Source: Marsupella aquatica
Taxonomy: Eukaryota; Plantae; Marchantiophyta
Assembly: GCA_973895155.1 (NCBI GenBank)
Contig: OZ316898.1
Span: forward strand, 9,473,079-9,537,078
Direction of reading: 5' to 3'
Length of the DNA: 64,000 nucleotides
In this document: positions 1 to 64,000 of the stretch, piece after piece
Layout of the letters: every line of letters begins with the position of its first letter
How positions within the stretch are numbered: the stretch's first letter is position 1
Notes under the pieces: model-generated
What the model was told of the DNA's origin: nothing
The model's database searches: none
The model's input: only the letters and a program-made list of their open reading frames with translations
Made by a program: the position numbers and the translations under genes

Positions 1-959
1 TTGATCAATATAATACCTACTATGAACCCAACAAATTGAGTTCTGCCTTAGTGGGAGCTTCATATCAAAATTGAAGTCCGGGTGGATCTCCATATTTGCC
101 AAAATGCTCAGATAGGGTTTTGCAGCCCGGATGGACTCTAGCAAAACCCTGTTTCTGCTCATATGGTACATATTACACGGTGACTGGTAAGAAAAGAAGA
201 CAGTCATATTTGGATATTTTCAGGTATCTTAATGCTCAGAGAAATTTGAAAATGTTAGGCTCAGTTGGAAAGATTTCTGACAAACCCCAAAACAGCAGAT
301 CCATTGGCTAGCAAGGGACATACTGAACGTCATTGTTAGCTGCTCATAAGGGCAAAGTGTGGACAGTGAGTGATAAAGTGATCTTCAGATGTTTTTAAAT
401 CTCTCATTTATGAAATTTTTAGAGAAAATAGACTGATTGCAAAGATCTTTCAAAGTGATGTCTAATGAGCCCAAGATGAGCCGATCCAGTTGGATATCAA
501 GGGAGGTATTGAATATCAAACTTTGTTGTTGAAAACGTTTTGGCAACCAGAAGAGTGTCAATGAGTGAAGGTGCTAAAGGTGTCAGTCCATGGGAGCATC
601 AATTTCTGATATAACACACATGTAAAGTAAGTGAAAATGTGGGACTAAATATAAAACACTTCACAAATTTTGTGAAAAGAAAAGTAAACTCAAAGTATAT
701 TTGGCATGGGTTGATAGAAAACCCTTGAGAAAGGACAATCTAAAACTGCAATAGGCACTGGAGAAACTATCCTAGCTGGAGCCTTGGGTTGTAGAAGTTG
801 TCCGTACTCAAAATTAGGGGCCAGGGCAAGGGGGATAGTTTGTAAGTCTTTTTTGTTAAAAAGGGTGTGAAGTAGGAGTTAGAAATATCCATTATTTAAA
901 TTTCTTAGATGTATTATTATCATTAAATCTCTGTAGGTTTAAGAAAAGCCAATAGATTG

Positions 960-1690
960 TGACTAACTGGCCCTGTAAGTTGATGGGAAAGTAGCTACTG
1001 TGACCCAACAAAATCTCACCAAATTTTTGTTTATAGATTTTCTCCAAAGTTACAAAAGTGGACAAAGTGGAATTTGGCAGCATTTTGTCCCTCACTTGGT
1101 GGGAAGTTGGCTACTGTGACCCTTCAAAATCTCACCAAATTTCCCCAAAGTGTCAAAAATTTGTGGGCAAAAAGGAATTTGACAGCATTTTTTCACTAAC
1201 TTGGTGGAAAACGCTCATGTGACCCAAGAAAAGCTGACCAATTTTCTGGAAAGGGGCAAAAGTTTGCAGAGCTAATTGGAACTTGGCGGCATGTTGTCAG
1301 TAACTTGGTGGGAAACTAACTAATGTGACCCAAAAAAATCTCACGGATTTCCCCCAAATTGGCAAAAGTTGGTGGGCAAAGTGGAAGTTGACCAAAATTT
1401 TGTGACTAACTTAGTGGGAAACTGGCGAATGTGACCCAAAAACATTTCACTCATTTTCCCCAAAGCGGCAAAGTTTGTCGGCAAAGTGGAACTTGACCGA
1501 ATTTGTCATTAATTTAGTGTGAAACTGGCCAGTGTGACCCCAAAAAATCTCACTATTTTTACTCAAAGTGGTAAATGTTTGTGGGCAAAGAGGTTTTTGA
1601 CCGAATTTTGTCACTAGTTTAGTGGGAAACTGCAAATGTGACCCCAACAGTTCTGACGAAAAAGTGCCAAACATTTTCTGGACAAAGTGG
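960..1690. repeat. Degenerate tandem repeat, ~105-bp unit, ~7 copies
   Basis: Motif GTGACCC(A/C)A..AATCTCAC recurs near 1000, 1116, 1219, 1325, 1431, 1533 and 1638, mostly followed by GGCAAAGTGGAA(C/T)TTG...AACTT(G/A)GTGGGAA. Confidence 0.8.
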
Positions 1691-1739
1691 GATGAAATTT
1701 TAGCGATTTTTCGTCAAACCCACATGTGCTGGCTACAGA

Positions 1740-2690
1740 AATCGGTGCAGTGGTAATCCAGCTCGTTTTCATGGGATACAGGATTCCAATTCGGATGTCT
1801 GGCTCCGAGGAGAACAATCTGATTTGAAGAAGGATGTCGGAAGAGGTTTCTGTGGACTCAATTAGGGGTTAGGCTGGAGTGGACTCTGTGCAGCATTGGC
1901 TGAAGTGTGATCCAGCTCGTTAGTCTGGGATTGAGATTTCCACTCTGCCAGGTTTTGAATTAATTTCTGGCTCCGGGGAAAAACAGTCTGATTTGAAGAA
2001 GAATGTCGGAAGAGGTTTTTTTGGACTCAATTAGGGGGTTAAAAAGGATTGGATTCTGTGCAGCAGTGGCTGATGGTGATCCAGCTCGATTTCATTCTCG
2101 GGGTGGAGACTGGGATTAAGGTTTCCACTCTGTTCAGGTTTTGGGTTTCTGGGTCCGAGGAAAAACAGTCTGATTTGAAGCAGGATGGCGGAAGTGGTCT
2201 CTCTGGAATCAATTAAGGGGTAGGCTGGAGTGGATTCTGTGCAGCATTGGCTGGTGGTGATCCAGCTCGTTTGCATTCCTTGGGTGGAGACTGGGATTGA
2301 GATTCCACTGCCAGGTATTGGTTTTCTGGGTCCGGAGGAGAAACAGTCTGATTTGAAGCAGGATGTCGGAAGAGATTGCCGTGGACTCCATTAGGGGTTA
2401 GGGTGGAGTGGATTCTGTGCAGCAGTGGCTGATGGTGATTCTGCTCGTTTCCTAATTCGAATTCAATTAGGGGTTAGGATGGACTACATTAAGTACAGCA
2501 GGGGCTGGTGATTCAGCTCGTTTTCATGCCCGGGGTGGAGATTGGGATTCAAGTTTCCACTTTGCTGAGTTTTGGGTTTCTGGCTCCCAGGAGAACAATC
2601 TGATGTGAAAGAGGTGGCCTTGGACTCAATTAGGGTTTAGGGTTGACTGAATTTTGTTCACCATGGGCAGGTGGTGATCCAGCTCGTTGC
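1740..2690. repeat. Degenerate tandem repeat, ~170-180-bp unit, 5-6 copies, directly upstream of the RST1 ATG
   Basis: GATCCAGCTCG, TCTGATTTGAAG and GGACTCAATTAGGGGTT recur; TCTGAT(T/G)TGAA near 1818, 1987, 2170, 2347 and 2599. The last unit contains the telo-box-like TTAGGGTTTAGGGTT. Confidence 0.8.
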
Positions 2691-2738
2691 CGGACTGACG
2701 GATTTCTGTCTGAGGCAGTGGTGGTCCATTTGCATGCG

Positions 2739-5700
2739 ATGGCAGGAGCGCAGGGCGACCCTTACAGCCCCTTTGTCGAGAAGCTGCAGCTTCCTCATCC
2801 TCTGGTGCAGCGATTTGCTGTGAACGCAATTTTTGAGCGGCTGAAGAGTGGACCTGCTCATACGAAGTGGGAGTCTCCCGTTGGCCAGGAGGCTCTTGCG
2901 CGCTGTTTGACTTCCTCGAATCCGGCGGTCATCGACCAAACTGTGAAAGAAATCTGCAATGCTTGTGCCGAGGGTTTGTTCCCTGTGGAACGAGGATTGC
3001 AGGACCTTCAAGCTGCTTTCGATGCTGTAAATTCCGAGTCTGTTGCGAGCGTCGTGAATGGCATCGGTTTTCTCTGTCGCATCTTTCTTCAGAAAATTAA
3101 TGTTGGGGCCAAATTCATGGGCAGATCAGGGGATCTTGTGGGGCTTGGCTTCCATCCTCTCGTGAAGGTATGCCACGTTATTGGATGACCTTTCCTTTCA
3201 GGAACAATCAATTTGTGCACTATTTCCATAAATCATCACATCACATCACATCACATTTCAGCAGAAACATATGCAAATTGTAATGAGAATTGTCTGTTCT
3301 AGAGAAATTGAGTACAATGCGAATAATTTGGAGTATGTACGTACTTGTCTCTACAAGCATGACTAAACTCAATTCTCTGAATTTGGAAACTTAAGCATTG
3401 GCAGCATGGTGAAGTGACTCACAGCTCCAAAATGTACTTTCATTTAGGTGGAACAATCTTTGCGTGAGTGGCCAAGAAATCTCTGATTGCCTTCACGGTC
3501 GTTCATCATAGTATTTGAAACTGTGACATTATTCGTCCTTCTTCTCTCGTAAGGACAAGGAGCCAATTCAGCCAATGCGGTTTATGTCAACAAAGTCAAC
3601 ATGTGCCTATCGGATCTTTCCTTGTAGACGAATTTGTTAGCATTACAGTGACAGCTTTCAGATAGGAAAACAACTGGCCTCTGTTGCTCGACTGGCATTA
3701 TGGAAAATATATTCGAAATAGTCGTCACGATTTGTATCTTCTAACAATAATCAGTAGACGTGGCCTTCATAACACGAAGCTTGTTGTTGTTATTGTCGTT
3801 TTTGTTGTTCCAGTCTTTCCAGTCCAGACCAGAAGAACATCAACACATTCTTCGACAAGTGGGAATGTTTCTCGGACAGACATCTCCCATCCAGCGCACA
3901 ATCACCCTACAATTCCTGCAGCCTTTCATCACCTATAGTTTTCTGCAGCGGCTGTCGTCACCCAGCCATGTCCTTTTTGCACGAGATCTTCATTCACAGC
4001 TCTCACTACTTTCCTGCCAGCCTCATGGTGAGGTCTTATTCAAGATGCTGATAAACTACGTCCCGTTCCATCAAACTGAGACAGCAGAGGTGAGGAACAA
4101 GCTTTGTATGCCCTGTCCACTGCTATTTCGCATTTCATGTTGTGTTTCCAGAATTCCATGATTGACTCCAGACTGCTCCGATATGTTTCACGTGGCGGTT
4201 ACTTCAGTACTCTCAATTTCCCACTCGGGTTCCGGGATTCAGAAATGCATTTTGTCACTACCAAGTTAGTAAGCAATGTCTTAAGCATAACACTACTAAA
4301 TTACTAAGCAATGTCTTACCCAAAATTATGCTTCGAACATGTCATTTCTCCCAGGACTGTGAATTTGCGATTGCAGTTTTGAAGGAATTGGTTGATGTTT
4401 GGGAAAGTCGTTCCACCCAAGGAGTGCACCAGATTCAGGTTGGTATTTTCTGGCGGTATTAGAGTTGCATCGTTGCCGCCAGGCATTCGTAATATCTGAG
4501 TCGCATGTAACAAAAATGTGTTTTACGTAACGAAGACGGGTGATCTGGTCATTCCATGGTGGTCGGTGTGTGCGCATGCTGGGTTTATGTCTAGAACTTG
4601 TGTTTTGAGTAGTTTCTCTTTTCCTTCCTTTATTGCAGATTGTCTCATTACTAACGTCTGATCTTGATATGTGATAGCCTGCTTAACCGGAAAATATAAT
4701 CCATCGTAAAGTCACATTCAAATCAATCCGCATTGGTGCTTTTTCAGGTAAAGGAAGAACTCGGATCGCAGCTTTTGCACACGCTTGTTGGTTTATGTCA
4801 TGAACTACTGGCTTGCAAGGCATCCTTGTATCATACTCTTTGTTTGGTCAAGCGCATGATAAAATCTCTGAGGCTGCTAAACCCAGCAGTTTCAGACTCT
4901 GTCGGCTTAGATATGGTCTCCATGGCCCATATGCTCGCCATGGTCGATCTGGAGCAAGAACAACTTCTCCTATTGGATTTGGGAGTCAGCTGGCTTGAAG
5001 ACATCTACGGCAGAGGTACTCCGATCCATCTCTTCTGTGGAAATGTTCTTGGATGACAAGTCTCACAGTGGATACTTCATACTTCATACATGATGCCTTG
5101 CCAAGGCCCTGACCTGTTCCTGCTTGAGAGTTGATTCACGTGATGCAAGGTTTAGTAAGTCAGGGTTTTAGGTTGCGTGACCTGTCCCACGGCCAGTGTT
5201 CTCTTGTGATGCCACACGATCATTTCTAGCCAGGAGCCAATAGTGAAGGTTATATTCAGGGGCTTTATCTAGCGTCTAGTCATTCCTGGCATGATTCAAA
5301 ATCCACTAGTTTCACTCCAGTTCGTACAAGCATTGCTAATTCTGATGAGTTTTATTTCCCTTTAGGTTCTTTCTCTTTTCTTCTCTTTCTTCCGTTTCTT
5401 GCTCATTAGAAACTGACAAGATTCACAAAGTACAAATCACAAACAGCAGCCTAGCTGGTCCACTTCAACAGCAGATACAGAAGAGCATTCTAGATGGCAT
5501 TTACATGGAAACAACAGATACAGAAAAGGATGTCTAGACAGTCTTCAGGTCGTCTAGCTTCACAAGCTGAGATCATCGTTGCATTGTGAAGCCCAAGTAT
5601 TTGTCGTAATCAGATTTATCAGTGTAGACGCCCGTCGGGTTCTACAATTACAGCCGCCTATTTGAACCTCGCTGACCTCACAAGCATTCATATCAACTAG

Positions 5701-8700
5701 TCACTTCCACGTAGGTGTTCTGATCTTCATCAAACTTGTACCATTGATGTGTACTGGCGCTGCAGTATAATCCAGAGGTTACGTCATAGTAATAGCCAAG
5801 CTCACTGTTGTAGTAATAGCCTGAGGACTCATCCAAGACGTAGCCAGAGCCCTCCAGGGGAATCTCTCCTACAGCTGTTGTAGGGTTTCCTTGTTGAGCC
5901 CATGCTTTTCCCGAACCAGTCTGACCATTGTCTCCTAAATTACCTACACCTGAATTGTCTTCATCTCCAAATATGTCCAGGTTGCTACCATTTCCCTTGA
6001 CATCTGGACGAGGCGGTAAACCCAATCCAATGCTGGAGACTCCTTCTTGTTCCACTGCGTCATCTTGGGTGTCAGAAAACATATCAGAGCTACCTCCTCC
6101 AGCTGATGATGGGCCAGCATCATTACCTCGCCCAGTTTGGAACCCTAAAATTGCCTCATATCCCTCCACTTCGCGCTGTAGCGTTTCCTTCTTCTCCTCA
6201 TATATATTGTAATCGCCGTTGTCCAGCAACTTCATGGCGTCCTCAGTCAGTTGGTCAAACACAACCTTCGTATCCCCCTCCATTCGCCCATTTTTGCCCC
6301 CCTCCGCTTTTGCCACGGCCTTCAGTCGTCTTAACGCTCGCAACACCGATTCTCCAGGTTGGAGGGATTGTGCAATGCGACGCTGTGTGTCTGCAATTTC
6401 CCGCTTGGAGAGGCCCTTGTCACCCTCAGAATCTTCCTCTAAAGACCGCGCGGCGGCCTTCGAAGCAAATCTTGTGTCAACCTCAACACTTTCCAACCAT
6501 GCATCCTTGGTATCATCCTCATTCCGATACTCCACATAATTCCCGTCGGCGTCAAAATAGCCCTCCTCTCTCTCTTGTTTCAAGTTGAAGGGCTCAATTC
6601 TCATCCCATCTTCAAGCCTCTCTTCATCCTCCTCGCCATAATCCTCTTCAGCTATGGCCACGTCGTCCGGAACAGCCGTATCCTCAGCAAGCAGCTGCTC
6701 GGATATCTTGTCTCTCCTAGTTGCCCGCTCCAAAGCGGCAACTCGTGGATCCGTCGAAAGTATGACCGCGGCATCCTCTTCTCCATCTATCACACTCAGA
6801 GTTTTGCCTGTATCCTTTTTCCCTTTGGGAAATCGAGCCTTCTTGGCCCTCGGAGCTTCTTCAGCATCCGAATCGTCATCAGAGTACGAGAAACGCACAC
6901 GCTTGCGCTGCGAGGGAGCCGTAGGCATCTCCATCTCCATCTCCATTGCGCTCCGACAGAATGGCTCAGGATTTCTTCTGATTGCAGAGGAAACAGTCCA
7001 ACCCCTTCCTCCTCCTCCTCGTCCTCTAGACCAAAAACCCTACTCTATCCGAAAACCTGCAGGAATCAGCGGCCTGCGATTGAAATCCAAAAAAAAAAAA
7101 AAAACCCTTCGGAACGTTCTAGTTTCTCGCAATCCTGAACTAAGCAGCGCAACAAGTCCCTTCGTCTAACCTGCAACAAAATCGTGTTCCGACGCACTCT
7201 ACTTGACTCCTTCCACGAACTAAATCACTTCCACTTCCGCATGCAGCGAAGCAATGTGGCAGCGGATCAGCGGCAATCGGCCCTCTACCGCTCGTGTGGG
7301 TTTTTCCGGCGCTTCACGTCATGTCCTTTCCATCCGTGGCCGTGAAGGGGGCGGCCATGAGATTGCTCCAGGCAGTAGAGCGAGCACCAGCACCAGCAGC
7401 AGCTGCAGGTGGTGGTGGCGATGGTGGAGAGGATTGGAAACACGAGAAGAAGCTGGGGAGTGGAAGAACGAGAGAGGAGGATTGGAAAGACGAGACGAAG
7501 CTGGGGAGTGGAAGAAGGAGAGAGGAGGATTGGAAAGACGAGACGAAGCTGGGGAGTGGAAGAAGGAGAGAGGAGGATTGGAAAGACGAGAAGAAGCTGG
7601 GGAGTGGAAGAAGGAGAGAGGAGGATTGGAAAGACGAGAAGAAGCTGGGGACTGGAAGAAGGAGAGAGGAGGATTGTGGCACGATGAGGAGGAGCTTGCA
7701 AAACAGCTGTTGGGGTCGACAGCACCTTTCGGTCCCCGTGTGTCGTCTTCTACAGTCAATGTGGTCAAAGGTAAGATAATCACTGTGCACTACACTATTC
7801 TTGATTTGCAAATGGGCGCAAACAATTATTAAGTACAATTTTTTTGGCCCCCAGCAAATGATTAACTACTGTAGATAATATGGACAACAAGGAAGATAAT
7901 ATCTGTACAATACACTATTCCTTTGAAAAATGTACAAGGACACTTACAGTAAGGGCAACAAATAACTACTGTACAGTATTTACAATTTTTTTTTGGCTTC
8001 CAGCAGATTATTAAATCGATAATGTGGTCAAAGGTAATTAAATTACCGTACACTACACGATTCGCTTGGAAAATCGGCATGGTCACTTACAGTAAGCTCA
8101 GAAAATAATTAATTACAATTTTTTCAGCGTGCAGCAAATAATTAATTAGATAATGTGGTCAAAGGTAAGATAACTACTGTACACTAGACTATTCTTGATT
8201 TGCTATTTGCCATGGTCACTTACAGTAAGCACCAAAAAATTTATTAATTTCAATTTTGTTGGCACCCAGCAAATACTTAATCAGACTAGCCTGATTATAG
8301 TTCCTTGAAAATAAATAGAGGACAGTACTGTGCTTTATCTCCCATGTAAAATGCCTCATCCTTCCGATATACTCGTATAAGTACATGGGCGAAAAGAAGA
8401 AAACTCTGTCTACAAAAGCGTAACAGTACGTCTTAAGCAAAGGAACTCAGGAAGGGAGCTTTTGTGGTGACTACAATGAGGGGGGTGCGGGGGGGGGCGG
8501 GTTTATGATTAAGGTGTGAAAGTGCTAATAGAATCCTGGCCTTTCCTTTACAAAATAAATCTTTTCTCTTGCAGGAAGTAATTGGTGACGATTGGGTTTC
8601 AGTCATAAAGGCAGATGCTCGTAGGAAAGGAACAGCTGGAGAACAATGGCTTAGAAGCCTTACTGCGTACTTGACCAAGTCTAGCCAACATCCTCGGATG

Positions 8701-11700
8701 GTAAATCCAACATCCCATTCTTTGGGGCTAAACAAAGGTACTCTGACTTATTTGAGGATACTTAACGCGGTCCTTTCAGTTGTGACATGTATAACTAAAC
8801 GAACAACCTTGTTACCGTATCCTGTCAACTCTAAACGAGGTATTCCTTAGCATTGAAAAACTATTCCGTGAGAAGGATAGCAATAGAACTTACGGTTATC
8901 GGATAAGTGGGCTTCTGTCATTTAGTCGTGTTATTCAGAATTACTACATGAATGCAATTGCTGCTCTTTTGCACTGACATAAACTTTGCCAAGTTTGATC
9001 ATTATTGCTGTGAGTATTCGATCTATGAGGCTTTCTTAACTGATTCTAAGGTATGTGTGGTTGCCCAGGGTTGTTGGTGTCCCTATGTACTCTGGTTACT
9101 CTGTGCCTGCTGAATCCAAGTGCTAAAATTGCACTGCCTGCAGCAGAAACTCTGGCTTCAATCGCTAAAGTTGAACCAATCTGGGGCATGTCGTTTCTGC
9201 CTGTGGTTCTTTTCTGTGTCAGATTCCGGGGGAGGTTTGAAGGTCTGGATGCATCAGAAGTACAGGTACGTGGCAGATTGAGTTGAAAGATGGAAACCAA
9301 GATTTCACAAATGAATTAGCTCAGGATTCTGGGGTAGTTGAACCTAGGGGCTTGGCGAATTCAATTGTGAAATGCTAATTTGGTTTTGCACGTAATGTGC
9401 TATTCTAGTAGTATCATGTGAAGCGCATGTCTTGTTTTGCAGCTATCCTACAAGTCTATTATCAAGTGCTTGTGGCTTTCTTTCTCAAAAGTCAAAATCA
9501 AATGATTAGTCATATTCACTTAGGAGACTGGGGACTGTTTTGTGTGCAGCTGGGCCTCCTCAAGGTATATCCTGCATTGGCCGGTCATTCAGCCACTTTG
9601 CCTCTGGTCATACAGGCGCTGCAACCCATGTTAGATTCGAAGTCTGATAGGTGCGCTCTTCAAATTCAATATTTCTGGTCCTCACTTTCTTTTGACGAGT
9701 TTGCCCTATTCATCGAAAATGCTGTCCACTTGCTTATACTCTGCAGCATGAGTTATGCTAATTCAACTGAATTTATGTTAATTCACCTGCACCTGAAGAT
9801 TCGGAAAATATTCATTCAACAATCAATCTCTCATGTCAGCCTTAGAGCTTCTGAGGGATCCTTCCCAGTTTGTAAGAAGGATGAGCAGAGATTCTCAAAG
9901 AATGGCTTTCATTATGTCCACAGGTTATGGCTGCCAGTTGTCCTTGTTACATAATTAAACCTTTCGAACGCCACTGCATGATTGGTCAGGGTACAGATAA
10001 GTGCAAAATTGTCATGTAGTTTTATTTTCAGTCTGCGATTCATAGAGGTATTAATATTCTGGACGTAGCACTTTGTTGTTTACAGTGCAGTGCAAGCAAC
10101 AGGAATAAGGTTGTTGTGCAAAACCTGGGAGCTCTCGGACCGAGCTTTTCCACATCTTCAGGTATGAATATGCTATTTTCACAATCCACGTAAACTGGGG
10201 CTTGTCACGGTAGCATCAATGGAAGGTGTTCTTGTTGGGTGTGAATGTTACATGACATAATGGTGAATGTACAAGTTGAATCATCATCTTTGTTCTCTCG
10301 TAACTGAAGAATTAACTGGTGCTGGTCCCTCAGAAAGTGCTCAGGCCAGGGGATATTCAGGAAGCCATCTTGCAGACCGAGTTGGCTCAAAGTCGAGCTG
10401 CTTGTGTCCGTGATGTGAGTAGAAAGGACCCAGATCGAGGGGTCGACCTGGTTCTATCGGTGCAGGTGACATCCTGTTGAACACCAGATCAAATGTAGAA
10501 ACCGTCGTGTCTGCCGTTTGTTTTTAGTGATGGAATCCGAATCTTGATTGGTTGACCTGTTTCTAGATGGTCAAAGCTAGGTCTGGAATCAAGTTCCTGA
10601 TTTTCGAGGTTCTGAGCTCCTGGTACATACCTTTGACTTCCAAGGCTGGGAGTTGAGTCGGATTGACTGTTGAAATCACAGTTGCTACTATAGAGAAACT
10701 ATTCATTATCTACTGTCATACTGAGCTTTCCTTGGTTCCTTCATTCAGCTGTATTTGTCTAGCTGATGGTTGTTTGACCATAAACTGCCAGCCCTTTTTT
10801 GTGTGCTGATGAAAACGATTGATGTTGGTTGCAGGCATGCATTGAGAGTAAGGATTCTGTTGTTGTGTCCTTGGGCCTTCAGAGTCTTGCACTTTTGTGT
10901 AAGGAGGATCTTATTGGTGAGAATTAATGGGCTCTGAAGTTTTTTATATTGCTTGCCAATGTGGCACATTCTCTCTGAAAGTGTGAATCTTTTCCATGTT
11001 ATAACTGCTCGCATTGTTATATGCTCTCCGTTGAGAAATTAATATCCTTGATTGCACTGGAATTTATCAAGCTAATATAGGTGAAGATATTAATCCTATT
11101 TGTGTACTATAACAGATTTCTATACAGCATGGCTAGTAATCTCAAAACGTTTTCCACTCATGCCATCAGAGCCCCTTGTGCTGCAAAGGTAATTCTCCTA
11201 CCACTAAAAGTTTTCTCTCTCCATTTTGGGCTAGTGCCAAATTGGTTGTTCTGTTGTTTTGATGAATTGTCCATCACTCCAACGGCTAAGTAATGATATG
11301 AAGTCTATGGTGCTGTGAAGCTTGTGTATGCTGCTAAGGTATGGGGCCCTAGATGCTGCAGCCCACCCAGAGGCTGCTGCTGGTGTATTGGATATCTTAT
11401 GGAAAGCTGCGGCAATGAAGGGAACTGGGGCAGCAGATGATGTGCATTCCGGAACACGAGCAATGGCATTTGAAGGCCTCTCGTTCTATGAGGTATGCTA
11501 TCCTATACATATTAAAGAAATGAGTAAAGAAATTATCTTTGGTCTTGATTTCATGCTCGTAATCACTTTCAGAATTTGGGTAGCTACGTAAAACTGTCTG
11601 AGCCTTGACGTCTTCAGACTATTTGTGGGAAAGTTTAGGTGGATGACCTAGAGGCGCTCTGCCCTGTCGAGAAGACAAATGAGGTTGAGTTGCTCCGATC

Positions 11701-14700
11701 TGAAACGTCAAGCGGAGTTTTGCCGTTTCTGGAAGACCTTTTGATCAAAGCTTTGGCACATGAACACAGGTAACTCATAGTTCGTGAGGCTACTTATAAG
11801 AATTTCATGGTTTCTAGGGGTTTGAGTGCCCATGTATTTCCTTCTCGTAGTCACTTCTTCTTGCATGGATGAATCCTCGGCTTCATATTCTACCAGCTCA
11901 GCTCTGCTCTGCTCCTAGTGGTAGTCTTATTGGATATGTTCTCCCGGGTTTCTTAACAGAGTACGTCAAAGAGGTCAAAAAGGGGCGAAAGTTGTTGTTA
12001 GCAAGCTGGGCAAACTGCTGAAGACTTTCCCTGGAGCACTCAATGCTACCGGCTGTTCCCCTTCATCAGGTGAGGACCTCTTGCAAAATTTGGGTCCTTT
12101 GTTGCGAGATTTGTGGGATTCTCAAGGTTTCCTGATTCCTATAGTAATTGCAAATTGTCAAAAAGAATTTTCAATAGTTCCAACGCATTGAGTCCTCGTG
12201 GAAAGTATTGCATAACCTATGTCCAATAATAATACGAAAGATACTAATAATTCTAATTATAATGCAGACAGCAAGAATCAGTGATACTGGGGTTTCCAGC
12301 TTGGAGTTCTCATATGCGATCTGTATGGTTATTTTTTGCGCAGGAAAAATGGTCACTTCTATATCAGATTTCCCTGGTGCAACCCTCTTGTGTTTCTCAT
12401 TACCTGCTCCCGAAAAGACAGATAGAGTCTCCAAGGTCGAACATCAGAGGGTAATCCAACCAGCCCTGCTTCAAGCAATCACAAAGAGTACAGTTTGCTA
12501 GGATATCAAAATTTATTTCTCCATACCTTTTGATGCCTTTTTGTCCCCATAATGGTAATTTGCTATACTTACTTCCTCTTAAGTCGTCATACACTATTGT
12601 TTTCAGGGACCACCCTGGAGCACAAAAGCAATGTGAATTCTTATCGTTAGCTGAGGTCTTGATGTGACTTTTGAATCATTGACCGTACAGTTTCCCATTG
12701 AATATAGCATTGCCTTCATCTTGTGTAGCATGACAGGCCAATGTACATCAGTCCTTATATGCTGATATTTGCCTCTCACACAGCGTTTGCATTGGTCACG
12801 TGGGCAATCTTTAACAATTACTGATTTGTTTAGTTATTTTTATGCTTTGTTTGATTCCACTTTGAAAATTGTCATGTAGCTGGAAACATTCATGTAACCA
12901 GATCTTTCCTCTCCACAGCTTGTGAAGATGTGGCAATCCAATTACGAGAAGATTTTTCTGGAAGTGGCAGATCAACTTCACTTTGGCAGAAACTTGGTTG
13001 TTGCCATGCTTTCTCTGCAGTCATGGTGCTCCTTTGTTTCTACCTGGCTTGATGCCATATTCACAAAATATGAAGCTGATAGTCCAAATCTTAACCACAA
13101 TGAGAATTTGCTCAAAGCGGCAAAATACTTGTCACAGGTTTTTTTCCTCACTTTCTTTGCCTGTTCTGGTTCTCAGAACTGTGTGGAGTTATCTTGCAGT
13201 GAACATCTGTTTGCTTTCATAAACACTCTTACTGGCTGGGATGCTCTTAATCATAATCCTCTGGGCTCGGGTGAATCAGATCATGAAGAGAAGTTGTGAG
13301 GATGGCATCCCTCGGGTGGCTGAAAGTGCAACACTTGCTCTCGCTGCTCTGTGCAAGGTGATAATGCAATTAATATTCTATCTCTAATTACTTTATTTAC
13401 GCTCGGTGGGCTTCTCAATGAGCTTGCTTTGAATTCATTATCCTCTTTTCTCAGTTTTAGAAACGTGCAGGTCATGCCCACACAAGCTCATGGGATTTCT
13501 CAAGACATTTCGATGTTTCTAGAGCTGCGCTTATTACAAGAAGGTCATGAATACATGCAATGGTCCTCAACACTTGCACTGGGGGTAGTAGCGACCTGCT
13601 TGCATGAAACTGATTGGAGCCGCAAGCACAGTATTGTTCAGCTTCTCTTGAAGGTCAGATGGATGCATATCCCGTTTGCATACCTCCTCTCATTGTCTTA
13701 CTTCAAAGTAGAGATACTTGGCATGCTCAAGCAGGCATAATCCAAAAGAGAAGGGAGTTTAGTTGAAGTTATCTGATTGCGATAACTACGGCGAGGTGAT
13801 TTTATGCTGGGTAATTTCCGCGCACTACAGTAGGCGCCTCATATTTATATGCTTATGAATACTCTAGATGGATGGATGTAAGTACTTAAAGTCTTCCAAC
13901 TGCAGCACGCAGGTACAAGTGATCGTGGTATTGTCAGAGGTGCATGTGGACTTGCATTAGGAATAATAAGTCAAAGCCTTTTGAGGCAAGAAAGCAGCTT
14001 TCAATCTGCAGGATCAGCCAGGAAAAGAGAGATAGAGTTACTGGTGCAGATCATCCTAAGCTTGATACAACTTACGTCCAAAGCAAGCCCTACAGCTGCC
14101 CCGGCATTAGGAAAGTTTTTAGGATTGTTACGGACTGAAGTCATTGCTAGTGAAAGAGTAACAGCAAACCCTCTGCCGCAAGAAGGGCCAAAACTTGAAG
14201 AAGAGTCCTTCTGGGCCGTGGTTGGACTAGTGTGGGGTCTTGGAAGTTCTGTGACTGGACTCTATCACCTTCACTGTGCAACATTGGTCTCAGCACTCAC
14301 AGATTTGCTGATTTCTTGGGTTTCTGGGTATTCTGAGGGACGTAAAGATTCCACCGATGGCAAAACGAAGTCGGATGTTTCAGAATATTTTCTAGCAGCA
14401 GGCGCCTGCCTGGCCTTGCCAACGTGTGTGGAGGTTTCTGCAAGGTTAGAGCTACTCACTCAAGGGGTGACTGTGTTACTGGAGAATGCCATTTCTCTCA
14501 TCGTGAATGCCGTAGATCCAGGCAACTCTAGTGGCATGGAGCACTGGAGGTCCTCACTTTTTTGTTCCCTCTATGTCGGTTCCGGAAACCTTTTAGCTGC
14601 TGCTCTTCATGATGGTGCCCAGTCTATCCATCTAGAACTGGTTCATAAATTATTGGAATACATGGAAGCTGGGTTGGAAAGGTCAGATCATAAAGGCTGG

Positions 14701-17700
14701 GGTCAACTAGGTGCATTGATTGGGATTGCAAATTCCTTTGGAGCAGGTGCTGGTTTATTAATGCCTGGAAACCTCGGTTCAAATCTGGCAGAATTGTGTA
14801 TGTTGGCCAGAGTCCAGGTGGGTGGGTAACTTCACCCAGTACCCTACAACTTCCCTACTTTTGTGCTAACGCTTACTCAGAGGGGTATTTTAAAAGTCGT
14901 TGCTGTTGCTGTAAAATCTGAAGAAACTTTGAACCTACTTTTTTACTATTACCTTTCTGGTATCAATATTATGCAACGACAACAAACATGTCACATTCGG
15001 AAGTTGTATGATCGAATTGATTTCTCGTTGAAGGCAACTTTCTAGATTGCATTCCGAAGGGACAAGTGGTTCCGTCCGGTTCCGCCACCACCCACTAATG
15101 TTCAGAGATAATTGGCAGGTTGGAGGAACAGAACAATCAATTATAAGCAGGCCCTTGCTTCATGAAGCAACTTGCGAGGAGTATGTGTCAGTTATCATAA
15201 AAAAGATTCTTGGAGTCGTTCGGAATGAGCAGGACTCTCAGTTGAAGGGTTACGCAGGGTGGTCTCTTGCTTTTATACACAATGGCTTTTTCGGTGATAG
15301 TGAAGTTGAACGCAAGCAGGAAGAATTTTTGAAGGATGGTGTCGTGTCCTCCAACCAAGCCAAGTTACCGTCCAAGCAATCTGGATATCATATGAGGACT
15401 TTGCAGGACTATCCTGACGAGAGTCCATTGAGAAAACTTTGTACAATGCTCATGACTCACAAACAAATGGACGTAAGTGTTAAAAACTATTATCAAAAAG
15501 AGTTCATGGGCAGAATGTGTTTCTTAGGTTTGGAATAGGTCTGCAAGTGTATTCAGGCACATACAAGAAATTCCGTAGATCAGAATACATCTGAATTGCG
15601 GCAGGAGTATTGGGGCCCCAAGCATCCGGTCCTACAGTTAGCTGCTTGGACAGGAATTTACATTTCTTCTTAGAGAAACAAGAATTCTAGCAAAAAGCGC
15701 TTGGTTTCGATTCTTTTTCTATAAGAAAAATCATCTGTAAGTTTTTGTTGATCCAACCGGTTTAGACCAGGTCAAGTGTCATGGTTTGTCATTGAACTAA
15801 TAGATCAATTGTCTCCCTCCCAGATGGTGGCTTCAGTGTTTAGATGCCTGGAAAAGGCTCCTCGGCTGCCAGCATTGGATTGGGGTGGCATTGTTCGGCG
15901 GGAAATGAGGCAAAACCGGCCCTCTTTGAAAGGCCCGCCAGAACTAGATCAGGTCGGGCCACCAGCCGTTCTGAGGGAGTCGAAGTTCAGTGCTGCTCAA
16001 AAAGAGGTGCGGCAGCAATGTGTGCTATTTGCACTCGCACATTCTGGACAAATCCCAGCGTTGGCAAGCTTTCTTGATGAACTTTGTGAGCTGTCCAGGT
16101 TGGGAACCTTGGAAGCTTCCCTCAGAAATCTACTTATGCGCAACATATTCTACCTCCAGCAAATTTTCTCACCTTTACGTCTAAAGCAATTGCTTCAAGA
16201 TGTTCAGGAGTATGCAGTGAATCCCACTGGGTTAGCAGGCTTTTTAGTGGAGGACCACATGGAACTTGAGTCTCAAAGAAGTTCATTCCGAGTGAGCCTT
16301 TGGAATGGTTTAGCATTGTTCTTTGAAGACTTCAACTCTGGACAACCGGACGAATCGGATAGCGTGATATCATTGATGCAGAAATGCATGATGGTGTTGA
16401 TAACCCTACTTCCACGCTCGATATGGAGAAATAATAGAAGCCAAGCTGAGGATGATGTAGATGAACGAAGTGAAGTTGCTGAGGAGTGGTCTGCAGCTAT
16501 CACTGCCCTGGCTAACACACCGAAGACATGGCTGATGCAAGCCCTTGAGGTAATCTACCGTTCCCATTTTATGTGAACTTTTATGAGCAAAAAGTCGGTT
16601 TCTTTAGTTCTGAGTGCTACAAGGAATAATTTTTTTTTCTGAGGGGAAAAATATGTGGGATTAAAGAGCTCTATTCTCCTGCTTTGCCTTTTTATCTTTT
16701 CCTTTTACGATATTTACTGCGTCTTCGTACAGCACTTCTGCAAGAGAGGTGACGAACTGGTAGGCATCACTTATTGGGCCACTCTGGGCTGATCCTGTAG
16801 ATTCTTGTACACTTTCTTTGTACTGAGTCGGCTTTTATTTGAAGCGCTGCGATTGTCCACGTCTCCAGGACAATGCCGGCTTTAGTTGAAAGACTTTGAT
16901 TAGCCGCTAGCAATAAAATAGGTTCAGTCTCCCCTCAAGTAATTATTTACTTCATGTCTACAACAAAACGAGCTACCTGTAATCCCAGGCTCCAGTCTCA
17001 ATTTCAAATCAGGAATGAACCTGCCGCAGATATCGCTTTTCAATCGATGGTGGACAAGCTTGATAAAGCATCGGTCGTTGGTTCACAAAGTCGAGTGCGA
17101 TAAAGCAGTACAATAGGCTTGGATTTCTTGTCACCAGCTCTATGTTGCTTGCTTCTACAATACTACCGTGGTTATGTTGTCGTCATTGAATTTGTGTCAA
17201 ATTGGGCAGGTACAAGTAACCGAAGAACCTGACACGCAGGAGAGATTTGACAGCTCCTCAAGGGCAGTTTTTGGTAGGTCCCAGTTACTTGGTATTGGGT
17301 GCCTCTCTATCACTGAGCTGAAGATATGCCGCCGATGGCTTCTCAGTCATCGGCCATCCGGTACGAGCTATTTCTTTCGAGCCTTTTAAATACTGCCCTT
17401 TTACTGAGTTGAACATTCGTCGAATGATTCCATAACCTTTTCCATCGTGCGTACTGATCTCAAGTGCTTATTATACACGCTGCATTAGCAGGGTAGTAGC
17501 CAGAAAACATGGTCAAGCAAGACGAATAATGCTTTATTTCATACTGACGTTGGGGTGGTATGCTAGATGTGAGGAGGTTGCTAGTAGAAGTGGTGTGGGC
17601 ATTGAAGGACGCAAATTTGGAAGATAGGCGAGAGTGGTTGCTGGATTCTTTGGACACTGCTTTCATCTCTCCCTTTCCAACAACGGTATGCCTTCGCTGT

Positions 17701-18274
17701 CTCCCCGCTTCGGAAGTGATGTTGTTATTCACCTTAATAAGATACCTCTGGGCGATGAAAATTGCGATGCTTGCAACGAAAAATTCACTTGCATGCTGTG
17801 GCAGAAAGTCTTCAGTGCATACATGTTTTCTGGTTAGCTTGATAAATGGCTTTGCTTTGTGACGGTCTAACCAAGCATTTGCTTTCGCGCGTTCCTCCAC
17901 AGGCAATCGTTCTGGCAGCGCTTCTGACAAGTTCTTGGAGTATAATGTCTCCTCTTTTGCCTTTGAATCCAATATCTGCTGTTCAAGACCTTCCACTTAC
18001 ACTCCTAGCTGCCCTTTCCAAAGACGGATGGGCCTCCACAGATGTTGATTCAGTGGCGATCAAATTGACCCTATTGGTAGAAAGGATGCAAGAGTGCTCT
18101 ACTGAGGGTGACGATCAACTTCGGGAACCCATGCTATCCGTCGACGGAGTGTCTCTATCCGAGCTGTTATCCGTACTCAGGAGGACTTGCGTAGGGCTCA
18201 CACAGTTTCTTCCACCAGACTCGAAGTATCATTTAGTATACTCTAATTTGTCTGAGATCGAAGGCTTCTCTTGA
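2739..18274 (+). CDS. RST1: RST1 (RESURRECTION1)/focadhesin-like ARM-repeat protein, multi-exon
   Basis: N-terminus MAGAQGDPYSPFVEKLQLPHPLVQRFAVNAIFERLKS and internal motifs (IRLLCKTWELSDRAF, DPDRGVDLVLSVQACIE, DFYTAW, APRLPALDWGGIVRREM) match plant RST1. Approximate GT-AG exons: 2739-3167, 3814-4089, 4355-4438, 4748-5015, 7247-7770, 8575-8737, 9051-9265, 9550-9650, 10086-10161, 10334-10465, 10835-10916, 11116-11188, 11321-11492, ~11639-11769, ~11960-12069, ~12343-12450, ~12919-13137, ~13277-13357, 13471-13653, ~13906-14817, ~15119-15472, ~15803-16549, ~17210-17360, ~17546-17684, ~17872-18274. Phases checked for the first 13 exons. Confidence 0.92.
5693..6946 (-). CDS. CD2BP2/LIN1/Snu40-like U5 snRNP-associated protein with plant-type C-terminal OCRE-like domain, nested in RST1 intron 4
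   Basis: 417-aa uninterrupted ORF. Family motifs IEPFNLKQEREEGYFDADGNYV, DAWLESV, LQPGESVLRALRRL; tyrosine-repeat C-terminus GYVLDESSGYYYNSELGYYYDVTSGLY. Confidence 0.9.
   Translation of the reverse strand: MEMEMEMPTAPSQRKRVRFSYSDDDSDAEEAPRAKKARFPKGKKDTGKTLSVIDGEEDAAVILSTDPRVAALERATRRDKISEQLLAEDTAVPDDVAIAEEDYGEEDEERLEDGMRIEPFNLKQEREEGYFDADGNYVEYRNEDDTKDAWLESVEVDTRFASKAAARSLEEDSEGDKGLSKREIADTQRRIAQSLQPGESVLRALRRLKAVAKAEGGKNGRMEGDTKVVFDQLTEDAMKLLDNGDYNIYEEKKETLQREVEGYEAILGFQTGRGNDAGPSSAGGGSSDMFSDTQDDAVEQEGVSSIGLGLPPRPDVKGNGSNLDIFGDEDNSGVGNLGDNGQTGSGKAWAQQGNPTTAVGEIPLEGSGYVLDESSGYYYNSELGYYYDVTSGLYCSASTHQWYKFDEDQNTYVEVTS
7429..7676 (+). repeat. 48-bp coding minisatellite (~5.2 copies) inside RST1 exon 5
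   Basis: GAGGATTGGAAA unit starts at 7429, 7477, 7525, 7573, 7621 and partially 7669; encodes EDWKDE(K/T)KLGSGRRRE in the RST1 frame. Confidence 0.93.
7750..8285. repeat. ~130-bp degenerate tandem repeat (~4 copies) containing the RST1 exon-5 splice donor
   Basis: AATGTGGTCAAAGGTAA at 7758, 8021 and 8152, degenerate at ~7878; followed by CTGT(A/G)CACTA(C/G)AC.ATTC and CACTTACAGTAAG. Confidence 0.8.
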
Positions 18275-20053
18275 TGTCCACTTGTGTGAAATTTTTCCAA
18301 ATGTTTTTAATTAAGACATTCGAGGTCCCAGTCAAATGTCGATCTTGCCAGTGAGACTTTGTTGTGGGCTGGAGATCTCCCCCTTTGACAGTACCTTAAG
18401 CAAGACCAACGGAGTTGTGCCAAATTGATGTTGTCGGTGTTGCACTACATTTTTAGTAGATTCAACGAGCTTAGAACAGCATCGAGTCAAACATCACCTG
18501 CAAAAAACGCTTCATTTCACTAAAAAAGAGTTACGTTCTTCGTTCAAAAGACTCCAGTCCACCTAGTTTAACTAAGCGAACGGCATCACAAGGAAAATCA
18601 ATCGCTTCAGAAAACTATGGTTGATGCTCTACTTTCACTCAATCAGATCAGAAAACTATGATAGCCGTCCTGCTTCACTCACATCAGGGAACAACGTTGA
18701 GCCCCACTTTCACTCAGTCCCAAGAAAAGCTCTTCCACAACGAGAAGTCTCCGGTTATTCCAATGCGGGGCACTCCCCTCAGTGCTGCTTACTCTGGATA
18801 GCTATTTCCGGAGTACAGTCGTAGCTCTGCAGTCAGCTTGGATGCAATTTGAAGATCTAGGAAAAGTGAGCGAATAGTTTGATAATGAAGGCAACCCTGA
18901 TGAAACCTTGATGGAATCCCTCAGTTTCTTCTAAATTTAACTGAACCACTCCGGCTTACATTCTTTCGTCACCTTGTCTCCGGAGGGAACGAGGCTTCTG
19001 GAAGCCTATCGTCGGTATGACTCATGGTTACAAAGAAAATAGAATAGCAGGCAGAAATGAGGTCACGCTTAATGTGATCATCACCTCCTTGCACACCCGT
19101 ATCTTATCCTCATTATTCCATCAACGTCCTTGCACATCCGTATCTCATTCTCATTATTCCATCAAGGTCTATCACAGTTGCTCTTCACTATCAAGTTGTT
19201 CACTTACTCTTCACTATCATGTTGTTTGCTCAAGCTTCTGACGATGCCTGTAGTATCTAGGGCCTTCTTGGCTTCTCTTCCAATCACTTCCAATGATACA
19301 ACATGAAGACCTGTGCAAAAATAGACCCCTAATTTATGGAAGCATCCAACAGCACACCAACAGAACTAGAAAACACATCAAGAAACGAGCAACAATCCTA
19401 CCTGCATTAATTCACAGAACCCAAAAGAAAAGGTTCACAGAAATCTAATAACCTTTGAGTTTCGATGCAGAATTGAAAATGTTTTTGAGCGCACGTAGAA
19501 CCCAAAACAAGTGTTCAGTCAGCTTGACATTCTTGATAGTTCTTTTCAGAACAGATACAGGATGGCGTCAGTGGTGCACTGCAGAGGCTGACATGATCCG
19601 CTACCATGCTGCCTCCTACCCGTTGGGCTCGCATTCTTCCCCAACAACCTCACAACGCGGCGTGGGCTGGAGTCCTGCTGTCCAGGAAGATAGAGCAAAT
19701 GGGCATATGTAAGGTTGTTGGGAAAGGATGTGAGCCCATCAGAGAATGCTGTGTTCACCACCAATACCACAGGTCACTCACCTGCAGCGAACTCCGATCA
19801 ACTTGAGATCCTCATGTTCTTGAGACAGTAGCCAAGTACCATTATACTTTGTAGGGCATGTTGAAGATTGCTGTGCACACGCAAATGATCGTGGCTTCCT
19901 TTAACCACAGGGGACGGATGTTCTCAATGATCATTGGGAGGAAGAAAGTCCTCAGCTTGGCATTCAGGACGACGTCGACGAGTTTAGGTGAGAGAATGTG
20001 TCAATGAGTGACCCACTTCTCCAACGTTCAGGCAATGGTCATGAAGGCTCGAA

Positions 20054-21460
20054 TCACCTGAGGAGAAACATCAAAATTCCTCCAGCCACAGCAACATTCA
20101 AAGACTCGAAATTACCGGGCATGGGAATCCCAATGGAAACACAATCCCTCGTTACATGCTGGGACAACCCTTGCCCCTCGCTACCCAGCACCAAGCACAG
20201 CCCCTGTCCATCATCCACAGAAACTTTAAACTTATCCTCCACATCGCTTCGACAGAGTAAGCTGGTATTGGCAGAAGATCCTTTCTCCAGTGCTTCTGGA
20301 TCACCGGCAAACAGCTTCAGCTCGTTGGCAATGGCAAACTCTCGCACATGCTCCCATTCTCCAACTCCAATGGGCAATCGAAAGCTGGCTCCCCGAGAGG
20401 CACGAAGAGCCTTGTCGTTGAACGGATCGCAGCATCCATGGAGGAGAAAAACTCCATCCCAAGCAAAAGCAGCGGCAGTGCGCAGGAGAGTTCCCAAATT
20501 GCCAGGATCCTGAATCGAATCCAGCACCAGGATCCGCCTCGGTGAACCACACCACTTCCTCATCTTCACATGAGCAGGGGCAGAATCATCCAGGCACGCT
20601 TCCAAGGCAACGAAAGTCGCGGGGAACGGTAAAACCCCCGCAACCTCAGGTGGGGAGTCGAGTCCCGAAAGCTTGCTCATAGCATCCGAGCTCACTCGGA
20701 CGATCCGCCGGGCAACCTTCACCAACTTTTCCGGACTCTCCGCGTCCTCCCTAACAAGCAGAACATCGACGAGAAGAGGAGTGACATCCCGCTCCACCAT
20801 CACAACCGATTCAAAGATCTCCCTCAGAGGAATTGTTCCCACCACGAGGACGGACTCCGTTGCGCTGCGGGTTTTAGGGTTCTGCCGGAGCCGGACTAGA
20901 TGCTTCACATACGCGTTGGCAGGGCTAGAGATGTAATCCACGGAAACCGGCAATTTCACGACATCCTTCTCCTTCTTCTCCTTCCTCCCCTTCTCTCGCT
21001 GTGAAAATGCAACATCAGCAGCGGCCACAGCAGCAACATTGAGTCCTCTACCCTCTCCGCGGTATCGTCCCGCAATTGCTCTTCGATCCACACCAACACC
21101 GAGATCGTAGAAAGACGCTGGAATCAGATCAGTGTGGCCATTCCCGACAATTTCGTTCCCCACTGTTCTGATTCGAGCTAGAATCGGACTGGAGTGGGCG
21201 AATCGAGAGAGTCCATTTCCCACGACTTCATTCTCTTCTGTTCTGGTTCGAGACAGAATCGGACTGGAGCGACAGAATCGGAAGAGTCCCGGATTCCCCA
21301 GGAGTTGAATCTCGACTGCTCTACTCTGCCGATGAGGGGTTTCGTCCTGTCTTGAAAAGAGGAGAGTGCTCGTCGTGCTGCTGCCATCGCCCCTCCAGCC
21401 GAGAAACTGCTGCTGGGCGGAAGAAACGCACGGCGTGGCGGTGGTGCCGTGGAGCGCCAT
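20054..21460 (-). CDS. SpoU/TrmH-family RNA 2'-O-methyltransferase with N-terminal organellar-targeting-like extension
   Basis: Motifs ISSPANAYVKHL, LVLDSIQDPGNLGTLLRTA, LVLGSEGQGL, IPMPGNFESLNVAVAGGILM; first ATG at 21460; CDS has no introns. Confidence 0.92.
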   Translation of the reverse strand: MALHGTTATPCVSSAQQQFLGWRGDGSSTTSTLLFSRQDETPHRQSRAVEIQLLGNPGLFRFCRSSPILSRTRTEENEVVGNGLSRFAHSSPILARIRTVGNEIVGNGHTDLIPASFYDLGVGVDRRAIAGRYRGEGRGLNVAAVAAADVAFSQREKGRKEKKEKDVVKLPVSVDYISSPANAYVKHLVRLRQNPKTRSATESVLVVGTIPLREIFESVVMVERDVTPLLVDVLLVREDAESPEKLVKVARRIVRVSSDAMSKLSGLDSPPEVAGVLPFPATFVALEACLDDSAPAHVKMRKWCGSPRRILVLDSIQDPGNLGTLLRTAAAFAWDGVFLLHGCCDPFNDKALRASRGASFRLPIGVGEWEHVREFAIANELKLFAGDPEALEKGSSANTSLLCRSDVEDKFKVSVDDGQGLCLVLGSEGQGLSQHVTRDCVSIGIPMPGNFESLNVAVAGGILMFLLR

Positions 21461-21793
21461 AGCCAGGATTGGATTTGTTCGGTTCAGTACCCAGCTCTTC
21501 AGGGTGATGACGGCAAACCGGTGCCGTGCTTCGAAAGATCGGGAATGACTCGAGTTATTGCAATAATGGGGTGCAAAGTGGTGAAAACGCACTAGAGTGT
21601 AATGAGAGAATATTTGGTAAAAATGCGCGAGTAAGTTAGGTTTTTTTTAATTCAACGCCGACTACCTTAAAGAAAGTGAACGTGAGGAAGAAAATAAAAA
21701 TGTCACCAAAATATGGTCATAATTCATATTCTTTTGCAAGTTAATGAAATGATAAAATTATTTTCATATAGGTAATCATGTTAATAATAATAT

Positions 21794-22139
21794 TGTTAGA
21801 TATTGCTCTTAGTTTTGTTGATTCATGAGCTAACTACAATTAATCTAATTCGGGTTAGGACTTAGTTAATGTTAACGGTAATGTTATTGTGTATATAGCC
21901 AAGGCTGACGTCAGACCCTAGTGAAACTTAGGCTCATTGTTACGGAGCTAGTTGAGAGATAGGAAGAACTTGTGCTATGGATACTTGGTATGGCCGGTCG
22001 ACCTAGAGTGCAGTAAAGCTCTTGTGTGTTCCCGTGGACATAGCCTCATGTGGAGGTGAACCACGTATCTCTCTGTGTCGACTCTTGTGTGTTGGATGGT
22101 TCATGGGCTTGCTGTTACGAATGTCATCTATGCTCAACA
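21794..22139 (+). repeat. Copia 5' LTR (346 bp)
   Basis: TGTTAGATATTGCTC...TGCTCAACA; colinear with 26894-27534 once the 295-bp insertion is removed. Confidence 0.95.
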
Positions 22140-22141
22140 AG

Positions 22142-22152
22142 TGGTATCAGAG
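22142..22152 (+). promoter_or_regulatory. Primer-binding site (tRNA-iMet)
   Basis: TGGTATCAGAG 2 nt after the 5' LTR. Confidence 0.9.
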
Positions 22153-23989
22153 TATGTTTGGGAGGTGACGAGGTTTTTTCGTGACAGGTTTTTCCAGCGT
22201 TCATTGTCGATGATACATTCAGAGTTTCGTCGCATGAAACTCGAATGTGTGTGATTGTACGGATAGGTTAGTGAGAGGGCTTTCTAACGGTGGTTAGAAC
22301 TCGCTGATCGGTATCCGTGGTGCGGAGGAATCAAAGTTTGCGTCATTCAGGGTTTTATTCGTATTCGACGGCTTTTCGGGGGAGAGACCAGAGTTTGCAT
22401 TTTTCAACGGTGTGAGCTGTGCGGTGTGGGAGGGATCGCACATTATAGCTCAAGTTGAAGGTTGAAGCGAGCTGGTCGTTTCGGTAGTTGGATTGCTGCC
22501 GAGGTGTTACCGAGTGAGACGTGACGAGTGACGGAGGCGTTCAGGTTTTTTCACAAGCTATGGAGCTTGTTCACATCTGAATCGGGTTTCTCTTCGTGAC
22601 GTCCGACTCGGTGGAAGTAATGCGAAGTGCTTCGGCTCAACGGTTTGATTGCGGCGAGGCAGTTGTTTTGAGCCCGAGATTGGCACTTGACGCGGAGTGA
22701 AGGCGACGCGGCGGAAATTTTCTACTCTGCTGGAGTTGCAGACTGTGCCAGTGAAATTCAACCACTTTTTCCGTTGACGGCGTTCACTTTTCTCATTGGA
22801 AACATCTGCTTTTCAAGTGAGTTTTTCATTAATTTTTTTGGGGGGAGTTTTTTGAGTTTAAGGGGGTTTGTAACCCCTTGTGTGTGTACAAACACACGAC
22901 CCTCCCACCCTATGTACTCGCACATACACGCCCCCCTCTTGTTTTTTCCCCCTTCCCCCTCCCGCACCCCAATTTTTGTTTTTTCGCCCCCTGCACAGCG
23001 TCGGCCAATGCGAAAGCAGCCGCCTGGCTGCTGCTGCCCCTCTCCTTCGCCCCTCCTTCGCCCGACGCCTAGTGCTCGCGTGCGGTCGACCCTGGGACCC
23101 CCGCAACGAGCACCCGACCCCCCCTTTGTACACATTTTGCGACCGGGCCCTGCTGTCGGTTGCAAACTCCTCCCCTGCCCCTTTTTTGCATTTACGCCCG
23201 TATCCGCCCGTGCGTACCCTGGCCACACTCGCGCATACCTTGTATCTTGCCTGGCCCGTTTTTGGACGTATTTTGTGCTTCAGGGGCGTTAGCACCCCTT
23301 TAGGGCCTTTTTTAGCCATTTTTTCCCTTCTCCTTTGTTCTCCTTGTGCCGGGACCTGCCGCCCTCCATTTTAACAGCTCCGACAGGGGGAACGGCCCCC
23401 TGTGAGACCTGTCGGACTGTGCAAGAATATTCCCGAAAAATAGAGAGCTATTTTTTGAGTGTCCGACAAAGATTCAGTCCGCCGAACGGTAACTTTTTTG
23501 GTTCTTTTTTGGCGAGGACGTTGCCACTGGAGTTAGCAACGCGGCGCACCAATCACATCGCGATTCCGACAATGGGTTGTACTGGATATTTTGGTTATTC
23601 TCCGAGGTGGTCAAAACGGGGGAGTTTCCCAAGGTTTTACCCACCCCGACCAAAATTTGAATAACTTTTCCATCAAATTTTGATTTTGATTTTGGCTTTC
23701 AGTATTGGACTCCTAGCTTTGTGGGCTATGCGGCGGTGTTGAGTTTTGAGTTTTATGAGAAGTTTTGAAAAAAGATGTTTTTTTGTGATTGTTTCATATG
23801 AGTGACTCGGAGAATACTGGAAGAATTGGCATGGGTGGAGCTTCAGGATCGCGATGGTCAGATGGAGAGTCTGAGGAGCTGCTACCGTTTGAGGAGGAAC
23901 TAGTGTCACCGGTACGATCATCGGTGCGGCGTGCAGTGGAGAAAGCTGTATTACTACCAGAGCTATCGGTAGTAGGGAAGAAGAGGGAG

Positions 23990-26686
23990 ATGACTAGATT
24001 TGGAGAGTTAAGTTTGAGGTGGAGAAGTACGATGGTCGTACTGATTACTTGCTTTGGGAGAAGCAAGTGAAGGGTGTCCTTCGGGCCATGGGCTTAGCTC
24101 ATCTGCTTTCATCGCGAGAGCAGTATGATGGAGAGGAGGAGATTTCTGTGAAGCAGTGGAGATAGGAGCAGGTGATTGCTATCAACGCAATGATGCTATA
24201 TCTCAAGCCGCACATCATCAAGCAGCTGGATGATTATGCGGATTGCGCGTCACTGTTCAAGGCTCTAAGAGAGAAATATTACCGGGAAGATGCATCAGAC
24301 CGGATGTACAAGAAGTCTCTCTTGATGAGCCTCAGGCTCAAGGAAGGAAGCAAGATGCAGGATCACCTAGATGAGTTTGACAGTCTAGCGGTGGATCTGT
24401 CAAACCTGGGAAAAGGAGTTAAAGATGAGGATAAGGCCTTGCTTCTGCTAAGCTCCTTACCGCCGTCATATCAGGGCTTGAAACATGTGCTCTTGTATAG
24501 AGATCTGAAGTCCATTTCGTATAATGAGGTGGTGAGCTCTTTACTGTCTGATGATGCTCAAAAGAAGCTAGGTCAATCACACACAACATCTTCTTCTAGC
24601 ACTGCGCTGAACGTGAATCATGGGAAAGCAACGCAGCGCACAAATGGGAAGAACAAGTTTAGATCTACATCACGGGGGAGATCTAAATCTAGAGGGAAAT
24701 GGCAAGAGAGGAAGCCTCTTACATGTTGAAATTGTGGCAAGCCTGGCCACATGAAAAGGGATTGTCGAGTAAAGGTCCCTACTGCATCTGCTAACGCGGC
24801 ATCGAGCTTGCATGAGGTAGATTTACTCGATGATGATGACATATTGTGATGTCAAGGTTATGCTCTTGAGCAACGTAGTGTCAAATTCAGGTAGTGATGA
24901 TTGGATTCTAGATAGTGCATGTATTTTTCACATTTACTCTCAGAGCAGAGATTTTTTTAGTTCTTACACGAATTCCAACGGTTCCGTGTTGATGGGAAAT
25001 GAAATCCCATGTCAAGTTGTTGGACTTGGATCTGTTAGATTTCAGATGTTTGATGGTACTGTGAGAACGTTGAGGAATGTGAGACATATTCCCAGCATGA
25101 TGAAAAATCTCATTTCACTTGGAGTTTTAGAAGCAAATGGCCATTAGTGGAGTTCTGCTAATGGTGTCCTTCAGGTTTCAACTAGAACTAAAGTTGTATT
25201 GAAGGGAAAGAGACATAGCAATCTATACGTTTTGGAGGGCAGTGTAGTTTGTAATGAAGCCAATGTAACCTTATCTCATGAGGAAATGGCCCGGCTGTGG
25301 CACTTCCGTTTGGGCCACATAAGTGAAAAAGGTTTGATTATTCTTCAGAAGAAAGGATTACTTTCTAATTTGCAATCTTGTAAGTTGGAATTTTGTGAGC
25401 ACTGTGTGCTAGGAAAGCAGCACAGGAAACCCTTCGGAGTTGGAACTCACACCAGCAAGGAGGTACTTGAGTATGTACATAGTGATGTGTGGGGTCCAGC
25501 CCCTACTCCCTCACATTCTGGACGGTTATACTACGTCACGTTCATAGACGATTACTCAAGGTATGTGTGGATATACTTTCTACACAATAAGTCTGATGTT
25601 TTTGCCACTTTTAAGGAGTGGAAAGCCCAAGTAGAGAATCAGACTGGTAATAAGGTGAGATATCTTCGATCGGATAACAGGGTGAATACAGTTCCGGGGA
25701 ATTTGGAACGTATTGTAAGGAGCAGGGGATTACCCACCATCTCACAACAAATTATACTCCTTAGCAAAATGGTGTTTTTGAGAGACTCAACCGAACATTA
25801 TTGGATCGCTTGAGGAGTATGTTGAGTCAATCATGCTTACCACATGAGTTTTGGGCTGAAGCTATCAACACTCTAGCTTATTTGGTAAATTTTTCTCCAT
25901 CCAGTTCTATTGGGTTCAAGACGCCATTTGAAATGAGGTACGGGCGTCCAGCAGATTACTCACATCTGAGGATTTTTAGATGTGATGCTTATGTGCTTAC
26001 ACCTTCCCAGCTTCGATCCAAGCTGGAGTCTAAGTCGAAGAAGTGCATTTTTCTTGGCTATCAGAAAGGTGTGAAGGGTTATAGGTTATGGGATCCAGTA
26101 ACTTGTAAACTAATTGTTAGTAGAGATGTGTCCTTTAATGAATCCAGATCATCAAAAGAGGGGGAGAGTTCTCAGGACTCCCATACTGACAAGGGGAAAT
26201 CTCTCATCCCGGACCGGGTTGAGGGGGAGATTAGTCATGATGATGTGCATGACAGGAGAGATGGAGAAGCTTCAGGCTTGGAGCTGGTTCCTGTGATGGA
26301 ATAAGAGGAGCAGATTGTTGCTGGAGTACCTCAAAATCAGCCAGCAACAACAACAGATCAGCCTGAGTCATCTACTAGAAGAACTTCCAATCGTTCTACT
26401 AGAGCTCCTACTAGGTATGGTCAATGGGTAGACTCATCTAAGCTAGATGATATTGACATTGCACCTGATGAAGATGATATGGCTTTGATCTTGGAAGAAG
26501 GTGATGGATAGCAGGGTGAAGCACATTGATATCAGGTACCATTTCATTAGGCAAGCAGTGTCTAATAAAACTTTTGAGCTAGTCAAGATTGATGGAAAGC
26601 TCAATCCCGCTCATGCCTTTACCAAAGTGATTTCTTTGGAGAGTTTCTCAAGACATCGTGCTACTTTGCAGGTTTTGCAGTTGTAG
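23990..26686 (+). pseudogene. Copia gag-pol pseudogene (gag, zinc knuckle, protease, integrase, RNase H tail)
   Basis: KFEVEKYDGRTDYLLW; C*NCGKPGHMKRDC knuckle; WILDSAC protease; LWHFRLGH..CEHC and VHSDVWGP integrase; KHIDIRYHFIR RNase H; several stops and frameshifts; no RT. Confidence 0.92.
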
Positions 26687-26882
26687 TACAAGTAGAGTTA
26701 TTTAGCAATGTGTGACTATTTGTATATGGATTACTCATTCCTATTTGGCTACGGCTTAGTTCTAGTTAACCCTTAGTTAACCCTTGTGGTTTTTAGGGGG
26801 AGACCTGGTTTGGTGATTGTCTAGAACTTCCCGCTGAGGATTCCATATGGTAGCATTTAGTCCAGTCCCCAAGACAAGAGTC

Positions 26883-26891
26883 AAGGGGGAG
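26883..26891 (+). promoter_or_regulatory. Copia polypurine tract
   Basis: AAGGGGGAG immediately before the 3' LTR. Confidence 0.85.
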
Positions 26892-26893
26892 TT

Positions 26894-27534
26894 TGTTAGA
26901 TATTGCTCTTAGTCTTGTTGACTCATGAGCTAGCTACAGTTAGTCTAACTCGGGTTAGGACTTAGCTAATGTTAGCGGTAGTGCTATTGTGCACATAGCC
27001 AGGGCTGATGCCTCGGGGGGTTGACTATAAAAAATCTTAGGAACCACATGCGATCCAAAATAGGTATTTTGGATAGAACTTAACTAAATTTTAAAAAAGC
27101 GTAGGAGGCAAAAGAAGGTATTATAAACTTATGTTTATAGAATATTCTCTAATATATATCTTTTATAAAGTAAAATAGGTTATTAATATTGAAAATAGAG
27201 AATATTCTTGGAATATTTTCTTTATAAAATAGGTCTATTTATATTAGGCTAGGATCGCACGTGGTACCCCAAAATATACACTTAGTTAACCCCCCGAGGC
27301 TGATGCTAGACCCTGGTGGAACTTAGGCTCATTGTTACGGAGCTAGTTGAGAGATAAGGAGAGCTTGTGCTGTGGATGCTTGGTATGGCCGGTCGGCCTA
27401 GAGTGCAGTAAAGCTCTTGTGTATTCTCGTGGACGTAGTCTCATGTGGAGGTGAACCACGTATCTCTCTGTGTCGACTCTTGTGCGTTGGATGGTTCATG
27501 GGCTTGCTGTTATGAATGTCGTCTATGCTCAACA
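26894..27534 (+). repeat. Copia 3' LTR with internal MITE
   Basis: Direct repeat of 21794-22139 plus a 295-bp insertion. Confidence 0.95.
27012..27298. mobile_element. MITE (non-autonomous TIR element, ~290 bp) in the copia 3' LTR
   Basis: TIR CTCGGGGGGTTGACTA / TAGTTAACCCCCCGAG (15/16 match); flanking duplication GCTGATGC; sub-terminal inverted repeat ACCACATGCGATCC / GGATCGCACGTGGT; AT-rich core; absent from the 5' LTR. Confidence 0.9.
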
Positions 27535-30500
27535 AATATATCATATTCTTTTTATGTATACCCTTCTTTCTAAAAAATTTTTATATAGGTAATTATTTTA
27601 ATAATCATATATAGTATATCATTTTTTTTATGTACATATTTTTTTCTATGTGTATATGTTATGATAAATAGTAATCATGACAAAACGTATACATGCTTAT
27701 CATTTGACATAGATCATGGTCATGAGTTTTCCATTCACATGATGAACCATGAAGTTGTGTCTAGAGGTATCAACTCTAGCTTATAGTTGACACTTTATAA
27801 GTAAGATTGAGGGGAAGACTTCTCTTTCAGTGCAACCGAAGTCTAATAAAAAGTATTGACTCCAATGCTCATCTCACTTTGTCAATGAGAAGCCTTGCCC
27901 CAAACCTTGACACTCTTCATCCCAAATTGGATTGTGTAAAGTCAAAGTTAGTTTATACCTTAAAGAAAAAGGGTAAGTTGGTTTGGGGAGGAACACCTTA
28001 CTTGAATGAAGATTGCCCAAGTAGTTTTTTAGGCGCTCACCAACTCTAAACTACTGGGTTTTGGCAGGTTTGTTTTGCTTATTTGAAATACTTCCAACAT
28101 GTTCTAGAGAGTCTCAAACTTTGTCAGAGTGTAAATAGTTATAATTGTATTCTGAAAATCATTCTCTTTCTTGTCTACAATTCTTCCAGCCCATCACCTG
28201 CAAAAAAAATATAGGATTGCTTTTATTACGGACCCCCATTAGGGGTCATTTGCAAAATTCCTGGCTCCACAGCGCGCCACACCATCATGGCACGTTGCAA
28301 ACAGGAAGAGACTTGTTTTTGAATAAAATTAACTTCTGCATTCGTGTTTGTGGCAAGTTTGCTGTAAAAACTGGGACGCCATGCCGTAAAAACAAATGCA
28401 AAAAAACTGACATGCAAATCAAAAGACAAAAAGATTGAGGTAAAATTGCTCCCCAAAATGGTTTTATTTATATTTTGATTTTATTCAAAACATAAAATTT
28501 TCCCGGTAGCACTTTTCAATTTGACATTGTTGAGTCAAATCATAATGAAAACTCACGTATAATATGGCGTAAGAAAGATCTTGAAGAGACGGTCCCGATG
28601 AGCTCAACATTGTCATCATTCGGTAAAAATTGAGTAAGTAGTTTGAAAAATAAATTTTACCCTTGATTTCATAATCTCTACGTGAATAGAATTTTTGTTA
28701 TACAACCCCTGAAATGTTGACCCTTTCTATGAGAATGAACCTAAAATTGGCAAATTTTATTGAGTACTAAGGAGATTATGAATTTTAGAATTTCTTTAGC
28801 TTTTTAACATTGATAAATTTAGTTGAGTTATGAGGAGATTATAAATTTCCAATGTTCTTGACCTTTCCAATGAGTGTAACATTGGGAGATTTTATCAAAT
28901 ACTAAATGGTCATGAGTTTCTAAATTTCTCTAGCTTTTGATTAATTTTGAATTTCACAATTGGAGATTTGTTTCCATGAAATTTTTTGTCTTAAATGATT
29001 ATGCAAAGTTAATGATTTGATGACACCGATGACTTCTCTCTCTTCGTCTATCTGTGTGTAGGAATTGAAAGTGATTACTTCGATGCAACTTGAGTGCATC
29101 CAGCATCCCTTCGGTACCGTGGAGGAAACCGTCGAGCACCATTTTGCTGAAATGAGCAATTAAGCTACCCACACATTAAACATTAGTTCACATTGCAACT
29201 GGTTTTGCGATTGATGTTAATTATGGTTGCCTTGGTAACTTTGACAATTGTTTCAAGTGTCAAATATTGACTTGTCCATTTTTGAATTTTTTTTCTTTAG
29301 ATTTGGAGGTCCATCTAGGTTTCACTTTGTAGATAACTGCCTCTAAAATAACATGGGGGTCCACGGATTAATGGAGTTTCAAGGAAGACTCGTAGGTTTA
29401 TGTGAAAGAACATTATAAATTTTGAACAAATGTCATGGGTGATATGCATGGGACCCACTCAGAGTGAGGCCCACAAGGGCTGAAACCTTACTTAACCCTA
29501 GCACATAGCACATATGCCTACTGTAGTCCTGTGCTAATGGGAGTGGCCAGTGCCTTAGTTCAATCATTTCCAAATATCTCTCTACCAATCAAACCAGGAG
29601 CCTTTTGGTATCCACTTCCCTACCAAAATGGCTACCACAACTAAGTGTCGAATTGTCCTCCTGTCTGCAGGGCCCTTTGAGTCTAATCCTCCTGCTCTTG
29701 GATCCACCTTTTCACATGGTCACCAAACCCATCACCCAAAATTGGAAGTGCTCTGAATCTACTTCTTGAGACTAGATCTGGAAAAGTTTTTTTATCTACC
29801 ACACCCATCCGTGCAATTGACTTGTCAAACAGACTTCGGACAATGAAGACATGCTCTCCTGAGTTTCCAACATGATTTGGTAGGCTCATGCACATCCATA
29901 CAGACTTGGATAGCACACTCAGAAAAATTATAAACTTGCAGAGCACATCTGTCTTGGAAATGGACCCTCGTGAATTTGGAAATATATTGACACTTGGGCT
30001 CCTCACACTCGGGCTCATCAAACCTGCGAATGTTTGTGTATATCATATGTCATCAAGTGAAGTAGTAAACTTGCATAAACTATTCGGGTACTTTTCTTTC
30101 GATCTATCAAGTCTCCTCTCCTTTTTCTATTTTGAGAGAGTTCTGTCAGACGTATTGTTCATCGAGTCCAATGCCCGACTATCAACTTCAATTCTAATGT
30201 TATCACAACAGACCATGACATCTTTGTTGTGCATACATTGAGCACTCATATCTCAATTGTTTTTTGCCTTGAAAACCGAAAGCAGGCCCATCCTACAGAG
30301 GATAGACGTCCTGCTTTGGAGCATACATTTGCACTCAAATCTCAATTGAATCGCTTTGAAGGCTCAACCCGCTATCTACAACATCTTATACAAGGGCTAC
30401 TCTAATGTAGCCGAGCTCTGTCGCAGCTGCATTGATGGGACGATGATGGGGACGACGTTTGATGGGCACGCTTTTGTGCATTGGTTGATGATGCGAAGGT

Positions 30501-30666
30501 CGAAGAGTCGTCAATCTGTGCATAAACGAAAATATTTTCTCTATGTAGGACCGATCGAGTCGTTTGGCCACGACTCCAGATCTATGACCAGTGGTTTCAT
30601 CTTGTCGTAAATCTCAATTGATAAGAAGGTCTCCTCTACCCGCTCCGAAGATACACCTCCAGAACC

Positions 30667-33241
30667 TTAAAGCCCTCTGGCATTTAGAAATGCCACTACC
30701 TGCCGCATGCTGGGCCTCATTCTACTATCTTCGTGCAGGCACATCTTTGACAGTTCCACCAGAGAACCCAACTCTTCAGGTTCATATTCGCCGTTCAGCC
30801 TTTCGTCCACCAGCTCGTGATAGAGGGATGGACTGGTCACATAGGGAGCCGCCCAGGAGCTTAGTGAAGCCGCGTTGTAGATGGCTTGATGCCCAGAGAT
30901 GAGCTCGAGTAACACTACTCCATAGCTGTACACATCACTCTTGGAAGAGAATACTCCAGAGAGGAAGTACTGTGGATCCAAATAGCCAATTGAGCCTTTC
31001 ACTATGGTCTCGATCGACTGGAAGGCTGTGGCATCTGCAGGAGCAGATTTGGAGAGCCCGAAGTCAGCAAGCTTAGCCGAATCCGTGGCTGTTAGCAGGA
31101 TATTCTGTGACTTCACATCTCTGTGTACAATTGGAGGGTCTGCATCGTGGTGAAGGTATTCAAGACCATAGGCGACATCGGATGCAATTTTGGTCCGCTT
31201 GTGCCACGGGATGACATTCGCACATAACTGACGCATCTCCATGGAATCCATTATATTATTGCTTGGAGGGATCGGTATTGCAGGCTCGTGGAGTCGATCG
31301 TAAAGGCTCCCATTTGGGAGATACTCAAACACCAGCATGTGGGCCCCTGCATGCGCAGGCCACCTGTCAATCGACGCTACCTTGATTGAACTAAATTTAC
31401 TCCGAGACGTCTACAGATCATAATACTAGGAATTTGAAAAGCTTTCAAGTCGCTCGAACGTAATATCGACTGCGCGCCTCTAGTAGAGCAATAGCTAATG
31501 AAAGGCTCTGGACGAACCTCGGTGAATGCAATATCCTATCAAGTTGACGAGATTGCGGTGGTGAACTCGCAATAACACCACGATTTCATCCGAAGCAAGA
31601 ACTTTGGAAGATGTTAGCCCCTTCCGTTTTTCCACTTTGACAGCTCCAGCTGTGCCATTTGGAAAATCAGCTTTGTACACGGTGCCGAATGCCCCCTCGC
31701 CCAGCACAGCACTAAAACTTTTGGTGGCGGCGGTCAGTTCCTTGACGGAAAATAATCTTGCAGTGTCTGTCTCGTAGAGATTGGAGTAATCCTCCTCAGG
31801 CGGAAAGAACCTCTTCCTACCGAAAACAATACCCACTATGCTAACGATGAGAAGAGCAAGTCCAGCGACAGACCCAACAACTACCTGAAACGTTGTCGTT
31901 TCCCAAATAGAAGCCTTCTTAAGACGTAACAGTGTAACGTTGTCTATCATAGGCCCACAGCTGCTATTGAAATTAAGGCTCGTGAAGGAAATTGTGGTGA
32001 CGTTAGCAGAAGCTGTGAACGTTATGGAGTGAGGCTGCCATTGAGATGGAGCAACAATGGAGCTACTCGACGTCCTCACATCTATGCTGAAGTTCTGCTG
32101 GAAGCCATACCCATCAATCTGTGCCGCTTGGAGTGTGCTGTTGGAAGTCGGGTTAGTTATCCGCACCTGCAATTGAGCCTTCTGGTACGATGTATTGCAT
32201 AATGGCCGGTTGCTTACTTCCAACTTTGGAGGGAAACCAGTGAAGTAGAAAGAAAGGAGGTCCTCGCTTCCTACCTGGGTTCTAATTGTTTGACTCACCT
32301 GACCCCTGAAATCTCCATCTGCATATGTATTCAAATGAATGCTCCATAATCCATGAGCTGGTTCAATCAATCCGGCTTTCACGTAATCAATGGGGCCATA
32401 ATCAATGACCCAACCGCAAAGTGAGAAGTAGGTGGGACGTGTCTGACGACTGACGGTATTCGTTCCTAGCGATATCCTCTCCAGCTTGAATAGTGCTGCT
32501 TTCAAAATCTCCGTTGACGATTTCATCTAGAGACGAATTTGTGATCTCAAGCAACCCTTGGATTGTGAATCTGTTAGTAGACCTATCAATCAAGTTATTT
32601 GCGGACATAAATATGAAATTAGCGGAGAACGTGAACCCTGGAGTTGAGCTGCTGGGGAGGGACGAATTTAGCGTCATATACTGAGAAGTCACATAGTTAG
32701 ACGGGTTGGTGTCCTTGTCAGGGATTTCTCCCCCCAGAAATAGGTCTTCCCCTTGTGGCCCCGGCAATGCACTAATGACGCGACTGCCGTTCCTCCTCCA
32801 CTGTTGACTAACTGCAGAAGAATTGCAGGGGCGCAATTTCAGTAGACTCAGAGAACTCCAAGCCACAGCATCGATACACAGGATTGGGGTAAGAACTCCG
32901 AAGACGATGGTTTGTGTGGGTTCGTGGTAAGTCCACATTTCGTTCGGCGAAGAGCCATCACACCTATATGTGGCAATCGTGCGATTCCAGAAATGGCCCT
33001 TTGCTTGATCTGCAGGAGTTGGAGTATAGCCATTTGGATCGTATGTCAATGCGTTGACGCAATACTGACAATAAGGCTCCACACCGCTTGGATATGTGCC
33101 ACTGGCGATCCATCCGAAGTCGTAATCAGCCTGGTTTGAGCTGTAGTTCCAGCCCGCCTGGACCGGCAAAGCTACGAAGGGAATACACATCCAGCTGATA
33201 GTCGCCCAAAGCCACAACATGTTAAGCATTTGATGCGCCAT
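30667..33241 (-). pseudogene. Receptor-like kinase: signal peptide, ricin-B-type lectin, DUF642-like domain, TM, Ser/Thr kinase; one apparent frameshift (pseudogene or sequencing error)
   Basis: ATG at 33241 with hydrophobic signal; YRCDGSSPNEMW and LRPCNSSAVSQQW; NGDFE...GWVIDYGPIDYV...CGPMIDNV; TM VVVGSVAGLALLIVSIVGIVF; GEGAFGTVY, HRDVKSQN, DFGLS, GSIGYLDP; phase-1 intron 31517-31347; frame change at ~32420-32490. Confidence 0.85.
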
Positions 33242-34329
33242 ATCGCCAGTATATAAATCGAGTCAAGGTGGTCGTTGGACACGCACGAACTAGACCTGTC
33301 CGCCGGTCGTATGGCCCGACCATTAAGTCAAGTATCTACGGGCACAAGGAGGAGGATCTCCCTTAGCATGAGAAATCCGGAAAGGCACGTCACTTGAATT
33401 GAATGCTACCATATACGGTATGGTCGGAATTGAAATCACTGACCGGGAATGCTGATCAGAAATCTGATTGTAATAGATGGGTTCGCTATTTGCTAGACGA
33501 TTAAAGCCAATTGGGTTGGAGCGAAACCTAGCCAACTTTTGGCAGACTCCTTATATAGGAGAACCATATCGTCTAAATTGAATTTCACGTGTTAATGTAC
33601 TGTCATCTGACTGGGCCAATGCTACACGGTCTACACTCAGTGCCAATTCAAACTCAAAACTAGTTTCACCTGTGAAAGCTACACTGCAGCACACCGCCCT
33701 GGGAGATAACAACTGCATGCTCGAATGGAAAGCTATTAATGATCGAGGAGGTTGAAAGAGTTCCAGTCCACCTGATCACGGAGACATTCAACAAAGAACG
33801 ATTTCGAGCTGATGAATTCCTTCCAATCAAACCCAAACATCCTCGGCATAATTATGGTCATTTCTCGAGGGGAACGGTGGGAGCAAAGTTTGGAGGTAGT
33901 CGCGTCCAGTGGAGTGGCCCACCGATCGCCATTAGGATAAATCTGATGGCCAGTGTGCGTTGATTATACGTTTTCCATTCAATCAATCGTATGTCGTTCA
34001 CATGTTTGAGCTCAATATACAAATTCCCAAATCCCAATGTGGCCTACGTCTACAGGACGAAGACCTGGAACTTGAACAGCAATAATTCCGTATAGCTCTG
34101 TCCGACTTTTTCAGCGAAAAGTTAGATCGACGAATAGGTCATAAGGCCCAGTAGCTCGTCCAAATTGAGAAAGATGCAAACAACTCCCGAAATCCGAGTA
34201 AAAGTGTGCATCATGATCGAGAACGGTACATGTGATTGACACTGGCAAGCTCATCAACTTAATGTTCTCGTTGAAGGATAGATTGTTGCTTTGCCTTTGG
34301 GATCTTGTCTCCCTGTTTGGCATTTTTGC

Positions 34330-34446
34330 CCTTGGGCACTGTGTTATATACTTCCTTTGCCGCACTTTTGATTTATTGTCGTCAAAGCCCCTGGGCACTG
34401 TGTTATATACTTTCTTTGGCCCACTTCTGATTTATTGTCGTCAAAG
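34330..34446. repeat. Tandem duplication, ~59-bp unit
   Basis: GGGCACTGTGTTATATACTT...GATTTATTGTCGTCAAAG twice. Confidence 0.8.
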
Positions 34447-34680
34447 TAACTCAGTAACTCTAATGACCACTTCCTGTTCCAAACATGGACTCCAGGTCTT
34501 GGTTTTTCCTCAACCCATGTCTAGTTGGCTTTAGGGCCCAGCTGGTTCAACCCTCTCTCCCTCCTCTGGTCAGTTTGGGGTTTAGGGTGTAGGGAAAAAG
34601 GAGGAAGAAAGGAAAAACTGAAAGCAAAAAAGGGGACAAATAGAAAAGGAAGGAAGGCCGGGAGATTTTGATCAAAAAAA

Positions 34681-34770
34681 CTTATGAGGGCCAGACATTT
34701 CTCCCCGTCAACCTTGCTTAACATGCTTATGAGGGCCAGACATTTCTCCCCGTCAACCTTGCTTAACATG
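34681..34770. repeat. Perfect 45-bp tandem duplication
   Basis: CTTATGAGGGCCAGACATTTCTCCCCGTCAACCTTGCTTAACATG x2. Confidence 0.9.
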
Positions 34771-35949
34771 CTTCCATGCCTGCCCAACAATGATAACATT
34801 TGGTACAATGCAGAGAAACATGCAACTGTAATAACAACAGTTTTGCAAGAATAAGACGTCGACTGCATTGATCACCCAACCAAAAATAACAACAGTCACT
34901 TATGGTTACCACTAAGTTGAAACGACAAGATCTCCAAAACAACATAGCTGGAACAACACTTCTACAATAGTAATGTACATGCCTCCGCAATAATCAAATG
35001 TCACTCTGTCTTGATCACACTCTGAGATTTACAACACAACAACATCCATTGCACGCCAACATGTCCACAACAATTGTAGCTTAACCACAAGTTCCACAAC
35101 ATGGCTGCAAATAACCACTAGACTGCAAACTAACCCACTAACCATGCAAACTAGACTTAACCCCAAATCTATGACTAACAGGCAAAACATGGGTAAGAGA
35201 GCCATGGATGACCTGCATTGTACGTTTGAATGTGTTGATTTTTATCATTCAAAATTAATAAGCAAAACTAACAAAGCAGTGAGGTCCCATAATTATGATA
35301 TTGTGAGTGAAAGATCCCCACTACCCCGTGCATCCCCCTCTTGAGGTGGGAGAGAGTATGGAGGTTAAGTTGAGGGCGGTGATAACCATCCAATGAAAAA
35401 GAATTGACCAAATGTACATTGACAGTTGGATCATTCCTAGCTAACTAGGCTTACTTTGCTTAATTAATCCACCATGAAAAATGTGACAATTTAGTAATAA
35501 AATAAAATGGCTACAAACAATATAATTAGACCCCCCAAAACAAGAGAATATATGTCACTATTGATTATATCCTACCCATGTCACTTATTCATGTTGGGTA
35601 TTTATTCCCATTTGCCATAATGATTAAGAAAAATTGGTTTGGTGATTATTTTAATTTTAATTTGGGCCTCCGATGGCTGGCTACCTTGTTATTTTTCTAT
35701 CTGAAAAATATTTGAACACCCCATATATATTCCATTTATTATGTCAATGTAGAAATTAATGGAACCCCTTGAAGTTCATTTCTTTCTTTGCCACCTTTTC
35801 TCTAATGTTAATTGAAGGGAAAAGGAAATCTGTTTTATGCCCGATTAGAACTCAGGACATCAAGTATCCAACTGGACTCTTCAAACACTGGGTCACAATA
35901 GATCTATGGTACAGATGATGTAACTTATATATTCACATTTATATAAATC

Positions 35950-37400
35950 ATTCTGACATTCCCAGAACCTCCTCTCGGCGACTCGGCCCGTGCCTTCGTT
36001 TTCCTGGGCACACAGTTTGAGACTTTTAAATTTTTTTCTTGAAAGGAACATTTTACTCATAAGAAAAGTAAATCCCAATAATCCAGGGAGTAAACAAGCC
36101 AGGCCCACAACAGGGCGAAAGCTAAACACCACTCAAGAACCAACACTCATCCAGAAAAGAGGGACAGGGTAAAAAAGGGGAAGTGAAAAGGAAACCTACA
36201 GTCTCCCACCAAAAGAAAGCTATGGAGCACAACAGAAGTGAGGGCCAACTCAACTTAAAGTCCAAGAAGAGACCAAGAAACGGTCCAGATTTGGAAACAC
36301 TGAACCCAGATGATAATCCAGAAAAGAGGATAATCCAACTGTACAAAGCCACTACTCCTAACCTTGGAATAACCACACATACGAGGTGCCAGGTCAAACT
36401 GAATAAAAATAATTCAAGGTGGTTCAAAAAACCACAGTGGGCTTACATCCACAACCAGCATATTATCATGCAAAGAGTACAGTCCATCGATACTACCAAA
36501 GTCTTTCTTCATTGCCCAAGAAGTCCTCGTCTGCGTTGACTATTCTTATCAACCTGCTTCAACCCCTTGTTCCAAGTGATCGTCATATGAAGACGAATCT
36601 CATGCCAAATTTTACACTCAATCGCACGAGCCAAAATCCACACCTTCTCCTTACACCACCACTGTCCATATAAAAGGAGAAGTGTCCAAGACTCCTCACT
36701 TTTTCACATTGCTCTCCTCTAGCATGAGACTTTGCTCCACTGTTTCAGTAAAAGTATACTAAAAATGGTGAAACCTGGTGTAACCAATTTTGTCATGGAC
36801 AATGGCGCTTTAATAACCAAAGAAAAACGAGCCTTCCATAATTGTCAACAGGTGATTCCACGTATCAGATGCCAAAGAATTTATTGGAACGTTCCTGCAT
36901 GGTGTAACACATGGCTTTCCCAGCAACACATGTGCAGCAACAAAGTAGAAAGAAGAATCCTGTGAATCCAAAGCATGTATCATCAGCTGCTTAATCTAGG
37001 ACCAAATCTTAACCTATTCAGAACAATCCCAAAAACAATTATGCAGTATATCTTCATGGATTTCACCCTCACATCTTTTACACCACCACTCATTTGATCT
37101 TGAGAAACGAATGATAACCCCATCCTCATTTTTGTGTGTTGATCTCCTTCCAATGAAATTATTAGTAGCAATGATACGATGGACAATTTGCCACAAAAAG
37201 AAATTCACTTTCGCTTCCCTGAACTTCTTCCAAGTACTGCTCCAAATGCTTCTAGGCTCAGAGACATTTCAAATCTGCATGCGCCACTTTTGCAGACCTC
37301 CAAACTGCACAGAATCCTTTTGTTGTAATAGTTCACGAAGGCTACCAGTGGACGCACGAAAGAATCCATTCCCGTTCTTCCAGCAAAAACATTAAGATTT
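35950..37400 (-). mobile_element. Degenerate LINE (L1/Tx1-type) ORF2 3' remnant
   Basis: zf-RVT-like stretch NFFLWQIVHRIIAT...WCKRCEGEIHEDILHNCFWDC at 37014-37208 (-), surrounded by stop-ridden Trp-rich frames; boundaries approximate. Confidence 0.65.
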
Positions 37401-40400
37401 TTTGATGCGCTTCAATTCCCATGCTCTTCATCATTGCAAGTTTAATAGTTACTTTATATTTTCAAGATCTTATGCAAAAGTTGTAGTTTAGGGTTTAAAA
37501 ATAATGGTATTTAACTTGGTTTTTATATATTTTCAATAAATTAAAATTGTCAAGCACAAAAATGATGTAGGTATACATTGTATCTTAAAGTACAACAGAC
37601 TATTTGACTTCAGCCTTTGGGGCTCGGTATGAAAAGTGACGACAAGGCAGACGACTCAGTCTGTGGGCGATTCATATTCACACACTTTTGGGCCCCAAAA
37701 GAAGACAAATATATATATATATATATATTCCAATTGTGGGTTCTTTTTGCATGAAAGCTTTTTGGGCATTGGGAAATTAACGAACAAGCTCAAAGCTCCC
37801 ACAGATTAAAAATACATTTTTTTTAACATTAGTTTGCATTATTCTAAATCTGAAAAGTAAAAATGCAATACAAAGTCAGATCCCGAGTCGGATGTTGGGT
37901 GACTTTGCTGGAATCAAGGGCATTTACAAGGCGTGGGGGCTGTTTCTCCATCCAAAGCAAAGCCAAGGTCAGTTGCATATACTAAAGTTACCAGGCCCAT
38001 CATCGAGCGGTAGGTTAACTTGGGCACAACTTAACCATAGTTAAGGGCTGCCAACATTAGTGGAGACTCATATATTTCTGTGAGATTGAACATTTCATTG
38101 TGCGTACACTTAGATATCACTAGGTTCATGAGTGAGAGACTGAAGAGCTAGGGAGAGATGAGGACCATTAATAGCAATGTTTGCCAGGCTATGGTCAATG
38201 TATTCCAATTATTTATTCTGAGTTTTCTCTCAACCCTGGACTCAGTGCAAACATGGTGCACCACTTATTTATGTGCCGTTATCAATATCTGGCTGTACAC
38301 TATCTTGAGACAATATCGGATTACTCCCTTCAAGATCAATTTTTGATTATTGTCACATTTTGTTTACATTTCACTAATATGTATTAAAAAGAACAAGAAA
38401 AAGAGAGCTTGGTTCCAATTTCAAGGGGCTAGTATGCACACATTAATGTTGAAGTACTGAGAAGGGCTTAGAGCTTTTTACTAACCCCCATGAGAAGTTT
38501 ATTCCAAAATTTCTGGATGCACATGCAAGTTTCCCCATCAACATGACTTGTCACAATTGAAACAAGAACAAATTCTCTCATTAATTGTTTACCTACATTT
38601 TTGTCACCCTCATAACATTATGTGCTAACCTCAAAGACCAATTGAGGATATGAATGAAATGGAGTGAAGATGCACATTTAAAATCTTTTGCAGATCTTCA
38701 AGGACAGAGTATTCAAAGTGCTCCTTGTTACAAGAGAAGCATTGTATGAAAAACATGATTTTCATTAACTCCACATCCAAAAAATTACTCGAAGTGCTCC
38801 TTGTAACAAGTGTAAGGCTATCTGAAAAATAGGATTCATTAACAATATTTCAAAAAATTTAAATCTTAAGAAGCTCTATAGCAATAAATTAGTCAAAACT
38901 AGTTATAACAAGATGATGGTCTCTGAAAACTAATATTCTGCAACAATGTTTTTGCAAATTAATTAGTTTTTATCCCCACAATGAAAAATTTACTAGGATC
39001 CTTGTAATAAGAGTAGTGCTCTATCAAAAAGATTTTGTAAGAACATTTCCAAAATTTATATAATTAGTCATTCTGCAAAGTATCTATGCCCTAGAATCTC
39101 AAGAAAAGGTGTAGAAAATTGAGCTAATTTGGGCTTGAGATTTGCCCCTAGCCTCCGTGGTACGTAGAAATTGTTTATTTGGTTCATGAGTCATTTTGCT
39201 TTTTGGGGGGCGGGGCTTATAAACATAAAAAATAGTCGTGAGGAAATTAAACTGTTTATTTGAAATTTTACCATTGAGCAAAATTACTTGGCGGTATGAA
39301 TAATTAAGATAAGAAGCACTCAATCTACTCCAAATTTCATAAACCATGATTCATGCCAAATAAAGTATTTAGATAAGGACCTAAATGTACTTTATATTTT
39401 ATCTTTTTTTATTAAACTCTTAAAAATGGTTAGAGTAACTATAAGGAGGGGAAAGAGTATTGGGAGAATGTAACAAAGCTCATATGGGTCCATCCTGGCT
39501 TTAAGTTTGGATATTCTTAGAGAATAAAGCATTGAAAAAATGCCAACTGAAAAATCATGAGGGGTATTAAGTAAATCATGAGGGGTATTAAGTATGTAGT
39601 AACCCCATTGCAATGACATTGTGGGTTATAATGTCCCACAAAAATAGGCATCCTTCCAAGTTTTAAGAATTTATGAATATACTTTTATAGTTGATGGTAT
39701 TGGACAATGTTAGGGTCATTCGGAAAACTCAGTCTATTAAAAACATATTGAAGGCAGCATTCAAGCCCACTATTCATCCATAGACCCACAAAGGCATCAC
39801 TATGCTGTAGTTCAGTTGAGTGGACACTAGTAGGTTTTGGGTTCAAATATTATAATTGACTCTTCCCTTTTTGTGAGGTTTTCACAGATTTCCCCTTTTT
39901 AAATAACTAAAAACAAAATCCCCTTTTAAAATAAATAAAATAAAATTGATTCATAGACATGGGAGCCCATGATTGGGAATAGTTTGAAGAGCATTTAGAC
40001 TTATAATTCCAAGCTAACTGTAAAAATTTGAAAGAATGGAGAGAAAAAAATAGCAATGACACTAAGTGATTCTCCATTCTCCATTTTGAAACAATGTGAG
40101 AACAAACCAATAAAGTTTATAAAAATCAATTTAAAAATCAATTCATTTATTTAAAACTCCAATTTTGAATTATAGTAATTATAATCAAACACTTATTTAA
40201 TTTGATTATAATTATTAGCTCCGTAAAATTAAAAATAACCTTCATTTGAGTGCTTGCATGGTCTATTCTAACATTCCAACAAGTGATTCCCAAGGACTTT
40301 GATATAACATGCAAGATAATTAGACCAAAAACCTCTCTGATTGAATTTAAGAACCATTAGAGGGAAATGATTGGGAGGACTGGGTCCCAAACTATAATTC

Positions 40401-42290
40401 GTAAATGCTCACAATTAGAATGTCAAAGAGCACTATGTGCATAGAAGGGTCCCAAACTATTTTCTGTAAGTGCTCATATTAATTAGAATGTCAAAGAGCG
40501 CTCTGTACATAGAAGTCCACAACTTACTCTGATCCATCTAAGCAACAACTTGGAGAAAGCTCAAATAATTTTCGTTCTCAAAGTATCAACTTGAGAAAGC
40601 TCATTCAAATAATACTCAAGATACTCACCTCTCCAATAATACTTTTCCTATCTATAGATTTTGAAAGAGTAGAAAAAGTGATGCTCACCCTCTCAAATAA
40701 TACTCTCCTTTGTATAGATGTTCACCTTTTTACCGAACGGAAAAAAAGTGCTTGGTTCATCTGAGGGCAAACATTGTCGTCCATCCAATTGAAAATCCAA
40801 CCCGGCTTTCCATTTGTCTTTGGAACCGTGTAGAAAAGACCTCCATGCAGAACATCGTCAAAGGTTCAAGAGAATCCCGAGGGTTTGCAAGGCACCTTCC
40901 TCGGTGTGTCCTTTTTTTTCGTATTTGCGAAATCAATGCCTTCTAGAGCGTTTAGGATCCTGCCTGGCACTTGCCAATGCGCAGATCCGGATTTCCACAT
41001 TCAGATACAGGTACGCGTGTTGGCATGCTTGTGTTTGTGGTCTGTCAAAAGTTGAAAATTAAACTGGGAGGAACTTACGCTGTCAATCACAACATCACCT
41101 TTGTAAAGTAGCGGACTAAATTGACATACAATGAGCAGCATTCTGTGAACCTTCGTGAGTCTGTACTGTAGAGGTCGATGGAGGAGATACGATAAGAATG
41201 GAACTGTTGCATCGGCTTTAGCATCAGAGTGAACGAAGTAAAAAGCGGACATTTCAGAGGCTATGGTCAGAAACTAGAATGATCACAAACTTTCTAGCTC
41301 CTCAGGCGAAAATCCGTGTCGCATGTCTGCATCTTCACAACTTCATTTCTTGCAGGCCTGACCGGAGAGCAATGGTCGATTCAGAGAGAAAAACTCATGG
41401 TCGTTGAGTGCCTTGTTGGTCATGTTCGTGGGAATCGAAACATTTGGGTCAGGATTTCGGTGATGTATGTAGCTTGCAGGGTTGCTGGAGAACGGACGCT
41501 CGGAAACGATTCGGAATTTTTGATTGTAAGTTTTGATACCTCAACTATTTGAATTAGTGAGTCCAATTGCTAGTGATCTAAGATCTATTAAGGAAAGTTA
41601 CTACCCCGATGGTTGTTTCATGTCTGAGGATAGTGGTAGCTGTACGTGTTTGTGATGGAGTATTTGCACTGCATCGATCTATCAAGGAAAGTTTTGATGA
41701 TCCGTTTCACCAGAGTTTGATGATCGCGTGTTTACTTGACGGCAAGCTGGACGTGTCAATTTTATTTATTGTAGTTTTTTGCTTCTACTTTGTTTTGTCA
41801 CTAGGCTTGCGAGGGCCCCTCTTCAGAAGTTACAGAAGCAGATCAAAAGCTCTACAGGCCACACATTTGGCAATCTGCTCGGGCTACACTGGACAGCACT
41901 CACGGGAAAAATCCCAGCGTTCAAGGATGTTTACAAGATTGAAACTAGTGTCATGGCGTACGACTCAACTGGCGGCCAGCTTTGAATTGATTGGGGACCG
42001 CCTCAATCTGGAGTTATATTCTGAAATCAACTTTCATCCGCGCAAGAGATTCAACTCGTGTGCCTTCTGTCCCACCTGCCCTTGCAAGCCCAGCTAACGA
42101 AAGCTCTCTTTTGCCCAAATCGCCGCAAACTTCGTCAGAAAGAATCAGATTATTCAGCCTGGAATGTCACGAGGTTTCGGGAAAGTTTACGACTGACCGT
42201 ACCCACGAGACACCCAGGGAATATTTCTAGTACCTCACATAGGAAAGCCCCTTTGCATCTTCAGATTGTAGATTCTGGATTAAGAAAATC

Positions 42291-45107
42291 ATGGCAGAAA
42301 CTGCATGTGGAGAAAATTTGCCTTTCATAATATCTATAGGGACCATCGTGTGTGATGTCCTCGTAAACCTGTTTTGTAACGACATTTCGAACGCCGTGCA
42401 GCAGTCAACCTACCTGGTGACGAGATTCACACCGTATATCGTTTGGTTTACGTTGATACTGTTGTGGGTTCTTTTCAAAGGTGGGATGAAAAAAGTCTCA
42501 TATCTTCGAAAGTATGAACCTTTCGTGCTCTTTGTTGGGACAGTTCTCTGTGACGTCCTGATCAACCTCGTCTGCAGTGATATCTCTAGAGAAACTCAGC
42601 AGCAAACGTTTGAAGGCGAGAGATATCTCCCTTATGCCGTATTGTCAGCAACGGCATTGCTCTGGTTCGTTGTGAAACGGATGCTGGAGAGTCGGCCACA
42701 TGCTGAGACTCGGCAATCTAGCACTCAACGAACTGCCACACCTCACGGCATATTCCAGGTTAGTACCCACTGTTGTCAACTTGTGCGTGTCGATCAGCTG
42801 CTCAAGAATAACAATGCTGAGAGTCGGGCAGAGCTTCCATTCGCCCTTTTTGAACTCAAGCTGTTTACGTGCATTTCTTGCCCCAGCCTCAAGAGTTCTA
42901 TACTTTCGAAAGTAGGGCTCATGATCCTAATGTGTACACCTCATGATTATAATGCAACAACTTCAAGTTTTTCTATGTAGATGAGACGGTACTAATTCTG
43001 CATATCTCGAAGGCCTCGCGCTAAATTTGGCATCCAAAACACTCCAGTTTATGATTCTTGCTCAGAAATTGACGCTTTGCTCTATTTTTAGCTCAACGAC
43101 TCGGTGTGGGAGTTTCATGCGCCAAGCTGTGGGATTCCTGAGATGGATGTCATCTTCTTTCACGGTTTGGCGCTTTCTAAGAACTCGTTTTGGAAGACAT
43201 GGCTGGTCAGAGATACCGACCAAGTGGTTTGGCCAAAGGAATGGCTGGGCACCGCATATCCAAATGCTAGGATCATATCCATCTCCTATTACCATGCTTT
43301 CGCTGCAGCTGAAAGGCATGGTGAAAGGCATGGTGAGCTTGATCAGGATTTACTGAAGAGAATTTTGGTCAAGGATATCATTCTGGCCAAACATCTCAAC
43401 ATCGGGCAAAATTGCCCAGTAATCCTCATAGGGCACAGTGTGGGAGGAATCGTCATTAAAGACTTCCTTCTCACTGCGGCGAGCATGCAACGAGCAGCTG
43501 TTCCCCCAATCACCAACCGGGTGAACACGTTTCTTGGGAACATTCGGGGACTATTCTACTACGGTATCACCGACGACCGTTCAAAAATTGAGGAATTGGC
43601 AAAACAAAGCAAGAATCGAACTTTGCTCCTCACAATCGTAGCCAGGAGACTCGAAATCGACGAAGAGTTTCGACAGCGAACTGAGTTGCATGCGCGCTCA
43701 TTTGCTGTACTGGAGGGACGTAAGACGAAGTATGTGGTGAGTACGCGGCACACATCTTAGATCTTGCAGATTGAATGTGTGCATGTTTCGGGTAAGTTTC
43801 GAAGAAATGTGTTAAATAAACAAATATCCTTTCAGTTGAAGTAAACCTGAGATGATGTTTTGTCTACGCAATCCTTCAATAAAATATTGGTAAACTAATT
43901 TGTCACTCCAGTTGATCGACCTGTTATTTATTCGATCGATGCAGAGATTTCATCATTTGGAGGTGGGCGAGGCACGATCGGTTCGGTACGAGGTTGATAA
44001 GTACATTGATACGACGTCAGATCATTTTGCGGTCTGTAGGCCAGCCTCAAAGGAGGCTGCAGCTTATACGATACTGCAACAATTTATTGCTTCTTCCTTG
44101 GCGGACGGAATGATAAGACAGTATGCAGGATGTAAGTAACTACAGTATTCCCATCTTAGACTGCCCTGCATCCAGCACATCGGGACCAGTTGGGGCCGAT
44201 GCTGAATTTTTCTATTTACTCTCCGGTCCGTTTCATGAACAGTTTACTTGCTGTAGCATAAAAAACTCTGCTCATGAAAACTTGGGTACGAACGATTACA
44301 TGTGTGCTCTAAACATCAGACATCATGAAGAAGCGAACCAGATTTTGATAGCTTGACATGTTGAGGCCCTGACCAACCAGATGCGGCCCCCACTAAGGCC
44401 AAACAGAGAGAGAAGAAGACCGGTTCTTTCGATTTGCACCTGGAATCATATGCCTCTAGTATAAAAAACTTTGGCAGTGCATTGCGGACCCCAGCTCAAA
44501 TCTACTGTAGCTGTGTGTCTTGAAGGTTACTCGGTTTCTAAAAAGGTTAGAAGCACCCAGTCCAGCCGAAGCAATCTAAGCTGTTTGATGTCAAGTTTAC
44601 TGAAGAACATCGAGACAGAAGTTACCTAAACTAATTAAGAGAGTTGATGTACATGTCTCTCGATCCGCTCTCACTCTTTCCTCAGCCCTCGAACTGTCTA
44701 GCTTCTCATCTACACGTGCCGTTGTTCTTTTATTATCAACAGAACGCAAACCCGAGACCGGACAGACTGGCCAAACGTATCTAACAATGTCTAGTTATTC
44801 ATGGGCCTCGTTTGGGCCACAGTGATCTTCCTCTGTTTGCTTGCAATTTCTTTTTCTGTTTCTCGTTCTGTAGCAAAAAGTAGATTCAATCTGTCTCGAC
44901 AATCTGGCTTGGTTTTGCTAACCAATATCGTGGATTGGGATGATCGACCTTAAATTTGCAGTGGTTATTCGACGGTTCTTGCCCGGCTTTGGCGTTGGTG
45001 GGGGCGTAAACGGCAGGCCGGCCACTCCCGCTGCTGCTTTTGTTGGGACCTCGCCGAATCCACCTGCAAGCAAGGAGGCGACGAAAGAACCACAGACAAC
45101 TGTCTGA
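42291..45107 (+). CDS. Membrane-anchored alpha/beta-hydrolase (SERAC1/DUF676-like)
   Basis: Exons 42291-42758 (hydrophobic repeats), 43092-43736 (DVIFFHGL, WPKEWL, GHSVGG), 43945-44131 (DHFAVCRP) and a possible last exon 44962-45107; phases are consistent. If the last intron is not used, the stop is at 44139. Confidence 0.78.
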
Positions 45108-48100
45108 ACAGGAATTACCTAAGGTCGACTTTCTTTCGTTCTCGTTTGGTTCCAGTGGCGGACTTGAGAAAAGGATGCGGCTGGATTCTGCTCGATAAAT
45201 AAAATTGTGCGTTGCTGCATTCTAGCTACGAATACTCTAGTTGGTTTGTCCTTTATAATTATATCTAGCAAATTTGATCTTCGTCTTTCGTCGGGCTGAG
45301 AAGCTAATAACCGAATACTTCAATGCGAGCTTCAGTGTCAGTAAACGGAATTAAGCTCGAATGGAAGGTTCCCTTCTCCTGTGAAGGATCGATCATGCCA
45401 ATATAGTTGTAGTACAGTCATCTGGAAGCTGGTCTACTCCGATTTAGTTGGAAAGGGTAGTCAGTAAGATATATTGGGGATGCCGAGAATTCAGTTACCA
45501 GCTAGCACAGGGCCAAGCTAGCTAGGACAAGGAAAGAGAGGACGCCAAGAAAATACTGACTGGTATCATTTGGTCACTGGTAGCTTCACAAGTATGTCGA
45601 TTTGTAATTTTAAGTTTTTTTTTCAAAGTAATAAAAAAAGGTTTTGATTGAAATGGTTTGCTGGAACACTTGAGAGCACTGAGCTGTGCACATTCTTTCA
45701 TTTGTCTGGCGACGATCCGTCGCTTTAGTGTGGGACTCACAGCTATTTTCGCTACACATGGACCGGACAAATGTGTACCCTAGATTCCAATTCTCGGGTC
45801 CATTTCTAGGTTACTAGCTCGCTGGTGGACATCCGTAGATTGTGGTAGGACATTTCTTTCAACGCATCGATCAGATCTTCAATTATCTGTGAAGTTAGCT
45901 TGCTATTCGACTCCGTTGAATGAGCCCCCCTGGTGTTATTTCACAGTCTTTACTTTTGATGTATATGAATATCACACGCAAAGAACAAAAAGGGAGACAA
46001 GATTGGAGGCCAAGATCCCAAAGCCAGAAGATCCCCAACTCTCGCATGTTGACGCCATCTCCCGTTAGTACTACTGCGATCGATCATGTTGCCACCTCGT
46101 ACGAACATGTCATGAGACCACAGAACCACGTACGATTTGGTTGTAGCTGAATTACGCTAGATTGTACACGAAGACACGACCCACATATCCATGGGGTAGG
46201 GTGGTCCTGAAACGAACAACTGAAACTGAAGGATTTACTCGGTCGTAATCCAAAAACCATAGCCACATATATTCCACATTTGGAGGTCTGTTCACTTCAT
46301 TAAGCTGCATGTGATTTTCAGAGGTGCCTATTTAAACCGCAAATACGGGGGCAAGGGGCTCTGGGTCACCCTGAGTCCTCATACCCAGGTGCATCCACCC
46401 TTAGCTATCAGATGCACCCTTAGCTATAAGATAAGATCTATGGTTCAAATGGTAGTTCTGGTTGAGATTTACTTCTGTGAAAAAAAGCAGGAAAAATGGT
46501 TGCCTGGATATTTTGCGAGAAAAAACAAAAAAACAAAAAGGGCAATCTGATTGGCTAAATTTGAAATTTGAATTTCGGGGGGAATGGTAGATCTGAGCCG
46601 TCTGTATTTCTTGTCTCCAAAAATCTAGTCAATCCATCATAGTGGACAATCTATGGTTCAAAAGAAAGATCTCAAAGAGATTTATGGATGAGTTTTGTGG
46701 GTTTTGTAAATGGGTTAATATTTTTCAAATGAAAAATAAAACAAATTCAAATCCTTTTTCAGATGAAAAATAAAACAAATCCAAGCCCTCCTAGCAGTCC
46801 ATGTAATGCAGGTTTCTTGCCCTATACCTTCCACCCCCTTCAAACCCTTCAACCACTCCAGATTTACTAAACAATATTGAACTTAGTTGAGATTTATGTG
46901 TGCCTGTGCCTCCACTCCGGTCAAAGCTAACACTCAGTCTGGGGCCAGTTGATGACCACAATACCAGAGTCAAGCACAGGCTGGCAGCGGGCATCACACA
47001 CAGTCTATTCAATGCTAATCCACAGTGTCTTATTAGCCCCGAGATTACCTTTTGTTCTTAATATTAATTTTCCCTATTTTTATAATTGTTCATAGTTACC
47101 CATGCCTGTTTACTTTTTCTGTCTTTTTGAGTTACAAAACATCTATAGTAATATTCTCCAATACTCCCGCCAATACTGTAAGATAAATATAATCCAATAT
47201 TGCAGCCAATACAGGTAAGGTAAATATCATCTTAATGTTTTTCTAACAAAAAAGTGATGTAGTAGAGGTGGCCTCCTATATGAGAAGTCATAGTTAAACT
47301 CATTAAGGATCACTAGTTAGTTATAGTAGGTGTGTGAGTACCTAACTAAAAAGATAAGTGCCAAGAAGCTTGGAACTTGACTTTGGTAACATGTTTCACC
47401 CCCCAAGTCTCATAAATTCCTTGTCGTGGTGGTCTCAATCTCTGCGCAGCCTGCCAACACAAATTAAGGCAGGGAGTGTTGTGTGGGGAATGTATAGCTG
47501 AGTGTTGTCTTTTGAAGAGGACGGTGATTATTTGGGAACTAAGGGGGGCTTTACAAGACCGCGGGGGCCGTTCAGTCCCTCCTCTTCCAAAGCAAAGCCG
47601 GGGGCCACTTAATGAACTAAAATTAGTAAACCGGGGCAAACACACTACCAGGCTGCAGCGAACGGCGCCCAGCCTCATGTAAAGTGAACAACGCCCACTT
47701 TGAGAGATGGGACACAGAAAAGACAGAAACAAGGGCCAGCTGTCTGATAACTCCCAAATTGACGGGGAGGAAATATGTGATTGCGCGGGAGAAGATCGTC
47801 AAGCTCAGTCTTTCTTTCAATTAATGGTGGATCTTCAAGCGTTGGAGAGAAGAGAGCTTGATGAGCAACAGGTCCTTCTGTTTATGGACCCATACAGAGA
47901 GATCTACTGTGGCCAAAAACTAGAAAAATCAAACTTCAGCTGTGAAATTTTGTTCAACTGGGAAGACGCTGATACAGACGCACATAGCAACATTGAATCA
48001 TGGAACCTAGAGAAATTTCGTCAAGTGAGAGCCATGATTTGTACAAAGAAATTGAGGCAGAAGAAACGTCCGACGAAGAAGACCAATGCACTGTTGAATA

Positions 48101-49939
48101 TGCTCGTGAACAGGTCAGAAGCTTTTCTTGTTCCTGTCCCTGCCAAGTTTGATTGTGGAATTTCGTTTTTGCATTTTCAGATTGCAAAATTGTCCTCTTA
48201 TCAATTATTTGATTACACGATGCAGCCTGACAGGAGGAAACAAAAATTCTGGTAATAATTTGCCTCAATTTGGTGTTGCAAGTCATCGTGGCTAAAGTCA
48301 TACAATCACAGCAAGCTGCTTTGGTTACAGCAACAAACACAATGCATCTATTTAATTGCCTCATTGGGGACCGACGGCTTTTGCGATTGCATCCTAGATC
48401 CATTTGGAGGTTGGACCGTGAATCTCCATTTGTGGATAGAACATTGTTGGCTTCTCATACTGAAAAAGAGTTCACAAGAAGGTTACGTATCAAGCCTTCC
48501 ACATTTTTTTACCTCTGTTCTCTAGTTGCCCCAGACATGCAGAAGTCAAAAAAAGGTGGAGCTATTCCATTGGAAAAGAGGGTTGCTTTATCATTGAACA
48601 GACTAGGTACAGGTAACTACTTGCTTGGTTGTGCTGACCTGTTTGGAATGAGCGAAAGCTTGGCCTGTATTGTTGTGAGACAATTCTGTCAAGCCGTTTT
48701 GAAATACATTCGTCCACTTGTGGTTCCGAAATGGACTTCAAAATCTCTGAAAAATTTAGCAGCCCAGTTTGAAGCTAAGCATGGGTTGCCTTTTATTATG
48801 GGAGCCATAGATGGCTCTCATATTCCCATCATTGCCCCTGAGGGGGATCCGGCACCTTTCTATAACAGAAAGGGATTTTATTCTGTTCTCTTGCAAGGCA
48901 TTGTGGACACGGAAACAACATTTTGGGATTGGGACTTTGGATGGGCGGGTTCTCTACATGACTACACCTTATCTGTAAACTCAGTGATGGGAAGGAAAAC
49001 TATTAGGGGAGATTTCCGTCCATATAAACTCATAGGTGATGCTGCATATCCCATCCGAACTTGTATGTATATTCCTTTTAAAGGAACAAAAGAACAACTT
49101 GAGCCTTTCAAAACACATTGGAATTTCATCCAGAGTTCTACCAGAATGTGTGTAGAACGGGCATTTGGAATTTTGAAAGGCAGGTGGCGGATTCTCTTGA
49201 GACGCATAGAAATGAAGATTGATCATGTTGCTGACGTGGTCGGAGCATGTATATGTCTGCATAACTTATGTATTATGCACAAGGATTTCGGAGATGAGCA
49301 GCTCGTAGCAGATGCAAAATTGTGGCTGAAGGAGCAATGTGTCACACCATTCTGAGTAGTGTAGTAGTATATCGTGCTATTAGAGTATGTACGTTTGGTA
49401 TGAGTGCTATTGGAGCCGATAAGGTTCTGTCAGGTTTGTGTGAGAGGGTACTTCTCACTTGTGAGACATTGAAAGGTCATCTTTCAATGTTGAGCCTTGG
49501 AGAGAGAGGAGCTTGAGTGTGGCTATGGTGGCTGTGAGCTCCGCTTGTGTAACGAGGATTCCTTGAGTAGTGCAAGGTGCATTGGCTTGACATACGTGTG
49601 TGATCGGATCGGTGCGGGATCGATGGGGTATTGTTGACCGAGATCGTTGTGCCGATTGTATGGAGATTACATTGAAAGATCACATTCGAAATCTGTTGTA
49701 CGGACTGTGCGGACAGAAGTTCGATTGATTGAGTTGTCGATGGTTCGTGGTAGCTCGGATCGTGTGTTGTTATCGAACAGATCGTTGGTATCTTGACCTG
49801 TATCGTTGTTGTCCGATCGGCTTGCTTCCCGATCGATGTACAGATCTGTGATTGGTGACAGGTTTTGAGTTGGAGGTCGATTGATGATTCGTGGAGGAAA
49901 GCGAATGTTGAGTAGATGTTGGACAGTGGAAGTCGATCC

Positions 49940-50480
49940 GTGAGGCTTCAGATCCGATTGCCGGCTACTGTGAGGCTTCAGATCTGATTGTCGGCTACTA
50001 TGGGGCTTCAGATCTGATTGCCGGCTATTGTTGGACGATGTTGGCAAGGCGCAGGTGAAGCGACGGCTCTTTTCCTGAAGGAACGGAGCTGCCAATGCCC
50101 CGTGCGATGGTATCATCATTTCAGTGAAAGAAACGAGGGTCAAAGGTGTTGAATCAAGCTGCTGCCAGTTCTGTGGAAGGGCTGCATTTTTCATGAAGGA
50201 AATCGACAGTTTTCGGGAGCTTTTCATGAAGGAAGTAGTCATTTTTGGGGTCAGGTGTGAGGCGCACGAGGTCACCCATCCCGAAAGTGCTCGCGCGAGG
50301 TGACACGTGAGGTCACCCATCCCGAAAGTGCTCCCAACCGTGAGCGCGAAGTCACCCATCGCGAGCGCAGGCAGGCGCGAGGTCGAGGTCACCCATCCCG
50401 GGGCTATTCCGGGCCGTGAGCGCGAGGGGAGGCACAAGGTCGAGCGCGAGGAGGTCACCCATCCCGGGGCTATTCCCAGC
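49940..50480. repeat. Short tandem motifs in the gypsy 5' non-coding region
   Basis: 30-bp unit GTGAGGCTTCAGATC(C/T)GATTG(C/T)CGGCTACT x3 at 49940-50030; GTCACCCATC(C)G-type motif x5 at ~50270-50470. Confidence 0.85.
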
Positions 50481-53400
50481 CGTGAGCGTTTAACTGGCAA
50501 GTTCTCATCCCACCTTGTGTACACACAAGCTTTGACAACTTGTTGTTTAGATTCAAGCGCCAGGGGGCTTTATACACTTCCCGGTTTGTTTAGAGGCCTA
50601 TTCTAGGCCAAATCAGAGGCTGTTTGAGGGTTTTTGATACTTCTGAGTCCATCTAGACTCACAGATTGAACCAATTTTGCCTTGGTTCTCATCTACAACA
50701 TTGGAGTGCCATTGTGAAGCCTATTATGAAGGCTCTTCCTTGAACCTTATGCACATTGTCATATTGATTTGCATTTGCTTTTGTGTGGAGAGTTGAGTGG
50801 TATCCATTCTTGTTTCTGGATCCTCTTCACACATGTTTCCTGTTTATGCGCCATGTTAGTTTCGTGTGGGCGCTTGATTCCATAGGAGTGATCCGGGTTT
50901 GCAACTGGACATTCTAGTGTGCTGTGTATTTCTCTTTTGGTGATGTTGGAGTGATGCCCAACACACCATGGTGAGTGCTTGTGGTGCTGACAGGGATAGA
51001 TTGCCCTTAGGGTTAGCACATAGATTAGGTTAGGGTTGGTCACCACGGATTCTTCTGGTGCTGCTGGATTACCCGATGGACGACGGACCGGTTTCACTCG
51101 GAGTGGGGCACAGTTTCGGCCAGCGGCATTGGTAGCAGTCAGCAGTGCAGCTTCAGACAGTGATTCTGATGAGGACTCAGTGACCAGTTCTCCTCATCAT
51201 CAGGTGGTTGCACCTTTGTTGTGGGATATGGACGAGATGTACGGGGCTACAAAGGGCCCACGACGATACTCTGGTGCAGTTGGCACAATTGATCTGGATG
51301 ACTTCATCCAGGAGTTTGATACGTGGTGCGATATGCAGACATTGCGTAATGTCACGTTGTTTACCCCTTTCATGGCATGGAAAGGATTATTCCAGCATTT
51401 GGAGGGGCCACCAATGAATGACTACCATGAGTTTCGGAAGGCTCATTTGGTTGAGATTGAGGCATGGAGGCAGCATTGGTCGCCTAATTACGTGTCCATC
51501 ACCTATGGCACTAGTGCGGCTGCCCAACCAATTGCCATAGCTGTTGCTTTTTCTAGCAGCACTAGCCAGAGTGGCACACCATCCACCAGCAGCACTCCAG
51601 CAGCATCCACCACTACTCCTGCCGGTGTGATTGTGACAGGAACTGGAGTTGCGCCAGCATTTAATCTTGTGGTGGAATTCTTTGAGGTACTGAAGCAGAA
51701 CTATCAGGGTGTGAGAACTGATAAGTTGAAGGGTCTTCAGGAGTTCCAACGCAAGACTGGAGAGAGCCTACGTGAGGCATACACACGTATGCGTAGATTG
51801 ATCACTGTCACCAAGGGAGTGACAGAGGCTCAGGCAGTCCAATTTTGGTATGCAATTCTGGACAGAGAATTGCGACGCAGAGTGAGAGATGTCACTCTGC
51901 TTAGGGATGCAGATCCCACATTAGCAGTTGTTTTCACCCTTTCTGAGCGCATTGAGCTCAATATGGTGAATGAGAAGGTGGTGACTTTCGGATTTGCCAA
52001 GGAAGCACCAAAGGCTGCATCTACATCCACACCACAGCCTACTGCACGGAAGAGCCAGAGGGAGAAGCCTACTGCACGAGAGTCTACCAGCCAGAGACCT
52101 GTGCCTTCTTATGCTGGACAGCAGTCAGGATGTTGGACCTGTGGTGGGGATCATGCACAGAGATATTGTCCAGATCATAGAGGATCAGAGGGAGCATCAG
52201 CGCCTGATCAGCGACAGTGTGATCACTGTGGAGCTCCTGGACACACCAAGGATAGGTGTTTCTCACTCCACCCTGAGTTACGGAGAGGAGGATCCCATAC
52301 ACATGATCAGGGAAGAGGAGGAGGAGGTAGAGGTGGTGGACGTGGTGGTGGCATGCCACATGCAAGGAGACAGGGAGGTGACGCTGCCCCTGCTGTAACC
52401 ATAGATCCAAAGGATGCTAAGATTGCTCAATTGGAGCAACAACTAGCTGCCATGGCTAGTTCCCAGGTGAGACCTAATTCTGGTGATGGGGCATCTACAT
52501 CCTATGGACCTTCCACATCCCATGGTCCTTCCACATCTTATGGAGCTGATGGAGACCTTGCCACCATGGGATTCATGTGTGGCACTGCACATATTGATGC
52601 ATCAGCAGCTTTGACACGTGGGGCAGCCAAAGCTCTTGAGCCCCGAGGAGCAGTAGTGGAGTTAGATCCACAAAGGGGGGATGCACGTCGGCAGACAAAG
52701 CTTCCTCAGTCTTTTACATTGTCAGAGACAGTTCAGACTGCCTCTATGAACCCGGTTCGGACAAACCCTGATGTGGGTAAGTTGGCAGAATCAGGTAGTG
52801 ATGCAGCAAGGATGATAGGTACCTTGTTGGGGGCGGCTACTGCCATAGTACGCACCCCATTATTTTCAGCGACAGACATGCTGAACTTGGGAGTTGGTCC
52901 TGCAGAAGTGTTCAGATTGGCAGCTACACTCTGTGAGGACACTCCAGTGGTTGCTTCCCATGCAGAAGCAACTTGTAGTGTTGATGCAGTGAAGACCATG
53001 CCACCTACTGCTACTAGTGAGACATGGCATGCAGCAGCAGCGAGGTTGGTGGATTTACCAGCACGCCCTGCATTTGAGAGGACTAGGTTTAAACCTAGTG
53101 TTGTGTCATTGGATAATCGGAGTGGTATCTTCCGATTAGTTGGGCCTTCTGGAGCAGTATACCAGCCAGAGAGAGTGTTACTGGATACTGGTGCTCAGCC
53201 CTTGATGTTGGGGAAGTCTGCCATACGTGGATTGGGATTGCGTCCAGAGGATTTGGAGGATTGTCCCTTTCCCATTCAGACTTCATTGGGGGGACCTACA
53301 CCTACACAGCATATCACCAGGAGACCACTTGATTTGAGGATTCAGGAAGGTCATACCACAGATAGCTCACAGATACAGGCGCGAGCTATTCTGACTAAGG

Positions 53401-53891
53401 CAGAGTCATATGATGTGTTGGTGGGATGTACAGTGCTCTACCCCATGGGATTTATTCTTGATTTTTGGGAGGAATCAGTGTCATATAGACCTGATTGGCA
53501 GTCAGGAGATGCTCGATTGAGCAAATTGCCAGTGAGATTTAGTGGACCTGTGGGAGGCTCTAAATCCACACCATTGTCTTTGGCAGCATTTAGTGGTGTA
53601 ATTGCTGGACCTGATGATTTGATTGAGGGTAATGCGCATGCAGCCGATGTTCCACCATTGGAGGAGTCTCATGAGGAGCACATCATGCGAGGGTTACCTG
53701 TTGGCAGTGTTGTGCCACCAGTGTGGGGCACTGCACAAGCCTTGCCACAGGCAGCAGCACGATTGGTACATGATGCATAGCGTCATGCTTTTACACCACA
53801 GTCAGGAGTAGAGCAATCTCTTGCAGATGGACCTGTGACTCTTTCACCATTGGATACCACTCCTATTGCTTGGCAATATCCACCGGAGGGT

Positions 53892-54830
53892 ATTTGTTTG
53901 TTGGATCTTTTTGGTGGGATTAGCACTGGATTGGCTGCTGTTCTTCAGGCAGGAATTCCTGTGCGTCGTTATTTATATGTGGAGATAGACGAGACAGCAC
54001 AGAGGGTCTCATTGCGACATGTGGCTATGTTGGTGGATAGATATCCACAGTTGCTATCAGTGGATGCTGTTCGTGGTTATCAGCATGCACTACCTACTGA
54101 TATTTCATTGCTGGGGGCGGATCATCTGCATCGTGTTGGCCCCATTGATTTGGTGATTGCTGGTTGGCCATGTCAGGGCCAATCTAGAGCTGGCGTTGGG
54201 CATGGACTTCATGATCCACGCTCTGCATTGTTTTGGGAGATGTTACGGGTGCTGCGTCACCTCCAGCTACATCAGACACAGTCTCCAACATACATTTTGG
54301 AGAATGTGCCATTGTTAGGTGATGATCGTAGTCGGATTGTTGCCAGTGTTCACCAGGTGAGGTCTTGGATTGGACCTGCTGTGTTATTGGATGCTGCACG
54401 TGTGGGTTCTCGTGCACATCATCCACGCTTATGGTGGACTAATTTGATCCCATGTGAGGTGCTGAAGCGCGCATTTGACAGCATTCCACGCTCACCAGCC
54501 TTAGTGGTGGATGATATTTTGGATCCAGGGCGTCGTGCACAGGGTGTGACCCAACTTGATAGACCTCCATTGGCAATGGTCAATGCAGTTGGGTGCCCAC
54601 GTTGTGCATTACCCACTCTTGTAAGCCACTCTGCTTCATATGCATTCAGAGCAGGTGGCCCTGGACTTGTATGGGACACAGCTCTCCAGCAGTTAGTGGA
54701 GCCTACTGCTGATGAGAGAGAGCGTGCTATGGGATTTTTGACTGGCACCACTGCAGTTGCCTCTGTGTCAGAGGGTTTGCGGCGCTAGGTTCTTGGTCAA
54801 GCAATGGATTTGAATTGTTTGACTTGGATT
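53892..54830 (+). other. DNMT3-like C5 cytosine DNA methyltransferase domain within the gypsy polyprotein
   Basis: Motif I LDLFGGIS, II YVEID, IV IDLVIAGWPCQ (Cys at 54171), V RSALFWE, VI ILENV, VIII AH(H)PRLWWTNL, IX ERERAMGF, X RR*VLGQAMD, in canonical order. Confidence 0.93.
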
Positions 54831-57800
54831 ATCAGCTTGGGAGTAGCTGAACAGTTGCGGATGCGCTCTGCCGGAATTACTGATTGTCCCTTGGTGAGCT
54901 TGCGGTCCACTGAGACAATATTGACCACAGCTGGGGGCGAGCAAACAGTCCATGGACCTATGACAGGATTGGCAGCTGGACAGATTGTTGAGCAGGAAGA
55001 GACTGCTCAATCTACTGCTAAATAGCAATCATCGGCTATCTCTTCTACCCTACAAAGAGATATTAGAGATTTGGTGGAGAGTTGGGAACCACAGCTTGGC
55101 CCTAAGTTAACAGGGGAGGAGAGACGTCGCATGCATCGATTCCTGAAGAGTTATTGGAATTGTTTTGCATTCAGCATGAAGGATTTGGGGACATTGAAGG
55201 GCCCTGGTATTCAGATTGAATTGGCTAGTGATGCGCCAATCTTTCGTAGACCATACCGTTATAGTGACATGGAGAGAGCTCTAATTCAAAGCAGAACTCA
55301 AGATTTGTTGGAGGCTGGATTGGTGGAGATTTCATATGGGGAGTATGCATCTGCCACAGTGATGCCAGCCAAGAAGGATGTGCATGGCAATTACACAGAT
55401 AGGCGCATGTGTGGTGATTACAAACCTATTAATTGCCAGACAAAATCTGATCGATATGCCATGCCCACACCTGAGGAGATCTTTGATGCTGTGGGGCATG
55501 CAAAGGTTTTCAGTTCATTGGATCTGAGGGCAGGATACCATCAGCTTCCAATTAGGCATGCTGACAGGTCCAAGACAGTATTCTGGGGGATTGATTCTTA
55601 TGGCAAAGATCGTTTGTATCAATGGTTATTCTTACCATTTGGGTTGAAGAATACACCAGCTGAGTTCCAGAGAGTCATGGATCGAATCCTTGCAGGTTTG
55701 GATTTTGTCAGATGTTATATTGATGATATTTTGGTCTATTCTTCTACTGTGGAAGAACATCAGCAGCACTTGCAGACTGTGTTGGAGAGATTGAGAGCAC
55801 ATGGGTTGAAGCTCCATCCTAGCAAGTGTAAGTTCTTCCAAGACCAGATTGAGTATTTGGGCCACACCATATACCCAGGGGGATTGGGTGTACAGCATAC
55901 TAAAGTGGAGGCCATTACACAGATTCCTTGTCCTACTGATGTGAGTAGAGTTCGTGCATTCTTGGGATTGGCGAGCTACTACAGGAGGTATGTTAAAGGA
56001 TTTAGCCAGCTTGCTAAACCTTTGACCATACTCACTAAGTTGGATCAGGAATGGATTTGGGGTGATGACCAGGAGCATGCCTTTCAGGAGTTGAAGCAAA
56101 GGTTGGCATCATCCCCTATTTTGAGAAGACCCATTTCAGGCAGACCATTTCAACTACACACTGATTGGAGTGGAGTAGGACTTGGAGCAGTGCTGACTCA
56201 GAAGGATGATGAGGGGAATGAGTTTGTTGTGGCTTATGGCAGTAGATCAAACAATTCAGCAGAGGCTAAGTATAGCTCTTATGAGGGAGAGTGTTTGGCA
56301 GCAGTGTGGGCTGTTGCACACTTTAGTTGCTACTTGTTTGGTAACCCCTTCACCTTGATCACTGATCATCAGCTTCTTAAGTGGTTAATGGAGTCTGACA
56401 AGCTTACAGGGAAGCTTGCACGATGGGCATTGTTGTTACAGGAGTATGATTTCCAGGTGGTGCATAGGCCTGGAAAAGTGAACTTGGATGCAGATGGATT
56501 AAGCCGCAATCCATGTACCAGTCAGCAGGATGAGACTGGAGCCAGATGGCATGATGAGTCAGATAGGGAGATGGTGCCAGGATGGCATGCATCTGCCTTT
56601 CTTTGTTGGGTGCCAGCATACAGTGGATCTGTGGACTCTACCTCATTGGATGGAGTGGATGATGAGTCTTCAGATGTGGATGTTGGTGAAGTAACTTCTG
56701 GACAGCAAGGTATTCACAATGATGTGAGAGTGTTGGAATATCTGCGCAATAGTTCTATTGTTGGCAGTGTTGATGCCAAGGAACGTGACAGGGTTCTACA
56801 GAGAGCCAAGAGGTTTCGATGGGAGGGAAACCATCTTTTGAGAGTACTGCATGATGGTAGGATGTTGGTGGTACCAAAACCATCGCGACATGCGCACGAG
56901 GAGTTGGGTCACTTTGGTGTGAAGCGCACTTACAGCTTGCTGCAGACGCAGTATTGGTGGCGTGGTATGCACACTCATGTCCAGCAGTTGATAGCTAAGT
57001 GTGTGGTATGTGACAGAGTGAGAGCATCATTTAATGCTCCCACTCCCCAGTTGCACCCATTACCGATCATGGGTTTGGGATATCGTTGGAGTTTGGATTT
57101 TGCTGGTCCATTACCTCTTACCCAACATCATAATCGGTATGTTTTGGTCATGGTGGAGCACTTCTCCAAGTGGATTGAGCTAGTGGCGTTGCCAGATAAA
57201 GCCAGTGGAGGAGTTGCTGCTACATTTTTGGATCGTGTACTCAATCATTTTGGAGCACCAGCTGAGGTGTTGACTGATCAGGGAACTGAGTTCCGTGGAG
57301 AGTTTGAGAGTTTGTGTGAACAAGCTCTGATTGATCATCGCACTACCTCTCGTGATCATCCTAAGGCAGATGGATTAGCTGAGAGAGTTGTGCAAACTGT
57401 GAAGAGAGGATTGTGTAAGTATGACTTGCAGGTTGGTCATCTGGGAGATTGGGATCTCCAGCTACCTTGGTTAGCTATGGGCTACCGTTTCAGTCGGCAA
57501 GCATCACTTGCATCCTTCTCACCCTACTTTTTGCTCTATGGTAGAGAGCCAGATTTGCCAGCAGCTATTCGTCGTCATGCTGCACCAGTTGTGAACTTGG
57601 ATGATCCTAATGTTTGGGTCAAGGTGTGTTCAGAGAGAGCACGGGTATTTCAGAGAGTGATGCCCATGGCTTTTGACAACCTTGCCATTGCCCAACATCG
57701 TGATACTTTGAGGTATGCCACTATTCGTGGAGGAGGTTACCGTGCAAGCATTCGACGATTTCATCCTGGTGATTATGTTTATTTGCAGCAGACAGCACCC

Positions 57801-57992
57801 ACGATACTTGATGTGACCGCAGGCCGGACAATCTTACGTGTGCGTGAAGTGTTGCCTTCTGGTGTCCTGATGTTGGAGGGACGCGATGGTATGGTTTGGA
57901 AGGATCATGTGCGCAACTGTGCACCATGTCACCTTCCCAACATTGATGGTACAGTAGATCCAAGCTTGGCACATGTTCGTGCTGGCTTGAAA

Positions 57993-58127
57993 TGTATGTT
58001 GTGTGGATCTGCTCAGGGAGCAGCTACTATGTTGATTTGTGATAAGTGTTCTAGAGGATGGCACATGTCATGTTTGACACCACCATTGCAGGTGATTCCT
58101 AGTGGATCATGGTTGTGTCCTCAGTGT
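57993..58127 (+). other. PHD finger (C4HC3) at the integrase C-terminus
   Basis: CMLCGSAQGAATMLICDKCSRGWHMSCLTPPLQVIPSGSWLCPQC. Confidence 0.95.
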
Positions 58128-59605
58128 CGGTGAAGCCGACTAGTTATCATTTGTGTTCTCTTGGCAGATATGGATTGCAGGTAGGTGATCGATGGGGCTC
58201 ACTTGCACCCGACCTCCTGATCTTCACACCTAAAAAGGTGTATATCAACCTTGTAGAACTCATGGCTAGCTAGAGTTAGGGGACCTTACTCCCAGCTAGG
58301 GGGGCGATTGTGGGTTTTGGACATGTGTGGACATGAGTTCCACTTGTATTTCATTCTCTTGTATTTGTGATGTGGCAGTGTGACTATGTCTGGATGTATG
58401 TGACAAGCGATGTATGTTGTGTAGCGATATGTATGCGCACGACAAATGCCTTGCAAGTTTTGGGGATTTAAGACAAGCTGGGACTATGAAAATGTATGAT
58501 TATGCACAGGTTGAGGTGAATCGAGCTACAATTGATATGGAAGAGTTCATACGTACAGCTGGATTACCAGACGACAATGACAATGCTGTGATTGAACTTG
58601 CCAATGAAAACTCTGTTCAAGCTTTGAATAGAGGGGTCACAATGCATGTGGAGCTGGCCAAGACATTGTTTCACCGACACTTGCGTGAACAGGTTGAATT
58701 ACCCGAAGGTGTCTTTGATGATGACACAGACTCTCCGAGCGATGCTGAAGAATGATTCTAGTAATTTTTAAAATTCTGTTAGGTCAATTCCCTACGTCCA
58801 TTGAAGCCATTGTTGTTAGGTCTAGCATTCTGTGAACTGGAAATTTTCGTCCACATAAATGCTGACTTTTTCTATTACTCAATCTGTGCAATCGTCTTCT
58901 TTCAGAAATTGTGCAAGGAACTCAAATCTCAGTCGAAATGCACAGCATGAATCACTGAAAGCTGAAATTGAAAAGGTCCTGAAAGTCTCCCATTCTCAAA
59001 GTCAAAATTGAGAAGACAAAATGCAGTCCTGATGAGCTCCAATTCTTAAAGTTGAAATTGACAAAAGCAATCTATTCTCAAAGTCGAAGTTGGAATTGAA
59101 ATCAATTTCTGGGCTATGGATTGATTTTGCCTATGCTTTGCTATTGCAATTTAAGTAGACAATTTTGCTTGAATGAATTTTGCTGATAGTTATACATGTG
59201 GAAAGCAAAACGCAGTTCTGAAAATCACCAGTTCAGCAAGTCGAAATTGACAGGGAAAAATCCATTCAAACATGAAATTGAAGTTCATATACAGTTCAGA
59301 ACAGACATGAGTAAATTCTCACCCGTTCTGTACACATTGTGCAATTCTAGAACAAAAAAGAATGATTAAACTACCAAAAAGTGAGAGCTTCCAGGAGTCG
59401 ACCTTTTTTATATTGAATGCCCAATTTCAAGGAACTCACTTGTCCGTAGAATGAAACCTATTAAGCAATTCGGGAGGATAGTACAACTCAGTGGGCCGTT
59501 TATAGTATTTAAAATATTCTAGGGGGACACCATCATAGCTCACTTCTATAACAGAAGGTTGAGGGACAAAGCATCGCCTAGGCGCCCACTCATCTGCAAC
59601 CACAT

Positions 59606-60995
59606 TTACAGTTTGTCAATGCGCCTTGAAATTTCGGATTTGAGCTCTTTCAGAACACCAGTGGTCTCACGAATGTCTTGTGCCATGCTAGAGGTGTTGC
59701 TCACCATCTCACTCATGTACATACTATACGTATCTGAATTGCTTTTTTTGGATGATTTTGTGGACTGATGGGTAGTGTTAGCAGGATTACTACCTTGATC
59801 TGAACCAGATCCAACCCCACCTTCGGCAGACCCTTGCGCTTCCCTTGGCTCATTCAAGTCAAGGGGACATGGATTGGGAGTCCCACTAGCATCTCCGTGA
59901 CACAATTTTTGTACATTGGCCCGGTTGTTGAAGCCTTGATCAATTTCGTCAAAAAATTTATAGGTGATCTTTCGTCCCTCTCCAGATATGCTGAGGATAC
60001 GTTTGTCAGTGCAATACCGTCTATAAATGGTTTTCCATTTCTTCCTGATTGCCTCAGCTGACTTGTTGAATCCTTCACAAGCAGCAATCATTTTCTCTTG
60101 TAGTTTCTCCCACATGTGCACACCTGTGTAATCGAGAGAAATCAAGTTATAAAAAATAACAAGTGTGAATACTTGAGAATACTTGAGAATGCACGCTCAC
60201 GGACAAGTTATAAAAAAATACAAGTGAGAATAATTGAGAATGCACGTTCACGGACCTATACATGTGATTTTGACAAGAAAATAGAAATTTGAGGATCTGA
60301 ACCTCACCTTGTTTCTTGGCATTCGTTGAGAACTCCTCATCCATTTCTGAGCGAAATGATATTAGGTGGCTGACTTCTGCATCTGTCCATCTACTCACTG
60401 AGTTTCCATCTTCCCCATCGCCTTCTTCATCACTCAACTCGACAACCTTCTGAGCCTTCTTCGGTTTCTTTGTTGGGGTGGCCTTGGCAGCCCTCTTTTT
60501 CTTTGTGCCCTCACCAGGTATTTTGCCTCCAGTTTCTGTCCTAACAAGCAGCTTCGTGACTTGAGGAGGCTCCTCACTACTGGTAGATGCAAATGGACCT
60601 GGTGCAGGGCAAGAAAAGAACTGATTACGATGGTCTGGAACAAAAGCTTGTCCTGCAGTTCCATGAAATGAACGAAAGCTACTTGGTGGGGGTTCATTGA
60701 GGCAGCGTTGGAATTCCTCATCGGACATGACCAACGGAGGTTGGGACGAAAGTGCATTGAATGAATCTCCCCCCTGATAGCTAGAAATTGGTTGTGAATC
60801 TTGAACAAAATTGGAGTCGACTTCCATTCGTTGCCTCTGTAGCCTTTCCTGCCATTGCTGAAAAAATGATTGGTTCATCGTGACTGATCCCGTGACTGAT
60901 TGTATAAACTCTATGTAAGGAGAGTGAGATGTGCAATGTGCGCTACTGCTGCACTCTGATGTTGCCGAAGAACATATAGATCTTGTTCTGGACAT
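59606..60995 (-). CDS. Harbinger Myb/SANT (trihelix-like) DNA-binding protein
   Basis: RWTDAEVSHLISFRSEMDEEF...KQ|GVHMWEKL...KSAEAIRKKWKTIYRRY; phase-1 intron 60307-60124; start codon (60995 or ~60878) and 3' end uncertain. Confidence 0.88.
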
Positions 60996-61440
60996 TGGAT
61001 CGATGTTTTTTGAAATGTTGAATCAAACATTTGAAGTTGGCTCGCAAATTGGGCGCCCTCCTGAATCGCCTGGATAGTCGCTTCTGTGGGGTCAGAGTTA
61101 ATGCAAAGTCTGAATATAGCAATGGACCAAACGGATGAAAGAAAAAACCACCCGAGGAGGTGGTCTAAAACTTTGCCCGAATGGCCGTGACACGTCTGCA
61201 AAAACTGGGCCCTACACGGGCCCCACTAATGTCCATGTAGATCGGGATCCTCTGACGGGAAACGTCCCCCCGCGGTCTTGTAAAGTCAAGTGTGGCCAGT
61301 TCTCACGAATGCACGGCTAGGATCACATCTGGGAGACTGGAAAAAAATTGGAACGGCCCCCGCGGTCTTGTAAAGCCCCCCTAAGGAAGGAAGAAACCAA
61401 AGAGTGGACAGGCCAATATGTGGAAAACAGAGGACAAAAA

Positions 61441-61547
61441 AATTAAAGAGAGTTGGGAATCCTTGGCTGAACTGAAATGAGAATCACTTTATTGCTGCTA
61501 TAAATTAAAGAGAGTTGGGAATCCTTGAGCTGAACTGAAATGAGAAC
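61441..61547. repeat. Near-tandem duplication, ~44-bp core
   Basis: AATTAAAGAGAGTTGGGAATCCTTG(A)GCTGAACTGAAATGAGAA twice. Confidence 0.85.
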
Positions 61548-62169
61548 TTACACAAAGCTAGTAAGAACATGTCCAGTGGAACATAACTAAGTTAGATATT
61601 GTTTAGTAAATCTGGAGAGAACTGAAATGAATTTTTTGGAGATTCAACATAAGGAAAGTATCAAGAAGGGAGACACAAACCTTTGAAGAAGGTCAATGCT
61701 GAAATCTACGTATGGGAGTGTTGTTGTTTGAAAGAACAGATCAAAGAAAAATAGAAATTGGAACTAAGCTACTAAACACCCTAAAAAATAGCTACTAAAC
61801 ATTCTAAAAAATAAGAAAAAATAAACATTGGAAAGTTTTTGACCAATGGACATATAAACAACAGTGCAAAAATCTGAATGTCCTGGTTTACCCTCGTGAA
61901 TATAACCTTGTCATTCATATAATGAAGAAATGTTCCATAATTTTTTTAAAGAAAATTATATTATTATAGGATGCTTTAGCTTACATAAATAGCTTAAACT
62001 ATGGACTTCAAATGATTAAAGGGGTTAGAAAAATTGCTAAATTCAAACCAATACAAAGTGAAAGCTTGGATTAGATCAGATGATTGTACTAAAAAATACA
62101 TGGCCAGCTCTTCTAATAAGCAGAAGATGTCCCGCCATATAGCAGTCTCATATACTTTTGTGGATATGG

Positions 62170-63410
62170 TTGGCCAACCCTCATCACACCCTTGGAGACC
62201 CCAAAATGAATTGGAACTGGAGAGATATGTTTAGTAGATCCCTTTCTGGAAAAAGTTTGCTTAATCAACCCCCTTGATATTTTTCCCCAATCTGGATCGT
62301 TGATGGACCTTTTGATCTCAGATCTGGATTGTTGATAGACCTCAGGGGGTAGATCAAGTAACAAGTTTCATTTTGGGGGTTGACCAAGCAAATACCTCAT
62401 TGGAACTGCCAGCCCTCATCACACCTTGGAGACCCAAAAACAATTGGAACAGCCAGCCCTCATCACACCATGGAAACCCAAAAACAAAATTGGAACATAC
62501 TGCCCCAAGGTCTTGTAAGGCCTCCCCAACTCTGACATAGACATTAGCGTTGACATCTGGTTTCTTAGGTGAGCATAAGCATATTACTGCTGATGTCTTA
62601 AAAAAATTAAGGGCGAAAAGCAATATCGAGGCTAATCAATGCTACTTAGCAATGATTAGCCCGTGCGTACGCCCCTGCTGCCCGCTGTAACCGACAATCT
62701 TATTAGGGTAAATACTATATGCGACCAGCAATTGTCATCACCGGGTTACGGACTCAATGGTAGAGTGTCTGAGTGGGAAGCAACAGGTCTGGGGTCAATT
62801 CCTGGCAATGCATGATTCTTTTAACAATCACCCCACCCAAAAGTGGGGTTCATTCAAACCCTAGTGACACTTAGAAAAATAGTGTCGCCATTCGCAACAA
62901 ACACGGGCAACGGGCAGGGAATGTGCGCAGTCCGGTACGGGAGGCTCTTTATGAGCCTCGAGATTGCTTTTCGTGCTGAATTTAAAAAACACACAATCAT
63001 AATTATGATTGATTCTCAGCAGGGCAGATTAATATGGATCCAACAATCAAGACAATGAGATGCATAGCGTTGACATCTGGGGTGCTTAGGTGAGCATGAA
63101 CATATCATTATTGGTGTCTTAAAAAGCACACAAACAAGTGATTGATTCTCAGCAGCGCATTTTATGGGTCCAACACTCCCCAATCGGGTCCCAATGCAAT
63201 GGATGGTCCCGGGCGTTCACATCTTGGAGACCACAAAAAAGTTGAAACTGCTATCATGTCTTCTTGAGCCACCCTAAGTTGAACATACTAGCTTAGACAT
63301 CAGCGTTGACATCTGTTTGCTTAGGTAAGCATGGATGTATCACTCTTGATGTCATCAAAACACACAATCATGTGATGGTTTCTTAGCAGCGCAGATTATG
63401 GATGCAACAC
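62170..63410. repeat. Degenerate dispersed/tandem repeat modules
   Basis: CCCTCATCACACC.TGGA.ACCC near 62178, 62413 and 62456; GCGTTGACATCTG...CTTAGGT(G/A)AGCAT near 62548, 63067 and 63303. Confidence 0.7.
62743..62812 (+). pseudogene. Degenerate tRNA-derived sequence (tRNA pseudogene or SINE head)
   Basis: A-box-like GACTCAATGGTAGAG and B-box-like GGGTCAATTCC at tRNA spacing, 3' end CCTGGCAATGCA, then a T-run; stems pair poorly. Confidence 0.4.
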
Positions 63411-64000
63411 TCATCCAATCAGATGCACACACCTCCCCTGGCACTATTTCCTAAGTATTAGTACATACCTATTTGGAGGGGAAATAAATACAGAATAATT
63501 ATGGTAATATCATTGCTCTAATTTTTAACACTGCCAATGAGCCAAAGGCACCAAAAGCGGGAGAAAGGACCTTGAGGGCAGGAGACCCGGCCAATAAGCC
63601 CGGGAGTAAACCAAGGAAAACCAATGTGCCAAACAGCAGCCAAAAAGCCATGCTAGAACTGGGGTCTCGGTAACTAACTGCACATCAAAATATGACACCC
63701 CTGCATACCACCGAGATAATTCTAGTTTTTTTCTTTTAATCAATGAATGCAGTCACATTTTGATGGGTGATTACCAGCACGGCTAGAACTGGGGAAGACC
63801 AAACTAAGTGCCAAAAATCTCAAGAGCCAAAAAGAGAGAGAGTCCCAAATCAATTCAGGATGCACTTAGTAGATATGAAGAAGGTCTAATCCGGGAGATT
63901 GAAGGAGATAGCCTCGAAATAATACATAATATAACATATAGAAATTCAAGCAATTCTCATAGAAATATTCTGAAAATACAATTTGCTTTAAACTTATTGT

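Follow-up and report, generated by a model that had tools for sequence, protein, structure and literature searches.

A Dnmt3-carrying Ty3/Gypsy element without terminal repeats in Marsupella aquatica, probably the short form of a family with a circularly permuted LTR

The segment 49340–58444 of the 64-kb stretch of Marsupella aquatica DNA analysed here (the window) is a genuine copy of a multi-copy Ty3/Gypsy family that carries a Dnmt3-like domain and has no terminal repeats. It sits inside the transposase of a Harbinger element (Table 1). As judged from sequence comparisons, it is probably the short form of a Ty3/Gypsy family that carries Dnmt3-like and PHD domains, with an LTR that would be circularly permuted and an integrase predicted to cut a palindrome within that LTR. 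The missing end repeats are likely the result of integrase cutting this internal palindrome instead of using the cDNA ends, as ordinary LTR elements do.

Table 1. Features of the element and of its host transposon, in window positions
Feature	Positions	Strand	Basis and remarks
PIF/Harbinger-type DNA transposon hosting the insertion	47543..61381		~35-bp TIRs, TAA TSD, DDE_Tnp_4 transposase (+), Myb/SANT gene (-)
TSD, left copy, AATG	49336..49339	+	Sequence; empty-site joint, 4 letters fit both flanks
Repeat A, 329 bp, right-hand part of the putative permuted LTR, begins with att half-site TGTC	49340..49668	+	End set by joints 49668->58307; same place relative to PBS in relatives
Predicted self-primer (transcript 5' end), ATCTTTCAATGT	49479..49490	+	Exact complement of 49669-49680
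Predicted Tf1-type PBS, directly 3' of A	49669..49680	+	12 nt complementary to 49479-49490
Leader containing tandem repeats of short units (30 bp and ~38 bp)	49681..51023	+	Repeat search; low contig depth, little shared between subfamilies
Gag-like region; zinc-knuckle-like motifs, weak match to aspartyl protease	51024..53780	+	PF13650 E 0.0077, below cutoff; in-frame stop 53778-53780
Dnmt3-like C5 cytosine methyltransferase domain	53781..54788	+	PF00145 E 5.5e-11; in-frame stop 54786-54788
RT, RNase H, H2C2 zinc finger, DDE integrase core, C-terminal PHD finger	55026..58133	+	Pfam; PDB match
PPT, AGGGGGGCG	58298..58306	+	Sequence; same position in relatives
Repeat B, 138 bp, left-hand part of the putative permuted LTR, ends in att half-site GACA	58307..58444	+	Joints to 58307; diverse loose ends behind 58444
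TSD, right copy, AATG	58445..58448	+	Sequence

The TGTC and GACA ends and the 4-bp AATG duplication of the original prediction are both present in the sequence, and the codon phases to the left and right of the insertion agree, confirming the in-frame restoration of the host transposase. The empty site was itself recovered, 49335 being joined to 58445 with four letters common to both flanks, in contigs of three of the five runs (X1, X3 and X4); this joint carries a single AATG and no excision footprint. A repeat search, a self-BLAST of the whole window and a permissive BLAST of both terminal segments detected neither a direct repeat nor a long inverted repeat between the ends, in line with the claimed absence of matching LTRs and of any TIR longer than 4 bp. 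Two identical terminal LTRs were found neither in the window copy nor in the eight distinct related loci with both ends. Absent LTRs apart, the TG...CA ends, the 4–6 bp TSD and the PPT of Ty3/Gypsy LTR retrotransposons are all present. Contig depth (Logan contigs) is taken as showing that the family is multi-copy, not as a copy number.

The coding region is that of a Ty3/Gypsy element, with a Pol order of PR-RT-RH-IN in the Pfam matches, a Ty3-type RT, and Ty3 Gag-Pol as the best PDB match of the RT–integrase region (E 1.4e-93). A third in-frame stop, at 55023–55025, lies just 5' of that region. The closest solved structures to the methyltransferase domain are those of DNMT3A/3C/3B (E 2.6e-11), with DNMT3A/3B/3C providing the top 29 of its 31 PDB matches; the domain is intronless and shares its frame with the RT, a trait resembling KnitGypsy-Dnmt3. 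The Pfam profile search gave no chromodomain match, the C-terminus carrying a PHD finger instead, and no recombinase family appeared in the 14 ORFs scanned out of the 17 element ORFs of at least 80 aa (the other three being of 84–92 aa). The rve integrase and the 4-bp TSD set the element outside the DIRS order (Ngaro/PAT).

Contig joints delimit repeats A and B. Sister copies of the window family join A to B (49668->58307) in all five runs, at a depth of up to 7,297 and with deletion variants at 49611/49612, while the B-GT-A joint was met in at least one of the five runs (X2), with a depth of 255 among the joints listed. The A|B joint fuses exactly the predicted cDNA ends, resembling a 2-LTR circle junction. 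These joints place the beginning of B at 58307 (ATTGTGGG), not at 58309 as formerly proposed for the segment after the PPT, and the end of A at 49668; the possible 5' LTR end once suggested at ~50992 (TGCTGACA) is therefore rejected, the more so as sequences within one edit of the left end's reverse complement turn up five times in the 64-kb window. Separately, GACAACTGTC at window position 45095 stands outside any A or B context.

Repeat A is predicted to carry the promoter, R and U5, and a PBS of self-priming type, missed in the original prediction, directly follows it. Such a self-complementary PBS, a trait of Tf1 and Tcn1, was found as a sequence complement in the window (12 nt) and in five of the eight distinct relatives with A1 (11–17 nt), the sequences themselves being unrelated; its priming role is predicted. 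In L016, L056, L063 and L080 the primer match begins ~30 nt past a TATAAA, and no exact match was found in L002, L042 and L078, nor after the palindrome in L084. An 11-nt self-complement is reached by chance in 5 of 20,000 shuffles of A. The predicted primer:PBS pairing probability in the window falls from 0.81 to 0.33 once 40 extra bases are folded, the pairing is absent from the MFE fold of 49479–49690, and the window's A shows no evident TATA box. Primer/PBS pairs also occur in five of six distant loci, as well as in L081 and L083, but they constitute weaker support because the 1.2-kb search used there also yields 11-nt pairs by chance, as with the second pairs in L060 and L069.

Two layouts occur among relatives, A-coding-B, as in the window copy, and A-coding-B-A-B, which is absent from the window copy; the window family has both A|B and B|A joints, the latter in at least one of five runs. 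This long form does not figure in the original prediction. The short layout accounts for 22 distinct 3' ends, four of them with a TSD at distinct related loci, that is, at four of the eight distinct related loci having both ends (TACA in L002, TACT in L078, ACAA in L080, and three of four letters matching in L016). Long forms are flanked by AAGG in L019 and ATCA in L056, with L042 and L063 matching in three of four letters, and their B1 and B2 are direct repeats of 115–180 bp, ~300–350 bp apart. Repeat B of the window is 65–70% alike to that of moss-metagenome relatives, and A was compared by position rather than by sequence because none of the 80 related loci matches the left segment of the window element at the DNA level. 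Short forms in metagenome contigs could partly reflect assembly collapse, and the circularly overlapping contigs L069 and L081, which may have the same origin, were left out of circle counts; L085–L089 were uninformative. Scans of viral contigs gave no related loci. Homologues carry names from liverworts (Marchantia, Calypogeia, Riccia) and a moss (Sphagnum), integrase-PHD relatives occur in Volvox, and no Klebsormidium-named protein is among the matches listed.

In related copies B joins A via a conserved palindrome, GACA-NN-TGTC, that is exact across families with an integrase identity of only 48–70%. Over all 80 loci, redundancy included, the palindrome and its transition variants occur 26 times in the 81,290 bp lying up to 1.5 kb downstream of an integrase match (all but 2 of them at a B end), versus 4 times in 628,590 bp elsewhere. 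The B|A spacer is of 2 nt in all 19 junctions listed (GC in 9, AC in 5, AT in 3 and GT in 2) and is missing from inserted ends. No palindrome was found in the DNA examined of the distant relatives L068, L070, L071 and L079. The A2|B2 joint of relatives falls within ~2 nt of the PBS/PPT boundaries in 8 of 12 cases and shows larger indels in the other 4, as assessed by eye, a spread expected of end-joining. In L051 an A end at the PBS boundary is fused to an inverted internal piece, which is what a free DNA end might give.

These features suggest a replication cycle in which transcription would begin inside A, and the RNA 5' end would pair with the PBS after A and self-prime the minus strand, as in Tf1. 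The PPT would prime the plus strand, yielding a linear cDNA of structure (B-NN-A)-coding-(B-NN-A), whose ends would be the PPT/PBS boundaries and not att sites. The att-like site, seen as sequence, is the GACA-NN-TGTC palindrome where B meets A; staggered cleavage of both strands, each after CA, would produce two CA-3' ends with 2-nt overhangs, followed by insertion with a 4-bp TSD. An end-joined 2-LTR circle opened at one palindrome would give A-coding-B-NN-A-B, the form whose transcript could be terminally redundant. Opening a 1-LTR circle, or cutting both palindromes of a linear cDNA, would give A-coding-B, namely the window copy, which without terminal redundancy is likely a dead end.

Considering that (i) the insertion shows a TSD and an empty site, (ii) both forms occur with TSDs, (iii) the palindrome is enriched and its 2-nt spacer fixed, (iv) primer complements are present, and (v) A2|B2 joints mostly fall at or near the PBS/PPT boundaries, the permuted-LTR reading is favoured. 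Within clade 2, an element's B1 and B2 are mutual best matches in 8 of 14 cases (~1 by chance), the best match of A1 is its own A2 in three of four, and B1 equals B2 over 106 bp in L082; both repeat copies therefore seem to come from one template per cycle. Counted against this reading is the mirror form A-B-A-coding-B, seen at none of the eight distinct loci with a 5' end, though a 2-LTR circle free to open at either palindrome should produce it. The same holds for the B1/B2 own-partner test in clade 1 (0 of 10; 0.922 within and 0.910 between elements, that is, little contrast), the scarcity of B-NN-A in the window family, the primer gaps, the weak folding, the palindrome-less distant relatives and the want of a TATA box in the window.

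The main rival, whose chances we put at somewhat below even, is that the window copy inserted as A-coding-B-A-B, with A2 and one B removed afterwards through B1xB2 recombination or single-strand annealing. Being an analogue of solo-LTR formation, such a loss would keep the TSD and leave a product identical to the observed copy; B1 and B2 are direct repeats close together in long forms, and the mirror form predicted by free circle opening is absent. On the contrary, short 3' ends outnumber B-NN-A ends (22 versus 14 distinct loci) despite the short B, and the empty site in three runs, with near-identical flanks, suggests a recent insertion that was already short, neither point being decisive. 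Direct insertion of the window copy as a short form has slightly better than an even chance.

Elements of the DIRS order carry a tyrosine recombinase and no DDE integrase, and usually lack a TSD; Ngaro/PAT elements pass through a circular intermediate. Replication of this kind, with an RNA spanning A1 to B2, a templated split-repeat layout, and an integrase that uses either the true ends or a B|A junction reconstituted from B1-A2, is unlikely here. The window element has a DDE integrase in place of the tyrosine recombinase, along with a PPT, a Ty3-type RT and a 4-bp TSD. The A-coding-B-A-B layout does match split-repeat DIRS-order elements, in agreement with the KnitGypsy-Dnmt3 legend (PMC5890265), the B|A junction is predicted to be the integration substrate here too, and the clade 1 B1/B2 comparison does not discriminate. 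However, the PBS immediately follows A1 and the PPT immediately precedes B1, A2|B2 joints coincide with the PBS/PPT boundaries and vary by indels while the B|A spacer is invariant, a TATA lies within A in clades 1 and 2, and private variants are common to B1 and B2 of one element in clade 2.

Ginger DNA transposons have TGT ends, a 4-bp TSD and long TIRs, and no RT. Cut-and-paste movement of this type, in which the integrase would serve as a DNA transposase that recognises the TGTC/GACA ends, is very improbable: the ends and TSD would fit and the short copy bears two att half-sites, but the TIR is no longer than 4 bp, the element retains RT, RNase H, PPT and primer site, and A|B joints indicate ends made by reverse transcription. 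The earlier suggestion of a family working without identical terminal LTRs stands in outline, given the short forms with TSD at related loci, while the Ginger-like movement attached to it is not needed. Least probable, and largely refuted, is a one-off origin from a two-family chimera or from complementary deletions of two ordinary LTRs, both also put forward originally: sister copies in the source species are known as contig joints and not whole, but these join A and B in every run and in B-GT-A order in at least one, short forms with TSD recur in half of the eight related loci, and deletions are not expected to respect a PPT that abuts B and a PBS that abuts A.

Among known systems, copy-out-paste-in of the IS3/IS30/IS21 type has a DDE enzyme opening abutted ends, with a 2–3 bp spacer, on a circle, although these are bacterial DNA transposons with no RNA step. 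For KnitGypsy-Dnmt3 of Klebsormidium nitens, which likewise has a Dnmt3-like domain in a Gypsy Pol, the legend of Fig. 4 in de Mendoza et al. 2018 (PMC5890265) gives repeats with DIRS structure, A-coding-B-A-B, the layout of the long form described here. The accessible text of that paper treats the Dnmt3 acquisition as specific to the K. nitens lineage, whereas homologues are found here in bryophytes, and it mentions neither a mechanism nor a palindrome, a self-primer, a short A-coding-B form or a PHD finger; the available portions of bioRxiv 10.64898/2026.05.21.726589 and PMC12344493 cite Gypsy-DNMT3 without giving the mechanism. In Tf1, Tj1 and the plant Tcn1 clade (PMC4600332, PMC6317226), the PBS directly follows the 5' repeat and is complementary to a segment there, with no tRNA primer. 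The element shares with them this adjoining PBS and its complement at the predicted transcript 5' end, but they have two whole terminal LTRs and Tcn1 a chromodomain, in contrast to the split repeats, PHD finger and DNMT found here. Foamy-virus integrase, another DDE enzyme, cleaves the palindromic 2-LTR circle junction (PMC1180852), an internal circle palindrome thereby giving processed ends, as the sequence predicts for the present cut. Its palindrome is nonetheless the end-to-end junction and its provirus keeps normal LTRs, whereas here the palindrome would be a templated site within the LTR and the end-to-end junction would end up inside the inserted element. No published description of an internal att site or a permuted LTR in Gypsy elements was found in a search that left out most subscription papers and Repbase reports.

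Whether LTR circles are true integration precursors is an old question of retrovirology, in which they are mostly treated as by-products. On balance, we lean towards a green-lineage clade of DDE-integrase retrotransposons having moved its att site to the middle of the LTR, where the only self-renewing product would be the end-joined 2-LTR circle opened there. Circles would then be obligatory intermediates, and LTR-less A-coding-B and solo A-B copies direct by-products of that cut, LTR-finding software being blind to all of them. In the genome record the circle junction appears to be preserved within the inserted element, and a 10-bp palindrome can be named as a substrate testable with purified integrase. 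If true, this would account for the DIRS-like layout of KnitGypsy-Dnmt3, so far unexplained, and widen that lineage to include bryophytes, in which a multi-copy methyltransferase-carrying family has likely been missed or mis-dated by tools that depend on two LTRs.

The duplication AATG was found on both flanks of the element, which begins with TGTC and ends with GACA. The insertion lies within a complete PIF/Harbinger element and splits its DDE_Tnp_4 transposase, whose codon phases to the left and right agree, in line with the original prediction of an in-frame restorable host gene. In contigs of three of the five public sequencing runs mapped to the window (X1 to X5), 49335 is joined to 58445 with four letters common to both sides, which confirms the predicted limits and target-site duplication (TSD) as real; the depth of this joint equals that of the flanks, suggesting that it is the same locus without the insertion. 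Depth over the element exceeded flank depth by a factor of tens to hundreds, which makes this a multi-copy family. No direct repeat linking the element ends was found in the window copy. Some relatives show the longer arrangement A1-coding-B1-A2-B2, A and B being the repeats at the left and right ends. A second inverted-repeat pair, outside the PIF/Harbinger element, suggests another nested DNA element.

Coordinates of features in the window
Feature	Coordinates	Remarks
Element	49340-58444
Repeat A	49340-49668
Repeat B	58307-58444
Self-primer segment	49479-49490	predicted
PBS	49669-49680	predicted
Second PBS-like copy with self-primer segment	49466-49490
Stem-loop	50944-50982	just upstream of gag
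Reading frame	51024-58133	in-frame stops at 53778, 54786 and 55023
DDE motif	~57277-57384	integrase core
PIF/Harbinger host element	47543-61381	~35-bp TIRs, TAA TSD, transposase and oppositely oriented Myb/SANT gene
Outer inverted repeats	46856-46888, 61585-61617
OCRE-domain protein	5693-7039	host gene
SpoU rRNA methylase	20054-21646	host gene
Receptor-like kinase	30667-33262	host gene
Copia remnant	~21760-27610	partial paired LTRs (88-92%), TGGTATCAGAG PBS; pieces of gag, GAG-pre-integrase, rve and SH3; ORFs of at least 150 aa include no RT

Sister copies sampled by the runs contain A|B as well as B|A joints. Of the joints listed inside the element, the commonest fuses 49668 to 58307 (depth 7,297 in X1, 1,239 in X3, 1,720 in X4, 8.75 in X5 and 8.5 in X2, where variants of it reach 1,110 and 845), with deletion variants starting from 49611 and 49612. 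Among the joints listed for X2, 58444 is joined back to 49340 via GT at a depth of 255, the scarcity of B|A in these lists not being a count, and many differing flanks follow 58444 (20 contigs in X2, agreement 0.39). These two joints and the diverse flanks define the limits of A and B.

Self-comparison of the best 80 of 524 related loci on metagenome contigs recovered the long form, A1-coding-B1-A2-B2, in L019, L042, L056 and L063, and the short form of the window copy, A-coding-B, in L002, L016, L078 and L080. All eight distinct loci holding both ends have a 4-bp TSD (five exact, three with one mismatch), and the short ones support, in outline, the idea of a family working without identical terminal LTRs. 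Among distinct 3' ends of the two clades with recognisable B, with duplicates (including L051 and L052) merged and loci too short or without B omitted, 22 are short and 14 run on into A; 12 of the latter hold a whole B2, L017 is ended by its contig and L051 enters an inverted internal piece. The short form is thus nothing unusual in this lineage, although an assembler can collapse a young B-A-B loop. In L051 (3985-4642) A2 stops at the PBS boundary before the inverted piece, as if a free cDNA end had joined into its own body, and in L015 (1805-1929) the GACA end of B runs into an inverted stretch of A, through autointegration or a nested insertion. Contigs of this eukaryotic lineage in cyanobacterial, Mollicutes, Halorubrum and other prokaryote bins (L081 to L087) probably reflect binning contamination.

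Directly after A, ACATTGAAAGAT is the exact complement of a segment within A; shuffled controls reached 11 nt in 5 of 20,000 cases. Self-priming in Tf1 and Tj1 has this layout (PMC4600332), which is also predicted for Tcn1 (PMC6317226). The same geometry, with unrelated sequences, occurs in five of eight relatives, in four of which the primer segment starts ~30 nt after TATAAA. For 11 sequences that start at the primer and stop at the PBS, limits favourable to the pair, folding gave primer:PBS pairing probabilities of 0.62-0.99; when 40 bases are added, the window value falls to 0.33, the others remaining at 0.51-0.94. In the window copy, the clade 1 A repeats and L008, a second PBS-like copy precedes the self-primer segment, giving a local hairpin that spans the predicted start of transcription.

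At the B1-A2 junction lies the palindrome GACA-NN-TGTC, its spacer being exactly two letters in 19 of 19 listed cases, five of them chosen for having the motif. The exact GACAGCTGTC follows the PPT of families whose integrases are 48-70% identical, and the motif matches 26 times in the 81 kb immediately 3' of integrase vs 4 times in 629 kb elsewhere. Spacers AC, AT and GT would be the methylcytosine decay products expected of GC. Inserted ends retain the half-sites but not the spacer, in agreement with the 2-nt overhang that integrase 3' processing leaves.

Considering these signals, the minus strand would begin at 49668 and the plus strand at 58307, giving [B-NN-A]-coding-[B-NN-A] as the predicted linear cDNA. 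The A|B joint corresponds to these predicted ends fused exactly; of 12 relatives, eight have it within ~2 nt of that point and four show larger indels there (by eye). Unlike it, the B|A spacer is invariant in length, which fits end-joining for A|B and templated inheritance for B|A. Integrase would then cut the palindrome inside the LTR: a single cut in a 2-LTR circle would yield the long form, and a 1-LTR circle, or linear cDNA cut twice, the short one. In clade 2, B1 and B2 of one element are closest to each other (8 of 14 best matches vs ~1 expected), and in clade 1 own partners were best matches in 0 of 10. None of the eight loci has the mirror form A-B-A-coding-B, an absence left unexplained by the model.

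The single reading frame encodes a gag-like region, a weak protease match, a Dnmt3-like C5 methyltransferase (DNMT), a Ty3-like RT, RNase H, integrase and a PHD finger, with named homologues in Marchantia, Calypogeia, Riccia and Sphagnum and more distant integrase-PHD relatives in Volvox. A bryophyte host is probable. DNMT lies between protease and RT in the window copy and in all eight both-ended loci except the internally deleted L016. In distant loci (L053, L060, L072, L079) it lies between RNase H and integrase, where L069 has no DNMT match. In the DDE motif, the second Asp and the Glu lie 34 residues apart by eye, here and in several homologues, against the usual 35. Just upstream of gag, the window copy shares with L078 (3858-3896), of a distant clade, a short stem-loop with ACACACCATGG behind it (74%), possibly a packaging or translation signal; in the window copy the ATG there does not share the frame of the long ORF.

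Ginger-like movement, once proposed, is disfavoured, the element lacking the TIRs of Ginger; it likewise lacks the two LTRs of ordinary Gypsy elements, the chromodomain of Tcn1 and the recombinase of DIRS. It resembles self-priming Ty3/Gypsy elements in reverse transcription and a circle-junction integrator in insertion. KnitGypsy-Dnmt3, named among the papers searched only in PMC5890265 and one 2026 preprint, has DIRS-type repeats with Gypsy domains (Fig. 4 legend, PMC5890265), for which the text covered gave no mechanism. Literature searched on split-repeat Gypsy, permuted LTRs and circle-junction cleavage yielded no report of an internal att in an LTR; the matches were DIRS-order papers and retroviral papers on junction cleavage (e.g., PMC1180852).

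Regarding the window copy, insertion as the long form with later B1 x B2 recombination would give the same sequence and is a serious, if somewhat less probable, account; short ends predominate although B is short, and the site appears polymorphic, so we lean towards direct insertion as the short form. Under either origin this copy is likely inactive, given its three stops and lack of terminal redundancy. The feature itself is real and family-wide, and its proposed mechanism, well supported but with circle and cut as predictions from sequence, would be a new variant of Ty3/Gypsy replication.

Follow-up and report, generated by a model that had tools for sequence, protein, structure and literature searches.

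A gypsy-type retroelement inserted in a transposase

The window (the whole 64,000-nucleotide stretch of Marsupella aquatica DNA analyzed here) contains a retroelement at 49340-58444. Limits of 51228..58133, given by a previous reading made from the sequence alone (the sequence-only reading), were thus too narrow. The element interrupts a PIF/Harbinger transposase, which by frame arithmetic resumes in frame at 58445-58755. The insertion site consists of:

48231..49339, + strand: 5' part of the interrupted PIF/Harbinger transposase, the insertion target (DDE_Tnp_4, E=7e-27)
49336..49339, no strand: left target-site duplication AATG (identical 4 bases at 58445-58448; empty-site joint 49335->58445 in runs X1 and X3)
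58445..58448, no strand: right target-site duplication AATG (joints in the runs and sequence match with the left copy)

A right end at 58405 with a 5-7 bp duplication was ruled out because joints in the runs put the end at 58444. Target duplications of 4 bp flank all three copies with both ends (the window copy, L017 and L025). Read depth over the element exceeds that of its flanks about a hundred-fold or more in runs X1 and X2 and some tens-fold in X3, a ratio that does not equal copy number.

Coding capacity and damage

One frame, 51228-58133 (+ strand), encodes Gag with two knuckles, protease, a C5 methyltransferase (DNMT), reverse transcriptase (RT), RNase H, integrase and a PHD, as the sequence-only reading had described; both a Pfam scan and motifs confirm this order. 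The features of the coding part are:

51228..55025, + strand: ORF1, Gag with two knuckles, protease and DNMT3-type methyltransferase (the closest relative stops at the same residue)
52131..52259, + strand: two zinc knuckles (CX2CX3HX4C at 52131-52169, CX2CX4HX4C at 52218-52259)
53145..53507, + strand: aspartic protease (LDTGA at 53181, DTG at 53184)
53778..53780, + strand: premature TAG, damage (relative P0083 is open across the site)
53871..54854, + strand: DNMT3-type C5 methyltransferase (profile, sequence and fold comparison)
53910, 53982, 54168-54173 and 54300-54308, + strand: DNMT motifs I, II, IV (PC) and VI (ENV)
54420-54428, about 54714-54734 and about 54792-54815, + strand: DNMT motifs VIII (damaged), IX and X
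54786..54788, + strand: premature TAG ahead of motif X, damage (another letter in about 98-100% of depth in all four runs)
55023..55031, + strand: conserved stop in a readthrough-type context, TAG CAA TCA (conservation in relatives; motif as in PMC3542737)
55026..58133, + strand: ORF2, in the frame of ORF1, with RT, RNase H, integrase and PHD (profile matches and motifs)
55395-55871, + strand: RT (YIDD at 55716)
56058-56447, + strand: RNase H (profile match RT_RNaseH)
HHCC from 56889 and core from 57081, + strand: integrase (rve and H2C2 matches; D..E spacing 34, usually 35)
57993-58127, + strand: PHD C-terminal to the integrase (profile match)

In the Pfam profile search, DNA_methylase (E=5.5e-11), RVT_1, RT_RNaseH, rve and PHD all exceeded their cut-offs; the Gag and protease matches lay below theirs, the protease match being weak (E=0.007). 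The element matches Ty3/gypsy in its Gag-PR-RT-RH-INT order, in the gypsy type of its RT and RNase H, and in its DDE integrase and TG..CA ends. A profile search of the element returned no chromodomain after the integrase, the mark of chromoviruses such as Tcn1 and Tf1/sushi; a PHD lies there instead, nearest to the PHDs of CHD4, ATXR5, DPF3, KMT2 and KDM5. The same search returned no tyrosine recombinase, the mark of DIRS/PAT/Ngaro elements, and the integrase is of the DDE type.

The window copy is dead. Damage had already been claimed on the grounds of a TAG at 54786 and a His at 54420 in motif VIII. Both are present, and none of 70 aligned relatives has His in that column; the frame, however, carries three TAGs (53778, 54786 and 55023) rather than one. 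Compared with locus L020, the copy further lacks six codons, in frame, before 56886.

The methyltransferase is of the DNMT3 type and conserved

DNMT3A is the best match in the PDB by sequence (3e-11), in profile comparison (1e-27; DRM 1e-15, HhaI 2e-9) and in structure (TM 0.72, E=1e-19, for a predicted fold with pLDDT 97). These comparisons agree with the earlier assignment to DNMT3 rather than DRM, and the unpermuted order of motifs I, II, IV, VI, VIII, IX and X is as reported. Unpermuted motifs I-X with PC, ENV and RxR hold at the family level; in the window copy, VIII is damaged and the frame is interrupted ahead of X. Among aligned relatives, whose rows span 34-87% identity, the catalytic Cys is kept in 70 of 71, the Glu in 71 of 71 and both motif VIII Arg in 69 of 70. 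Motif IV reads E-C in place of P-C in 25 of the 71 relatives, and the window's own family has P-C.

The dN/dS of the DNMT is 0.13-0.16 in the six between-family pairs that could be computed, with dS near saturation, and 0.35-1.0 among decayed moss-type copies. By the former ratios, the domain is under purifying selection between families. From its conserved residues, the enzyme is likely to be active in intact copies. PMC5890265 reports that SymbioDIRS-Dnmt3 methylates CG in yeast and that the Klebsormidium DNMT produced no methylation there, a result that its authors judged inconclusive. Observed/expected CpG is 0.34 in the element, 0.45-0.48 in two other mobile elements of the window and 0.27-0.79 in seven relatives; these ranges give no clear signature of self-methylation, and CpG depletion cannot tell self-methylation from host methylation.

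The lineage extends into land plants

Relatives of the element DNMT form 215 clusters at 50% identity (E at most 1e-30); viral contigs yielded one weak locus. In trees without host DNMT3 or DRM sequences, each of the 61 protease-side DNMTs falls, together with proteins of Klebsormidium, Closterium and Mesostigma, into a single clade (support 0.996) that also takes in sequences of Marchantia, Calypogeia and Sphagnum. The DNMT and RT trees show an identical family order for 13 elements, so the DNMT travels with the RT. The clade includes a protease-DNMT protein of Klebsormidium nitens (P0216) which, from its organism and domain order, appears to be one of the copies described in PMC5890265.

On this sequence evidence the window element almost certainly belongs to the KnitGypsy-Dnmt3 lineage of K. 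nitens (de Mendoza et al. 2018, PMC5890265). The two share gypsy domains, an intronless unpermuted DNMT3 and purifying selection, and one legend line of that paper calls the repeats DIRS-like. KnitGypsy-Dnmt3 was reported as an acquisition of the K. nitens lineage, with the DNMT within the Pol ORF. By our trees, the lineage spans liverworts, Sphagnum, Closterium and Mesostigma, and reaches into land plants, beyond the published account. The sequence-only reading had proposed a land-plant family. A gene in the flank, which shares 83% identity with Calypogeia fissa and 57% with Marchantia, upholds a land-plant host, here a leafy liverwort; the element itself is of the same lineage as that of Klebsormidium and no separate acquisition. 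The words readthrough, PHD and Marchantia are absent from the main text of PMC5890265. Our literature search, with subscription papers, theses, Repbase, the supplementary PDF of PMC5890265 and preprint supplements outside its scope, found neither a description of land-plant gypsy elements that carry a DNMT nor one of the permuted-terminus mechanism described below.

The stop codon and the damaged motif VIII within the window copy's DNMT could suggest a host DNMT3 fragment, captured once and decaying neutrally. The relatives refute this, leaving it virtually no probability: against it stand the 215 clusters, the fixed position of the DNMT, its lack of introns, the congruence with RT and the low dN/dS. 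The DNMT is a domain of the family, and in this respect the claim of an integral domain stands. Its placement in pol does not, because the conserved stop at 55023 parts the DNMT from RT and the DNMT thus belongs to the Gag-protease frame. KnitGypsy-Dnmt3 was described with DNMT and RT in one uninterrupted ORF.

A conserved stop between DNMT and RT

Among 23 loci carrying both DNMT and RT, 21 have TAR-CAA-YYN in frame ahead of RT. The exact motif UAG-CAR-YYA occurs in three, each of a different family (window, L005 and L020), and CAA-CCC in 18; two lack the stop. The 18 CAA-CCC contexts are one base off CARYYA and all from one moss-type family, and several represent the same insertion. L020, just 50% identical to the window copy, has the same nine bases followed by 1047 open codons. 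In all four runs, no alternative letter reaches 1% at 55023-55031, and positions 55015 and 55032-55035 do vary. The stop is not universal: in P0142 and P0151, which are algal-type members, a single open frame runs through DNMT and RT, as reported for Klebsormidium. A possible RNA stem 3' of the stop scores z -0.9 to -3.0 in five sequences, with double changes in 3 of 18 pairs.

The CARYYA motif drives stop readthrough of the tobamovirus type (PMC3542737). The motif is identical in the window, L005 and L020, and the window also has the upstream adenosines; here the signal sits between the protease-DNMT and the RT of a retrotransposon. Judged from this conserved context, RT-integrase of working copies is very probably produced by readthrough. 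From its place ahead of the stop, the DNMT would be made in large excess over RT, a hint at where it acts.

Readthrough of the same kind serves the env-like ORF of SIRE1, and Ogre transcripts are spliced between their protease and RT regions. Splicing, or restart at an internal ATG, could supply RT-integrase here as well, and the moss-type family combines CAA-CCC with an ATG two codons past the stop. We consider this quite unlikely, as in 21 of 23 loci the two ORFs share a frame and only one stop separates them, and the exact CAR-YYA occurs with no ATG near the stop in the window, L005 and L020 (the first Met of the window's ORF2 is codon 36).

Permuted terminal repeats and a self-priming site

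Neither a repeat search nor blastn between the ends found an ordinary LTR pair in the window element, which has only one segment A and one segment B. Related loci have the layout A-coding-B-GC-A-B (complete in L025, in part in L003 and L020) or A-coding-B. The non-coding features are:

49340..49668, + strand: terminal segment A, beginning TGTCAC (joint 49668->58307 in all four runs; position matches repeat A of L003 and L025)
49479..49490, + strand: 12 nt able to pair with the site immediately 3' of segment A (12 Watson-Crick pairs, equaled at 0 of 300 control positions)
49669..49680, + strand: primer-binding site of the self-priming type (offset 0 from the end of segment A)
50268..50491, + strand: short imperfect repeats (family D13) in the long 5' untranslated region
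58298..58307, + strand: polypurine tract (the same G-run precedes B in L003, L011, L013, L014, L020 and L025)
58307..58444, + strand: terminal segment B, ending CACGACA (3' part 71-76% identical to B of seven loci)

Segment A would hold the promoter, R and U5, and segment B the start of U3. The complementary 12 nt may be the transcript 5' end, acting as self-primer. Six of eight related loci have 9-16 pairs at the same place; in L001 and L009 (two of nine loci) complementarity after segment A is no better than chance. Folding of 49478-49690 recovers part of the pairing in the centroid; the minimum-energy fold lacks it. No tRNA-type primer site was seen directly after segment A by inspection without a tRNA set. 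The sequence-only reading had missed both the permuted repeats and the self-priming site.

In two families with unalignable A segments, A stops exactly at the primer site and B begins exactly at the polypurine tract. Inside the true LTR is a palindrome, GACA-GC-TGTC, where the integrated ends lie; the same is seen in distant algal-type elements. A|B junctions vary, with one extra base in L025, 16 in L016/L017 and several joints in the window-element runs. The priming sites and the palindrome are defined here beyond what was described for KnitGypsy-Dnmt3. Without paired LTRs, the family would be overlooked by LTR-seeking tools in bryophyte and algal genomes.

A proposed replication cycle

The best overall explanation, which we think probable, is a dead Ty3/gypsy copy of the KnitGypsy-Dnmt3 lineage whose working copies would make Gag-protease-DNMT3 in bulk, make RT-integrase only past the conserved stop, and methylate their own cDNA. 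The RNA would begin inside segment A and use its first 12-16 bases, annealed to the site behind A, as primer of the minus strand, as in Tf1, which self-primes reverse transcription (PMC7175516). The polypurine tract would prime the plus strand, and the product would be a linear cDNA carrying two B-GC-A LTRs. The packaged, abundant DNMT would methylate this new cDNA; whether that is its main substrate could go either way.

The cDNA ends (the end of A and the start of B) would be joined, and integrase would make a 2-base staggered cut in GACA-GC-TGTC inside the LTR, yielding two CA-3' ends for integration. Foamy-virus integrase likewise cleaves a palindromic LTR-LTR (att-att, 2-LTR) junction to give processed ends (PMC1180852), although that palindrome is formed by cDNA end joining and this one is encoded within the LTR. 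Integration through the internal palindrome seems somewhat more likely than not. A two-LTR molecule would give A-coding-B-A-B, and a one-LTR circle, or later B-by-B recombination, A-coding-B as in the window copy, a form that makes terminally redundant RNA impossible. If integrase cut either palindrome, the mirror form A-B-A-coding-B would be expected; it is absent from all nine distinct 5' ends, which the proposed cycle leaves unexplained.

That absence would be accounted for if the split repeats operated as in DIRS/PAT/Ngaro, with the B-GC-A junction templating both ends and the A|B junction simply inherited. These elements and SymbioDIRS-Dnmt3 share the A-coding-B-A-B layout and methyltransferase cargo with ours (PMC5890265, PMC7192593). 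They use a tyrosine recombinase; our element has a protease, a polypurine tract and an integrase of the DDE type, and all three copies with both ends show TG..CA termini and 4-bp duplications. The exact boundaries of A and B in two families and the variable A|B junctions, as fresh end joining would give, also argue against the DIRS-like scheme, which we regard as rather unlikely. As for the DNMT, it could be active but work chiefly once inside the nucleus, with the insertion site or other copies as target, limiting the family or shaping its chromatin. The conserved catalytic residues allow it and the integrase-terminal PHD suggests chromatin contact, but a DNMT encoded with Gag and protease, ahead of the stop, agrees with packaging in many copies and, once cut free, would presumably lack a targeting domain of its own; we consider a nuclear role improbable. 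Retention of the domain for a non-catalytic or RNA-directed task, for instance to bind the genome inside the particle or to shield it, seems very improbable. It would suit the lack of methylation by the Klebsormidium enzyme in yeast (PMC5890265) and the E-C variants of motif IV, but not the near-complete retention of Cys, Glu and both Arg (69-71 of 70-71 rows) or P-C in the window's family.

Returning to self-methylation of cDNA, we suggest more tentatively a green-plant gypsy lineage outside the standard LTR cycle, with self-priming, palindrome-hidden integrase sites and permuted integration, in which land-plant readthrough would load every particle with DNMT3 at Gag-like levels and new copies would be premethylated. 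The same doubtful reading would make the lineage old, with members in chlorophyte algae, Mesostigma, liverworts and peat moss. If true, it could add de novo methylation in bryophytes that has so far gone uncounted, with new copies already methylated on arrival. By its permuted repeats, this retroelement, though equipped with a DDE integrase, would have inserted ends that differ from the ends of its cDNA. The role of retrotransposon DNMTs has been a question since 2018, and algal hosts are hard to handle; the many relatives in Marchantia polymorpha make it testable in a genetic model.

Tf1/sushi elements and plant Tcn1 chromoviruses (PMC7175516, PMC6317226) also self-prime without a tRNA primer and have gypsy order and a chromatin reader after the integrase, but with ordinary LTRs and a chromodomain, where this element has permuted repeats, a PHD and a DNMT. 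Gypsy-7a_cRei of Chlamydomonas, compared by its description only (bioRxiv 2022.06.16.496473), has no DNMT listed; as a green-lineage gypsy element with a PHD and LTR 'subparts', it is a lead.

Element structure and damage

Contigs of two sequencing runs connect position 49335 directly to 58445, which delimits the element as 49340-58444. It sits inside a Harbinger transposase gene. The features of the window are:

47704-49339 and 58445-61022: PIF/Harbinger target transposon, DDE transposase (+) and Myb/SANT partner (-), by domain search
49340-58444 (+): Ty3/gypsy element, target duplication AATG on both flanks
21793-27535: copia-like element, LTR-like repeats about 90% identical
5693-6946 (-): intronless CD2BP2/LIN1-like OCRE gene

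Translation and a domain search of the 51228-58133 (+) frame confirmed the order proposed by the sequence-only reading: Gag with two knuckles, protease, C5 methyltransferase, RT, RNase H, integrase and PHD in a single frame. That reading attributed damage to a TAG at 54786; the stop is present, but it is not the sole one, because the frame contains three in-frame TAG stops (53778, 54786 and 55023). The His at 54420 in motif VIII was also confirmed in an alignment of relatives, where the motif VIII Arg residues are each conserved in 69 of 70 rows. The frame of the closest relative continues through 53778 and 54786 and stops precisely at 55023, and at 54786 about 98-100% of the aligned contig depth carries a letter other than that of the window copy. 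The element is a real but dead copy of a known element kind.

The methyltransferase domain

The methyltransferase (DNMT, 53871-54854) had been read as DNMT3 type, and this held by sequence, profile and structure comparison. DNMT3A is the best solved-structure match by sequence and the best match (1e-27, with DRM at 1e-15 and HhaI at 2e-9) of a profile of 72 sequences, hand-chosen from shorter matches plus 9 locus stretches. The structure predicted with an X placed at the break had a pLDDT of 97, and DNMT3A/B ranked first in its comparison (TM 0.72). The catalytic Cys is conserved in 70 of the 71 other alignment rows and the Glu in all 71. In motif IV, E-C replaces the usual DNMT P-C in 25 of 71 relatives (alignment A2) with the Cys retained, which possibly changes specificity.

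The dN/dS of the DNMT is 0.13-0.16 between families (six pairs with dS 1.8-2.9; four further pairs were saturated) and 0.35-1.0, similar to RT, among decayed moss-type copies.

Relatives and lineage

The DNMT matches 215 clusters (50% identity) at E ≤ 1e-30. Close named matches are from Marchantia polymorpha (many), Calypogeia and Sphagnum, with at most 72% identity over the DNMT. Relatives show two arrangements, protease-DNMT-RT (the first kind, including the window's element) and RNase H-DNMT-integrase (the second kind). In a FastTree phylogeny of 167 domains, which excluded near-identical cluster members and matches <230 residues, all 61 first-kind DNMTs formed one clade (support 0.996). 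Twelve unassigned rows also belong to it; the 69 second-kind domains all fall outside. This clade contains Klebsormidium nitens, Closterium and Mesostigma proteins. Both domains were available for 81 elements. For the 13 of these that are first-kind, the DNMT and RT trees, which lack host DNMT3 sequences and are not truly rooted, give the same family order; their disagreement is confined to the moss-type cluster. The expectation that relatives also carry DNMT with RT as a family domain is borne out by these clusters and congruent trees. The proposed land-plant family stands as far as the bryophyte matches go, but its DNMT groups with the Klebsormidium, Closterium and Mesostigma proteins.

The window element belongs to the lineage of KnitGypsy-Dnmt3, a K. 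nitens gypsy element with DNMT3, and this lineage is older and wider than its published description indicates (PMC5890265). In the same unrooted tree, the DNMTs of Marchantia and Sphagnum pair as sisters (0.953) with Calypogeia and the window outside the pair; ancient paralogy may explain this grouping, or horizontal transfer between bryophytes.

In second-kind elements the DNMT follows RNase H and precedes integrase, all within a single open frame (loci L032-L045; proteins such as P0043 and P0054). The order RT-RH-DNMT-INT-PHD is found in 58 proteins, and the chlorophyte Hariotina reticulata is among the carriers. The position of the DNMT has shifted between these two groups of related gypsy elements.

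A conserved stop after the DNMT

The sequence-only reading regarded the DNMT as an integral pol domain, a view corrected by the conserved stop at 55023 that separates it from RT. Both domains occur in 23 of 32 loci examined, and 21 of these 23 have an in-frame TAR-CAA-YYN 63-129 bases upstream of the RT match. The tobamovirus readthrough signal is UAG-CAR-YYA (PMC3542737). Exact CAR-YYA follows the stop in three families (those of the window, L005 and L020), and CAA-CCC follows it in 18 loci, all of one moss-type family. Between DNMT and RT, locus L021 has two consecutive stops and some algal-type members have none; in L006, about 1 kb of other sequence occupies the stop position. At 55023-55031 no alternative letter reached 1% in any of four runs from two studies (164, 94, 9 and 27 aligned contigs, which drop rare variants), and neighbouring positions vary.

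Gag-protease-DNMT would be the main product and RT-integrase a minor one made through readthrough, so that the DNMT would be made at Gag-like amounts. We favour, at roughly an even chance, the reading that the DNMT methylates the element's new cDNA inside the particle, because it lies on the Gag side, its active site is conserved and related retrotransposon domains methylate CG in yeast (PMC5890265). The same source found no activity of the Klebsormidium DNMT in yeast. Such methylation might make the cDNA look like host DNA, or determine the new copy's state. CpG content does not separate cDNA self-methylation from alternatives.

Element ends and self-priming

A repeat search and blastn found no repeat common to the two ends, here called A (49340-49668) and B (58307-58444, beginning at a polypurine tract). 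In the window's family, all four runs contain a junction of the A end with the B start, and run X2 also has one between the B end and the A start.

Ends of related loci
L025: A-coding-B-GC-A-B, flanked by AAGG duplications
L003, L020: show B-GC-A
L011, L013: terminate at B, as the window copy does
L017: CACA duplications

L016 and L017 represent a rearranged copy whose A-to-B junction retains 9 primer-site bases and 7 more.

The sequence immediately 3' of A is complementary to a site within A, with 12 pairs in the window copy and 9-16 pairs in six of eight other loci, each pairing unequalled among 300 control positions. In L018 a TATA-like box lies at a distance of 26 bases from the self-complementary site, and in L002 the best match is at a second site. 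The window's A segment cannot be aligned with that of the moss-type family, so the pairing is preserved across unrelated sequence. It follows the pattern of Tf1 self-priming (PMC7175516).

Judged from the primer site directly after A and the polypurine tract at the B start, the LTR has the form B-GC-A, but the inserted ends lie in its middle, at GACA-GC-TGTC. A 2-base staggered cut there would produce a pair of CA-3' ends, each with a 5' overhang of two bases. This is the geometry of processed retroviral ends. Foamy-virus integrase cleaves a palindromic LTR-LTR junction of such a type (PMC1180852). The mirror form A-B-A-coding-B was found at none of nine distinct 5' ends, which counts against a simple palindrome-cut model; B-GC-A follows B at three of six readable 3' ends. 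GACA-GC-TGTC also lies 3' of a G-run in two distant second-kind elements, L039 (4754) and L041 (7580), that is, in 2 of 14 second-kind loci against 0.1 expected by chance, where many contigs may end too early.

The 3' untranslated motif GATGGGG..CA..GCACCC (58191-58218) is also present in L003, L020 and others, although the proteins are 50% identical, and is perhaps a packaging or RNA signal.

The element kind itself is already known; the host range is new. We found neither the conserved readthrough-type stop after the DNMT nor self-primed, permuted LTRs with an internal palindrome in print. The 2018 paper (PMC5890265) notes DIRS-like repeats in a single legend line, and a 2026 preprint mentions 'streptophytes (Gypsy-DNMT3)' in passing. 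Neither a land-plant DNMT-gypsy case nor a comparable terminal mechanism appears in the available parts of PMC12344493, PMC6317226, PMC9985172, PMC6453930, PMC11982613, PMC8557442 and PMC7192593, or in section 17 of the Chlamydomonas v6 preprint.

Neighbouring features

The copia-like element is inserted near an ORF (20054-21646) that we take to be a SpoU-like RNA methyltransferase. The flanking CD2BP2/LIN1-like gene is closest to Calypogeia fissa (83% identity); Marchantia follows with 57%, and no other named plant exceeds 50%. These values place the host among the leafy liverworts. It seemingly lies antisense within a many-exon gene (about 2634-16576), which presumably resembles RST1/focadhesin.
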